Assembly: GCA_964016885.1 (NCBI GenBank)
Contig: OZ024740.1
Coordinates: forward strand, 169,446,001 to 169,510,000
Reading direction: 5' to 3'
Length of the DNA: 64,000 nucleotides
DNA from: Eledone cirrhosa
Lineage: Eukaryota
Part shown: positions 1 through 64,000 of the stretch, one piece after another
How positions within the stretch are numbered: the stretch's first letter is position 1
How the letters are laid out: each line of letters begins with the position of its first letter
Made by a program: the position numbers and the translations under genes
The notes under the pieces: model-generated
Told to the model about the DNA's origin: nothing
Database searches by the model: none
Seen by the model: the letters and a program-made list of their open reading frames with translations, nothing else

Positions 1-2595
1 TTAGGTATTCGGTTGGAGCTATAGGACTGCACATTGAAATTATATGGTCAATGGTCTCTGGTTGTTTTTTGCATACACGGCATAATGGGCTGCACCCATT
101 TTTTATTATGTTGGCTTGGTAATTTTTTGTTGGCAGACACTGATCTTGTGCGGATATAATCAGTCCTTCAGTCTCCGATTTCAGTCCAGAGGATGCCAAC
201 CACTGATGGGTTAAAGTTTTGTCAACATCAGGATTGTTAGCTCGCTCTGGGTATTTTCCATACAGAGGCTTTTCTTGCCATTTCTTAGCCAGTTTCTGTA
301 GCAGTTCTTTCTTTGCAGTTACTTTTACCTGCTTTTTCTGTGTTTTCCATTTCAGCAGTAAATGGGACTTCTGAAATTTGTAGTCCATTACTGTATCTTT
401 GTGCATCTTTTGTAATGGAATATGATCTTTTGATGATTTCGTGTTTCAAAACGAGTTTGATCATCCAATCATGTGATTCCCTTAGATATGTAGATAATCC
501 AATTGTTGCAGTTTTCAACGCAATGTCTAACTGGATTAACCCACGTCCTCCTTCTTTCCTAGGGAGATATATTCTATCTATATCTGCTTTAGGGTGATGC
601 ATTCTGTGCATGGTTAAGAATTTTCGAATTTTTGTATCGAGCCTACGGATCTCTGTGCTTGACCAGTTGATGACATTGTAACTGTAGGTTACTACTGGTA
701 TGGCAAGCGTGTTTATGGCATCGATCCTATTCCTTGCATTCAATTCCGTTTTTAAGATTGCTCTCACTCTGCGGTAACATTCCTTCCTTATCCTTTCCCT
801 CATTGTCGAGTGCTTGATTCCGTCTCCTTCACAAACACCTAGATATTTGTAAGTTTTTTCTTGATCAAGTTCTCTTATCACGTTCCCCCAATCAAGATTA
901 ATGTCTGAACTCTTCAGCAGCTTTCCTCTGGTGAACGTTGCTTTGGCGCATTTATCTAGTCCAAACTCCATTTTAATGTCATCACTGAACTGCTTCACAG
1001 TGGATAATAGCCCTTGCAATTGTTCATCATTTTTTTGCAAATAGTTTCAGGTCATCCATGTAGAACATGTGATTAATGGTTTTGTCATAGACTTTATATC
1101 CATGTTTTGTTTCATTGAGCATTTTACTTAATGGTATAAGTGCGATGCAGAATAAAAGCGGTGATAAAGAGTCACCCTGAAAAATTCCACACTTAATATT
1201 AACTTCTCCAGCTTCCAGTGATTTTGTTTCACTATTCAAAAGGAGTGTCGTTTTCCATGTCTTCATACTGAATGACAAAAACCTCCTGACAACGGGGGAT
1301 ACTTTGAAAATCTCTAAACATTTTTCAATCCAACTGTGTGGCAAACTATCAAATGCTTTTTTATAATCTATCCAAGCAATCGATAGATTTTTGTGTCTAT
1401 TATGACAATCTTCCAGTATCATTTTGTTAACCAGAAGCTGATCCTTACAGCCATATGAGCCTCGTTTACACCCTTTCTGCTCAATGGGAAATAGGTCATT
1501 TGTTATCAGGTGGTCATATGTGTATTCAGTTAGGACTGATGTTAAAATTTTATACATTGTGGTCAAGCAAGTTATCGGTCTGTAATTTTTGGGATTGTTT
1601 GTCTTATCATTCTTCGGAAGCAGGAATGTAATGCCGTTAACTAGCCATGAAGGTATCTTTTCTGGCTCCTTAACTATTTCATTGTAAAGTTGGGCTAACA
1701 GCTCATGAAACTCTGTGAAGGCATTTATCCAAAAGTTTTGTATTTTGTCTTTTCCTGGGGATTTCCATTTGCTGGTTTTTCTTAGAGCCAAGCGCAACTG
1801 TTCAACTGTTATATTTTCCCATGTTTGTTCCTCAAGGTGAGCTGTATCTTTCATTTGTCTGTCTATCCATGGGGCATATATGTTATGAACTTTTTCTTCG
1901 GCCCAGATCTTTTCCCAGAATTCTTGCACTTCCTCCTTGGGTGGTATTGATTTAGCAGTTATTGTTGACTTACCAATTTTTCTGTAGAAGTTTCTTTGGT
2001 TGTTTTTGAACATATTATTATCCTTATAGAATCTAGATCGTTTTTCAAAGCGCCTTATACGAGCAGCTTTGGCCGACACTTTTTGCTTGATTATTTCTAT
2101 CAGGATGTTTATGTCACATGTTGATTTTATACTGTACTTTTTTTTCAATTTTCTAAGTTTAGTTTGTTTAACATGTTCACCTACTTTATAGTTTGTTAAC
2201 ATTTCTATGTCAGATCGGAGAAGGTTTATTTGGCGATCGATGTTCTCTTGCCAAGTAGATTTCTTGTGGGAATTCCTTTGTTTTTTCATCTTCACTCCAC
2301 ATAAGTGAGTGGTGACTTTAGCCGATGCATAATAGAGATGATTTAAATCAGTAATGTTTAGTTTGTTTGTGATGATAATGTTTTTGAGAATTATGTTAGT
2401 CTTGTGTATTATCTTTTGGTTCTGTTTGGAGTTCTGGATCTTAGGGAGGGTGTCTCGTTGCCCCATGTCAGATTCTTTCATTTTCATCCATTCGATCATA
2501 ATTTCATCCTTCAAGTTGGCAAGTTCATTCTCATTCATTTCTTTATCATTTACGATCTCATTATTTTCATTTGCACTCCCTCCACTTTTTCGATC

Positions 2596-2597
<2 letters not shown>
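1..2597 (-). mobile_element. R4/Dong-clade non-LTR retrotransposon (RT plus CCHC knuckle), 5'-truncated, frameshifted, runs off the window start
   Basis: ORF 1027-2538 has RT motifs ([49 protein letters not shown]). It continues after frameshifts in 285-1040 (YKYLGV, LYLPRKEGGRGL-like) and 1-290 (SAQDQCL, CRVC..ETIDHIISMC). The 5' end abuts an (ATT)n tract. Confidence 0.92.
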
Positions 2598-2645
<48 letters not shown>

Positions 2646-2675
2646 CATTATTATTATTATTATTGTTATTGTTAT
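2598..2675. repeat. (TAA)n/(ATT)n microsatellite, target/tail of Dong elements
   Basis: Near-pure ATT run between two R4/Dong copies. Confidence 0.97.
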
Positions 2676-4689
2676 TCCTTGAATCTCAGTCATTGATGTT
2701 GGTTAACTGGAAAGTCCGTTGGATTGAATATCAAGCCACTACCTGCAGCCTCAGATATTCAGGACGTATCGGAGGGTTCTTGCCGTTCCAAGCAAGCATG
2801 CCTTTTGAAGCGTTCCAAAAAGCGTGAAGGGGCCGATTTTCTTTAACCATCCCTGGAAACCTTTGGAGATAGTCCCCAGTGCGCCTATGACAATCGGGAT
2901 CACTTTGACTTCATGGCAGTTCCAAATCCTTTTCACCTCCCACTTTAGGTCCTGGTATCGGTTAATTTTCTCCCTCTCCTTCTCTTGCACTCTCGTGTCG
3001 AACGGGCAGGCCACATCCACAATCAGGCACGATCTTTTTTCTTTGTCCACAACCACCAGGTCAGGTCTATTGTGTTCCAGTTTTTTGTCCGTCTGTATCC
3101 TAAAATCCCACAGCACCTTCACCTGACTGTTCTCCATCACCGCCTCTGGCCTATGCTCATAGCATTTCTCAGAATGTGGTAGATTGTTTACTTTGCACAG
3201 GTGCCAGTGGATCACCCTGCCCATCACATCGTGTCTCCAGCCCTTATAGTGGGTCTGGGCTAGGTGTTTACACTCGGACACAATGTGAGCCACAGTCTCC
3301 TCTCTCTCTCCACAGATCCTGCACAGTGGGCTAGCCTCCTCCTTGTAGATATGGTGCTTCAACCACTTCGTTTTGAGGGCCTGCTCCTGCGCAGCCATTA
3401 GCATTCCTTCTGTAGCCTTTTTCAGGTCTCCTCTTCTCAACCAGTTCCATGTCTGTGGATCTCTAAATTCAGTTTTCTCAAAGAAGGTACTATGAAGGGA
3501 TTTTCCCTTAAGGCTGCTCTTCCTCCTTGATGTTATTTCCTCCTTGGGTATCCCCTGGCCTACTGTCCCCTCCTTCAGTACAGCTCTGAGCATTGGCTCC
3601 TTACTATAGGTCACGTATTTGTATAGGTTGTTTTTCTCCATCTGAACACAGTCCTCTATGCTGATAAGACCTCTTCCACCCTCAGATCTCCTTAGGTAGA
3701 GTCTATCGACATCACTCCTCTTGTGGAACATGTTGTAGATAGTCAATAGCTTCCTAGTCTTCCTATCCATTTCTTTTTGTTCAGCAACATTCCATCTCAG
3801 AATTCCCGCACTGTACCTAATAATAGACACAGCTCGGGAATTTACTGCGCTTATGGCATTTCTGCTGTTCAGATGTGACTTCAATACGCTCCTTACTCTC
3901 CGAATGTATTCAGTTCTTAACAATTCCTTCATTTTTTTGTTCTTTATGCCATCAGCCTCCAGAACGCCCAAATACTTGTATCCTTCCTCAGAGTCAATTT
4001 CCTTTATCATCTCACCTGTTGGTATCTGGATCCCGTTACTTCTGCTCAACCTACCCCTCCTCATCACAATGACTCCACATTTACCAATACCAAACTGCAT
4101 ACATATATCACTGCTGAAAATACGGACAGTGTCAACAAGCACTTCCAACTCCTTCTCACTTTTCCCGAAGAGCTTAAGATCGTCCATGAAGAGGAGGTGA
4201 TTGATGGTAAGCTCTCCCCTTCCCAACTTGTATCCTGCTCTCACTTTTCGCAGCATAATGGTCAAGGGCATCAGGGCAAGGACAAACAACAGAGGGGACA
4301 GGCTATCTCCCTGGAAGATACCTCTCTTGATCTTCACGCTTCCCAAGGATACTCCAGTTGATGTCAACTCTGTCTCCCAGGACCCCATACTCCTGCCCAG
4401 CAACTGTCTGATGTTATCTGCCACCCTGAAGATCTCCAGGCTTTTGGTGATCCAGGAATGAGGCACCATGTCAAATGCCTTTCTGTAGTCTATCCATCCC
4501 ATGGCAAGATCAGTGTGTCTCCTCCTGCAATTCCCCATTACCATCTTATCAATAAGCAACTGGTCCTTTGTACCACGTGACTTCTTTCGGCATCCTTTCT
4601 GTTCGTCCGGCAACAAGTTGTTTGTGTGGAGGTGATGGTAGATTTCCTCAGACACAATGCTCGTCAACAGTTTCCACATTACGGGCAGA

Positions 4690-4690
<1 letters not shown>
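2676..4690 (-). mobile_element. R4/Dong-clade non-LTR retrotransposon, 5'-truncated, remaining ORF uninterrupted
   Basis: 642-aa ORF 2751-4679, short 3'UTR 2676-2750, (TAA)n on both sides. Confidence 0.95.
2751..4679 (-). CDS. RT + zinc knuckle + restriction-like endonuclease (N-terminally truncated)
   Basis: [39 protein letters not shown] (CCHC), RHD, and RLE motif RPDLVV..D..EK..RY.DL. Confidence 0.9.
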
Positions 4691-4758
<68 letters not shown>

Positions 4759-4766
4759 TGTTATTA
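4691..4766. repeat. (TAA)n microsatellite
   Basis: ATT run between Dong copies 2 and 3. Confidence 0.97.
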
Positions 4767-6915
4767 CTCTTTGAGTCTCAGTCATTGATGTTAGTTAACT
4801 GGAAAGTTTGTTGAAATGAATATCAAGCCCTACCTGCAGCCTCAGATATTCAGGACGTATCGGAGGGGTCTTGCTGTTCCCAGCAAGCATACCTTTTGAG
4901 GCGTTCCAAAAAGCGTGAAGGGGCCAATTTTCTTTAACCATCCCTGAAACCTTTTGAGATAGTCCCTAGTGCGCCTATGACAATCGGGATCACTTTGACT
5001 TCATGGCAGTTCCAAATCCTTTTTACCTCCCACTTTAAGTCCTGGTATCGGTTAATTTTCTCCCTCTCCTTCTCTTGCACTCTCGTGTCGAATGGGCAGG
5101 CCACATCCACAATCAGGCACGATCTTTTTTCTTTGTCCACAACCACCAGGTCAGGTCTATTGTGTTCCAGTTTCTTGTCCGTCTGTATCCTAAAATCCCA
5201 CAGCACCTTCACCTGATCGTTTTCTATCACCGCCTCTGGCTTATGCTCATACCATTTCTCAGAATATGGTAAATTGTTTACTTTGCATAGGTGCCAGTGG
5301 ATCACATCATGTCTCCATCCCTTATAGTGTGACTGGGCTAGGTGTTTACACTCGGATACAATGTGAGCCACAGTCTCCTCTCTCTCTCCACAGATCCTGC
5401 ACAGTGGGCTAGCCTCCTCCTTGTAAATATGGTGTTTCAACCACTTCGTTTTGAGGGCCTGCTCCTGCGCAGCCATTAACATTCCTTCTGTAGCCTTTTT
5501 AAGGTCTCCTCTTTTCAACCAGTTCCATGTCTGTGGATCTCTGAATTTAGTTTTCTCAAAGAAGGTACTATGAAGGGATTTTTCCTGAAGGCTGCTCTTT
5601 CTTCTTGATGTTATTTCCTCCTTGGACATCCCCTGGCCTATTATCCCCTCCTTCAGTACAGTTCTGAGCATTGGCTCCTTACTACCAGTCACGTATTTGT
5701 GTAGGTTGTTTTTCTCCATCTGAACACAGTCCTCTATGCTGATATGACCTCTTCCACCTTCAGATCTCCTTAAGTAGAGTCTATCGACATCACTCCTCTT
5801 GTGGAACATGTTGTAGATAGTCAATAGCTTCCTAGTCTTCCTATCCATTTCTTTTTGTTCAGCAACATTCCATCTCAGAATTCCCGCACTGTACCTAATA
5901 ATAGACACAGCTCGGGAATTTACTGCACTTATGGCATTCCTGCTGTTCAGATGTGACTTTAATACGCTCCTTACTCTCCGAATGTATTCAGTTCTTATCA
6001 ATTCCTTCATTTTTTTGTTCTTGATGTCATCAGCCTCCAGAACGCCCAAATACTTGTATCCTTCTTCAGAGTCAATTTCCTTTATCAACTCACCTGTTGG
6101 TACCTGGATTCCGTTACTTCTGCTCAACTTACCCCTCTTCATCACAATGACTCCACACTTACTAATACCAAATTGGATACATATATCATTACTGAAAATA
6201 CGGACAGTGTCAACAAGTACATCCAACTTCTTCTCACTCTTCCTGAAGAGCTTAAGATCGTCCATGAAGAGGAGGTGATTGATGGTAAGCCCTCCCTTTC
6301 CCAACCTGTATCCTGCTCTCACTTTTCGCAGTACACTGGTCAGGGGCATCAGGGCAAGGACAAACAACAGAGGGGACAGACTATCTCCCTGGAAGATACC
6401 TCTCTTGATCTTCACGCTTCCCAAGGATTCTCCAGTTGATGTTAACTCTGTTTCCCAGGACTACATACTTTTGCCCAACAACTGTCTGATGTTATCTGCC
6501 ACCTTGAAGATCTCCAGGCTTTTGGTGATCCAAGAATGAGGCACCATGTCAAATGCCTTTTTGTAGTCTATCCATCCCATGGCAAGACCAGTGTGTCTCC
6601 TCTTGCAATTCCTCATTACCATCTTATCAATAAGTAACTGGTCCTTTGTACCACGTGACTTCTTTCGGCATCCTTTCTGTTCGTCCCTTAACAAGTTGTT
6701 TGTGTGGAGGTGATGGTAGATTTCCTCAGACACAATGCTCGTCAACAGTTTCCACATTACGGACAGACATGTGATAGGTCTATAGTTGGTAACATCATAA
6801 CCCTTGATTCGGTCTTTCATTATCAGAACTGTGGTACCTTTTGTCAACCACTCTGGTACCTCACCTGACATCAAGCAGTCATTGAACATGGTTGTCAGTT
6901 TCGGGTGGAGGGATG
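4767..6915 (-). mobile_element. Second copy of the same R4/Dong family, pseudogenised
   Basis: Closely similar to 2676-4690. Stop at 6461, 12-bp deletion near 5305, 1-bp frameshift near 4945, homologous stop at 4842-4844. Followed by (ATT)n 6933-6988. Confidence 0.93.
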
Positions 6916-6931
6916 TTATATTTTTAATCCA

Positions 6932-6974
<43 letters not shown>

Positions 6975-7088
6975 ATATTATTATTATTAAATTATAATTA
7001 CACTCCTTATTCCTCACATATACTGAAACTATGTTGACTTTCTTTAAATAACGTCTTCCTTGTGAAATTTGTCTTTTCTTAACTAATG

Positions 7089-7353
<265 letters not shown>

Positions 7354-7715
7354 GGAGAGAGATTTCAGCGCTGGATATATCAGCTCCGAAAGGATGCCAG
7401 ATAAAATTGATCTTGACGGTATTTGAATTTTGAGGGAAGAACGATGTTTTGATGATGCGCTCAGTTAGTTGCCTCCTTTGAATATACACTCAACCAGTAA
7501 ATACGATTGCAAAACAATATCATTCAACTAACTAATGTGTAAGGTTGGCTGCACAAATCTTTACGTAGGATTTGTATCCAGGTTACTATTTATACATCGC
7601 TAGAAACATGTATTAATGCACACCGACACACACAAACATAAAATACACACATACATACACCCATACATACACCCATACATACATACATACATACATACAT
7701 ACATACATACATACA

Positions 7716-7746
<31 letters not shown>

Positions 7747-7898
7747 TTATACTCACATCCACTCGCATATATGTATATATATGGTACATTTGCGCATGTT
7801 GAAATATATGCAAAAAAGTAATTTTCGCGACGTGAAGAAGCTTTTCTCGTGGAAACAGTTAAGAGGTATTGACTACACCTTTCTCGTAGTTGGAAGAT

Positions 7899-7965
7899 AT
7901 GTTGTCCAGAAAAATTGCCATCTATATTCTATTCTTTATTTGCAATGTAGAAGCAGCTTCCAATA
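7899..7965 (+). CDS. Host gene coding exon 1: signal peptide MLSRKIAIYILFFICNVEA-ASN
   Basis: ATG, basic N-region, hydrophobic core, VEA cleavage-like site. Donor A|gtaagt at 7966 (phase 1). Candidate acceptor ctttctcgtag at 7889. Confidence 0.7.
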
Positions 7966-8289
7966 GTAAGTGAATTTATTTTATGTCTTGCCATCATCTT
8001 TTATAGCTATATTTGCGAGGATATTTTAATATATTCTCTTTTTACATTTATGTCGCATTTTATATTTTAAAATACTAATATGCTTGGTGATATTGCCAAT
8101 GGTGAACGAAGATTAATATTTCCGTAATTTTTCCGGTAGTGTTTCTAGGGTTACATGTCTTTTATAAGACAGTAAGTTGCTATTTAAAGCCAATATTGCT
8201 TCTATTACTAACAAATAGAGAGATAATGCAGAGCCCATACTGTTAACTTGTCTGAGTAAGTGATTCTCATGGGGATTTTACATTATTAA

Positions 8290-8480
8290 TAAGACTTGGC
8301 AGAACCGTTAGAGCGACGGACAAATATACCTTGCGGATCTTTTACATTAAGTGTTCAAATTCAATCGAGGGAAACAGTCATTACGTGGTCAGTAGAAGAA
8401 ATAACCAGCAGAGATAATGTAGTCAATTTACTCGACTAGCCCGACCCCCACGAAAATATACAGTCTTGAGCCAATGTTAG
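8290..8480 (+). mobile_element. Degenerate tRNA-derived SINE
   Basis: tggcagaaccgttagagcg head and gtgttcaaattc B-box, similar to the better-preserved SINE copies. Confidence 0.55.
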
Positions 8481-9033
8481 AAATCAATGCTACTTCAAGA
8501 AAGTTATGGGCACTAGTGTAGTACATTCCCTGGTGGTGGGTCGAGATGGTAGAGTGTTTGATAGTAGAATGTTTTCCAGTGATCAATATCGTCATTTTAC
8601 GTCGTCAGTTCTAATTCTGCTACTATATGTTTGTCATTTACCATTCAACGTTTACCTTGCACAACTGAAAGAATAATATAGATAGATACACTGATTATCG
8701 TAAGGTTTATGAAACAACACATATGTTCAGAGAACTTTACCGTTTACTCGTTATACTGATGGATATGTTCGTATTTCCCTGCAAGGGACATTGTGCAGTA
8801 TGCTATAGTTCAATTGCATCCAGCTGATATTAGTATAGTTATATACCAATATCAAACATATTGTCAAATTAGTTGAAACCAGCCGGCTCCAGGAATTAAT
8901 GGTTTAATATGCTCTATTTATTAAACAATATCAACGACAACTTAGCAAAAAATACTTTACGATGTTTAGTTCAAATCTTAGTTCAACTTTGCTTTTCCTG
9001 CTTCTGGAATCAATGCAATAAACAAAATGTAAC

Positions 9034-9064
<31 letters not shown>

Positions 9065-9177
9065 CTTCTCCTCCTCCTCCTCCTCCTCCTCCTCCTCCTC
9101 CTCCTCCTCCTTCTTCTTCTTCTTCTTCTTCTTCTTCTTCTTCTTCTTCTTCTTCTTCTTCTTCTTCTTCTTCTTCT
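9034..9177. repeat. (CTT)n/(CCT)n microsatellite, probable RTE 3' tail
   Basis: Direct reading; abuts the 3' end of the minus-strand RTE. Confidence 0.93.
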
Positions 9178-10290
9178 TTACGGATCGTGGGGGCAGGGTG
9201 CAGTGGGTCCTATCAGAAGCAACCGTCTCCAGCTGGATCGACAAGCGTGACCAGCCAAGCTCGTAGATGTTACCCAACCATCTTGATCAGGGTCTACCTC
9301 TGGGTCTCTTGTCGGTTAGTTTTGCTCGTAAAATCTGTCTAGCGATTCTTTCCTGTGACATTCTAACCACATGACCATAGTATCGGAGTTGTGATCTCTC
9401 TATTCGCGTTGATTATGAGTTATATGGTAGAAACCCTCTCAGGTAAACTGCTATCGAGTAACCTTACTACAAACACCTTTCGACAGAACCCAACATCAGC
9501 TGCTTGTTTTTGCGATCGTATTCTTTCGGCCATTACCCGAGATTCCTGACCATAGGTAGGGTTAGGCATGGACATCAAAGTAAAGATAGTGAGTTTGGAT
9601 TCGTTACCCATATCTCTTCTGACGACCACATTACTGTGCCAGCTTCAGCAGTCTTCTGCTTTCCATTACTTGTGAAAACAGTCTGGCTATACTTGAATTT
9701 GTTCACCTGCTTCAGTGTAACTCCACTCATTGTTCAAGCTTTCTTGAGAAGACAAGTTTCTCAGTCGTCGCAGCACTGATTTTCATTTCTACTGTCAACA
9801 CTCTGCAGGAAACCTATCCAGTGTATGATGACGATCACCTTAAGTAGTTCGATGTCATCTGAAATTCCAACCGAATGATACAAACCCGGCTTAATATGTA
9901 AATCCTGTTCATGAATATTATTAACACAATATGCACCCACGGAGGAGTCCGACATTAGGGGTTTCGTCATAACACCATTTAACGGAACACAAATGCTAGA
10001 AAATTTATGTAGGGCCTTCAAGGTAATAAAAAGCTGTCCATCAATCCCATATTTCCGCACGACCTTCCACAAAAACTCCCATGAGATGTGGCCGTATGTC
10101 TTTTGGAGGTCTACAAAAGGAATATACATCAGGATTTCCCAAAGACATGCCGCATTGTGTAATATTTGGTTGGCTGTTCTATGTCCGGGGCAAAAATCAC
10201 ACTGTTTGTCAGTTAGCTTGAACTCGACAATATCTCTACATCTCTTTGATAGACACTTAGCATATGCGTTACTGAGGAGACGACGTAACA
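9178..10290 (-). mobile_element. Degenerate RTE-clade LINE
   Basis: Fragments FVDLQKTYGHI..LWKVVRKYGI and TYGQESRVMAERIRSQ.QAA are typical of RTE RT and C-terminus. Confidence 0.8.
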
Positions 10291-10468
10291 AAGAGATTAC
10301 TATATAATTACAGATTCCTATATAATGTCTTCCGATTTCAAAATTGAGATTTTCACTCCTGATTGTCATTACAATTTAGTCCAAAATAAGAATATTAGGG
10401 TGAAAAGATTTTGCATGTATTAAGAAAGAATAATTCTATGAATGTTTCATTTCTGTATTTTTCTTTAG

Positions 10469-10660
10469 ATGACTTAGATTCAGAACCGGAACGAACTGTA
10501 GACTCAAATAACCAGGCAAGCACCACTTTGATTCGCAATACTTATTTATTGTTGGGCCAAGGAAACTTTACTGAAGCTATAAGGTTGTGCTCAAATTTCC
10601 AAGGTCATCCTATTCATGTTGAAACTCCAGAAAAGATGCAATATGCTAAGAATTGCTCGA
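10469..10660 (+). CDS. Host gene exon 2: N-terminal half of a C-type lectin-like domain
   Basis: Polypyrimidine acceptor tttttctttag|, donor |gtaagt, 192 nt, phase 1/1. YLLLGQGNFTEAIRLCSNFQGHPIHVETPEK resembles the CTLD Y..(W/F)..A...C...G.L..I.S.EE pattern. Confidence 0.72.
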
Positions 10661-10837
10661 GTAAGTTCAATATGTTATCAAAATAAAATATTCCATTATC
10701 AGCAATAAATATTCTTACACTAGTATATGTTTAACATAAGTGTATGTCTCTATCTGTTTCAATAAGTGATATGTTCATATAAAAATCTGCCATCTTTAGA
10801 TTTAAATAATAACAATATTAAGGATATATATCTAACC

Positions 10838-10911
<74 letters not shown>

Positions 10912-11171
10912 ATATTAATTAGAGTATGTGTTAGCTTATCACCGACACTTTAGTATGCAGGGTAGATCACTTGACAAAGTACACAAGTGGGTCTATTTAC
11001 TCCGGAGTATATTTATAATCATGAAGTACTGCTAGAAATTGAATAGAACCCCTCCCCCGGGGTTTGTAGAGAACAAGACCAAATATCAACTCAGGGCATA
11101 TCAACAAATCGAAACAACATAAGTAACCCTTCTTTCTTCTTTATGTCTTTCACTTTTTTTTGTTCAACTTC

Positions 11172-11236
11172 TAGCTGTCTGATGAGGTCATAACAGTTGC
11201 ATAACGGTTATCCCCGAAACATATATGTAACAGCTA
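11172..11236 (+). ncRNA. Type I minimal hammerhead ribozyme (PLE pseudo-LTR type)
   Basis: Stem I tagctgt/acagcta, core CTGATGA, stem II with ataac/gttat, GAAA, palindromic stem III c-atatat-g, cleavage triplet GTA. Confidence 0.8.
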
Positions 11237-11794
11237 TTATGAATAAACGAAGTGAATTATAACCTGTAATAACTATAAAAAGAGTTGCCATCACATAAAT
11301 GATAGTATTGTGGTATATGTAAGATGGTCTATTTATAGTTTATACATATGAGTGTGTGTCCATACACACACGCTCTGTCTGAATGTTCGCTTAACGTAAC
11401 ATCTGCTCCAAGCTCTATTTAAGATTTCTTTACCATACATTGATGATCTTACGCTTGGATTACCCAATAGTCAAATACTTTTGCGTTCCAAATATTCGCG
11501 GCATTAATTCACTGTCTAATACAAGATTCCTGGTATCAGAATGTGCTACTCTGATGGAATACATCCAAGGCCAGCAATTTGCTATACGTGAAGAGCGAGA
11601 GAAAGAAACAAAATAAAAGGAATAAAAAAAAAAACAAAACAAAACTGACTATCCTTTCACTACCAAATCATTTTTTGAATCGGATTAGAAAGAGAGAAGA
11701 AGAAGAAAACCAACACGTGTTGCTACCCACACAGATATACATATTTATATACGATATATTAACAAATGGAAACTATAATTATAAAACCATATTT

Positions 11795-11858
11795 ATATCA
11801 TTATACATATTTCAAGGGATACCAAGGCAGATTATGGTGCGCTTTCATCAGATAAAAT
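11795..11858 (-). ncRNA. Type I hammerhead ribozyme, paralog of the 30088/30314 copies
   Basis: Minus strand reads attttat CTGATGA aagcgcacc..ggtatccctt GAAA tatgta TA atgatat. Confidence 0.65.
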
Positions 11859-13515
11859 ACAATACAGATTAGTTTTATAAATACATATTGACATATCCTG
11901 AAAAAATGCAACCTTAACGGTTGGAGCTTCCTGGATAGTGGAGATATTAGATTTATTGTTATGATTTAGTATGCAAATTAGTGTCGGAAAGGTTTAAATA
12001 ACAGTATATTTAAATTAAACCGTTGGAAGAGAGAAAAAAGAAAGAGAAAAAAAGAAAGAAAAAAAGAAAGAGAAAAAAAGAAAGAGAAAAAAAGAAAGAG
12101 AAAAAAAGAAAGAGAAAAAGAACTGTTTATATATATTTTTTGCCAGTAGAGTAAACGTGACTATATTTAAGTGAGAGAAAATATTAGTTATAAGGACAAT
12201 TATAACGTAAGTTTGTTTACGTGAGAGGAGAGAAGAAGCGAAGAAACGAATATAGCGTGGATGAATAATTCAGCAGCAGGATTCATTATAATGATAGGTT
12301 GAAAAAATGTTATCTAAGGTTTAATTAATAAATTTGATTAAATGTTTAATTAATAATTTAATAGTTTAATCATTAGTTTAAATGTGTATGTTAGATTATT
12401 TAAAAAAATGTGTATGTTAGATTATTAAAAAAATTAAAAAATTAAAACCTATTATATATTATTAAAAAATATATTATTATTATAAAAACATATATATATT
12501 ATTATTATTATAAAATATATATTATCATTAATTATTAATTAATTATTAATTATTAATAAAAATTGTAGGTTAAAAGTATCCAAATAATTCTAAACCCATG
12601 TAAATTTTCCGAGAGTTTACAGAAGAATAACCCCTTATTTGTATTATAATAGCAGTACAGCGTAAAGGAAGTTATTAGTGATTTATTAATAACTCAGAGG
12701 ACTATAAGGTTAAGAAGTTAAAAAGTTAAATTTTCTATATTAAGAATGTAATTAAAATATGAATCTTATGTTATTTTATACTAAGTCATAAATTTATAAA
12801 TTCATAAATTTACTTGTTATGAAGTTATAATAGTTAAAACATAAATTTACTTGCCATAACATCACAACATATAGAAATTATAACATTTAAAATTTTCATA
12901 AGAATATATTTATAAAATATATTTAAAGTATAAATTTTAGGTTATACCACATATACATAAAAAATCACTATGTTTATCATATGTTTATCATAAACATTTG
13001 GATATATATATATTAAGCATTTGAAAAATATAAGAATATAGAAATATAAAATACACAATATAAAATATGAATTATATTTTTAAAAAATATATAAGAATAT
13101 AGAAATATAAAATACACAATATAAAATATGAATTATAATTTTTCTATACTCGTCAGAGGAATTTTCAAAATATTTTCCTTAGATCCTTCAGTAGATTTAT
13201 CAAGAAAAATTCTTTCAAGAAAAAAATGTTCTTTTCTTTAAGGGAGTTCCAAGCAGTCATATAAAAGGAATCTAATGATTTATTGATAGGTGTAATAATA
13301 ATAGAGGATATTATGTAAAAGAGATGAGTTATATATTACAAAAAAAAAAGAAAAAGAGAATATATCTTTTGCCGTTGTGCTGCCAAATGATGCCGAAAGC
13401 CATTGACCCTCATCTTCGGTCAAGAAGGCCATTGTAGCGTTACTCACAGAAGCTGATACAGCAGCCAGCTTTACAGCCGATATAGGTAGCATCAACTATT
13501 ATCACTACCAATAAC

Positions 13516-13697
13516 TGTTTCTACTTTTGGCACAAGGCCAGCAATTACCCAGTGCATTACTGGTACTTTATTTTATCGACCCCGTAAGGATGAAAGGCAA
13601 AGTCAACCTCGGCGGGATTTGAACTCAGATCGTAAAGGGACGTAACTATGCTGGAAAGCATGGCGTCCGACCCTCTACCGATACTGCCAATCCACCG
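13516..13697 (-). mobile_element. tRNA-derived SINE (octopus-type) with 14-bp TSD
   Basis: A-box tggcagtatcgg, B-box gagttcaaatcc, conserved body gcctttcatcc..ggggtcgataaaataaagtaccag. TSD tcactaccaataac at 13502 and 13698. Confidence 0.9.
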
Positions 13698-13999
13698 TCA
13701 CTACCAATAACAAGAGGAAGGTAGCGACAGAAACAGTGGCAATAACAACGACCCCGCATCTTCGGTGAAAGAAGGCGTTCGAGCCTCAGCAAACAGCTTG
13801 GCAGTCGGAATTGGCAGCAGTTTAACTACCACCACCATTAACAAGAGGAAGGCAACGACAGCAACAGTGACATTAACAACAACAACACATTTGTGTATAC
13901 ATCAACATCGTACCAGTAATCACTACCAGTGCCATTAACAAGAGAAAGCCAACTCCAGCATCAGTGACAATAACAACAACACATGTATTCAGGATGAAT

Positions 14000-16900
14000 G
14001 ACTCACCTTTAGCCACAAGGTTCTATGAGAAACTGCTAACCTGCTCACATGTGTCCGCTGGGAACAACCTCCTGTTTTTTACTTTTTTTTGTACATTCAC
14101 CCATTCATTCATTTGCTAACATTCTACCTTCTTGTGTGTCCCCTTCCATGCATCCCCTTCTTTTCTCTCTTGTCTTCTGACGCATCCATATCTGATGTAG
14201 GTGAGCTATGAGACCCTCTTATCAGCACTTTCCCTTCCACCCGCACACGGTTGTGCCTAGCACCTAGGCTGGTGACAACCAGCCACTCACCCCTGATGCA
14301 GCTGGGTGCCCCAGCCCCGGCCCCACCCCCCATCCTCCATCCACACCAGTCGACATCTGCAGCACTTGCAACACCAGGAACAGATGGCAGAGGGGCCGGA
14401 ACTGTTCGGGGTGCGGCTGCTTCCACCACCTCACCTGTGTTGGCTTGACACGTCGAGCCTTCAATGCCCTCGCAGCGTGGAGATGCAGAAACTGTCTCTT
14501 CCCCTCGTCTGCCCAGCCACGGCCGTCTGGCACACTACCAGATGAGACAGCGAGTTTGCCTGACGCCCAAGCCTCGCTGGTCAACATCGCTCGGCGCAGG
14601 CCGCTCCAGAAGATCCCACTCAGGATCCCGAGAGCGGCCCGGGTGCCAGTAGCCGATGCCTTCGCTTCCTTGATTGAGAGCGCCCTGGACTCCAAACGAG
14701 CCACGACTGGGAGCGACTCTTCTATTTCGCCCTACTCGCCCTCGGCCTCCCCAGCTCTGGCGCTGACCGAGGCGGCCGGTCAACAGCAGCCTTTGTTAAG
14801 GCCAATGTTTCGTCCTTAAGGCAAGCGCCCATTCCAAGCGTACCAAAGGATCCCACACAACCCATCTCGGATGACCCCAATCCTCCACCCATGAGGCCAG
14901 CGCCAAGCGTTTGCGTGACAGCGTAAATGCCAAATTAATCATGGGTGATGTCTCGGCCGCAGTTAGAGTGGTTGCCTCAAAGGACACTGCCCTCCAACAC
15001 ACCGAGGAGGTCCTGATTGCCCTGCGACTCAAGCACTCTGAGCCACCCGCTGACCTCAGACCCATACCCCAACCCGATCCCCACTTGCTCCTTGTGGCTT
15101 CCGACGCAGACATCATGTCCGCCATCAAGTCCTTTCCATCTAGCAGCAGCGGAGGTGCTGATGGTCTCCGAGCAGGCCACCTCAAGGAGTTGTTACCTCC
15201 ACCTCTCCACTGAGGCCGGGCTCCGCCTTCTGAGTGCAATTGTGGCACTCACCAATAGGCTTATCCATGGCGCCCTGGCCCCTCACGCCCGAGGCCTCTT
15301 TTTTTTGGCTAGCCTGACCGCTCCCAGGAAGAAAGAGGGTGGCATACGCCCCATCGCTGTGGCAATGTCTTCCGGAGGCTGGCTGCCAAGGTGGTCTGAA
15401 GATCCATAACACCCAAACTGGGTGAGGAGTTCAGTCCGGTGCAACTGGGTGTGGGTGTGTCCAGTGGCAGTGAGGGGGCCGCACATGCAACCAGGCAGAT
15501 CTTCAACAGCTGCCTACCGAAACCGGCATCCAGGGACTCCAGGCACCTCATTGTCATGCTTGACATGAGGAATGCTTTTAACTGCATACGCCGGGACCAT
15601 CTGCTCGATGCCTGCCTCAGCCGAGCCCCTTCTGCCTAGCCTACCCGCTGGCCTACCTGTCGTATGGAGCCCCATGCATGCTCCTTGCTGCTGATACGGT
15701 TATACCCTCGGCCACTGGGGTCCAACAGGGCTAGCCTTTAGGCCCCCTCCTGTTTGCCCTTGGTATAGACCACATCGCCCGGAGTATCACGGCCCCTCTC
15801 AACGTTTGGTATTTGGATGATGTTACATTGAGCGGGCCCGTACCGACTGTCTGCCATGACCTACAATCGGTGGTTCCTGCCCTGGCGGCAATCGGCCTCC
15901 AGGTCAACTCGTCCAAGTCGGAGGTGGTGAATGTCAGCCACAATGTTGAGAGCTTTGCAGCCTCCGTCTCGGACGTGCGGTCCATTCTCCACCAGGTACA
16001 GGTAACCCCCAAAGAGGATGTCCTCATCCTCGGGTCACCGATCCACCCGCCAGCCATCCGCTCCACCATCAGGTCCAGGCTCCAACAACTTCAGACCCTC
16101 ACGAGCCGACTGGCCTTGATCGACCGCCACCCAGCGCTCTTTATGGAACTGCTTCGCCATGCCAAAGCTCCTCTATACCCTTCGCAGCGCTCTTGCTACA
16201 CCCACACATCTCTCCTCGCTGACCTCGATACTTGTATCCGAGAAGCAGCCGAGGAGATATGCAACGTCAGGTTTGACGACATTGGATGGCAACAGGCCAC
16301 TTTACCTGTCAGGTATGGCGGCCTAGGCCTTCGGTCCTCGATCTCACTGGCTTTGCCGGCGTTCCTTTCGTCGATAACCACATGCCGGGTCCTCGTCAGC
16401 AGGGTTCTCATAAACACAACAGAACCCTCTGTGTTCAGGAAATGTGAGGCCATCTGTGAGACGAGGGACTGGCTGGGACTTGGCCCAGTAGACGTCCGTC
16501 CTCCTTCTCCGCCTACTGACGTCAAGTCCCACCAAAGCATTTGGGAGGCCATCCAGTGCAGCCTGGCTTCAGACAGGCTCACGCGCCAGCTTGACCAACA
16601 CCGCCTTGCCTGTTTTCGTGCGGCCTCCAAACCCCACAGTGGTGCCTGGCTCCATGCCATGCCTCCACTGTCACGCAGCTAGATAACAATAGTCTGCGCA
16701 TCGGCGTTTCCTTGAAGCTCGGCCTCCGGATCTGCGAGCCACACCAATGTCGCTGTGGATCCACCGTGGACTCTTTCGGCCTCCACCCGCTTTCCTGTTG
16801 CCACAATGCCGGCCGACTTCCACGCCATGCTGCCCTCAACGAGGTTATAAAGCATGGCTTGGACACTGCAGGCTTCCCTTCCCAGCTCGAGCCGGTGGAG

Positions 16901-17398
16901 CTGGACCGAGGGGACGGCAAAAGGCCAGATGGCATGACCACCTTCCCGTTCCGCGGTAGCAAACCCCTCGTCTGGGAGCCACTTGCACCGACACTTTCTC
17001 CAGCAGCAACCTGGTGCAGTCTGCGATTAACCCAAGTTCTGCTGCACGTCGGGCTGAGGAGGCCAAACTCTTAATAACCGGTCGCTCTCCGACAGGTTTG
17101 TGGTTGTACCCTTGGCAGTGGAGACTGCTGGTGTCTTCGGCCCAAAGGTTACCTTCCTACTCACCACCATAGGCGCTGAGCTAGCCAGCCGCAGGTGTGA
17201 GTCCGGCGAGCTGGAATGGCTTTTCCAGCGCGTCTCCCTTGCCGTCCTCCGGGGAAACGCGTTCTCTATTCTGTCCGGCGGGGCTGTGGGGAGGCCACCA
17301 AAATGATTGACTGACTTGTCATTTTATCAGTCAGACATGCAACTCATAAACACTGGCCTCCATAAACACGATTTCCTGTTGACTTGTACTTCATGATT
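14000..17398 (+). mobile_element. CRE-clade non-LTR retrotransposon (RT + RLE), pseudogenised; 5' boundary approximate
   Basis: GC-rich island. Frameshifted motifs RPIAV, QLGVGVSSGSEGAAHA, LDMRNAFN, GVQQG.PLGPLLF, WYLDD, LPVRYGGLG, C.C..H.LSC, RH, RPDG, PLAVET.G. The 3' end runs into (TA)n. Confidence 0.88.
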
Positions 17399-17399
17399 T

Positions 17400-17438
<39 letters not shown>

Positions 17439-18015
17439 ATGAGTGTGTGTGTGTGTGTATACATATGTATAGAGGATGAAATCATATACTAGCAGGGAAA
17501 AGCGGACGTAAAATGATGACGATGATGACGATGATAATAGATGCACAAGTGTCTCACTATAATTATTTCAAGCCAACCATTTACGTGTTTCTGGGTTTTT
17601 ATCCGTCATCGGTACCATTTAGCCACTCAGTACTGAAACGGAAATAACCTAAAGCTTATATTGGCCTTGTGCCACAAGTAGAAACAATTGTATATCACGC
17701 TCTGTTAATGCTAATGCTAATTAATACCATAACATAGCCCATACACTATATAAATGAAGATATTCTTATATGTACCATCTGTAAAATCTCTCTTCCTTTA
17801 TGATGTTCCAATTGCTGTTTCGTCTCTAAGACTATCCTAAATATTCCAATATCGGAGAGTGGGTCTCATTAACTTTCTCATACCAAGAGAAATTTCAAAT
17901 GACCACTACCACCGATGTTTGAAAGGGACAACCATCACGTGTTATATAGTTCACAATATGGGAAGATATAAATGGACTGTTGGAAAGTAAAGAGGTTTCC
18001 TAGGAATATCATATA

Positions 18016-19122
18016 CTAGCAGTGGTACCCGGCGTTGCACGGGATAAGGTATTTTGGAACGCGGGTCGCCAACAGACCTAAAGTGGAAAAACTGCATGCC
18101 TCGACAATATGTAAACAAAATAAACCGAAAAATATGATGGCTGGATAATATTTAAGATTTTCCTCGATGAACCAGGATATATGCAGGTTTTCACCTAATG
18201 CGGGCCCTAGGGCACCAAGAAAATTAATTTTTTTTATGTGCATAATATGCCTTTAACTTTCAGGAAAATCCGCTAGACGTAACACCTAAAAAAAGCCCCA
18301 AAAAGCAGAAAACATTAAGTTTTTCTCCTAATGCTGGCCCTAGCCCATAAAAAAGTTGGATTTTCTTTGCTCATGGTATGAAGAAGAGACTGACTAATAC
18401 ATAGTTACAATTTCAAGGAAATCAGTCTGACGTAACGCCTCAAAATACCCCTAAAAACCTGAAAAAAACGCAGTTTTTCACCTAATGCGGGCCCTAGGGG
18501 ATCGAAAAGTTGAATTTTTTATCTGCATAACACTCCCTGTAACATAACGCGAGCCGCCAACAGACCTAATCGTGGGAAAACTGCATGCCTGGACAATATG
18601 TAAAGAAAATAAACCGAATACTCTGATGCAATTAGTATTAGGTATGCTTGTCCTTCTATGTGGAGAAAATCGGCTTGGTGCTTTTGTACTTTAGTAAAGT
18701 GGCATGAGTCAGCAGGACAGATGTCACCACTTATGTCAGAGGGAAGTCTGCAATGTTTGAGCAAGGCATGACGTGCAATCGGACAGCATATGGAGCCTTC
18801 TCGAATGAGTCCACCGCACCTTAGTAAGTAAATGCAACTGGATAAACGTTGACCAAACTGTGGGTATAATTTAACAAATTTAAAGAGGAATGGTGCAATA
18901 AAATGGGCCCCGAGCGAGTGAGATTATAGAGAGAGATCGCTAAATCGTCTAATGCGATCCCTAGAGCATTGAAAATTTGAATTTCTTTTTGCTCAGGACA
19001 CTCACTGAAACATAAGTATTACATGTGTAAAGTTTGAAAACAGTCGGTTGGGTGCTTCTCGTGTTTTAGGGATTCAAACTCACAGACACACAGACAGACA
19101 TCCTCAGTTTTATATATATAGA
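18016..19122 (-). mobile_element. Non-autonomous Helitron
   Basis: Minus strand a|TC start, subterminal hairpin cccgtgcaacgccggg, CTAG|t end; internal direct repeats. Confidence 0.8.
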
Positions 19123-19939
19123 TTAATGATATATTAACTATTGTTATGAGCAATTAGGTAATCTAATAGAGAATCAAAACATTCTATATACTATTACAAT
19201 AGTATAAAAGATGTAATATTCATAAAAATATACTAAGGATCAAATTTAAAACTTCAAATGTTAAAACTGAGCGAGCAGTAGGAGGATCTTCAGAGGAAGA
19301 ACTCCCATAAACCACGTGTTCTCGCCTTTCATTCCTCCCTACACTCTAATAAAGCCAGACCCACTTAGGTCAGAACACCTAGGTGTCTTCCTGTTGTTTT
19401 CTCCTCCTCCAGTTGACTTTCCGGTGATCTTCTTTCCTATTCTTGTGGTTTACAACACTCGGTCATGTAGACCATTTGTTAGAACTAATACTTCACAATT
19501 ATTTAGTTGTCTATTTGGGTCAACTTCCACAGGCTTTATTGTGCACAGATACTCCTCTATTGTCAGCTGATCGGTGAGATCTTTGTACTTCCTCATATTA
19601 TATTCGTGTTGTTCATCTAATCGGCTCTTGTAGATGTCTGTCACTTAAACATAGGTGATTCTGGTGCCTAATTCTGGACACAAGACAACATCTGGTCTTT
19701 ACCCTTTCTTACTGATGAATTCATTATAATGCTTTCGCTAGTCTCGGAGATGGGCAGTTATTGCCCATTCCTCTACTAGTCCAAGCAGGTTCTATTCGTG
19801 CATAACTTGATGTCTTGATATTTTATTGAATCCATCCCGCTTCTTCCTGTTCCATACCGTTTAAAATGTTGGGACTGAATCTCTGGTTTCGTGCAGCACC
19901 TGGTCCCAGTTTGATCGAGTCAGCTCTCTTAGCCCTCTT

Positions 19940-20410
19940 CTGTGCCTCTGTTCACGAGTGATGGAAGGCAGGAGGCTGAATCAAGTGAAAGAATTACAGG
20001 AGTCGGTGCAGTAATGCGCCAGATTCACCATTTAGTAATCAGAATGAGGGAGGAAGGTGTAAAAGCCAAACTCGCTACCTTCAATTCGGTATTCGTGTCA
20101 AGTCTTACCTATGGTCGTGAATCTTGGGTAATGACCGAAAGAATAGGATCGGGAATAATAGCGACCGAAATGGCGTTCCTCAGAAGGGCTTTGGAGTTAC
20201 GTTACTTGATAGAATGCGTCGCTCCGAGATGAGAGAGTCACTCCAGGTAGAGCCGCTGCTTCTCCGAGTTTAGAGATTACAGGTCCGATTCTACGGGCAT
20301 GTGGTTAGAATGTCTCAAGAAAGAATAGCTGGATCTATTTTACAGGCAAAACCAACCGGTAGGAGGCCCAGGAGTAGAAGCCGAGCAGATGGTTGGATAA
20401 CATCCATGAG
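19940..20410 (+). mobile_element. RTE LINE 3' fragment
   Basis: FTSDGRQE.E..ERI, KAKLA.FNSVFV..LTYG.ESWVMTER; same family as 9178-10290. Confidence 0.8.
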
Positions 20411-22429
20411 ATTTGCTATATTATACAATAATTCGATTTAATAGAAGGTGGGATTATGCCAGGTATTTTTTATTTAAAACATCATAACGGCTGTTTGAGG
20501 CATTATTTTCAAATATACTAAAACTGTCATATTTTAAAATTTTTCTTTAAATTGCCTATTTTCCTTCATATGTTATGAAGGCTCAGAGGATAAAGGTTTG
20601 AGTGAAATTAAGAGTTAAAGGTGCGTTCTTGGTGTCAATTCTCGGATACTATTATATAAAAAGATCTCTCTATATTAATAATAGTGCTTGAGCAAGTTTT
20701 GTTCTATCAACAATAAGGGTTGTTCTATCATTGTGCACCCATTGTTTATATTTAATCATATCACCTTCATGAAACTCTTCAATGTCCAACTGACTATTGA
20801 GGTACTCTTGTAATGCATCTTTCCCAGGACGCCGTTCACAGTTATGCAACATGCTGTTTTATATCCATGCTTTATGAATAAGTTGATCCTGTACCAAAGG
20901 GATGACAACTGAATTTCTAAAAATTCACAATTCTGAAAAGAAACTCAGCAACAAAACCAAATTTCTATCACCTCATCTTCAGAAGTATAAGAATGTATGG
21001 TAAAACGACAGTGACCTGCACACATGGTCAACTAAGGGCTTCATATGGGCATTTTTTGAGATGGCACATATTTCAAAAACTTATTCTGACATTCCCATAA
21101 TAGTAATTAACATGATATGGCTCAGAAATGGTTTACTATATGTTAAGTAACAGGAACAACATTATGGTCGCTTTATCTAGTGTACCTATTGAGATAAAAA
21201 TACCTAAAAGAGACATACATTTGTTGTACGTTTAATTATTGGCAATTTTAAGAGGGCTATAGATTAAAAAATTTACAAAATACACTTGATTTGATAAAAT
21301 ATTTGAACTCTACAGAAACAGTTAGTCTCAAACACATGATTTCAAAGTTGTGCTTACCTTAGAGGAGAAATGGCTGTCTCAATTTGGTCCGAGAGGCTCG
21401 TTCGGAAAAAAATGCATAATTGATGATTATTTTAAAGGCCTACAATTTCAAAACTATCAAAGATATTGACCTAATACTTGATATTTTTCCATCATATAGG
21501 TACAGGAGCTAGTATAATTTTTTTCAGGGGGATCTGAAGGGGTGACCTGGCACCTGCCATTGTCATGTGTTTCCCCCATCTATCGCTATGTTTTCTTCTT
21601 TTTTTCCTTTTTTTCTTTTTTCTTTCTTTCTCTCTCTTTGCTATCGCTTCTTTGCCTCTTGGCCTTTTGATAAATAAGAGGCTGTGGGTACGCTACGTAT
21701 AGATGTATTGTCTATAATGAGCTGAAATATCTGACCCAGAGTAGACAACTGATGAAGGGAAACTGTCCATCTCTTATTTGCGTCGCCTTACTTTCTAACA
21801 CACGTTATCAGTAATATATCAGTAATATATATATATCACATCCACTGATATGGATTCTGAACACGTGCACGCGCTTAGGTCACATTAAGGTCAACTTCAG
21901 GAATCGGTGATGAGTTACAAAAAATGTGATGATCAATGAACTAGAAGTTGGCTTACCATGAGATTAGTCCGAAGAATAAAACCCAAATCACATGTTGACG
22001 AATATTCGTACTCCCGGCATGTTAATTGTAACAGTCATTCGAAGGGCTTTCTAAACGGGGATATACAGGGTGCTTGACAAGTACCGGAATATGTTCACTC
22101 GGTTATAATTTCTTCAATAATTGCAATGACTTCCTCAATTCTTCTGTGTTCCTTCTTGATCGCTAATGCAGTAAGTTTACTATTCTTATAAATATATTTG
22201 TTGAATAAGTTCGATACTCCTCGAGGTCAAACTTCCCCGGCTTATTCACTCTGAATGAAGAAAGCTGGACGGAAGAGGGACTAATGACTTAAACAGCTAT
22301 TGATAGTTCCACACAAAAAACTGATCTGCCATAAAAACACCTAGCAAAGGTTGCTATTGAAAATCCAGTATTGGCACCCAGGGTCGCTATCATTTTCAGG
22401 CACACTCAGGGAACTGTGAATATCCGCAC

Positions 22430-22690
22430 CTTTCTTGGGTCAACAATTTCAGGGGAGGGGAAAGTTGATTAAATGGATCCCAGTGCGTTACGGGTACTTC
22501 ACTCTATCGACTCCGTTAGGATGTAAGGTAAAGCTAACCTCGACTGGATTTGAACTCAGAATGTAAAGGGCCGTAATAATATATCGCAAAGGATGTTGTT
22601 CGACGCTCTACTGATAATAATTGTTTCTACTTTTTGGCACAAGGCCAACAATTATCCCAGTGTATTACTGGTATTGTATTTTATCGACCC
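22430..22690 (-). mobile_element. Older tRNA-derived SINE copy plus a second SINE 3' fragment
   Basis: ggatttgaactcag B-box and tttatcgacccc body matches. Confidence 0.7.
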
Positions 22691-22907
22691 CTGACAATGT
22701 CTTAGGTAGTTTTCACGAGATTTCGTAGTTGCAAAAATAGTCCGTTTACAATATGTGCGTGTGTGTACGTTCGGCAATCTCTGTAATATACGGAGAGATT
22801 GCCGAACTCGCAGATATATAGAAACATATATACCTACACATACACACATACAAATACATATATACATACATAATATAAACTAATACACACGCAAACAAAT
22901 ATTTATA

Positions 22908-23003
<96 letters not shown>

Positions 23004-23050
23004 TATATATATTATATATATATATATATTATATATATTATATATATAGA

Positions 23051-23083
<33 letters not shown>

Positions 23084-23336
23084 CATTATAATATAACAGG
23101 AGGCTGGACTGGTGTAAATCCTTGAAAGGTTTATTATACTATGATAATTTCAATGACCGGGTTCAGTATGAATCCGGTGACATCATCAGGTATTCAAAAT
23201 ATAACAAAGGAATATAACAGATAAAACCCATGGGGCTGAAAGTCAGAGTTGCATTACGTTGAGTGCTCTCCATAATATTACATCGAGGTTGACCATACTG
23301 AATGACCAGTTCTATCCAGTGGTTCACCAACAAACC

Positions 23337-23455
<119 letters not shown>

Positions 23456-23595
23456 ATATGGCTATATATCTATATATGATGTCCCTAAAAATGTATAAAT
23501 AATTCAACAGAATTCTAATCAAAGTGTATATATATATAAATTGTGGGACACCCTGTGTATATACATATATATATATGTGTGTGTGTGTTTGTGTG

Positions 23596-23728
<133 letters not shown>

Positions 23729-24318
23729 GGTGGCGGCCACTACTTTATATCCATGTAGGAGAACCCCTACCGTTGCGCTGAACGAGTGTGACTTTTTAGT
23801 CCAGCCAGCGACTTGAAAACTCTGGTACAAACACTACACTTGTGATAATTATTGACACATAGTGATGGGCCCATGGTACCATGCGATGACAAGTGCAGAG
23901 AGATCTCCAGATATAAAGCAATGCCTGTGCCGTGAAGCTTTTATAGTGAGCAAAGGCACTGCACAAAGCCAGTCCCACTCTCTTAACCAAGATGATATTT
24001 ACCAAAAAGAAGAACAAGTCAACATCATAGGATACCATCAGGTTTGCAGGTGTTATATCAGAGTTTTCCTTCTCCTAGAATTCTGCATTGACAAAGGCTA
24101 AGGGGTCATCAGTCCCGTTGATTTTGGATGGCCATTGACTCTTAAGAGCTCCTTTGCCCTTTGACAGGTTTTGATTTTAGCCCTGCAGGATGTCCAAAGT
24201 CACACTCCTCACCAAGAAACCTTGGTGGGGTTACCAGTTTAGTCGCCAACGACCATGAGACAGGTTGTACTGGGATACATGTTACCAGTAGCACCAACTG
24301 GTGACCTGACATAATTAT

Positions 24319-24482
<164 letters not shown>

Positions 24483-24968
24483 AAATCTACCAAAATATAC
24501 GGTAGTGTCCAATCCGTATGAAGAACTCAATGTAATCCAAATATCATGAAAAGGGAAGAAGCATTCAAAAACTTTCGATAAAAATCATAGGAAAACAGTC
24601 AAGATAAATTAATAAAACAACAAATTCCTTATATTAAAAAATTCATCATTTTACGATCGTTTCCAGGAAGTATATGTGTGTTGGTATGTATATCATATAC
24701 AGCATGTATATGTGAAGGTATGTATATTTCCTCTGATAATTTGTAATATTTTTACATAGATCTATAAGATATACATACCAACACACATATAAATCCTAGA
24801 AACGATCGTAAAATGATGAATTTTTTAATATAAGGAATTTGTTCTTTGTTTTTATTTCATTGTTTTTATTAATTTATATATATATATATCGATCGTTTCT
24901 AGGATGTATATGTGTGTTGGTATGTATATCTTATAGCTCTATGTAAAAATATTACAAATTATCAGAGG

Positions 24969-25055
<87 letters not shown>

Positions 25056-25663
25056 TATGACGGCGATGAATTTGTTTTGCAAGGTTTTAGATATGAAATC
25101 GTGTGTCGAAACAAATATTGTTATACTTGGGGAGGGTCATATTGTTGTAATAATATTGGCAGAAATAATAACAACACACTCTCTGTTTGGTTGGTTTTCG
25201 CTTCTATATCTTTTATATCTCCATAGCTAATTTATTTGGCAATCAATGTTTATCATTGATTGACCAATGGTTAAAAATACAGATATAAATATATATATAG
25301 TCTATCAAAGTTCTTTCGTTGCACATCTGTAACATCATAACATCATCAGCGGTACTATTATTATGTTCCCTCCTAATGTATTGTATTGTATTGTAATGTC
25401 TATCCCATTTTTATTTTATTTATTTATTTATTTCTTCTTGTCTCCGTCTCTGCGCATGCGTTTGTGTGTGTATAATGTTTGGTGTGTATGTTAGCGTTTG
25501 AGTGTATACATTTATTTATGTATATTTCCTTTAGGTCAGTGTTGTTTGTTTGGGTATGGTTGTTGTTATTCCACTCATTCTTTCTGTTTAACTTTGGTCT
25601 TCTAAGCTCTAACTCAGTTGCTTCTCTGAATAGCCTACCTGTTGAGTTATTTTTATGTTTAGA

Positions 25664-26663
25664 CTAGCAGCAGTACCCAGCGTTGCCTGGGCAGGTAAAA
25701 TAATATCTGCTTTGATGAAAAGGTGTTGATCTTAGCGACTGCGAGTTTCTTGAAAATCGGTCGTATGGTGTAGCAAATGGCGAAATGTTGAGTGAAATCG
25801 TATAGAATATGTTGGAGGTGGAAAAAATTATATTTTGAAGAGTTAAATGGCTGCCACGCCGTCTCTAAACAAAAAATGCAAAGTGTAAAGCTATTATAAG
25901 ATGTGCAATGATAGGTTCTATCGTAGTATAAAAGTTGAACCAAATAAATTAATTTATGGCGTGAGGTGAGCCGAAGTTTCGAATTTGAACGAAATCGGTT
26001 GAAAAATGTGGGAGCTATTGATAGGTTCTATCGTAGTATAAAAGTTGAACCAAATAAATTGATTTATGTGTGAGGTGGAGCCGAAGTTTCGAATTTGAAC
26101 GAAATCGGTTGAAAAATGTGGGAGCTAGAGCCGGAAATCCGGAAATTTGAGCGAAAAGGTGGTATTTTCGAATATTTAAGCGGCTGCCACGCCGTTCCTG
26201 AACAAAAAGTTCAAAGTATAAAGGCACTTTAAGACGTGAAATAATCAGATCTAGCATAGTGTTAAATTTGAACAAAGTAGGTTGATTAATATGGGAGTTA
26301 GAGCCACGCCGTTCATGAACAACAAATGCAAAATAGAAAGCCATTACAGGATGTGCAATGATAAATTCTATTTTGTTTTAAAATTTGAACGAAATCGGTG
26401 TCAAAATGTGGGAGCTAGAGCCAAAAATCTTATTTTTCCATACTTAAAAAAGGTGACACCCTATTGATTTTTATCTGCAGAATGACCCCGGAATTAAAAA
26501 AACGACACGCTGATCGATAGAAAACACTCCCCGATGACTAATCTATGAGCCTGTAAAATTTCATGAAAATCGGTCGTAAGATGTAGGCCCCTATAGGTAA
26601 TACACAGACACACAGACACCCCCCCCCACACACAGACACATACTTAATTTTAGATATGTACAG
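25664..26663 (-). mobile_element. Non-autonomous Helitron with an internal ~107-bp tandem duplication
   Basis: CTAG at 25664, hairpin cccagcgttgcctggg, decayed TC end near 26663; duplicated 25909-26015 / 26019-26126. Confidence 0.7.
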
Positions 26664-26669
26664 TTATTA

Positions 26670-29600
26670 TTTTAATTTCTATGTTGTCTATATTATCATA
26701 ATGTCCTTGTCTGGCATGTTCGTATAGTGCTGAGACCTGTTTGTCCTTTTAGTTCCCTCCAGTGTTGGTCTATTCTTTCTCCTATGCTTCGAGCTGTCTC
26801 ACCTATGTATGTCGTTGTCATGTTTCTGCAAGTACCCTCTGTACATCTTATGCTATAGACTACATTTCTAGTTTTACAGTTTATCTGGGGGTTCATTTTA
26901 CATATAACACATTTCTTATTAGTGCAGTGGGTTTTCTTAAAGGGGTATGTTTTGCTGATCAGGGATTTCATAGTAGTTCCTGGCTTTTCTACCACTTGAA
27001 TCTTTAAATGTGTCTTTCTTAGGGCCTTTCTACACTGGTTAGCTAATTTTCCCCCAGTGGTAGCATCCACGAACATGACACTCTGGTATCTCTGGTTGTC
27101 GTACCATGAGGTGGCTTTCCCTATCTTATGTTTAGTCCTATCTAAGCTATTCCATTATGTGCTCCTGTATAATGGGTAAATTCCTTTCATGTCTATTTCT
27201 ATGACGGTTTCATACTTCTCCGTGGCCCCTTTGTATACTCTGATTATGTCTCTTTGGTTGTAGCCAGAGAACTGCATACGGTTGATGAAGTGTTGGATGT
27301 GTTTTTCCATTTCGGTTGGGTCGCATGTGCGGGACACATTCTTCACCATTCGTACCAGGTCTGCGATCAGAATATTAAACTTAGCACTACTGGACATTGC
27401 TGAGGTTTTGAGTATCAGGTATTTGGAGGCCATGGGTTTAGCATAGTGTGAGTGGAGAATTTGGGACCTCTCGTCAATAGTGCCAATCCAAAGTTCTGTG
27501 TCTAATACTGGTAGTCTATTGTTAGGGTGTTTGGAAGGGTAGTCAACAGTTACAGTTATACTCTGGTGTATGGAGTTAGCTATCTGCTGGATACTTTCCA
27601 TTGTGCTGCTAAACACAGAGTTACAGATTTTGGCCAAGGTGTTGGCAAAGAGGGTGGCGCTCGTCGTCGAGAGCCTGGTGGGAGAAGCGCAGACATGAGC
27701 AATCCCGACCAGGTTCATACACGACAACCTCCACCTCATGCGACACATCATAGAGAGGGTAGCGTGTAAACTCGGCTCCGGTGGGGTCCTGATCAACTTG
27801 GATCAGTCTAAGGCTTTCGATAGGGTTGACCATCGTTACCTGGATGCGGTGCTTGGGGCGGCAACCTTCGGACCCGTGTTCAGGGGCTGGATTGCTGCAA
27901 TGCACAACAGCAACATCTGCTCAAGGGTCAAAGCGAACGGCTACGTCTCGGAGCCGTTCTATATCACGCGATCCATTCGACAACGATGCACTCTCTCCTC
28001 CCTTCTGTACGTACTGACTCTCGAGCCACTACTGCGGAAGTTGAAGCTATTGCAGGGCATCCATCTGGAACCGGGACTGCGAAAAGCGGCGTGGGCCTAC
28101 GCCGATGACGTGACAGTAATGGTGTCGAGCACCTCGCAAATCGAGGAAGTCGGCACCTTACTGAAGGAATACGAAAGGTTCACAGGAGCGAAGCTGAACC
28201 GGGACAAGTCCATCGGTTTGCAACTCGGGTTGTGGAGAGGCAAACCGATGCCTTCCGATGGCGTCATCGGACGCTGGACGGAAGGACCGGTAAAGCTACT
28301 CGGGGTCTGGTTTGGTACGGACCTCCAGGTGGAGAAGAACTGGAACGAGGTGACGGCCAAGGCGTTTGCACTCACCCAGAAGTGGGCCGAGTGCAAACTA
28401 TCCTTGAAAGGTCGAGCGGAGATGGCGAACACTTTTATAGCGTCCGCCATCTACTACCACTTGACCGTCGTGCCTTGTCCAGCCAAAACGCTCACCAAGA
28501 TGAAGCGCGCGCTCTTCCAATTCCTTTGGAGGAGGCGGTCCCCTTTGGGGAGAAGATCCATCTGCTGCCAAAACCCTTCCAACGGAGAGCTGGGGATGCC
28601 GTGGCTGACGATACGCAAACGCGCGCTCAGGATGCGGCATCTCTACGTATTCCTCACCGGACAACCGGTGTGGGCCCCGTTCGTGAGGCGAGCCTTCCCA
28701 CGACTCGTCTCGCTGACCGAGCTGCAGTCCTGAGTCAAGCAAAGACCGAGGAAAATGGGCGACTGGCACATCGAATGTGCTCAGGCGCTCACAGCCCTCT
28801 GGCAGGCGGACCTGGCGATCAGTGGAGACTCCACTTCGTCATTCTATAGAGAGTTGATCCACATCAAGTGCGACGACGCACTCGGTGAAACTCTAGGCGT
28901 AGAGGAAGAGGAACTGTCCAGTCTGTTCGGTAGGATCTTCCGCCCGGGACCGATGGACAACTTCCAAAAGTCCCTGGCCTGGCAGTGCTACCGAGGAGCC
29001 CTACCAGTTCGAGACAAGCTCTACAGACATGGGCGCTCGGGCAGGGAGCCTTCGAAAAAGATCTGTCCGAGATGCGTGCGAGACGAAGAACCCGTCGCGC
29101 AAACATTCATGCACTGCCCGGGCGTTACCGACCTGTGGGGCTATGTAGAACGACTATTGTCGCGGGTGGGACCAATCCGGTTGACCACCGAGTCCATTGT
29201 CATGATCAAACAGCCACCCTCCTTCAAAAACGAAGGAAAGGCGGTTTTCCTTTGTGTGATAGCTATGGTGGACAAGGTTGAAAGGGCTGAGGTCAGACAC
29301 CTATCTCTCCGGCCAACAACTGATTCTTTTTTTCAAATACCACTTTAGAAGAAGAATCAGGATGGAGAGACAGGTGCTGTACTCCAGCAAGTTTTATGAA
29401 ATGTGGGTGAAAGTGGCGAGAATGGCCCGAGTGAATGGGCCTTATCTCTATATCAGCCTGTAGGTTGAGGAAAAAGAGGATGAGAGGAAATGGGTACAAA
29501 CACTTCGTACTCCTAGAGATGAGGGTTGCACATTTTTTCGGGGGTATGTGTTACCCATATGTAATGTCTCCCCCTATTGGGGAAAATCGATTAACTTTTA

Positions 29601-29975
29601 AATTGTATTTGTGATAGTATTTTACACGTTTTTATTGTATGTAAACTTCCCCCTTTGTATTTGTCCCCTTCTTTTGTGTCCCATGTGGCTAATAAAGAAA
29701 CATATCTTCTAAATCATACATATCTTCTAAATCATGTTCATTAGCACTCTTGTGGGGGTATTCTTATTAGTATATTAATATCGTCTACGTAACGAGAGTA
29801 CATGACGAGGTCTATGTAGCCCATTTCAAGGAGTTCTTTCAGTATCCTTTCCCAACATGCCATAAATAGATTGGCAACATCACCAGCTATGCTGACGCCA
29901 ATGGCTGCTCCCTCATTCTGGGTGGAGATCTTATATTTATTAACAGATCTTTCTGGCAATATTATTACAACAATA
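26670..29975 (-). mobile_element. Penelope-like element (RT + C-terminal GIY-YIG), split by a Tx1 insertion
   Basis: RT pieces GAAIGVSIAGDVANLFM..YSRYVDD (29741-29959) and LPVLDTEL..HYAKPMAS (27155-27605); endonuclease C..C..C.RNVVY.IRC..YIGETARSIGERI.QH (26696-27076). Confidence 0.88.
27606..29700 (+). mobile_element. L1-Tx1-clade LINE, 5'-truncated, nested in the PLE
   Basis: LLNTELQILAKVLA, LDQSKAFDRVDH, AYADDVT, LLGVWFG, LSLKGR, CPRC...HC knuckle, aataaa near the 3' end; two stops and a frameshift. Confidence 0.9.
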
Positions 29976-29992
29976 TGACCTTCCCAAAGTAT

Positions 29993-30042
<50 letters not shown>

Positions 30043-30046
<4 letters not shown>

Positions 30047-30420
30047 CGATATTAATAAATGGAAACTATATTTATAAAACCATATTTATTTCATTATACA
30101 TATTTCAGGGATACCAAATTAAATTATGGTATGCCTTCATCAGACAAAATACAATATATAACAGTTTTACAAATAAGCTTTGACGTACCCTTTTAAAATG
30201 CAACCATTATTTTTGGAAGCCATCTGGATAGACTTTGCAGATGGCTTCCAAAAATAATGGTTGCATTTTAAAAGGGTACGTCAAAGCTTATTTGTAAAAC
30301 TGTTATATATTGTATTTTGTCTGATGAAGGCATACCATAATTTAATTCGGTATCCCTGAAATATGTATATGAAATAAATATGGTTTTATAAATATAGTTT
30401 CCATTTATTAATATCGTATA
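30043..30420. repeat. Fold-back (inverted) duplication of an HHR-bearing repeat
   Basis: 30043-30225 is the reverse complement of 30238-30420; homologous to 11745-11935. Confidence 0.9.
30088..30150 (-). ncRNA. Type I hammerhead ribozyme (second copy at 30314-30375 +, with a 1-nt deletion at the cleavage site)
   Basis: attttgt CTGATGA aggcatacc..ggtatccct GAAA tatgta TA atgaaat. Confidence 0.75.
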
Positions 30421-30734
30421 TCTACTCCAAATATTTGTCGAGTGCTTTATATCAGTTATAAAAATATTTACTTGTATCCCAACAATTTTAAATAGAACTT
30501 TTGCATATATATATATTGTGTGTGTGTGTGTAGATATATATATCATGACCTGCTTAGCGTCTACGAAAGCAGGCGGAACAACCGAAGTCGTTATTTATGA
30601 TTTACATAGTAAGCTATGTACCAAAGACGAAGTTTGGCTGTAAATAAAATCAGAATAAAAGAAATAGTAAGAAGCAAACCATAATATACTGTTGTACTTA
30701 TGTACCATAATTATAAATCGTTATTAAAACCATA

Positions 30735-30922
30735 GGGCGGTGGATTGGCAGTATCGGTAGAGGGTCGGACGCCAAGCTTTGACGCATAGAGTTACGGCCC
30801 TTATCATTCTGAGTTCAAATCCCGCCGAGGTTAACTTCGCCTTTCATCCTTACGGGGTCGATAAAATAAAGTACCAGTAATGTACTGGGTCTTTGCTGGC
30901 CTTGTGCCAAAAGTAGAAACAG
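30735..30922 (+). mobile_element. tRNA-derived SINE with ~15-bp TSD
   Basis: Same family as 13516. TSD gttatta(a/t)aaccata. The paralogous empty site is at about 61117-61135. Confidence 0.9.
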
Positions 30923-31167
30923 TTATTATAACCATATAAGTTTGGTTGGCCGGACACATACTTGAGTGCATATATACATACACACGCATACACATAGGTA
31001 CATTACATACATATAAATATATATACTTTCACACACATTCACGAGTGCATACATACATGCACACGCATAAACATATGTACATATACATACATATGAATGT
31101 ATATACATTTACACACATACATACGTACACACACATATACACACATATATATATATGTGTCTGTGTC

Positions 31168-31211
<44 letters not shown>

Positions 31212-31333
31212 GACACATACACACACACACACACATGCATACATACGTAGATACTTATATACACATATATTCATATACACACATACATATATACACATAT
31301 ACATACACACACACAACATTTTCCTATAGTGTA

Positions 31334-31568
31334 TCTCTCCCTATATATATAATTCTTTGTCTCTCTGTCTCTCTGTCTGACTGTTCCTATCCATTCTCAA
31401 ACGTCTGGACCAATTCAAATCAAATTTTACAAGATTAGACCCCGGGAGATTTGGACTAAAACAATATAACATTTTATCTAAAATAATATTTTTATAGTCT
31501 ACTATAGTAAATCGCCATCACCACGACGACGACTCACATTTTGTATGAGTGTGTATGTGTCTGTGACC

Positions 31569-31635
<67 letters not shown>

Positions 31636-31669
31636 TGTGTCTGTGTGTGTGTGTGTATGTGTCTGTGAC

Positions 31670-31739
<70 letters not shown>

Positions 31740-32482
31740 TGAGTTTGTTATGGCCTAAGAAAATTAAACACTCACACATCTACACATACATACACATAAT
31801 GTATGTGAGAGTGTAGACGTCACATTTTCTATGTGTATGTGTCTGTCTTAGTATATATATGTGAATGTATGTTAGAGTGTATGAGTGTGTGAGTGTATGT
31901 AAGAGTGTGTGTGTGTCTGAGTGTATGTGTGTTGACTGACATAACGATATTTTCTTTAGTTAACTATAGTAAACCACACCAATACGACAACGTTATATTT
32001 TGTATATGAGTGTGCACACACACATCTAGACCTACAGATACATATGTGATGACAGACAGGTGTCCATGAATGTATGTCTCTGTGTGTCTGTCTTAGTATA
32101 TGTGTGAGTGTGTGTGAGAGTGTATGTGTGTGTGAGTGTATGTGTGATAATTTTTTATTTTCATTTGGATTAAAACAATAGGCCGTCACATTTTATATAT
32201 AAATATGTATGTGTCTATGAGTGTGTGTTTGCGCGTTCATTAGGTACGTTACTAAATACACACACACATCTACACATACATGAATTCCAAAATGAATATT
32301 GTTTACCCTAAGGTGCTTCAAGATTGACAGATTTTCATTTCTAAATTCTATTATCATTACAATTTTGATATTTCTATTATAAAATATAGATATTTTGAAA
32401 AAATAAACATATCTTCATATTTATTGTTTACTTACCTGAATAAGAACAGCAGTACCCGAGCAACGCCGGGTAATTCAGCTAG
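31334..32482 (+). mobile_element. Non-autonomous Helitron rich in (TG)n
   Basis: a|TC start, hairpin cccgagcaacgccggg, CTAG|t end. Truncated minus-strand relatives at ~42860-43880 and ~58740-59750. Confidence 0.8.
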
Positions 32483-32689
32483 TATATATATATCGAGATG
32501 GAAATGGGGTGCAGAAGTCATGGAAATATATTCACAATGCAGTGGGAATATTGGTCAATTTTATCCATGTAATATGCATATAAAATTCCTTGCCCGCCTG
32601 TTATCGGATGAAGTACGAGGGGGTTTCGGTTCTAGGACTGTGTGCGAAATGCAGGTTGTTGCAGGGAAATAACGTAGTAAAAATAGCCC

Positions 32690-33640
32690 CATAGGAGAAC
32701 AGTCAGATATTAGAGAAGACCACCATGGAAATATCCAGCAAATAGCTAACTGCATCCACCAGAGTATTAAAGTTATTATAGACTACCCAACTAAACACCC
32801 CAGCCATAGATTACCCGTACTAGACATAGAACTCTGGTTGGAAACTATCAGTAATAGAACGCAAATCCTCCATTCGCATTATGCCAAACTCATGACCTCC
32901 AATTACCTCATCCACCGAAACTCATATGAAAATCAACATACTGATTGTGCTCTTAGTAAGAGTGATGAGGAACGTGTTCCGCATGTGCAACCCCAAAGAA
33001 TTAGAGAGTCACATACAACACTTCATTCACTGCATGCAGTTCTCTGGCTACAAGCAGAAAGACAAGATCAGGGCATATAAAGGAGCCAGAGCCAAATAGG
33101 CAAAGATTGTAGAAAATGATGCAAAATGGAACTTGCACCATGTATAGGAGCAGATTTTGGAATTGAATAGAAAGGTTTAGGAATAAGGCAAATAAAATAA
33201 ACTCATAGTACGATAGCAATAAATACGAGAGTATAATGTTTGTCAATACAACCCCTACAGGAGAACTAGCTTACAGATTTAAAAGGGCCCTAGACAAGCT
33301 CAAATTAAATATTAAGATAGTTGAAAGACCAGGTATTCCCATAAAAACCCTAATTAGCAAAATATACCCATTTCAAAGATGTGATAGGAAAGGCATAGTC
33401 TGCAAGCTAAGCCTACAAAATAACTGCAAATCTAGGAACGTAGCATAAGATGTACTGAACGACAATGTAGGAATAAAAATATAACATACATAGGTGAAAC
33501 AGCCCGTAGCATAGGAAAAACGATAAGTGAACACTGGGGAGAGCTCCAGGAGGAGAAACACTCATCAGTACTCCACCAACATGTCAAAATAGGAAAGAGG
33601 AGCACATTAGCGAACAGAGATAAAAATGATATATAGATAT
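32690..33640 (+). mobile_element. Penelope-like element 3' fragment, related to 26670-27605
   Basis: IQQIAN.IHQSI, LPVLD.EL, HSHYAK, MFVNTTPTGELA, YIGETARSIG..I.EHW; many stops. Confidence 0.85.
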
Positions 33641-33693
33641 ATACATACAGAAAAGATGCAATGTTCAGACAAATCACAGAGGCGACATATATC

Positions 33694-33932
<239 letters not shown>

Positions 33933-34139
33933 TTGATCAGAGACGAACACTGTATTTAAGGCCGAGTGACGCAACTTCGAGTGATTAGCGTCCTTTAGAC
34001 TCACCTGATCAATGAAACAATTGTTAATACTATAAATAAAACCCTTTTTGTACAGCCGACTATGTCGAGTGCTCTGAATCAGTTATTATAAATTTTATTT
34101 GTTGAATTACCAACAAATTGAAGATCCCTTCTGCTTATA

Positions 34140-34182
<43 letters not shown>

Positions 34183-34190
34183 GTATATAC

Positions 34191-34332
<142 letters not shown>

Positions 34333-34463
34333 GTGAGGTTTCTTTTACAAAATGAAAAATAACCGAGGTGTCCTACACGAGTGAAAGTATGAAGAAAAAG
34401 AGATGAAATCGAAAATGCAACTGAAGTCTTATTTTTTTTAAAAATATATATATTTATTTGGTT

Positions 34464-34501
34464 CCTTTACCGGTTTCGCAGTTCTTCTGCTTTTCAAAAG
34501 G
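34464..34501 (-). ncRNA. Hammerhead ribozyme with U3:A8 variant core
   Basis: cctt TTGAAAA gcag-aagaa-ctgc GAAA c-cg-g TA aagg. Confidence 0.7.
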
Positions 34502-34536
34502 TGAGTTGAGATGGAGGGTCTGTGGTTTTTCTCACA

Positions 34537-34588
<52 letters not shown>

Positions 34589-34690
34589 CAGAAGGGATCT
34601 TCAATTTGTTGGTAATTCAACAAATAAAAATGTTTATAACTGATTCAGAGCACTCGACATAGTCGGCTGTACAAAAATGATTTTATTTAT

Positions 34691-34803
34691 AGTATTAACA
34701 ATTGTTTCATCGATCCGGTGAGTCTAAAGGAGGCTAATCACTCGAAGTTGCGTCACTCGACCTTAAATACAGTGTTCGTCTCTGATCAAATCATCGGAAT
34801 ACT
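34691..34803 (-). ncRNA. Hammerhead-like motif with a greatly extended stem II (other copies 35785-35897 + and truncated 33931-34031 +)
   Basis: agtatt CCGATGA tttgatcag...c(t/g)gatc(a/g)at GAAA c-aatt-g TT aatact. Confidence 0.6.
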
Positions 34804-35212
34804 GGAGGGTTTAACACATGGCATTGCTATTTATAGATAGGTCGGAGAATCAAAACAATATTATCAATAATAAAAGAAGTAAATAATAATAAGTACAGAT
34901 AGCGATTGCTGATAATAGTAGTGGTGGTGGTGGTAGTTAAAGTTACAGTGGTGAGTAAGTGTATGTGTAGAGTAGTGATGACGGTAGAGATAACAATAAC
35001 CTGAAAAGAAACATTAAATACATACATATGTAGTAGTCACCTCCCAGGGGATTAGAGTAAAAAATAAAAAAAAATAATAACAAACAACAGATACAAGATA
35101 AAAATAATAAATAAAAATTAAGTGAGAGTGGAAGAGATAAAGGACAGGAGACAGAGTGGTGATGATGATACGATGATGAGACATAGGGGGTAGGGCTAAG
35201 GACGGGGAAGGC

Positions 35213-35213
35213 G

Positions 35214-35280
<67 letters not shown>
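35213..35280. repeat. (GATA)n microsatellite
   Basis: Direct reading. Confidence 0.97.
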
Positions 35281-35281
<1 letters not shown>

Positions 35282-35999
35282 GAATAAACATTGAAAGGAG
35301 TAGTGTTGATATATGGGTGGTTAATGTCTGGCAGGCTGATTGCTTTATCTTAATGGAAGTGATATGGCTATAAGGAGAGAGAATGAAAGAAAGGTTGGGA
35401 GATTTATGATGTTGATTTAATAACCAGTTAGTCAGTTGACAGCTAATAACAATGGGGTGAGGTGTAGTCAGTACATTAACATCCGGGTGGTTCTGCATGA
35501 ATTCTGAGATTGTTGGATCGAATCATGTTGGTTTGAAGTTTGCGAACTTGGTAGCTACTTTGCCCTAGAGAAAACTGATCGTTCTATTTTGTTGTCAAGC
35601 AACATTTTATCATACTTTCAAATATGGAACAGCTCCATATTGCAAAGTCCGCAGTGGGACATTCCATTATCGTAGGCCCTTGTTCCCAATAATTTTGACC
35701 AGCCAATCCCATATTCGTGGTTGAGTTCTCTAGTCTACGGTTTTTCATAGAACCTCTGTGTACATACCATCTGTTAAACCCTCCAGCATTCCAATGATTT
35801 GATCAGAGACGATCACTGTATTTAAGGTCGAGTGACGCAACTTCGAGTGATTAGCGGCTTTTAGACTCACCTGATCAATGAAACAATTGTTAATACTATA
35901 ATTAAAACCCTTTTTGTACAACCGACCACGTTATTCTTCAATCTTTCACTATATATATGTATATATATATATAAACGTTTGGAGTTAGAAGGCCAAAAC

Positions 36000-38335
36000 A
36001 ATGCAGATATGGATATAGAATATAAATACAAATGCAAAAGATATTGTTGACAATTAATCTTTTACCTTAAATTTATTTGAATATTCTTAATTTTCGAGAT
36101 AATATCTCTTCTTCGGAGGGAAGTAAAGGGGTTAATCCATTGTTCTAATTAGCTTGCCAAGTCATGCTGACAGGAAATGGTATAGAAATTCCTTTCTATT
36201 TCTAATGTCAAAGAGTGAAGTTTAGGTGGATAAAGAGTTGTCTCCCTTTAATAAGGGGTTTGGACATGTATGTTTAAGTGTGTGTGGGAGAATACGTGAA
36301 GGTGTAAGCATGCGTGTGTGTGTGCGTGTGTGTATGTGTGAGTGTGAGAGGATTTGTTTATATGTAAATGTGGGGACTAGATGCTCTATCATGTTAAAAC
36401 TGGTCTTTGTGTGTGTATGTGTGTGTGTGAGAGAGAATAAGTGGAGGTGTAAGCGTGTGTGTGTGCGTGTGCGTGTGTGTGTGAGAGAGAGGGTACGTGG
36501 AGGTGTAAGTGTGGGGCTAGGTGCTCTATCATGTTAAATATTGGGTGTTGAGTTCTAGTCTGTTATTGATTGGCGGTTGCGTTTTGGTTATAATCAGTGC
36601 TTCTTTAATTCTGAGATTGCCGAGGTTTCTTTCCTTAGTTTCTATCCTAACTATTATGTTTTTGTCGGTGTTTTTGCATTTCACTAGGTGTTTCTGAAAT
36701 GAGGAAGCGTTAGTATTGAGGTGTTCATTTATTCTTATGTGAAGTGGTCTGGTGGTGCTGCCTATGTAGAAATTTCTGCATTTGTCGCACTCTAATCTGT
36801 ATACAACGTAAGCCTGGTGGCATAAGTCTATGTCGTTGATGGGGCAGTTGGCTAGCCTGCAGCGGTTGTCATGTCTGGTGGAGTGTCTTTTGGTTAGCTG
36901 TCCGTGTAGAGAAGGTCATTAGTGGGCAAGTTGAATATCTAGTCCCTCTCGTCTGATAGCTCTGCGGATGGCTGTTCTTGTTTCTTCACTGAAGTGTGGG
37001 AGCTTCAGGAAGCAGGTGTTAGTGCCTCGGGTGTGGTGTCCTCTGTTATTTCTGGCACGGTTCGCGGTGGACGTCGGGTATCCGTTCAGTTTATGTACTT
37101 CCAGGAAATGTGTGGTGTGTGTGTCTCGGTCTCTTGCGTCGGTGCATTTGTTCCGGATATGTGTTAGTTCGTTCCTTATGTATTCGAACTTAGCGCTGGC
37201 TGGGAGGGCCGATCTGAAATGTACGAACAGATCCCTGCTGGCGGCTTTTTTTTATAGAAGCAGATGTGGATGTCGCCTTCCTCTGTTACCCTGAGTTGGA
37301 AGTCCTATAGGGATAGGGATCCGCGGTCATCGGGGTTTCCATGCTGAACTTTATACTGGCCTCCATGCTGGAGAATGTCGTGTATATTTTATCCACTTCT
37401 TCATGGGATGATGGAAGGATAAGTATGTCATCTACATATCGGGTGAAGAAGGTATGGGAATGGCAGGTGTTGAGGGCTCGGCATTGTAGCTGCTTCATAT
37501 AATAATGGCCAGCAGGCCCGATAGGCTGGATCCCATGGGTAATCCTGTTGTCTGTCTGTATGTGTGGTGGTGGAAGGTGAAGTACGTGTTGTCCACTGTG
37601 AAGGACAAAAGCTGGTGTAAGTCCGTCGGATGGACGCCGTAGCAGTGGATGTCCTCTGCGACCACGCAGTCCGTCAATAAATCGACAGCTGGATGAGCGG
37701 GGACTATAGTGTAGAGGGAGACAACGTTGAGGCTAACGGCGTATCTATTTAGTTTAAGTTGTTCTGGCTGGAGTTGGTGTACTCCACGTATGACCTCGTC
37801 GGAGCTACTGACATGCCCGGGAAAGGTGGAGAGTAGAGGCTTGAGGACCTGGGAGAGGAGCCAGGAGATTTTGTATAGGGGTCCTTCTATGCTAGAGACG
37901 ATGGGTCTTATTTGTGTCTTACTACTATTCTTGTGGGTCTTGATGAGGTGATAGAAAGTGGGCAGTCTGCTATTTCTAGTGGTGTAATTGAACTTGAATT
38001 AATTTGGGAGTTGTCTTCTACTACAGATGTCGAACCAAATGGAGTTGGCCTGTGTTTCGACCTGGGCTGCAGTTATGTCCGGGATCTCTGTATACAGGTC
38101 GTTGTCGCTTAAGTGTTCAAAAGCTAGGTTGTTGTATGTGGCTTGAGAGATGACACAAAACTCTTTACCGTTGTCGGATGGTAAGTATATGAGTTCCCTA
38201 TTCCGCAGGTTCTTCAGGGCGAGTTGTTGCGTCCTGGAGAGGTTTGGGGCTATCTTCTGTTTCTGTAAGATGGTAAATACGGAATGTTTAAGCCTCCAGA
38301 GTTTTTCTTCCAGCTCGCGATTGGCAGGCGGTGGA
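36000..38335 (-). mobile_element. Penelope-like element (RT + GIY-YIG), 5'-truncated, frameshifted
   Basis: RPIVSS, LNVVSLYTIVP, QTTGLPMGSSLSG, RYVDDIL; endonuclease CRLANCP..C..YVVYRLECDKC..FYIGSTTR.LH.RI.EH. Confidence 0.88.
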
Positions 38336-38431
38336 CCCCCCCCCCCCCCACATATATATATATAGAGAGAAAGAAGTGGTTAGACAACAGTTAGTTCACC
38401 ATACAGTTGTTCCGTATAACCATGTCCATTA

Positions 38432-38469
38432 CGATCTGAGGATCCGCTAAGGTGAAACAATTGTTCTCG
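38432..38469 (+). ncRNA. Slightly degenerate minimal hammerhead inside a ~200-bp (TA)n-flanked insert
   Basis: cgat CTGAGGA tcc-gctaa-ggt GAAA c-aatt-g TT ctcg; the closing pairs of stems I and II are mismatched. Confidence 0.55.
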
Positions 38470-39994
38470 GTATGGTGAACTAACTGTTGTGTAACCACTT
38501 CTACCTAACTCGTCCCATGGACTGAGTGCTCTACCAATACGGATATTACCTTCCAGTGTTCTACCACTATATATATATATATAAATGAAAGTTATAGAAA
38601 GTATTGTAGCAAGAAGCCAACAGTATTCCATAATATATAACTGACTATAGCGTCAAAATGGGAAAATAGTTGACGTAAGATGTGGGAAAAATAATTAAAA
38701 CTCAATTCAAAAAGAATCAGGATATAGATTTATCCAACAAAATTTAGTGAAATCCAGGGGAAAATCAATAGAGCCTTAACTCATGATAAAATAATGTTTA
38801 AAATACCCATCCTTCAATTTGGGACAACTACAAATGCTCTGTATAGTCTTGAAAAAGACTATTTCACGTAAACTTTCAGTGGAAATGGTCACGGTTGGAA
38901 TACGATCCTCAGCAGACCTCAACACGATAGCCAGATTCTCACTGATTATATGCCAAAAAGGGAATTTAAATGCAGGCTAGTTTACCATCATGCGTGATTA
39001 TGAAAATAAAACGCACATGTGAAAAAACAGGGCTGGTGACGTCAGAATGAGACGAATGTTTGTTTACATGAAACAACAGTCAAAAACATTCCGAAAAAAA
39101 CTCTACAATAACGAGTTCAGCAAAAAGCAATATTATCGAGGTTTTTTTTTTTAAATACCGAGATTAGTCACAAATAATTTAAGCACTCTAGGAAAGAAAT
39201 CCGAGTATAAATATATAAATGAAAGCTCAACACGATAGCCAGATTCTCACTGATTAATATGCCAAAAAGGGAATTTAAAAGCAGGCTAGTTTACCATCAT
39301 GCGTGATTATGAAAATAAAACGCACATGTGAAAAAACAGGGCTGGTGACGTCAGAATGAGACGAATGTTTGTTTGCATGAAACAACAGTCAAAAACATTC
39401 CGGAAAAACTCTACAATAACGATATATTCAGGATATAGATTTATCCAACAAAATTTAGTGAAATCCAGGGAAAAATCAATAGAGCATTAACTCATGATAA
39501 AATAAAGTTTAAAATACTCATCCTTCAATTTGGGACAACTACAAATGCTCTGTATAGTCTTGAAAAAGACTATTTCACGTAAACTTTCATGTATATGTAT
39601 GTATGTATGTATGTTTATATATGTGGCTGATGCGCTTATATATCTATGTAAGAGTGTATATATGGATGTACGTATAGATGTGCACATGTAGTTTGATGCG
39701 TGTGTGCATGTATGTATATTTATGTGTGTGTATATATATTTTTTCCGTTACAAGATGTTGTTTTAACTCAGCCTCACTTTCATTTTTAATAGATATTTAT
39801 TTCAAAACTTATATCCAAAACATAACTATTTCATCTGAAAAATGAGCTGGACGTTTCTGTAAGGATCATCTAGTTTCTTGAAACCTTTTTAATGGAATAA
39901 TTATATTGTGATGTTTAATATGTAAAACTAGGATGGAGCGTTTGTATTTCTGTTGTGGTTTGTCTCAATAGAAACACAAACCCTCCATCTCAAT

Positions 39995-40038
39995 TTTACT
40001 TTTGAAAAGCATAAGTACCCTGAAACCGGTAAAGTAAA
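39995..40038 (+). ncRNA. Hammerhead ribozyme with U3:A8 variant core (paralog of 34464)
   Basis: tttactt TTGAAAA gcataagtaccct GAAA c-cg-g TA aagtaaa; stem II decayed. Confidence 0.55.
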
Positions 40039-40097
40039 TAAATAAGTAAATAATTAAATATTCTTAAAAGACTCCAGCTGCATTTTCAATTTCCTTT

Positions 40098-40138
<41 letters not shown>

Positions 40139-40139
40139 T

Positions 40140-40793
40140 TAGAAAATAGAAGCTTTTACCGTATTTTCTGACTAAAGAAATTTTAGCCTGATAGTGGGGT
40201 TTAGAACCCTTAGAGAAATGGAAAAAGATGAGTATTGACGTACATGGGAGTCGAACCCACATCTTTGGTTATCCAGACCACTGTGCTACCGTTACACCAA
40301 CACATCCCCCATCCCCTTCCATTCAAATTAGAAGTTACATTCTTAGCAAGTATGATGACAAGTAAGTATGTTTTGAAACAGTGAGCAAGTTTGAAAATAG
40401 AAAATAGAAGCTTTCACGCTATTTTTTGACTAAAGAAATTTTAGCCTGATTTAGGAGATGGGTGATGTGTTGGTGTAATGGTAACACAGTGGTCTGGATA
40501 ACCAAATATGTGGGTTCGACTCCCATATACGTCAATACTCATCTTTTTCCATTTCCCTGAAGGTTCTAAACCCCACTATCAGACTAACATTTCTTTTAGT
40601 CAAAAAATACCGTGAAAGCTTCTATTTTCTAATTTCAAACTTGCTCTCTGTTTCAAAACATACTTACTTGTCATCATACTTGCTAAGAATGTAGCTTCTA
40701 ATTTGAATGAAAGGAGATGGGTGATGTGTTGGTGTAATGGTAGCACAGTGGTCTGTATAACCAAAGATGTGGGTTCGACTCCCATGTAGGTCA
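40140..40793. repeat. 259-bp tRNA-containing unit in inverted-tandem arrangement
   Basis: 40140-40450 is in opposite orientation to 40453-40793; tRNA-like 71-mers at 40236-40306 (-), 40464-40534 (+) and 40723-40793 (+). Confidence 0.85.
40464..40534 (+). tRNA. tRNA-like sequence (pseudo-tRNA or element head), anticodon GGA with short variable arm
   Basis: Acceptor gatgtgt/atacgtc-a, D stem gtgt/acac, anticodon stem tggt/acca, T arm gtggg-ttcgact-cccat; D-arm resembles tRNA-Gln. Confidence 0.55.
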
Positions 40794-41584
40794 AGAATCC
40801 TTTAATGTATGATAGTAGAATACACTATATTGTAAAATCAGGCATAAATATACAGGGTTATGTAACAGAGATCCATTGGTATCACATTATATTGTGTATT
40901 AGAACAAAGAATTTTAATAACGGAACTGAACTTAATTAGCTAGTTACCTCCCCTTACGCATTAGCTCCCCTTATTCACTTCCGGAAATTAACGATTGAAA
41001 ATGTAACGGTTGATCAAATATAGTCTATGAATATGAATTCATTAAGACTAATTTACAATCCATTGCTCTAACTAACTTAAAACACTCAATATAAACACCA
41101 ACTAAAGTTTATTTCAACATATGTCATGGAAAAGTCTGCAAAAACTGTATGTTTCTCAACACACATTAATTCGAACACCATAAACATCCAACACCCACCA
41201 TAGACTCTCATACGTTAACACAATTGCTTTAACTGCATTATTTATTCATCTATATATGCATAATAGCTTTGCTTGTCTCCTTCTCATGTATATGACTTAC
41301 GCAGTCACAATATCCACACGCCTGCATATGAATTGTTATCGCACTCTTCCTTTCTCAAAACTGCTTCCTCAATGCCTCTTTAATATTTGGACTGTTCCCG
41401 TGTTTTAACTGTTGCATATATTCCACTCCGTATTTTTGATTTTGATTTTGATTTTAATTTGAATTTGAACTTGAATGCTTGTACAATTCTCGTAAAATAT
41501 ATGTCGCATCCATTCCACCCTGTAAATATGAAACTTGCTCACAACATCAATTCATATGTATCTGTATTATTGTTCAGTTGAAAA

Positions 41585-41770
41585 GGGCGGTGGATTGGCA
41601 GTATCGGTGGAGGGTCGGACGCCATGCTTTCCAGCATAGTTACGTCCCTTTACGATCTGAGTTCAAATCCCGCCGAGGTTGACTTTGCCTTTCATCCTTA
41701 CGGGGTCGATGAAATCAAGTACCAGTAACGCACTGGGTAATTGCTGGCCTTGTGCCTAAAGTAGAAACAA
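41585..41770 (+). mobile_element. tRNA-derived SINE with 17-bp TSD
   Basis: TSD attattgttcagttgaa at 41566 and 41770; nearly identical to 13516-13697. Confidence 0.92.
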
Positions 41771-42238
41771 TTATTGTTCAGTTGAATAGGAGGTTAATTA
41801 TATGTCCAAACATTGATAATGCTCCGATTACCCCAAACGAGAGTTTGGAAGAAACGATTGTCAGCTATTAAATTATTTGATAATTGTATAATTTGATAAT
41901 TGTATAATTTATTGATTTAACTGTTCTGTAAAACAACTGATGTTCATACACTGAGCTATTTCCTTTACTGGTAATAAGGTTAATAAGAAATTACTGACCT
42001 TCCTGTTTGTAGTTGTTTATACTATATACATAACTACAAATAGTATTATTATTATTATATATATCTATATATATAACGAAGGAATTGTGGTAAGGTACAA
42101 TATGGACCATAACGCACCAGAGTACTCAATACTTAGGGTAGTAGAGTGGGTAATAGGAAAAAGTATGACACCGACGCAGAACTCAAGCCGTTTCGACGTC
42201 TAAACGGCTTGTGCTCTGCCGTCGGGGTCATACCTTTT

Positions 42239-42275
<37 letters not shown>

Positions 42276-42412
42276 AGAATAGGATTGGCTGTGTAGTTGC
42301 TGGTTAAGTTAGGCTTAAAAATGGAATGAGAATAAGAAGAAAGCAAGAACGGAGGTGGGTTACTCATCAGTTGTCTACTGGGGGTCTCGGATATTTCAGC
42401 ACTTTAAAGACA

Positions 42413-42461
<49 letters not shown>

Positions 42462-44050
42462 ATCCACTGATATGGATTCTGAACACGTGCACACGCTTTG
42501 GTCACATTAACGTCAACTGCAGGAATCGGTGTTAAGTTACAAAAAAATATGACCAAGATGTTGGCTTACCATGAGATTATGTTATCCGACTTATTATGGC
42601 GTGTTTTCTGGGGTTATGTCGATTGCAGGGAGGAATGGGATGGTTTTATTGAATTGCTTCAGTCATTCGAAGGGCTTTACGAACGGTGATATACAAGGTG
42701 CTTCAACAGTACCTGAATATGTTCACTCGGTTATAATTTCTTCAATAGATGCGATGACTTCGTCAATTGTTCTGTGTTTGTTCTTGAGCGTTAAGGCAGT
42801 AAGTTTGCTATTCATTTTGGATATATATTTAGCCATTAATTTTGGATGTATATTTAGCTATTACAGACACATTCATATTCACATATAAAATGTGACGTCC
42901 TAATAAAAATAAAAATTATCACGTATATATTCACACACACATACACTCACACACATACACTCACACACACATATACTTACACACACATACATTCTGACAT
43001 ACACTCACACACACTTTAACATACACTCACACACATACACTAAGATAGGCACACACACGCATACATTCACTCACACCTGTCTGTCATCACATATGTATCT
43101 GTATGCATAGACGTGTGTGTGTGTTTAATTATCTGTGTGCACACTCATATACAAAATGTAACGTTGTCGTGGTGGTGGTGGTGGTTTACTATAGTTGACT
43201 AAAAAATATCGTTATGTCAGTCAACACACATACACTCAGACACACATACACTATCACATACACTCACAGACACAAATACACTCTAACATACATTCACATA
43301 CATATACTAAGACAGGCACATACACATAGAAAATGTGACGTCTACACTCTCACATACACTCACACACATTATGTGTATGTATGTGTAGATGTGTGAGTGT
43401 TTAATTCTCTGAGGCCTAACATACATAACAAACGCACAAACACACAAACACACACACACACTCACAAACACATATACACTCATATACACAATGTGAGTCG
43501 TGGTGGTGGTGGTGGTGGTGGTTTACTATAGTTGACTATAAAAATATCCCCTCTCTTTCTCTCTTGTCACCGCTCTGTCATCCCCTCTCTCTGTTTCTCT
43601 ACATGAAGAACAAATAAATGAAGAACAAAAAAACAAAACAAATAAGTTGTTGCCTCGTTTCGGTGGACTAAGTTGTGGGAGGAGGTATGGGAGTAGTGGG
43701 AAGGAGGGTGTAATGGCCCCAGGAGTTCCGTTATTCCTTTTTATTGAAATCCAATTAGCCAGTCCTGTTTCTGAATATTAGTTTAACATGTGTGTAAAGT
43801 TTCATCAGGATTGGATCACTGGTGCAGTCGCGAAATGGTTACACATAGACAGACAGAAATTGCCATTTATATAGTAGATAGATATATCCGTACTTACCCT
43901 CATATATATATATGATGAGTTGATATGAAGACCCATAGTTCTATTTTCTACTAGGTGGAATTTTCAGTTTTCTCAATATCAGATAGAGACAGCCGTTTTA
44001 AGAATGATATTCTCGAAATTATCTTTCTTACTAATTCTAATCAATTTCAG

Positions 44051-44272
44051 GTTTGATTGACAAATTTTGGGTTGGCCAAGAAAGAATATCTTCATCTTTT
44101 CATTGGATATATCCTGAATATAAATGGAGACGAACAGTAGATGTAGATTCCCGCTGGGATAATGCCAAGACTGGCTACACGTGTTCGAATGCTACAGCGT
44201 TTATATGGGAAGAGAAATCCGCAATGTGCTACATCATATGTGAGATAGAAAAACCTTTGACTCCCATCACAG
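44051..44272 (+). CDS. Host gene exon 3: C-terminal half of the C-type lectin-like domain
   Basis: Acceptor aatttcag|, donor ag|gtaagt, 222 nt, phase 1/1. FWVG..FHW..W..C..W..CYIICE matches the CTLD WIG/ICE pattern. Confidence 0.78.
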
Positions 44273-44679
44273 GTAAGTTTAAAATCTATATAAGGCTACC
44301 ATTAAAAATCTTTGTCCCAAAACATTTTCGGATCTGGATTTAAATTAAGATGGATCTAAGTATGTCTCCCACATGCTCTCCCAGGGAAACTGACGGTATA
44401 TCAGTCAATATTGAACTGAATAAACACTTCATAGAAAAATTACTTAAGACGCCAAACAGTATAGGAATTCATGATTTCTACGTAAGTATATATATTGAAA
44501 ATATTTCGAGACTCAAAAATATGCACATACATGTCGACTTATTTATACATGTGCACTTATGAGTACATAAGAATTCACATATAGAGCAGTTCATGAAATA
44601 CGGGAAGTGGCAGTCTGCTGCGCAAGTGACGAGTTTTGGGGTTTGGATGGTCTGCCCAACGTGCATTACATGTACATAC

Positions 44680-46365
44680 CAGAATATTTCAGTGAAACCT
44701 TGGCAGACATCTAACCCGACTGGCAGTAGAAGGGGAGATCGCAGAAAATTGCCGGCCTATAACCTTGCTCAACAAAGTTCACGATTTTGGTCAAACTGTT
44801 AGCAAAGAGGTTGGCGCTTGTCGTGAACGATCTAGTTGGTGAGGCGCACACAGTGACGTCTGCTCGGTGGTCAGAGTGAATACTCACTTATCGGAGCCGT
44901 TCAATATACGCCCGGACCGTCAGAGAAACCTTCTCTCATCTCTCTTATACCTACTGATTCTAGAGCCATCAGTGCACAAGTTGGATGCGCAAAGTGACAT
45001 CACATGTGAACTAAGATGTGGTAAAGCCATGTCGGTATATGTCAATGACGTCCCCATAGTGGTGTCGAGCACCAAACTAAGAATATCGAGATAATCAGCG
45101 TAGCTTTAAGTGAGTATGAGGCAGTGATAACTATGAAACAAAAGATAACTACTAAAATCGGTGCGACTGCGGCTCGGCACCAAATTCATGCATGTCGTCC
45201 AACAATGTCACCGGGCACTGGAGAGTTGAGTCGATGAAGCTAATCAGGGTTTGGTTCGATCCAAGTCTCCTGTCTCCAGCAGACCATAATCTGGGACGTA
45301 GTAACGAAGTAGAAGAAGAAATCGGTCAAGAAGAAACTATCCTCATAAAACCGTGTAGGGGTAGCGGATGCATACATTCCCCCCTTCATCTACTATTACC
45401 TAAGTGTCGTGCCTTACCCGAGTCCAAGCCCGATTACATTGAAGCCCCTTCACTTTTGAATTGTGTAGCTGGAACACGTTCCAATAATCAAGTAGTCCAT
45501 TTACTGTTAGTACTAGCTGCAGGGCAGAATGGACATGCAGTGGTTGATGATGCGCAGACTTGCACTGAGATTCGACATCTCTGGTGTTTTCTTGACGGAG
45601 AATAGGTGTGGTCTCCGTTCGTCAGACATATTTTCCCAGCTCGACACCTTGGCGGAATTGCAGTCCTGAGTCAAATAAAACTGAGATGGAGCACTTTGCA
45701 AGTTGACTCTTGTCAATCATCCACAGTCATCTTCAAGTCGGGCACTGCGTTCAGTAGAAAATCCATTTTGCGTATTATGGAGGATTAGTAGTGGAGGAAT
45801 TCGACAACGATCTTGGGGAGACTTTGGGCATTGAAAACTATCAACTAACCGCTCTTGTCTGGAGAACATTCGCGTCATGACTGATGGATAACTTCCAGAA
45901 ATAGTTGTCCTGGCAGTGCTAAGTGAGGCTACTGGCCCTTCAATATAAGCTCTACTGGTACGAACGTGCCATCAGTCGGATCTGTCCATGATGCACGTTG
46001 AGCGATAAAACCGATCTGCACGTATTCATCCGGTGTCCGAACATTCCCAGTTCATGGAGTTACGTCGAACATCCAATGTCACGTGTTAGACTGATCTGGG
46101 TGTCAACCGAGTCCATTATTTAGATAACACGGCCATTTCTTTTTAGTCGGGAAGGGAAGGTATTTTTCCTGAGACTACAGACCATGGTGAAAGAAATTCT
46201 GTGGTGGACATGGTTTTAAGGGTTGAGGACAGACATATCCTCTTTCGTGAAACACTGACTATCTTTTTCAAGTTTCACTTGAAGAGGACAACCCTGTTGA
46301 TCGGTAGATGAGAGTAACGAGCATAGTCCGAGTGAACGGTCCCGCTATCTGTATACACCTAATAA
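44680..46365 (+). mobile_element. Old degenerate L1-Tx1 LINE related to 27606-29700
   Basis: Recognisable homology (ttagcaaagaggttggcgcttgtcgt, gagccgttcaatat, aacttccagaaa..tggcagtgcta, gtgaacggtcc). Confidence 0.8.
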
Positions 46366-46563
46366 TGTATCACCTAGTTTTGAAGGAAAAGTGGGATATA
46401 TGGTAAATTAATGCGAATCTTACATTTTTGGTATTGTTTCTTTAGATTTTCATTCGGAGTACTGGGTTATGTAACGACACATCTGCATAAAATCGTAATC
46501 ATATACACGCAACACACCCTCGTCCACTAAAGAGATATGGTCACACAAATTCAATCCCACGCA

Positions 46564-46610
<47 letters not shown>

Positions 46611-47105
46611 GTATATGTACAAACCCACATGTTCTCATACGTGGAACTGTCACCACTAAAAAAAGCCTTTTGTCACTTGGTTAATGACCAGTTCGAATTG
46701 TACAGAGAACATAAATATATATCAAACACACTCACAGACTCATTCACACGTGCTCACACACACGTGCACACACACACACTGGCGGATAAAAGTGGATTAT
46801 CGCCTGTGTGACTCTGCCACCAATCTGCTTACATGCCATAATACTGCATTACCATTACACTAAAGAAGGCAACCACCCATTTCTGCATATTTTAACCAAT
46901 ACAAATAGAAAGTTTAGGAAGTGAATCAGCATTGAAATTTCAAAGTGTACTTTTTGTTACAAAGAAACACCAAGCATGAATTTTTCCTAACTGTAAACTG
47001 CCGTGGCAGAAAAACCGGATAATCACCTGTGGGTTATACTTTCGATTTATTTATAACTATCGCATGTCACAAAATAATTATTCTTATTCTTGTCTTTAGT
47101 CTCAG

Positions 47106-47213
47106 GTTACACAGGCAAAACCTGCAATCAAATCTATTGCTATGGTGATACATTTCAAAAGCGGCAGATTTTAACTGGTGCAGAATATAAATTCATCAAA
47201 GATAATTTACAAA
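47106..47213 (+). CDS. Host gene exon 4: Cys-containing linker GYTGKTCNQIYCYGD...
   Basis: Acceptor tctttagtctcag| (alternative in-frame acceptor 6 nt upstream), donor |gtaagt, 108 nt, phase 1/1, open frame. Confidence 0.65.
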
Positions 47214-47316
47214 GTAAGTTATATGATTTTCCTTCATTGTTGTTGAAATAAATTAAAAACCAAGTCTTACTTTATATTTTTATTTACAGAATAATTATTT
47301 AATCAACCAGAATCCC

Positions 47317-47317
47317 G

Positions 47318-47367
<50 letters not shown>

Positions 47368-47486
47368 CTTCTTCTTCTTCTTCTTCTTCTTCTTCTTCTT
47401 CTTCTTCTTCTTCTTCTTCTTCTTCTTCTTCTTCTTCTTCTTCTTCTTCTTCTTCTTCTTCTTCTTCTTCTTCTTCTTCTTCTTCT
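47317..47486. repeat. (GTT)n(CTT)n microsatellite
   Basis: Direct reading. Confidence 0.97.
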
Positions 47487-47515
47487 ATATAAATAAAATA
47501 AAATAAATAAGTCAA

Positions 47516-47715
47516 NNNNNNNNNNNNNNNNNNNNNNNNNNNNNNNNNNNNNNNNNNNNNNNNNNNNNNNNNNNNNNNNNNNNNNNNNNNNNNNNNNNNN
47601 NNNNNNNNNNNNNNNNNNNNNNNNNNNNNNNNNNNNNNNNNNNNNNNNNNNNNNNNNNNNNNNNNNNNNNNNNNNNNNNNNNNNNNNNNNNNNNNNNNNN
47701 NNNNNNNNNNNNNNN
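47516..47715. other. Assembly gap (200 N)
   Basis: Run of N. Confidence 1.
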
Positions 47716-47761
47716 TGTGTATACGTACATACATATATGTATACAGACGTACAGTAGCATG

Positions 47762-47812
<51 letters not shown>

Positions 47813-48012
47813 GGCATAAAAATTCAGGCTGTTCAGTTTGTTTACAAACGAACAAAGCGGCGTTATAATAAACGTCTGCTAAAATGATACGTGCATATAT
47901 GTATGTGTACCTGTATGTATATGTGTATATATATATATATATATAGATATATGTGTGCATGCTACTGTACGTCTGTATACATATATGTATGTACGTATAC
48001 ACACATACTTAC

Positions 48013-48056
<44 letters not shown>

Positions 48057-48169
48057 GGTCCAGGAAGATATCAGAGCAATTTACATACGTTATAAGGGCC
48101 AGACACATTATAAAAATGGCTGTGAAGTGACAAGCCAGGCAGCCGAAAAAGCGAGCAAGCTAAAGGGGT

Positions 48170-48199
<30 letters not shown>

Positions 48200-48205
<6 letters not shown>

Positions 48206-51200
48206 AAATAAAATAAATAAGTCAAATGTTTAAAATTTGGCTTCGTTTATTACTGCTATATATATTTCGGTGACAGCTATCTTTGGCTGTGACCTCTTCA
48301 GGCAGTCCGAATTAGTGTGGTAGAGACGAGTACACATGTTGTTGAGGTGTATAACTTTGTCAATACTCTGATATGCCCAGTTCCTGGTTGGGTTATTATT
48401 TCACCGAGGAACTGGAATCATATGAATTTAAACAAACGAATTTCAGCGTCAAAGGGCCTCTTCTCCTCTCATTGGTCAATTGTTAGAACATTCCTCAGTC
48501 AAAAGTCTATAGAAATTCGTTCTGAGGCAAGCCAATCTGTAGTTGTTGTTTTTGTTATTGTTAGGTATATCTGACCCCTATTCAAATGTTGGTAGTAGTG
48601 TTGTTGTTGGAGTCAGCTAAAAAAAGGTGATAAAGTGGTAGAAGGATTAAGATGGTAAAGGAACAAAATAAAATAGAGTAATCGAATAAAATGTGTGTGT
48701 GTTATACCCATCTCAATGTTATAAAGATTTGTAAGGTCAAACTTCCCATTGGTCAGTTTTGAGAGCATTCCTCAATCCAAAGTCTATAGAAATTCTTTCT
48801 GGGGTGAGGCTCCCTGTAGTGTTTGTGTTTGCTATTGTTAAGTACATCTGACCTCTATCCTTATTTTGGTAGTGTTGTTGGTGTTGTGGTCAGCTTGTGT
48901 CTTGCTGCTGCTGACAATTTAGAAGTATCTGTGTGTGTGTTTCTTCATCCCTCCTGCCACCATCTCCTGTGGTGGTGGTGGTGGTGGTAGGGTGGGTGGG
49001 GGTGGGGGTCTGTCGTGTATATGAAGAAATAGAAGGCAATAAAATGAAGAAAACAGAAAACAGAAAATAAATAATAAATAGAGAATAAAGGAAAAATTAA
49101 TGAAAAAGTAATGAAAAAGTAATGAAAAATGAATATGGAAATGAAAAATGAAGATGAAAAGTGAAAAATAAAAATGAAGATTCAAATAAAATAAGATAAA
49201 ATGTATGTGTGCTATAACCAATCTCAAGGTCAGAAATATGTTGGATAGAGAGGTAGGAGGAACAAGATGGTAAAAGAATAAAACGAAATAGGATAATCAA
49301 ATAAAATGTGTGTTATAACCAATCTCAACTTAAATATAAATATAAGGTGATAAAGTGAAGAAAACAGAAAACAAATAACAAAAGAATGAGAAATCAAAAA
49401 TGAAAAATCAAAAATCAAGTAAATTAAAATGTTTGTGTGTTATAAAGATGTTGGCCAAATTATAAAGGCTGTGTCAGAAGCAATCTCTCTGCTATCATGG
49501 TGTCTTTCTCAGCCTGGGTTGGTCCCTATGGCTTGAGGGGAATCCCAACCTATGGTGTTGTTACTGCCCATATAGCTTGAGGGAGGTCTGGCCGAGAGGT
49601 GTCTACATGTGCTGGAGAAGTCCCTATAGCTTGAGGAGAGTTCACATCTTATTGTGTTGCTACTGTCCATATATCTTGAGGAAGGTCCCAGCCCTGAGGT
49701 GTCTGCATGTCCCGAAGAAGTCGGTTCTGAGATTTATCAGGCCGCTTCCACCTCTTAGTATCTCGAGGGTCTCGTTCAGACATAGTTTGCATATACCAGA
49801 TCCCCCTTTATCGGGTGGTACTTTCCTGATTATGGACCAGGCCAGAGAGTACGGTGCCTGTCCAGCTTAAGCTTCCAGATCAGGTCGGAGAGAGCCGTAC
49901 TTTTCCTTTTGGCCTCCTTATTGAAGGAATGGCGATGGTTATACCAGCGATCTTTAAAGCTCGTTGATGTGACTCCGATGTAGAGGTGTTCGGAGTTGGA
50001 GGTTTTAACCTTACAACCGTATACTAGGTTCTTCTTAAGGCATTCATTTCCAAGGGGGCATGATTCGGAGTTTCTGCAGTTGCAGAGGGTGGTCGACCTT
50101 TACGTGCCTAGATTGGGGTTCCCGTTAGATGTTACATGGTGGTTTTCCCCCAGGCACGGTGAGGTGGGGGTCCCAGGGTCTGTTTGGGTTTCTTGGGTGG
50201 GTACTGGGTCCCCCTTCCCTCCTTTCAGATTGTTCTGCTGAGTGCTTGTATTTCCATCTTCTGGTTGTGTGTGGTTTTTAAGCCTACTCCTGTTGATGCT
50301 AGCTATGTGTTGGGTCAGCTCAGGTGGAATACGAGAGCTTCACAGTGTGTCTGTTGAAGATCTTGTGGTATCTATGGTCCCTCGGGAATCATTTATCAAG
50401 TGCTCCAAAGAATGAACGAGCCAAGCTGTTCTTTAGAGCCGCTGAGTAGGGTGGGTTGTACCACGTGATTTTTCTGTGTCTCCTCCTATATGTGTGGGTC
50501 GGGGGCGTCATGAGTTGTTGGAGATTTGTTGCGTTGCTGGTGGTTCCCGCATTGTTGCTTCCCCTTTGGGCGCTATGCGTTTTGCTATCTTCACGGCCCG
50601 AATCTGTGGGGTGGTCGTTGCCTGCGCTTGGAGATCTACCGTGAGGTGTTCCCCTGTTCCCCCCACGTGTCATGAGGTTGGTGTCGTCGGGCCTAGGGCG
50701 GTTAGCTTCACCCCTGAGACTGCTACTCATATTGGGTTTCATCTCATGGTTAAGCGTACTCGTCACCAACGCCCGTGTGCTGGTGTCGGGCTCATGGTGC
50801 CTATTTGTTTCTGTTCTGCCTGTATTGTTAGGGTTGCCCCTCCCCGGACAACGCGAGTGTGGGTGTCCGTTGGGCCATCCCCAACCCAGCGTTTCGGACA
50901 ATATGTTATATTTTAGCCATGTGCCGCCTTATTTAGAGCTGCGTTGTAATATTGCGCGTTGTTATCGAATATTTCCTTTCTTGCGGACAGGTTGGAGATC
51001 CTGTCCGAGACACTCTTCACAACAGCCTTGGTTATGGATCTAGGGTGGTTTGACTTGGCGTTAACATACACGAGTATCTCGTTTGGCTTGTGGTAGGGGT
51101 AGTATTGTTCGGTGTTCAGGTTTAGGGTGGTGTCTAGGAAGTTAAATACCTTTCTATTTGGGTCAAGTTCTATGCTGAGCCTCTGGTTCTTAAAGAAATG

Positions 51201-53320
51201 GCGAATACGCCTCCTCATTCCCTCCAACATATTGGTGCTTTGGTCATATATTTGAAGAGAGCACCGTCACGATATAATCCGCCGCCCAGTCTGGCGATTT
51301 CATCTTTTATCTGCTTCAGCAGGAAGAGGCCAACAAGGTCCGTTACCTGTGCTCAGTCGCTGGAGCCCATCGTGATGTCAAAGTTATTTGGCCAATCACT
51401 TCTGGTCCAAAGGTCTCCATCGAAACGAATTAAGGTCTTTCTTGCGGCGTGGATGATGCTCACCTCCTCTCGGGTTAGGTCCGTATTGGACATCGCTAAA
51501 AATAGGGCCTTATTGAGTACTATGGGTGAGATTGAGGAGTAGTAGCCTGCGATATCCAGTTGTATAAAGCTGGTCTTACTTTTCTCATGTTGTATCTTAA
51601 ACCATTCTATTACCTCTCCCGTGCATGACCATTGCTGTAATCTAGTTTTTTTCCGAAGTTTGGGCAAAATCCTATCTAGTATTCTTTTACTGACGATCCC
51701 TAGATCAGATCTGGAGGGGGCTATTAGTCTGACAGGGAGTTTGGCTTGTGATCTTTAAGGGTAATACGCGGCTCCCTTGGTTAGTATGGAACCGTCTTGT
51801 CCTCTATGCCGAGTCCAGATATAATCCTGTAAGCTGTGGCATTGATCTCATCCAGGGTAAATCCAGGTGTTTTTTTGTAGCACTTCCTCAGTTCCCTGTG
51901 AATTAGCTTATTATACAGTTCAGTGTTCATGTTGTAGAGGTTGTTGGTTTCGTCAGCATGGACAAGTTGTCTCTGTAAATACTGTAATCCGGTTTCTCAG
52001 GTGTCTGAGGTACTCCTGACTTCTGGTTGGGTTTGCGGAGAATTTGAGGTTGGATATGATGTTAATCATCTCGTTTTCAAACTCCTCCATTAGTCTGTTG
52101 TGGTGGGGGGAGGGGGGATTCCTCCTTGATCGTTAAGGTACTCCATGTTTTCTTCACTTTATCACCTTATATTTATATTTAAGTTGAGATTGGTTATACC
52201 ACACATTTTATTTGATTATCTTATTTCGTTTTATTCTTTTACCATCTTGTTCCTCCTACCACTCTATCCAACATATTTCTGACCTTGAGATTGGTTATAG
52301 CACCCACACATTTTATCTTATTTTATTTGAATCTTCATTTTTATTTTTCACTTTTCATCTTCATTTTTCATTTTCCATATTCATTTTTCATTACTTTTTC
52401 ATTACTTTTTCATTACTTTTTCTTTACTTTTTCATTACTTTTTCATTACTTTTTCATTAACTTTTCATCTATACTCTATTTATTATTTATTTTCTGTTTT
52501 CTTCATTTTATTGCCTTCTATTTCTTCATATACACGGCAGAAAGCCCCCCCCCCACCACAGGAGATGGTGGCAGGAGGGATGAAGAAACACACACACACA
52601 CAGATACTTCTAAATTGTCAGCAGCAGCAAGATATAAGCTGACCACAACACCAACAACACTACCAAAATAAGGGTAGAGGTCAGATGTACTTAACAATAG
52701 CAAACACAAACACTACAGGGAGCCTCACTTCAGAAAGAATTTCTATAGACTTTGGACTGAGGAATGCTCTCAAAACTGACCAATGGGAAGTTTGACCTTA
52801 CAAATCTTTATAACATTGAGATGGGTATAACACACACGCACACACATTTTATTCGATTATTTTATTTTATTTTGTTCCTTTACCATCTTATTCCTTCTAC
52901 CACTTTATCACCTTTTTTTTTAGCTGACTCCAACAACAACACCACTACCAACATAAGAATAGGGGTCAGATATACCTAACAAGAACAACAACTACAGATT
53001 GACTTGCCTCAGAACGAATTTCTATAGACTTTTGACTGAGGAATGTTCTAACAACTGACCAATGAGAGGAGAAGAGGCCCTTTGACGCTGAAATTCGTTT
53101 GTTTAAATTCATATGATTCCAGTTCCTCAGTGAAATAACAACCCAACTAGGAACTGGGTATATCAGAGTATTGACAAAGTTATACACCTCAACAACATGT
53201 GTACTCGTCTCTACCACACTAATTCGGACTGCCTGAAGAGGTCACAGCCAATATATATATAACAGTAATAAACGAAGCCAAATTTTAAACATTTGACTTA
53301 TATATTTTATTTTATTTTAC
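48200..53320 (-). mobile_element. Penelope-like element, probably Hydra clade, with a ~1.17-kb inverted terminal duplication
   Basis: Broken ORF ~49640-52140: W..T.EVIEWF, FIQLDIAGYYSSI, FDITMGS, GLYRD-G, NFLD, WYNPPYS, CNCRNSESC (CxCx5C), LVY..YIG. Arms 48200-49365 and 52147-53320 are inverted copies. Confidence 0.88.
48252..48306 (-). ncRNA. Type I minimal hammerhead at the PLE 3' end
   Basis: actgc CTGAAGA ggtcacagc-caaagata-gctgtcacc GAAA t-atat-a TA gcagt. The inverted copy at 53228-53266 has lost stem II-3' and GAAA. Confidence 0.82.
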
Positions 53321-53524
53321 ATTACTCCGGGGTAACCAAACCAACATGCGCACTTCTTCGAGTGCTCCATTCTGCATACTAAGGTGTTGGTATACAACCA
53401 ACATATACTTAATATATACTATATATACTTAATATATACTATTAGGACCATACAATATATATATTGAGATACTATTTGTTGGATACATCCTACCTATGTA
53501 AAAATCTTGTTTGTATCATTACAG

Positions 53525-53737
53525 GTCTTTCCTCTACCGTCAGTGCAGTGAAGCACGATACTAGTACTATATATCCACCCTTAACGAACCTGTCCATATC
53601 ATGTCCCGCACCAGTGCCTGCACAAGCACCAGCAACCATAAGTACCAATCAGTCTGCTATTGAAATTGCGACTTCAACATCGAAAATAGTGGTACATAGT
53701 ACAATAGGAAACGATGAGGGTACTACAGCCACTAAAG
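53525..53737 (+). CDS. Host gene exon 5: Ser/Thr/Pro-rich mucin-like stalk
   Basis: Acceptor tcattacag|, donor aag|gttggt, 213 nt, phase 1/1; SSTVSAVKHDTSTIYPP..PAPVPAQAPATIST..TTATK. Confidence 0.68.
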
Positions 53738-54128
53738 GTTGGTATCATCCTTAATATAATGTTTGTACACACGTGCACATACACACGCCCACACATATGG
53801 ACACACACGCACGCGCAAACAAACAATCTCAAATAATATATATTTACAAACACGTCGTATTTCATTGCCGCAGTTTCAAAGAGAAAGAATAATATTAGTT
53901 ATCTTAATTAATGAAGACAATCAACATTGCAACATGTGTTTTTCTTCAGCGGGAAGGCATCAGCAAGAAAGAATTTTCCCCAAGCCAGCAATACATGCGT
54001 TATCTTATATGAGGATGCATGCGTAATGGCAATTATGACGTTGGCAACATTGGACAGGCGACAGGCTCTTAAGAACGCTTAAAATATCTCATCAACAAAT
54101 CTGCCAAAGAGGGAGTATAAAATAATCA

Positions 54129-54205
<77 letters not shown>

Positions 54206-54358
54206 ATAAATGCTCTGAAATAGCGATATATATGTGAGTATAGACATAGAATATTCGAAAATATTCTGTATGTTTATAATAAACATTTTGAAGACCTAAT
54301 CGCTATAGAATAGAATACGTCACGTATTACAATTAGATTCTCGATAAAAGCAAGGGAA

Positions 54359-54401
54359 GTAATCTACGCGTTTCATTCTTGTTAGAATTCATCAGGACTA
54401 C
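54359..54401 (-). ncRNA. Minimal type I hammerhead, minus-arm copies (also 54669, 54979; truncated at 55289-55322)
   Basis: Reverse complement of the 55589-55631 motif. Confidence 0.9.
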
Positions 54402-55588
54402 ATATCCAGTGCTTTTATCGAGAATGACACAGCTAGAGACTTATAGAATACTTAGCTGTGTACTGGAACTGGTTTGAAAGAGCGGTTGCCGGTCCGGCAG
54501 AAATTAGAAATTGGAATAAATGCTCTGAAATAGCGATATATATGTGAGTATAGACATAGAATATTCGAAAATATTCTGTATGTTTATAATAAACATTTTG
54601 AAGACCTAATCGCTATAGAATAGAATACGTCACGTATTACAATTAGATTCTCGATAAAAGCAAGGGAAGTAATCTACGCGTTTCATTCTTGTTAGAATTC
54701 ATCAGGACTACATATCCAGTGCTTTTATCGAGAATGACACAGCTAGAGACTTATAGAATACTTAGCTGTGTACTGGAACTGGTTTGAAAGAGCGGTTGCC
54801 GGTCCGGCAGAAATTAGAAATTGGAATAAATGCTCTGAAATAGCGATATATATGTGAGTATAGACATAGAATATTCGAAAATATTCTGTATGTTTATAAT
54901 AAACATTTTGAAGACCTAATCGCTATAGAATAGAATACGTCACGTATTACAATTAGATTCTCGATAAAAGCAAGGGAAGTAATCTACGCGTTTCATTCTT
55001 GTTAGAATTCATCAGGACTACATATCCAGTGCTTTTATCGAGAATGACACAGCTAGAGACTTATAGAATACTTAGCTGTGTACTGGAACTGGTTTGAAAG
55101 AGCGGTTGCCGGTCCGGCAGAAATTAGAAATTGGAATAAATGCTCTGAAATAGCGATATATATGTGAGTATAGACATAGAATATTCGAAAATATTCTGTA
55201 TGTTTATAATAAACATTTTGAAGACCTAATCGCTATAGAATAGAATACGTCACGTATTACAATTAGATTCTCGATAAAAGCAAGGGAAGTAATCTACGCG
55301 TTTCATTCTTGTTAGAATTCATTCCCTTGCTTTTATCGAGAATCTAATTGTAATACGTGACGTATTCTATTCTATAGCGATTAGGTCTTCAAAATGTTTA
55401 TTATAAACATACAGAATATTTTCGAATATTCTATGTCTATACTCACATATATATCGCTATTTCAGAGCATTTATTCCAATTTCTAATTTCTGCCGGACCG
55501 GCAACCGCTCTTTCAAACCAGTTCCAGTACACAGCTAAGTATTCTATAAGTCTCTAGCTGTGTCATTCTCGATAAAAGCACTGGATAT

Positions 55589-55631
55589 GTAGTCCTGATG
55601 AATTCTAACAAGAATGAAACGCGTAGATTAC
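55589..55631 (+). ncRNA. Minimal type I hammerhead, plus-arm copies (55589, 55899, 56209, 56519, 56829, 57139, 57449, 57759)
   Basis: gtagtc CTGATGA attc-taacaa-gaat GAAA c-gc-g TA gattac. Stem I is extended by a perfect 16-bp helix attctcgataaaagca/tgcttttatcgagaat beyond an internal loop. Confidence 0.92.
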
Positions 55632-57945
55632 TTCCCTTGCTTTTATCGAGAATCTAATTGTAATACGTGACGTATTCTATTCTATAGCGATTAGGTCTTC
55701 AAAATGTTTATTATAAACATACAGAATATTTTCGAATATTCTATGTCTATACTCACATATATATCGCTATTTCAGAGCATTTATTCCAATTTCTAATTTC
55801 TGCCGGACCGGCAACCGCTCTTTCAAACCAGTTCCAGTACACAGCTAAGTATTCTATAAGTCTCTAGCTGTGTCATTCTCGATAAAAGCACTGGATATGT
55901 AGTCCTGATGAATTCTAACAAGAATGAAACGCGTAGATTACTTCCCTTGCTTTTATCGAGAATCTAATTGTAATACGTGACGTATTCTATTCTATAGCGA
56001 TTAGGTCTTCAAAATGTTTATTATAAACATACAGAATATTTTCGAATATTCTATGTCTATACTCACATATATATCGCTATTTCAGAGCATTTATTCCAAT
56101 TTCTAATTTCTGCCGGACCGGCAACCGCTCTTTCAAACCAGTTCCAGTACACAGCTAAGTATTCTATAAGTCTCTAGCTGTGTCATTCTCGATAAAAGCA
56201 CTGGATATGTAGTCCTGATGAATTCTAACAAGAATGAAACGCGTAGATTACTTCCCTTGCTTTTATCGAGAATCTAATTGTAATACGTGACGTATTCTAT
56301 TCTATAGCGATTAGGTCTTCAAAATGTTTATTATAAACATACAGAATATTTTCGAATATTCTATGTCTATACTCACATATATATCGCTATTTCAGAGCAT
56401 TTATTCCAATTTCTAATTTCTGCCGGACCGGCAACCGCTCTTTCAAACCAGTTCCAGTACACAGCTAAGTATTCTATAAGTCTCTAGCTGTGTCATTCTC
56501 GATAAAAGCACTGGATATGTAGTCCTGATGAATTCTAACAAGAATGAAACGCGTAGATTACTTCCCTTGCTTTTATCGAGAATCTAATTGTAATACGTGA
56601 CGTATTCTATTCTATAGCGATTAGGTCTTCAAAATGTTTATTATAAACATACAGAATATTTTCGAATATTCTATGTCTATACTCACATATATATCGCTAT
56701 TTCAGAGCATTTATTCCAATTTCTAATTTCTGCCGGACCGGCAACCGCTCTTTCAAACCAGTTCCAGTACACAGCTAAGTATTCTATAAGTCTCTAGCTG
56801 TGTCATTCTCGATAAAAGCACTGGATATGTAGTCCTGATGAATTCTAACAAGAATGAAACGCGTAGATTACTTCCCTTGCTTTTATCGAGAATCTAATTG
56901 TAATACGTGACGTATTCTATTCTATAGCGATTAGGTCTTCAAAATGTTTATTATAAACATACAGAATATTTTCGAATATTCTATGTCTATACTCACATAT
57001 ATATCGCTATTTCAGAGCATTTATTCCAATTTCTAATTTCTGCCGGACCGGCAACCGCTCTTTCAAACCAGTTCCAGTACACAGCTAAGTATTCTATAAG
57101 TCTCTAGCTGTGTCATTCTCGATAAAAGCACTGGATATGTAGTCCTGATGAATTCTAACAAGAATGAAACGCGTAGATTACTTCCCTTGCTTTTATCGAG
57201 AATCTAATTGTAATACGTGACGTATTCTATTCTATAGCGATTAGGTCTTCAAAATGTTTATTATAAACATACAGAATATTTTCGAATATTCTATGTCTAT
57301 ACTCACATATATATCGCTATTTCAGAGCATTTATTCCAATTTCTAATTTCTGCCGGACCGGCAACCGCTCTTTCAAACCAGTTCCAGTACACAGCTAAGT
57401 ATTCTATAAGTCTCTAGCTGTGTCATTCTCGATAAAAGCACTGGATATGTAGTCCTGATGAATTCTAACAAGAATGAAACGCGTAGATTACTTCCCTTGC
57501 TTTTATCGAGAATCTAATTGTAATACGTGACGTATTCTATTCTATAGCGATTAGGTCTTCAAAATGTTTATTATAAACATACAGAATATTTTCGAATATT
57601 CTATGTCTATACTCACATATATATCGCTATTTCAGAGCATTTATTCCAATTTCTAATTTCTGCCGGACCGGCAACCGCTCTTTCAAACCAGTTCCAGTAC
57701 ACAGCTAAGTATTCTATAAGTCTCTAGCTGTGTCATTCTCGATAAAAGCACTGGATATGTAGTCCTGATGAATTCTAACAAGAATGAAACGCGTAGATTA
57801 CTTCCCTTGCTTTTATCGAGAATCTAATTGTAATACGTGACGTATTCTATTCTATAGCGATTAGGTCTTCAAAATGTTTATTATAAACATACAGAATATT
57901 TTCGAATATTCTATGTCTATACTCATATATATATATATATATATA

Positions 57946-58730
57946 CTATCAGAGATTCCCGGTGTTGCTCGGGTATTAAATAGCAGTCATATATAGCATT
58001 CATGTCAATACTTCGGTGCTGCTTCGAAAACTATACTCGTACAAAATCATTGGCTTTTTTCAAAAGTGGATTCCTGCCCCCAAGCGTCCCCTACTAAATG
58101 TGTGCCAATTTTTGGTGTTCAAATTCATCTGTAGAACATGGTAGTCCATGTGTCAAGTTTAGTGAAAATCGGTTGTGAATTCCAGAAGTTATGACGTTTT
58201 GTTGCATTGCACTGCAGTGCTTCAGTCGACTCCAAGGAAGCGGTCAAAAGGGGTTATCTGCCTCCGGGAGGCCCTATAATCAATATCTGGAAAAATGAAA
58301 GTGCTCATGACCATCTGGAGTACATAAGTAACCTATGTCTTAAATACAACGCTGAAAACTCTGAAAATATTTTCAGCGGGTTTTTGTACTCCCGGGGAAC
58401 CCTAATAAGGGGGTTTAACTCCCATCAGGGTGTCTTAATATTATTGAAATTTAGTGAAATTTTGTGAATAGGCATCATAACTTGTCATTTACCTATGGTT
58501 TAAATTTCATATAAATTGAATGGAAAACATTTTCAGCGAGGCTTTTCAGTGGGGGTTTTATGCCCCCGGGGAACCCTTTGACTAAAATGAAATAGACTTA
58601 TCCAAGTACCCTATGCAATGTAATTTTAGAATATATGGTTATGGGGGTCTATCTCCAAAACCACAGAAGTAGTTCGTGAACAAACAAATAAAGAAACAAA
58701 CAGACAAGAATACAACTTTATATATATATT
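57946..58730 (-). mobile_element. Non-autonomous Helitron (decayed ends)
   Basis: ctat (decayed CTAG) plus hairpin cccggtgttgctcggg at the left end; acaaac/agac repeats and tttatatata at the right end. Confidence 0.65.
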
Positions 58731-58860
58731 AATATACTAAATTAATCACACTTGTAATGATAATAGAATTTAGAAATGAAAATCTGTCAATCTTGAAGCA
58801 CCTTAGGATAAAAAATATTCATTGTGTAGATTGTGTGTGTATTTAATAACGTACCCAATG

Positions 58861-58911
<51 letters not shown>

Positions 58912-61331
58912 ACACATATATTCATATACAAAATGTGATGTCCTATTGTTTTAATTCAAATTAAAATAAAAAATTACCACGCATACACTCACACACACAT
59001 ACACAAACACATACACTCTCACATAGACTCACACACACTCTCACATACACTCACACACACTCACACACATACACTCACACACACTCACACACATATACTA
59101 AAACAGACACACAGAGACATACATTCATGGACACCTGTCTGTCATCACATATGTATCTGTAGGTGTAGATGTGTGTGTGCACACTCATATACAAAATGTA
59201 ACGTTGTCGTGTTGGTGGTGGTTTACTATTGTTCACTAAAGAAAATATCGTTATGTCAATCAACACACATACACTCAGACACACACACACTCTCACATAA
59301 ACTCACACACTCATACACTCTAACATACATTCACATACATATACTAATACAGCCACATACACATAGAAAATGTGACGTCTACAGTCTCACATACACTCAC
59401 ACACATTATGTGTATGTATGTGTAGATGTGTGAGTGTTTAATTCTCTAAGGCCTTACATACATAACAAACGCACAAACATACAGACACACTCACAGACAC
59501 ATACACACTCATATACAAAATGTGAGTCGTCGTCGTCGCGTGGTGGTTTACTATAGTTGACTATAAGAATATTATTTTAGATAAAAACGTTATATTGTTT
59601 TAATCCAAATGAAAATAAAAATTACATGTTGACACTCTCGGGGTCTAATGCTATTAACCTTGTAAAATATGGTTTGATTAGGTCCAGCCCTTAGAGAATG
59701 CATAGGAACAGACAGAAAGACAGAGAATTTTTTACATAGAGGGATATACACTATCAGAAAACTTTGTGTGTGTGTGTGTGTTTGCTTGAGTACGTATGTA
59801 TGTAGGTGTGTATGTATATGTGTATATATGTATGTATGTATGTATGTATATGTATATATGTGTATGTATGTATCTATGTATGTACTTACGTGTCAGGTCA
59901 CCAGTTGGTGCTACTGCTAACATGTATCCCAGTACAACCTGTCTCATGGCGACTAAACTGGTAACCCCACCAAGGTTTCTTGGTGAGGAGGGCGACTTTG
60001 GACATCCTGCAGGGCTAAAAACAAAACCTTTCAAAGGGCATAAGAGCTCTTAAGAGTCAATGGCCATCCAAAATCACCGGGAGAGATGAACCCTTAGCCT
60101 TTGTCAAGGCAGAATTCTAGGAGAAGGAAATCTCTGATATAATACCTGCAACCCTGATGGTATCCGATGATGTTGACTTGTTCTTCTTTTTGGTAAATAT
60201 CATCTTGGTTAAGAGAGTGGGACTGGCTTTGTGCAGTGCCTTTGCTCACTATAAAAGCTTCACGGCACAGGCATTGCTTTATATCTGGAGATCTCTCTGC
60301 ACTTGTCGTCACATGGTACCATGGGCCCAGCACTATGTGTCAATAATTGTCACAAGTGTAGTGTACCAGAGTTTTCAAGTCGCTGGCTGGACTAAAAAGT
60401 CACACTCGTTCAGCGCATCGGTAGGGGTTCTCCTACATGGATATAAAGTAGTGGCCGTACTCGAAAACGAGTTGGCAGCCACCATGTACTTACGTATGAA
60501 TGCATATGTGTATCTGTGCCTATGTGTATATATACGGTATATATGTATATGTGTGTATGCACTCATGTATGTGTGTAAATGTATATGTATTTATATGTAT
60601 GTATATGTACATATGTTTATGCGCGTGCATGTATGTATGCACTCATGTACATAGTCAGAGAGAGAAAGAGAGTGAGAGTGAGAGAGATAGAGAGAGAGAA
60701 GAAGGAAAAAAACCGAAGATGAATAAAAACTCATATAACTTTAATTTGAGGGAAATATATTCGTATGTCAATTACGTATGTCTATATATAAATATATATC
60801 TTAATATTATGTGTATTTATATTAATTGTTTAAAATTTGTTTATTATATAATGTTTTTCATTCGTTTATAAGTAGATATATAAATGAAAAAATAAATAGA
60901 TGGGTATATCATATTATAGATATTTGTTCAAATGAGTTATGAGGGATATTGGTTTTGTATTTTATGTAAATAAATATGTATTTAAAATTGAAAGTATATG
61001 CATTTATATGTATGTAATGTACCTATGTGTATATTATATGTATGTGTATTTGTATGTGCATATGTATGTGTATATGTATATATGCACTCAAGTATGTGTC
61101 CAGCCAACCAAACTTATATGGTTATAATAACGATTTATAATTATGGTACATAAGTACAACAGTATATTAGGGTTAACTTATTAATACTTTTTTTCTTTAT
61201 TCTTATTTTATTTACAGCCAACCTTCGTCTTAGGTACATAGCTTACTATGTAAATCATAAACAACGACTTCGGTAGTTTCCGCCCGATTTCGTAGACGCT
61301 AAGCAGGTCATGATATATATATATATATACA

Positions 61332-61423
<92 letters not shown>

Positions 61424-61522
61424 GCAGAAACACACACACATATATATATATACAGGGTGTCCCACAAAATGTATACGCATTTTGATTAGAATGTTGTTGA
61501 AGTATATATACATTTTTAGGGA

Positions 61523-61577
<55 letters not shown>

Positions 61578-61580
<3 letters not shown>

Positions 61581-62382
61581 TAATCTATAAAGCTCAGTGT
61601 ATGGACATGCTCCTTCGTTATAGAAATCTGCGATATAGAATTTCTTCAATTGAAATTTACAACTCAGTATTCGAAATAGCTTCGATTGCGTCTTGACGCA
61701 GATAATCTTTTCAATTTCACCCACAATTACGCAAAAAATAGATAAAACTCAATATTTTACGATTTTTCTCTCTCATTTAAACTGCTGAACTCTTTCTACT
61801 ACCATTCAAAATCTATACAACTTCATACTTTCTGCTACTTTCTCTTTCCAAGCCTGATGGTGATACTGTCTGTTCACACCACTCCCTACTGTCTTAAATT
61901 TAGAAAACACATATCCTCTATAAGGTTACTAAACCTGCTAGAAACACAGCTAACTCTCCCCCATAACACACCACTCCCTACTGTCTTAAATTTAGAAAAC
62001 ACATATCCTCTATGAAGTCACTAAACCTGCTAGAAACAACAGCTAACTCTCCCTCATATCACAGCCCTCCCTACTGTCTTAAATTTAGAAAACACACAGA
62101 CAACCATGCAGAACAACTCCATCGCAGCTCTGTTGTTCGGCTGGCATCGTCTACGCGCGTGTTGCGCAAGTACCGTGAAACAATAAATTTCAACACTTTT
62201 TTGCACAGAGATAATATCCATAGGCGAAACTGCAATTGTCACTGCTGGCGCAGCTCATGCTTCCATGTCTGCAATTCATTCACCCAGTGCCTGGCAGACA
62301 AAAAAGTGCTGCCATAAAATGGGTGGTGCAACCTAACTTTGCTAACTTAATGAATCCGAGCAACGCCGGGCTTTAATGCTAG
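61578..62382 (+). mobile_element. Non-autonomous Helitron with ~94-bp internal tandem repeats
   Basis: Hairpin ccgagcaacgccggg then CTAG|t at 62379-62382; repeats 61877-62097. Confidence 0.75.
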
Positions 62383-62744
62383 TATATATATATAATGAAA
62401 TTTCATTTTTTCTATTTATATATATATGTGTATGTGTGTGTGTGTTTTATGGTAGCTAAGATGCTTCCATAGGCGGTATGCCGGTTGAGCACTCTATGCT
62501 CTTGCAGAGCAGAGTATGATAGAACAGAAAACAGAAAATCAGTGGTGCATCTGAACTTAATTTATTGTGTGCTACAATTGTTTCGCCGGCGGACAGCTCG
62601 AGACGTGATCAATGTGTGGATCTGTCTGATTCTGGACCCGCAAGTTCGACGAATACGTCTAATGATTTCCGAGCATATTCTCTCACGTGAGAGAACACAC
62701 AATAAATTAAGTTCAGATGCATCACTGATTTTTCGTTTTCTATG

Positions 62745-62799
<55 letters not shown>

Positions 62800-62970
62800 T
62801 GTATGTATACTATATTTGGCAATATACCGTATTTTTAATTAAAAACATTTAGTTTTAAAGTAGTGACTATATCACTTACTTCTTTTCGGCGAAAGAGGGG
62901 AGAGAAACTGACACTGGAATTCTATAGGAATCCAGCTTCTATAATTTTCGGCGGAAGCAGTGGAGTGCGT

Positions 62971-63012
62971 GGCTCTGATGAACGCCAACCAGCGTGAAAC
63001 AGACTGTTAGCT
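62971..63012 (+). ncRNA. Type I hammerhead of a second retrozyme-like family
   Basis: ggct CTGATGA acgc-caacca-gcgt GAAA cag-a-ctg TT agct; stem I extension ttttcggcggaag/ctttcgccgaaaa. Confidence 0.8.
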
Positions 63013-63409
63013 TCTCTCCCTTCTTTCGCCGAAAAGAAGTAAGTGACAGAGTCACTACTTGAAAACTGATAGCGGATGGTCTTCAAAATGTTTTTAATTA
63101 AACATACGGTATATAGCCAAATATACTATACATACATTCATGTATAAATCGCTATTTCAGAGCACCAATCCTAATATATATATATATATATATATATTTG
63201 TGTGCGTGTGTGTTAGTATGTATTATGTATGTATATATGTATTTATATGTGTGTATATATGTGTACGTATATATGTTTCTATGTATCTGGCTGTTCGGCA
63301 ATCTCTCCGTACATTACAGAGATTGCCAAACTCACACTCGGGCATATTGTAAATGGACTGTTTTAACGACTACGAAATCTCGTGAAAACTACCTAAGACA
63401 TTGTTTATT

Positions 63410-63585
63410 ATTATCGGTAGAGCGTTGAACAACATCCTTTGCGATATATTGTTACGGCCCTTTACATTCTGTGTTCAAATCCAGTCGAGATTAGTTTACC
63501 TTTCATCCTAACAGGGTCGGTAAAATAAAGTCCCAGTAACGAACTAGGCTCCATTTAATCAACTTTACCGTCAACTGAAATTGTT
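63410..63585 (+). mobile_element. Older tRNA-derived SINE, inverted paralog of 22430-22620
   Basis: gtgttcaaatcc B-box and ctttcatcct..gggtcggtaaaataaag body. Confidence 0.75.
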
Positions 63586-64000
63586 GACCAGAGTGCGCCT
63601 GAGAATGCTAGCGACCCTGAGAATGCTAGCAACCTTTGCTAGGTGATTTTATGGCACATCAATTTTTTTGCGTGGAACTATCAATAGCTGTTTAAGTCAT
63701 ACGTCCTCCCATCCAGCTTTCTCCATTCAGAGTGAATAAGCCGGAGATGTTTGAGCTCGAAGAGTATTGAACTTATTTAACATAGTTATGTATAGGAATA
63801 GTAAACTTACTGCCTTAGCACTCAAGAAAAAACACAGAACAATTGAGGAAGTCATCGCAATTATTGAAGAAATTATAACCGAGGGAACATATTCAGGTAC
63901 TGTTCAAGTACCCTGTATATCCATGTTTGTAAAGCCCTTCGAATGACTGAAGCAATTCAATAACCCCCCCCCCCCCCCACCCTATAATGGTATAACCCGA

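Follow-up and report, generated by a model that had tools for sequence, protein, structure and literature searches.

Two divergent hammerhead arrays in Eledone cirrhosa: a young non-LTR retrozyme insertion, probably copied from a predicted RNA circle by a Penelope-like reverse transcriptase

Introduction

Animal satellite repeats bearing hammerhead ribozymes have been reported since the 1980s in newts. The re-entry of such satellites into the genome has so far been a hypothesis, consisting of a circle, some reverse transcriptase, and tandem cDNA. For the metazoan non-LTR retrozymes, reverse transcription of circles into tandem cDNA was proposed with Penelope-like elements (PLEs) as candidates (PMC7229834); the words 'inverted', 'rolling', and 'microsatellite' occur 0 times in the main text of that paper. 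A 2020 review described animal retrozymes as lacking a motif that would indicate an autonomous partner. In the case of a PLE, two adjacent internal starts, nicking and extension of both strands, and a predicted dimer have been described (PMC11167929). Here, we analyzed a stretch of 64,000 nucleotides of the Eledone cirrhosa genome (the window) together with the genome-wide family of the repeat it contains.

Results and Discussion

Organization of the insertion

The original prediction described a single array of twelve 310-bp units at 54200..57925. The number and identity of the units stood (12.02 units in both arms), and the single tandem did not, as the insertion consists of two divergent arms (Table 1). 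The 310-bp periodicity is perfect in each arm, and no mismatch appears as both arms extend. Comparison from cleavage site to cleavage site revealed 0 differences among 7 plus-arm units, and the type I hammerhead is complete in 11 copies (8 plus and 3 minus), in agreement with the predicted 11 full copies without unit differences. An inversion had been feared as an assembly artefact; inverted arms turned out to be the rule in the family and its most informative feature.

Units are numbered from window position 55626, the first base past the predicted cleavage site (after 55625, GUA, in the first plus-arm hammerhead). At the outer end of arm 2, the unit's own ATATATAT blends into the target. The tail at the end of arm 1 can be compared with the one-sided tails in PMC11167929 and the Craig et al. 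preprint. The domain common to the sister families contains both inferred reverse-transcription starts and is likely the protein-binding region. In all 3 families, the CAGAGC stem strand precedes the second start by 12 nt.

Table 1. Coordinates of the features of the retrozyme insertion in the window.
Feature	Position	Strand	Basis
(AT)n target tract, left flank	54132..54199	.	sequence
Arm 1 (3.62 units), from inner end at unit 283 to outer (RNA 3') end at 165	54200..55322	-	
One-sided tail, unit 140-165; at arm 1 end, absent from opposite end	54200..54225	-	
Type I hammerheads of minus arm (n = 3)	54359..54401, 54669-54711, 54979-55021	-	
Inner head-to-head junction between arms, overlap 1 nt	55322..55322	.	
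Arm 2 (8.40 units), from inner end at unit 7 to outer end at 130-139	55322..57925	+	
First plus-arm type I hammerhead (8 in total, 310-bp spacing up to 57759-57801)	55589..55631	+	
Single monomer between adjacent cleavage sites, predicted as a 310-nt RNA or circle; GC 34.5%	55626..55935	+	
Domain common to sister families, unit 59-194; multi-hairpin fold, compensatory changes	55684..55819	+	
Inferred start site 1, unit 131-139, CATATATAT; could pair with nicked (AT)n primer	55756..55764	+	
Inferred start site 2, unit 165	55790..55790	+	
(TA)10 target tract, right flank	57926..57945	.	
Separate older sister-family insertion; two short divergent arms in (AT)n, own hammerhead motif	62787..63173	.	

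Ribozyme, RNA fold, and coding content

All the hammerhead parts named in the original prediction are present: stem I, CUGAUGA, stem II, GAAA, the ACGCGT palindrome, and the GUA site. Each unit carries one type I hammerhead, with core bases and helices complete in all 11 copies. It had been called minimal; its helix lengths (I, 6 bp; II, 4 bp; III, 1-2 bp with a palindromic loop) are instead those of a canonical metazoan type I hammerhead as defined in PMC4209133. The unit also has the size and composition of non-LTR retrozymes (150-450 bp, GC under 50%), at 310 bp and 34.5% GC. In the proposed Rfam comparison, the sole match was Hammerhead_HH9 (23 bits, E 0.069), which is under the gathering score of 52; the Rfam listing retains the best match per clan only, and RF00163 is not listed.

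The monomer is predicted to be self-paired, in line with the self-complementarity that had been claimed. The predicted circular fold of the 310-nt unit has an energy of -67.2 kcal/mol (z -4.3), and 0/300 dinucleotide shuffles were equally low. One of the claimed stems, tgccgg-a-ccggca, cannot close over a 1-nt loop, and the fold has 5 bp and a 3-nt loop there. In a transcript with two hammerheads, the two are predicted to fold as a double hammerhead whose palindromic stem III has 6 bp (z -4.06, 0/100 shuffles).

The expected lack of an ORF was confirmed: in a natural 7-mer, the longest stop-to-stop frames were 59 aa on the plus strand and 46 aa on the minus strand. No ORF was found inside any parsed insertion, and a search of the unit for an RT plus GIY-YIG ORF yielded no frame, unlike in an autonomous Penelope-like element. 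The anatomy of 98 loci contained no LTR. On the minus polarity, no hammerhead core motif was found; this and the thousands of genomic copies led us to reject a viroid-like circular replicon.

Genome-wide family and insertion ends

The search of the genome for the monomer, suggested with the original prediction, revealed a dispersed multi-locus family: the hammerhead core has 8,563 exact matches and the position-165/(AT)n junction 1,034, against 0 for the reversed control of each. By core count, the family makes up about 0.09% of the genome, in which it coexists with PLEs. The count of 55 for the position-139 junction refers to the window's minority variant only and is no family count.

The outer ends pair 126-139 with 165 in 73/73 sampled insertions showing both, 72 of which were selected by the 165 end, with one 126 end at the edge of its stretch. 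In a set not picked by ends, 18/19 two-arm insertions pair 136-139 with 163-172, and 19/21 insertions have the inverted two-arm form. Exactly two arms were found at 82 of 98 loci, many of the others being clipped by the stretch fetched. The one-sided tail measures 26-35 nt, depending on the position of the junction within ATATATAT. The target is a (TA)n microsatellite, with pure (AT)n flanking runs of median 20 and 22 nt, the 165-side tract being part of the search pattern for the 165-junction sample. As both flanks are (AT)n, a target-site duplication, which in non-LTR retrozymes is longer than 4 bp when present, is indistinguishable within them.

The inner ends are distributed uniformly round the unit (164 ends, p 0.47), and the two of an insertion are mutually independent (KS p 0.99). 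Linear cleaved templates should give a pile-up of inner ends at the cleavage site, and none was found (4 ends observed vs 6.3 expected). Slightly more ends than expected fall at positions 7-30 (20 vs 12.7, p 0.03), an interval chosen after looking; this weighs against the mechanism proposed below. Among inner junctions without inserted bases, 36/59 overlap by at least 2 nt, vs 18% by chance. Fixed outer ends and random inner ends joined by microhomology are the footprint of Penelope-like elements, i.e., an inverted copy plus a tail, for which in vitro work provides an explanation in the form of two neighbouring reverse-transcription starts. The retrozyme reading and the suggested PLE reverse transcriptase are both supported by the dispersal, the PLE-type two-ended anatomy, the clonal arrays, and the conserved structure. 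The family is an apparently active non-LTR retrozyme whose insertions record its own mobilisation.

Clonality of the arms and selection

In a comparison of 492 units of 67 loci, the differences per unit came to 0.43 for the same arm, 0.35 for opposite arms, and 4.05 for different loci; the probability of two loci having the same haplotype is 0.063. Both inverted arms have the same locus-specific period (308, 310, or 311). Private variants, i.e., private among 83 sampled loci of >1,000, so that a shared unsampled source locus is possible, are fixed across both arms in 23/23, 22/22, 19/19, 18/18 (twice), 11/11, and 8/8 units. The proportion of loci with such a variant (14/83) is near the rate of 0.14 single-unit changes per unit. 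A private variant running through all units of both arms indicates a one-monomer bottleneck, as expected of rolling round an RNA circle.

The 11 hammerhead core bases contain 0/30 locus-level variant sites. Pairs are broken by 4/29 fixed variants vs 34/86 single-unit changes (p 0.012), and 3 pairs are altered on both sides across sister families. A 321-bp sister family carries the U3-A8 core covariant, a hammerhead variant described in PMC4209133. This invariant core, the spared pairs, and the covariation back the view that selection presumably acts on the RNA.

An imprint of A-to-I editing was also considered. At the first count, A>G and T>C changes numbered 10 vs 1; with 98 loci and a column-majority yardstick, the bias shrank to 9 vs 5 (p 0.14), and the imprint was retained as a lead only. 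Among fixed changes in stems, the figures are 8 vs 1, for which selection for pairing is also an explanation.

Proposed mechanism and alternatives

We consider it probable that the young insertion, with its two divergent arrays, arose when a PLE endonuclease-reverse transcriptase copied a predicted RNA circle from both nicked (AT)n strands. An array would be transcribed, adjacent hammerheads would pair as a double hammerhead and release 310-nt monomers, and a ligase would circularise them. The PLE protein would dock on unit 59-194 and nick both strands of the self-complementary (AT)n. One 3' end would anneal to the RNA's own AUAUAUAU (131-139) and prime there, and the other would prime at 165. 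Both cDNAs would then be extended round one and the same monomer sequence, each stopping after a random number of turns, and their free ends would be fused by microhomology. Of this scheme, the sequence itself displays the end positions and the target, the microhomology, the clonal nature of both arms, and inner ends that are random and independent of each other.

The same PLE twin priming could have used a linear multimeric RNA, either uncleaved parent read-through or an RNA-to-RNA rolling product, with the hammerhead and circle incidental; we regard this as rather improbable. At locus L197, both arms change haplotype after the second turn, and this double switch in the same order is explained at least as simply by a linear multimer. 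Arm lengths are correlated (rho 0.38, p 0.003, 59 loci), which is also compatible with a template of finite length. In vitro, the single PLE studied, from anole, uses mainly unprocessed RNA, and cleavage is dispensable (PMC11167929). Another point against the preferred scheme is that 8/9 predicted Xenopus retrozyme dimers failed to cleave in vitro (Li et al. 2026, bioRxiv 10.64898/2026.07.22.740005). Against the linear template, parent read-through cannot fix a new variant across at least 20 units. There is no inheritance of inner junctions among 82 loci (2 pairs in common vs 0.86 expected) and no sharing of single-unit changes (3 vs about 5 expected); no inner insert longer than 28 nt was found, and the haplotype switch at L173 is confined to one arm. 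An RNA-level rolling product evades the objections to parent read-through and is here indistinguishable from a circle.

Far less probable is the insertion of a single pLTR-like copy followed by local satellite amplification through unequal crossing-over and gene conversion, a scenario discussed by Li et al. (2026). A few arrays do have repeated minority variants, such as those with a 7-unit period at L164, which resemble a later local duplication. Against it stand the private variants and locus-specific periods common to inverted arms, as well as the combination of fixed outer and random inner ends. Moreover, arm lengths, which extend past 22.6 units, are near exponential and already long in 100% homogeneous arrays.

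We give equally little credence to reverse transcription of one arm only, with the second derived from the first by DNA templating or fold-back. Such self-priming was proposed for PLE inverted junctions in PMC3846280, and it would account for the identical arms, L197, and priming at ATATATAT microhomology. Yet the inner breakpoints are independent and non-palindromic (9/82 within 15 nt vs 8.2 expected), the 139-arm is longer in 22/59 loci, and the arms of L173 are dissimilar. An assembly artefact, to which the identity of 12/12 window units might point, has a negligible chance of explaining the homogeneity or inversion, as the two-arm anatomy recurs at 82 loci with differing junctions, locus-specific haplotypes and single-unit changes are preserved, and an independent run has 9 contigs exiting the unit at position 139 into ATATAT.

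Within the preferred reading of PLE copying of a circle, a more specific and rather doubtful possibility is that the two active sites of a dimeric PLE enzyme copy one and the same circular ribozyme RNA simultaneously, with one start primed in telomerase fashion on the internal (AU)4 and the other set by a 12-nt ruler from the stem. If so, each insertion would be a many-fold concatemeric readout of a single RNA molecule, including template switches (L197) and possibly A-to-I edits.

Candidate PLE partner

A young Neptune-type PLE of the same genome, encoding RT and GIY-YIG, is a candidate motor of the retrozyme, as its end is similar. The end TTCCAAT/(AT)n occurs 740 times, and the second end is 35 nt shorter. 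Anchored at the ends, 23/46 nt of the PLE and the retrozyme agree (542/100,000 shuffles, 44 informative positions, p about 0.005); a local match was not significant (75/500 shuffles as high). The N-terminal and RT frames of this PLE are out of register in 5/5 stretches parsed, of 7. A search of a protein atlas with the PLE protein gave HTH_animal/DUF8422/GIY-YIG clusters.

No partner emerged by homology. The pLTR comparison, which covered two PLE families and one subfamily of many, included family A (796-aa RT-EN frame), subfamilies of A at 74-87%, and family B (about 1,100 aa, with ends dissimilar to those of the retrozyme), and nothing significant was found beyond AT runs and one 17-nt match at E 0.01.

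Occurrence in other sequencing runs

In each of 20 sequencing runs (17 studies, 18 coded organisms), between 54% and 93% of the words sampled were present; the runs listed included no RNA run, and 4/24 of them were examined in detail. Run X1 contains the element at very high summed depth along with the host's neighbouring repeat, which indicates the same or a close species. Runs X5 and X7 yielded a single 340-nt contig apiece, equal in length to one unit and the word overlap, at a depth of 34 and 12, respectively, and without flanks. The raw reads of X21, which shares its study and organism label with X14, where the words are present, contained 0 element reads in 1,938 million letters. The plainest reading is carry-over between libraries. 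These runs lend no support to horizontal spread or an infectious circle.

Comparison with known systems

The Eledone cirrhosa family supplies a footprint for the re-entry step, with PLE-specific inverted arms and tail and a one-monomer bottleneck per insertion, and this footprint spans >1,000 young events. It would offer the PLE field a putative minimal substrate of 310 nt with both predicted start sites mapped to the base. It also favours twin priming, rather than self-priming, as the origin of PLE inverted repeats.

The family resembles the metazoan non-LTR retrozymes of coral, mussel, and axolotl (Rtz_331) described by Cervera and de la Pena (2020, PMC7229834) in its tandem units of 150-450 bp, GC under 50%, a type I hammerhead in each, no ORF, and a self-paired circle, which is predicted here. 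Helix III consists of one pair and a palindromic tetraloop, as in axolotl HHR_Amex1, and the commonest variant is U-U at the helix II base, as in HHR_Amex2. For those retrozymes, circles and cleavage were demonstrated, whereas in the present family both are predicted. In contrast to earlier metazoan retrozymes, its insertion ends indicate a PLE, and its arrays are clonal across inverted arms.

PLE insertions, as described by Craig et al. (2021), Arkhipova et al. (2013, PMC3846280), and Frangieh et al. (2024, PMC11167929), have an inverted 5'-truncated copy and a one-sided tail of 30-40 bp. The retrozyme insertions likewise have head-to-head inverted arms, a one-sided tail (26-35 nt), a (TA)n target, and two adjacent internal starts downstream of the hammerhead. 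They differ in coding for no protein and in having arms that consist of one short unit repeated over many turns. Each start is used once per insertion, whereas for the PLE in vitro the strands showed no difference (PMC11167929), and one start overlaps the target-complementary (AU)4, unlike in PLE insertions. The non-autonomous Chlamys elements, e.g., MRC1 (PMC8557442), are also non-coding PLE passengers with multicopy head-to-tail insertions, but their 3' end resembles that of the autonomous partner; most Chlamys elements have no hammerheads (Craig et al. 2021).

Li, Clavereau and Pollet (2026) likewise conclude that PLEs mobilise retrozymes and report their co-occurrence with PLEs. Their evidence comes from distribution and pLTR homology, mainly in vertebrate genomes, with local tandem amplification discussed; 'tail' and 'orientation' have 0 occurrences there, and neither was analysed. 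In the Eledone cirrhosa family, by comparison, the pLTR homology is weak and the insertion footprint is strong.

The array and its hammerhead

The original prediction placed a 310-bp hammerhead array without an open reading frame at 54200-57925 of the window. The perfect repeat, 11 complete hammerhead motifs and reading frames of at most 59 aa agreed with it; the layout was revised to two arms on opposite strands (see table), flanked at both ends by (AT)n tracts. Unit position 1 was set at window 55626, the base just 3′ of the predicted cleavage site. Folding of the 310-nt circle, a check proposed at that time, gave a predicted structure more stable than 300 of 300 dinucleotide shuffles (z −4.3). 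A two-motif transcript was predicted to fold as a double hammerhead via the ACGCGU palindrome. By the definition in the consulted part of PMC4209133, the canonical metazoan type I hammerhead requires a neighbour for cleavage; the unit hammerhead has this form, with cleavage itself predicted. The proposed Rfam search returned a hammerhead match, but only HH9, and weakly (23 bits, under the gathering threshold of 52). Judged from its sequence, the feature is real and, as first classed, a non-LTR retrozyme by every feature open to testing.

Features in the window and in sampled genomic loci (L-numbers)
Feature	Location	Strand	Remarks
Arm 1, perfect 310-bp repeat	window 54200-55322	-	3.62 units
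Arm 2, perfect 310-bp repeat	window 55322-57925	+	8.40 units
Older sister retrozyme insertion	window 62787-63173		two-arm anatomy in (AT)n, different hammerhead module
PLE fragments, three different types	window 26696-27802, 37495-37998, 50389-50928	-	
Several non-LTR retrotransposon reading frames	window 285-6991, 15735-17074, 27699-29348	-, +, +	window translations, by eye
321-bp sister family	L051:885-2147 and L053-L072		U3-A8 covariant core, 12-nt palindromic stem III
Further diverged relatives of the 321-bp family	L056:2669-2855 and L070:196-333		
L197 haplotype switch	arms 594-1527 and 1523-6995		unit positions 284, 287, 294
L173 arm difference	arms 2976-5080 and 5092-6994		unit position 276

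Family size and relatives

A DNA search of the animal's own genome with the unit gave 441 matches among the 40 candidates scored. Genome-wide, at least 8,563 exact hammerhead cores and at least 1,034 exact junctions where unit position 165 meets (AT)n were found, both lower bounds because the patterns were exact; reversed controls gave 0 in each case. The unit belongs to a large, young, dispersed family. Only a small part of it has the window's variant, whose other, non-165 outer end was matched by 55 exact junctions. The 321-bp sister family (2,008 candidates, 95-98% alike) had the same two end positions in most loci shown, and the older insertion in the window had unit 59-165 in common with the 310-bp family at about 78%. 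The stretch GGTCTTCAAAATG (unit 69-81, window 55694-55706) showed almost no change between the sister families and is left unpaired by the predicted fold; it is a possible promoter or protein-binding element. At several loci, a one-base insertion at unit 2-3 (window 55627-55628), just 3′ of the cleavage/ligation site, was fixed in all units, giving a 311-bp variant.

The unit was also found as a closed 340-nt contig in X5 and X7, runs of other organisms that look unrelated. The apparent wide occurrence in other organisms is read as carry-over, since such contigs were closed, single-unit, of low depth and without flanks, and no reads on the unit were found in a sibling raw run. Carry-over of this kind could pass for viroid-like circles in contig mining.

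Anatomy of the insertions

The first sample, 20 stretches chosen by identity to the window unit, contained 21 insertions, 19 with two divergent arms and 2 with one. Outer ends 136-139 and 163-172 were paired in 18 of the 19; the exception (L036) paired 139 with about 115. The second sample began with the first 100 entries in the list of position-165 junctions for one contig (C1) and was thus chosen by that end; without the window itself, the last listed entry and stretch L163, and with the neighbouring L164 added, it comprised 98 loci. Exactly two arms were seen in 82, many others extending beyond the fetched stretch, and outer ends 126-139 and 165 were paired in all 73 loci with both outer ends visible. 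The 164 inner ends were evenly distributed round the unit (p 0.47), with no pile-up at the predicted cleavage site (4 vs 6.3 expected) and no sharing between the 82 two-arm loci (2 pairs vs 0.86 expected); the two inner ends of one locus were mutually independent (KS p 0.99). Microhomology was present at 36 of 59 inner junctions against 18% by chance, a count that alignment extension may inflate slightly, and other junctions carried inserted bases (up to 28 nt). This geometry is the outcome expected if each nicked target strand primed its own antisense cDNA and the free ends were then joined. In one one-arm insertion (L047:4269-5660), the inner end enters 30 nt of another repeat before (AT)n; this repeat is also present at window about 59895-59925.

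Site 1, the putative reverse transcriptase start at unit 131-139, overlaps the unit's own ATATATAT. Position 131 of the terminal unit was T instead of C in 39 of 68 ends, which would follow from the (AT)n primer lying over those bases. In each of the three sister families, site 2 (unit 165) is found 12 nt 3′ of the CAGAGC stem strand; the intervening bases differ among them and the spacing is kept. Twin priming of the PLE type very probably made the insertions of the 310-bp family.

Clonality of the arms

Between loci, the 492 full units compared (67 loci) showed 4.05 differences per unit; the figure was 0.43 inside a single arm and 0.35 between the two arms of one locus. There were 32 haplotypes among 64 loci, with a 6.3% chance match of two loci. 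Variants private to one sampled locus occupied all units on both sides of the insertion (up to 23/23). Such private fixed variants occurred in 14 of 83 loci, close to the rate of single-unit changes (0.14 per unit) on which a one-monomer bottleneck would act. No sharing of single-unit changes between loci was found (3 vs about 5 expected). Each insertion traces back to one monomer sequence; the data cannot separate one source locus from one source molecule.

Reverse transcriptase rolling round a circular RNA monomer would yield multi-turn clonal arms and would explain the clonality, the private variants and the near-exponential arm lengths (means 3.6 and 5.3 units, longest >22). An RNA circle is probably the direct template. 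Two observations count against circle rolling: in L197 both arms change between two known haplotypes after the second turn from the outer ends, as a linear multimeric template or a joint jump between templates would produce, and arm lengths within a locus are correlated. A circle read directly by the reverse transcriptase and a multimer copied from a circle at the RNA level are indistinguishable in these data.

The arms could be compared at 41 loci with sufficient units on each side. Five were flagged as differing, and inspection left L173 and L197 as real; the difference at L200 was an artefact of the alignment, and those at L202 and L206 depended on one or two units. In L173, one arm has A at position 276, in a UAG context within a stem, for its first four turns and G after them, the other arm being all G, which reflects either template switching or editing while the arm was copied. 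Recurrent minority variants were seen inside long arms of L183 (a two-base hairpin change in 4/22 units), L164 (7-unit period) and L162.

Selection on the RNA

Predicted pairs were broken by 4 of 29 fixed variants, against 34 of 86 single-unit changes (p 0.012). Among six related sequences, three pairs had changed on both sides; this covariation was matched in 1 of 500 shuffles, with few, related rows and the structure of the window unit. None of 30 locus-level variant sites fell in the 11 core hammerhead bases, which is weak alone, about one being expected for thirty random sites; single-unit changes struck core bases about as often as expected (3 vs 3.7). Selection acts on the unit RNA. Locus-fixed A>G changes in stems numbered 8 (unit 2, 20, 118, 216, 218, 259, 260 and 276; window 55627-55901) against 1 T>C, as either selection favouring G-U pairing or an imprint of A-to-I editing would give.

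Candidate motor

PLEs are abundant in the genome. Family A, of the Neptune type, has a 796-aa RT plus GIY-YIG frame with a CX4CxxC linker, and its top copies are 97-99% alike. Its end, TTCCAAT followed by (AT)n, occurs 740 times, and its second end, on the inverted arm, is 35 nt shorter. The terminal seven bases of the retrozyme are the same; the likeness is confined to this end (23/46 anchored; local alignment not significant). Among the partners compared, two PLE families and one subfamily, family A is the candidate motor. No single continuous frame was seen in the parsed copies: in L113-L119 the frames overlap across an A-rich run, and in none of the parsed stretches did the ATG immediately 3′ to the tail end share the RT-EN frame. 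The break may be a frameshift, an intron or decay. Upstream of the tail end, at a distance of about 225 nt, family A also carries a minimal hammerhead-like motif with U3-A8, and a long simple-repeat tract is present in its 3′ region. Family B, of about 1,100 aa with an Asn-rich insert, numbers 27,516 candidates; the first PLE fragment in the table is one of its members.

Comparison with known systems

In the parts of the literature cited here, PLE insertions comprise an inverted 5′-truncated copy at the 5′ end and a one-sided 30-40-bp tail; targeting of (TA)n is associated with a CX2-5CxxC linker (Craig et al., preprint). In vitro, a PLE protein makes nicks in the two strands and extends each, with starts at two adjacent internal sites whose spacing gives the tail (Frangieh et al., PMC11167929). 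The two-arm retrozyme anatomy matches this known footprint at the sequence level. For the giant squid, 235 hammerhead-1 matches are listed in PMC6962438. We found no published report of retrozyme insertions with two inverted arms that carry PLE tails or are clonal, either in the literature listings searched or in the consulted parts of the Li et al. 2026 preprint, PMC7229834, PMC7761336, PMC4209133, PMC3846280, PMC8557442, PMC8490949 and PMC6962438, mostly non-subscription literature; PMC7229834 was compared by its main text, and the model in its Figure S9 could bear on novelty. The apparent novelty lies in the footprint: an insertion made by twin priming of the PLE type, both arms of which are multi-turn copies of one monomer.

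Follow-up and report, generated by a model that had tools for sequence, protein, structure and literature searches.

A two-armed hammerhead retrozyme insertion in Eledone cirrhosa, its sister subfamilies, and a conserved module that is likely a handle for a Penelope-type enzyme

Retrozymes have been shown to occur as RNA circles, and their mobilization by PLEs has been proposed (Cervera and de la Pena 2020, PMC7229834). They have also been linked to pLTRs, and one of nine predicted Xenopus elements was cleaved (Li, Clavereau and Pollet 2026, 10.64898/2026.07.22.740005). On the side of the PLEs, the purified PAc protein (Anolis Poseidon) introduces nicks into both strands of AT-rich DNA and extends them (Frangieh et al. 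2024, PMC11167929). The same study places two internal reverse-transcription starts 3' of the hammerhead, in an AC-rich stem loop, predicts a dimer, and delimits a required region of 172 nt, likewise downstream of the hammerhead, for which the available description maps the starts and gives no structure (PMC11167929). In PLE ribozymes, U3-A8 has been reported to replace C3-G8 as a covariation of the core (Cervera and de la Pena 2014, PMC4209133), and the motifs RWK and DKT are given for Hydra PLEs (Craig et al. 2021, PMC8557442).

The family described here is a retrozyme with the insertion signature of PLEs, each of which is already known; the retrozyme class, its link to PLEs, and the tail are all in print. 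The novelty lies in a covarying, conserved module that keeps two start sites in register over about 35% divergence.

The insertion at 62795-63175

The window, that is, the whole 64,000-nt stretch of the E. cirrhosa assembly that was analyzed (GCA_964016885.1, contig OZ024740.1, positions 169,446,001 to 169,510,000), contains at 62795-63175 a two-armed, head-to-head insertion in (TA)n, which is derived from a hammerhead repeat unit of about 316 nt (subfamily B). A tandem array of subfamily A lies in the same window. The features, with sites 1 and 2 denoting the two recurrent end positions, are as follows.

54200..55322, minus strand: left arm of the subfamily-A array, 3.6 units of 310 nt, ending at site 2
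55322..57925, plus strand: right arm of the subfamily-A array, 8.4 units, ending at site 1
62746..62796, no strand: left (TA)n target tract
62795..62916, minus strand: subfamily-B left arm, with site 1 as its 3' end (last specific base 62797)
62914..62916, no strand: meeting point of the 5' ends of the arms, a 3-nt overlap read from the sequence
62914..63175, plus strand: subfamily-B right arm, 262 nt of the ~316-nt unit, with site 2 as its 3' end (last specific base 63173)
62914..62935, plus strand: hairpin with the loop motif TTCTATAAG, which is invariant in five subfamily majorities and has one change in this copy
62944..63035, plus strand: type I hammerhead with a long extended stem I, core at 62975-62999, near-palindromic stem III at 63000-63006, and predicted cut after 63008 (GUU)
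63069..63164, plus strand: conserved module, with P1 (63070-63074 with 63150-63154), single-stranded GGTCTTC (63078-63084), hairpins P2, P3, and P4, and then TTTCAGAGCA
63139..63139, plus strand: site 1, at the end of the P4 loop, read through by the right arm and used by the left arm; a modal end (43 TA-flanked ends)
63173..63173, plus strand: site 2, 34 nt after site 1; a modal end (62 TA-flanked ends)
63174..63197, no strand: right (TA)n target tract

An earlier note on this DNA had described the insert as flanked by (TA)n and arranged head-to-head, and both the tracts on either side and the inverted arms were borne out. It had also pointed to a hammerhead unlike that of the array, which holds: in the right arm, with the core starting at 62975, stem II is ACGC/GCGT and the loop reads caacca (taacaa in A). 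The internal loop 'tgga', on the other hand, which had been taken for a retained feature, turned out to be a variant of this copy found in 3 of 41 B cores, the purines of which pair in distal stem I; position 62961 is G in 88% of the depth of run X1.

The left arm has its 5' start about 7 nt 5' of the hammerhead cut and is devoid of the hammerhead core, and its module has lost 18 nt, the GGTCTTC motif among them. A covariance model matches it with 46 bits (62787-62852) and the right-arm module with 125 bits, this copy itself being among the building sequences of the model. Both GGTCTTC and TTTCAGAGCA are invariant in the module. The predicted fold of the right arm has a z of -4.5 and that of the whole insert, as a long inverted repeat, a z of -18.6. 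Compared with the subfamily majority, the right arm differs at 8 of 251 positions and the left arm at 8 of 127, with no difference common to both, which marks this as an older, decaying copy. A TSD is not discernible in the (TA)n at this locus, and over the element we found no ORF of at least 150 aa, no LTR layout, and no ORF for RT plus GIY-YIG.

In A as well as in B, the core, the stems, and the cut triplet of a type I hammerhead are present. The core pair 3:8 covaries across subfamilies, with C:G in 28, U:A in 27, and a mismatch in 3 of 58 cores. In Rfam, HH9 matches A with only 23 bits, which is under the cut-off and was seen at relaxed E-values, and does not match B. The 3' arm of stem I has an identity of 0.48 between A and B and of 0.48 in shuffles.

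Several other repeats lie close to the insertion or elsewhere in the window. A separate fold-back of 230 nt (62519-62748; 53-nt inverted arms, 91%, z -13) adjoins the left (TA)n tract and is either MITE-like or another two-armed insertion. Further to the left, a 92-nt tandem (2.4 units) is followed by a hairpin and CTAG before a TA tract (61875-62390), presumably resembling a Helitron end. Three tRNA-like copies, two of them as an inverted pair, are found at 40236-40793 and possibly represent a SINE head.

Subfamilies and their insertion ends

The earlier note had regarded the insert as belonging to a second retrozyme family that shares a 3' module with the 310-nt unit of the array. The shared downstream module stands (78% over 97 nt, BLAST E 1.9e-15); in local alignment, B against the array at 54200-57934 scores 171 versus 54.5+/-6.9 in 300 shuffles (shuffle maximum 79.5). 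The homology, however, covers the whole monomer and not the 3' module alone. All subfamilies are colinear over the unit, and A and B are therefore sister subfamilies and not separate families. Further subfamilies were revealed by gap-length patterns and an additional motif, and 38 near-complete units fell into five clusters of at least two members plus one singleton; the radiation comprises at least five subfamilies. Identity is 65-68% between A and the other subfamilies and 76-89% among the latter, and the unit length ranges from 310 to 322 nt across the family.

A first look at the 3.0-Gb assembly gave 2,451 candidates for B, of which the best 39 besides the window copy are 93-95% identical, while copies of A are 100% identical at no fewer than 20 dispersed loci. 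A 16-nt word of the module occurs 24,491 times versus 3 times for a control. Arrays of A contain many units, with arms of up to 12 near-identical ones, and those of B, C, and D mostly have about two or fewer; the copy at 62795-63175 has less than one unit per arm. In A, the arms begin at scattered inner 5' positions, a single one out of 40 being no more than 5 nt away from the cut.

One A array with a 311-nt unit (L083-L100, G000:C1:1239700-1244500) has a doubly folded inner junction, and all six units examined across both arms contain one additional base immediately behind the predicted cut site. In three runs (X4, X5, and X6, from three coded organisms and three studies, kind unrecorded), one self-closing A-unit contig of 340 nt each was assembled at a depth of 18-34. 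These contigs were placed on 55480-55789 of the window and are uninformative on ends, strand, and splicing; a contig of this kind fits a circular RNA as well as trace or low-coverage tandem DNA of a very high-copy repeat.

For the insertion ends, 164 loci were examined and 163 tabulated; overlapping duplicates, the overlapping slices L031-L060 and L083-L100, the unrelated match L194, and the disrupted copy L161 had been left out of the terminus set beforehand. In all lineages, the modal TA-flanked ends are two positions 34 nt apart, namely sites 1 and 2. Within end-site windows of 26 and 14 nt, which were fixed after inspection of the data, lie 221 of 265 3' ends (45/48 in A, 83/103 in B, 46/58 in C, and 47/56 in D); 20 of the 103 B ends fall outside both sites. 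Three of the seven terminus sets were chosen in a manner that favors site 2. An unbiased B set has 30 of 39 ends in 40 of 316 positions (p 8e-20, with post hoc windows). The termini are thus sharply clustered and not randomly distributed along the monomer. The claim that the arms end at positions homologous to the array ends is correct by position, but the 'ccaa' match on which it drew is out of register: A and B both end 11 nt after CAGAGCA, in 'ccaat' and 'ctaat', respectively.

The two sites are used in a paired manner. Both ends fall in the end-site windows at 64 loci, and 62 of these use one of each site (20 in A, 16 in B, 14 in C, and 12 in D); in the unbiased sets all 34 such loci have one end per site; at 39 more loci, one site is paired with an end elsewhere. 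This one-arm-per-site rule is near-absolute, and we count it, along with the conserved module, as the added value of the analysis. Two arms are present at 19 of 21 A loci, and both outer ends are classed as 3' ends at 103 of the 163 tabulated loci. TA/CA repeats flank 215 of the 265 3' ends. Alternating A/T runs of at least 3 nt number 19 in A and 13 in B, of which only those in the two end zones are commonly used. The PLE-type tail here measures 34 nt and is found at one end only. Of the two preferred priming points proposed in the earlier note, the two sites with their clustered ends are confirmed, but they correspond to the 'tail' described for PLEs and are no new phenomenon (PMC11167929, PMC8557442).

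The conserved module and the PLEs of the genome

The module is the best-kept long part of the unit (A/B identity 79% versus 56% elsewhere). Between A and B, 76 of 96 positions are identical in the module versus 98 of 174 in the remaining regions (p 1.8e-4), along with 15 of 16 in a short downstream helix and 9 of 9 in the TATAA-loop motif. The module segment most often measures 106 nt in each of the subfamilies A, B, and D; for C, copies with longer gaps had been chosen. Conservation is uneven along the unit, unlike the uniform divergence that simple decay of one family would leave.

The predicted fold consists of P1 with the hairpins P2-P4 in a multi-helix junction. Pairing was counted on 21 natural copies, picked by hand from those compared for segment length plus two more, where 97.7% of cells pair, while slid controls for P1-P4 reach at most 59%. 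RNAalifold found P1-P3 unaided and did not predict P4. Four module pairs change on both sides, a number that is not significant in a shuffle control that is blind to relatedness (142/500). Of the lineage-majority changes in stems, seven of eight keep pairing and five are compensatory doubles, compared to 23 of 75 private changes and no doubles among 59 copies of B, C, and D that are free of gaps. The p for this contrast is 0.003 and becomes 0.03 if the two breaks of P4 in subfamily D2 are included. P1 has no covariation at all, and P4 is weak, with a broken pair in A and a break in D2. Judged from these alignments, the covariation in the module is real but based on about five events in four or five related lineages.

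At the Rfam gathering score, no family for the module was found in the window; relaxed E-values gave low-complexity, miRNA-type matches and the weak HH9 match of A. No protein reading frame common to A and B runs across the module, as assessed by eye, and the indels differ. In the literature searched, which lay largely outside subscription journals, no description of the module or of a covarying RT-recognition structure in retrozymes was found.

PLEs are abundant in the genome, with 21,779, 11,538, and 27,516 first-look candidates for three families, which were seeded from ORFs of the window and for which 10, 15, and 12 stretches were compared. One family is Hydra-type and carries the RWK and DKT motifs; the other two we take to be Poseidon-like and Neptune-like. 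The Poseidon-like family has intact frames of about 900 codons and inserts head-to-head in (TA)n, following the one-arm-per-site pattern with sites 43 nt apart at all 8 two-armed loci of 13 (the other five show one end); an intact element of this family is also inserted as 3.1-kb tandems. The Neptune-like family likewise has one arm per site, about 59 nt apart, at 3 of 3 two-armed loci among 12. These tail spacings differ from the 34 nt of the retrozyme. The earlier note had suggested searching the 3' ends of autonomous PLEs for the same module, which in the three intact families was absent: their best matches to the covariance model are at background level, with 24, 23, and 21.5 bits versus 103-125 for the module. 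Moreover, in two PLE families no pLTR similarity above shuffles was found, PLE fragments near the retrozyme loci analyzed show no continuity with the module, and of 79 matches that have an unusual base after the downstream helix the first 30 are all copies of the retrozyme.

The window itself harbors a decayed Hydra-type PLE (48200-52160, minus strand) with a minimal hammerhead at 48301, whose near-intact relatives of about 890 codons occur as head-to-head insertions in (TA)n. Two more decayed PLEs (36000-38400 and 26696-27802, both on the minus strand) belong to families with many identical-scoring, apparently young copies. At another locus (L261, 600-3100), a 476-nt tandem array in (TA)n adjoins a Hydra-type element.

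Other minimal-hammerhead elements were also observed. At 33930-34133 and 34586-34795, a mirror pair of chimeric pieces joins about 70 nt from the end of an abundant element with a minimal hammerhead (3,469 exact 18-mers) to a different repeat, for which there are 2,424 candidates. In the piece at 33930-34133 both ends are fixed, and short module-like motifs occur on the antisense strand. The covariance-model matches at 34059-34133 and 34589-34663 (27 bits) were rejected as module homologs, being the antisense strand of another hammerhead element. At a further locus (L021, 1150-1730), a B insertion has a left arm that gives way, where the module begins, to the 3' end of the abundant minimal-hammerhead element of the mirror pair, which is possibly a template switch within one insertion event. 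More minimal hammerhead cores lie at 11179, 11851, 30143, and 30321 of the window, two of which form an inverted pair.

Mechanism, rival explanations, and comparison with known systems

Taking the observed family structure, termini, one-arm-per-site pairing, uneven conservation, and compensatory pairs together, we favor with fair confidence the reading that the insert is an older copy whose two end points, 34 bases apart, are reverse-transcription starts set by the module when bound by a Penelope-type enzyme. Because the subfamilies keep the folded module along with the same two ends, the module is likely a handle for such an enzyme, and RT recognition is, on sequence evidence, probably its function. 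In the proposed mechanism, tandem copies would be transcribed and cut by their hammerheads, probably as dimers via the palindromic stem III, after which the retrozyme unit may circularize. A PLE protein with RT and GIY-YIG domains, probably a dimer, would bind the P1-P4 junction and the invariant single-stranded motifs and nick both strands of a (TA)n tract. Priming would take place from one nick at site 1, within the P4 loop, and from the other at site 2, 34 nt further along, aided in each case by 2-3 nt of A/T pairing. The two resulting cDNAs would be of variable length, passing the cut site and continuing round the unit, and their far ends would be joined by a 0-3 nt overlap to give the head-to-head arms.

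A more far-reaching version, which we advance only tentatively, sees the P1-P4 junction as an element, supported by covariation, through which a Penelope-class RT, a relative of telomerase, would recognize its RNA; the literature searched contained nothing of this kind. The junction might act as a ruler, in that the RNA held by an RT dimer would feed two starts 34 nt apart, one per nicked strand, and the module of about 100 nt might be portable, licensing any RNA, circles included, for two-armed insertion. With PAc in vitro, both strands use the same starts (PMC11167929), and the strict one-arm-per-site rule is therefore not explained by that study as described.

Among the alternatives, the one that deserves the most room accepts the same enzyme and sites, as well as the module as RT handle, but takes a long uncut tandem transcript in place of a circular monomer as the template. 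In vitro, hammerhead cleavage is unnecessary and unprocessed RNA is the main substrate (PMC11167929), and the intact PLE of this genome is likewise inserted as 3.1-kb tandems; the hammerhead core and stems nevertheless covary across subfamilies, which implies selection for cleavage, arms with as many as 12 near-identical units run past the cut, only 1 of 40 starts being within 5 nt of it, and retrozyme circles have been shown in coral, mussel, and axolotl (PMC7229834). We hold this variant to be possible, though it is doubtful. It is rather unlikely, in our view, that PLE-type insertion is right while the module is kept for another role, such as a PLE-derived retained intron or RNA stability or processing, with the starts set by local features alone. 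B, C, and D do have a donor-like GTAAGT about 30 nt after the cut; the P4 loop contains a branch-like motif, and P1 is followed by TTTCAG, which is invariant and resembles a splice acceptor. Introns also occur in the pLTR/5' UTR of PLEs (PMC8557442). The donor match is, however, missing from A, the youngest subfamily, no donor-to-acceptor deletion was found at loci L001-L260, and across about 35% divergence neither end site has shifted relative to the module. Hairpins of fixed length that covary are, moreover, not usually needed by introns.

Still less probable is that the ends are merely the spots that pair best with (TA)n, that the similarity of the module stems from recent template switching between subfamilies, and that palindrome-correcting mutation produced the covariation of the hairpins. 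In A, no alternating A/T run is longer than the one of 8 nt that follows site 1, chimeric junctions with other elements exist, and the module is AT-rich and hairpin-rich; yet only 2-3 nt of A/T pairing are available at site 2, runs of the same or greater length mostly see little use, and the 62 mixed pairs among 64 cannot come from microhomology. This reading is further opposed by the lineage-specific compensatory changes, which sit inside the module, and by the lack of doubles among the 75 private changes. The last alternative is a MITE-like fold-back element that acts at the DNA level, or else a recombination-amplified satellite. In its favor, the insert forms a long inverted repeat (z -18.6), but the outer ends of the arms are unequal and fixed, their inner ends variable, and their strands polar, and the copies are dispersed with a covarying ribozyme core; the table of ends largely refutes this idea, to which we give hardly any weight.

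A module that is recognized by the enzyme, the reading we prefer, bears on how PLE RTs select RNA and why they have two internal starts. As a non-coding passenger keeps only the parts that the enzyme needs, the radiation of at least five subfamilies can be regarded as a natural mutational scan, which names helices, invariant bases, and spacing, and the one-arm-per-site rule constrains any mechanism.

Like metazoan non-LTR retrozymes, the family is low in GC, occurs as tandem as well as single copies of a non-coding unit within 170-400 nt that contains one type I hammerhead, and has PLEs as its proposed means of mobilization (PMC7229834; 10.64898/2026.07.22.740005). It is unlike the metazoan retrozymes described in these papers, as available, in its two-armed insertion, fixed paired ends, and structured module outside the ribozyme (PMC7229834; 10.64898/2026.07.22.740005), and furthermore in that a TSD is not discernible and no parent pLTR was found for the family here. 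With PAc it shares two internal starts that bound a 'tail' of 30-40 nt, a stem loop rich in AC that lies downstream of a hammerhead, an AT-rich target, and, in the proposed mechanism, the nicking and extension of both strands; PAc differs in being autonomous, with its binding region in the ORF, and its published description, as available, has neither a covariation-supported structure nor a strand-specific use of sites (PMC11167929). The PLE hammerhead variants have the same covariation at 3:8 of the core, palindromic helix III, and dimeric cleavage model, but are mostly minimal and located in pLTRs (PMC4209133), whereas the hammerhead of the family has a long stem I and a stem III that is short but present. 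Finally, the inverted 5'-truncated copy beside the main copy, the 30-40-bp tail that is often at one end only, and the targeting of microsatellites, (TA)n in the case of Hydra, are also known from EN+ PLEs (PMC8557442), in comparison to which the element here is free of an ORF and both of its arms can be long non-coding multimers.
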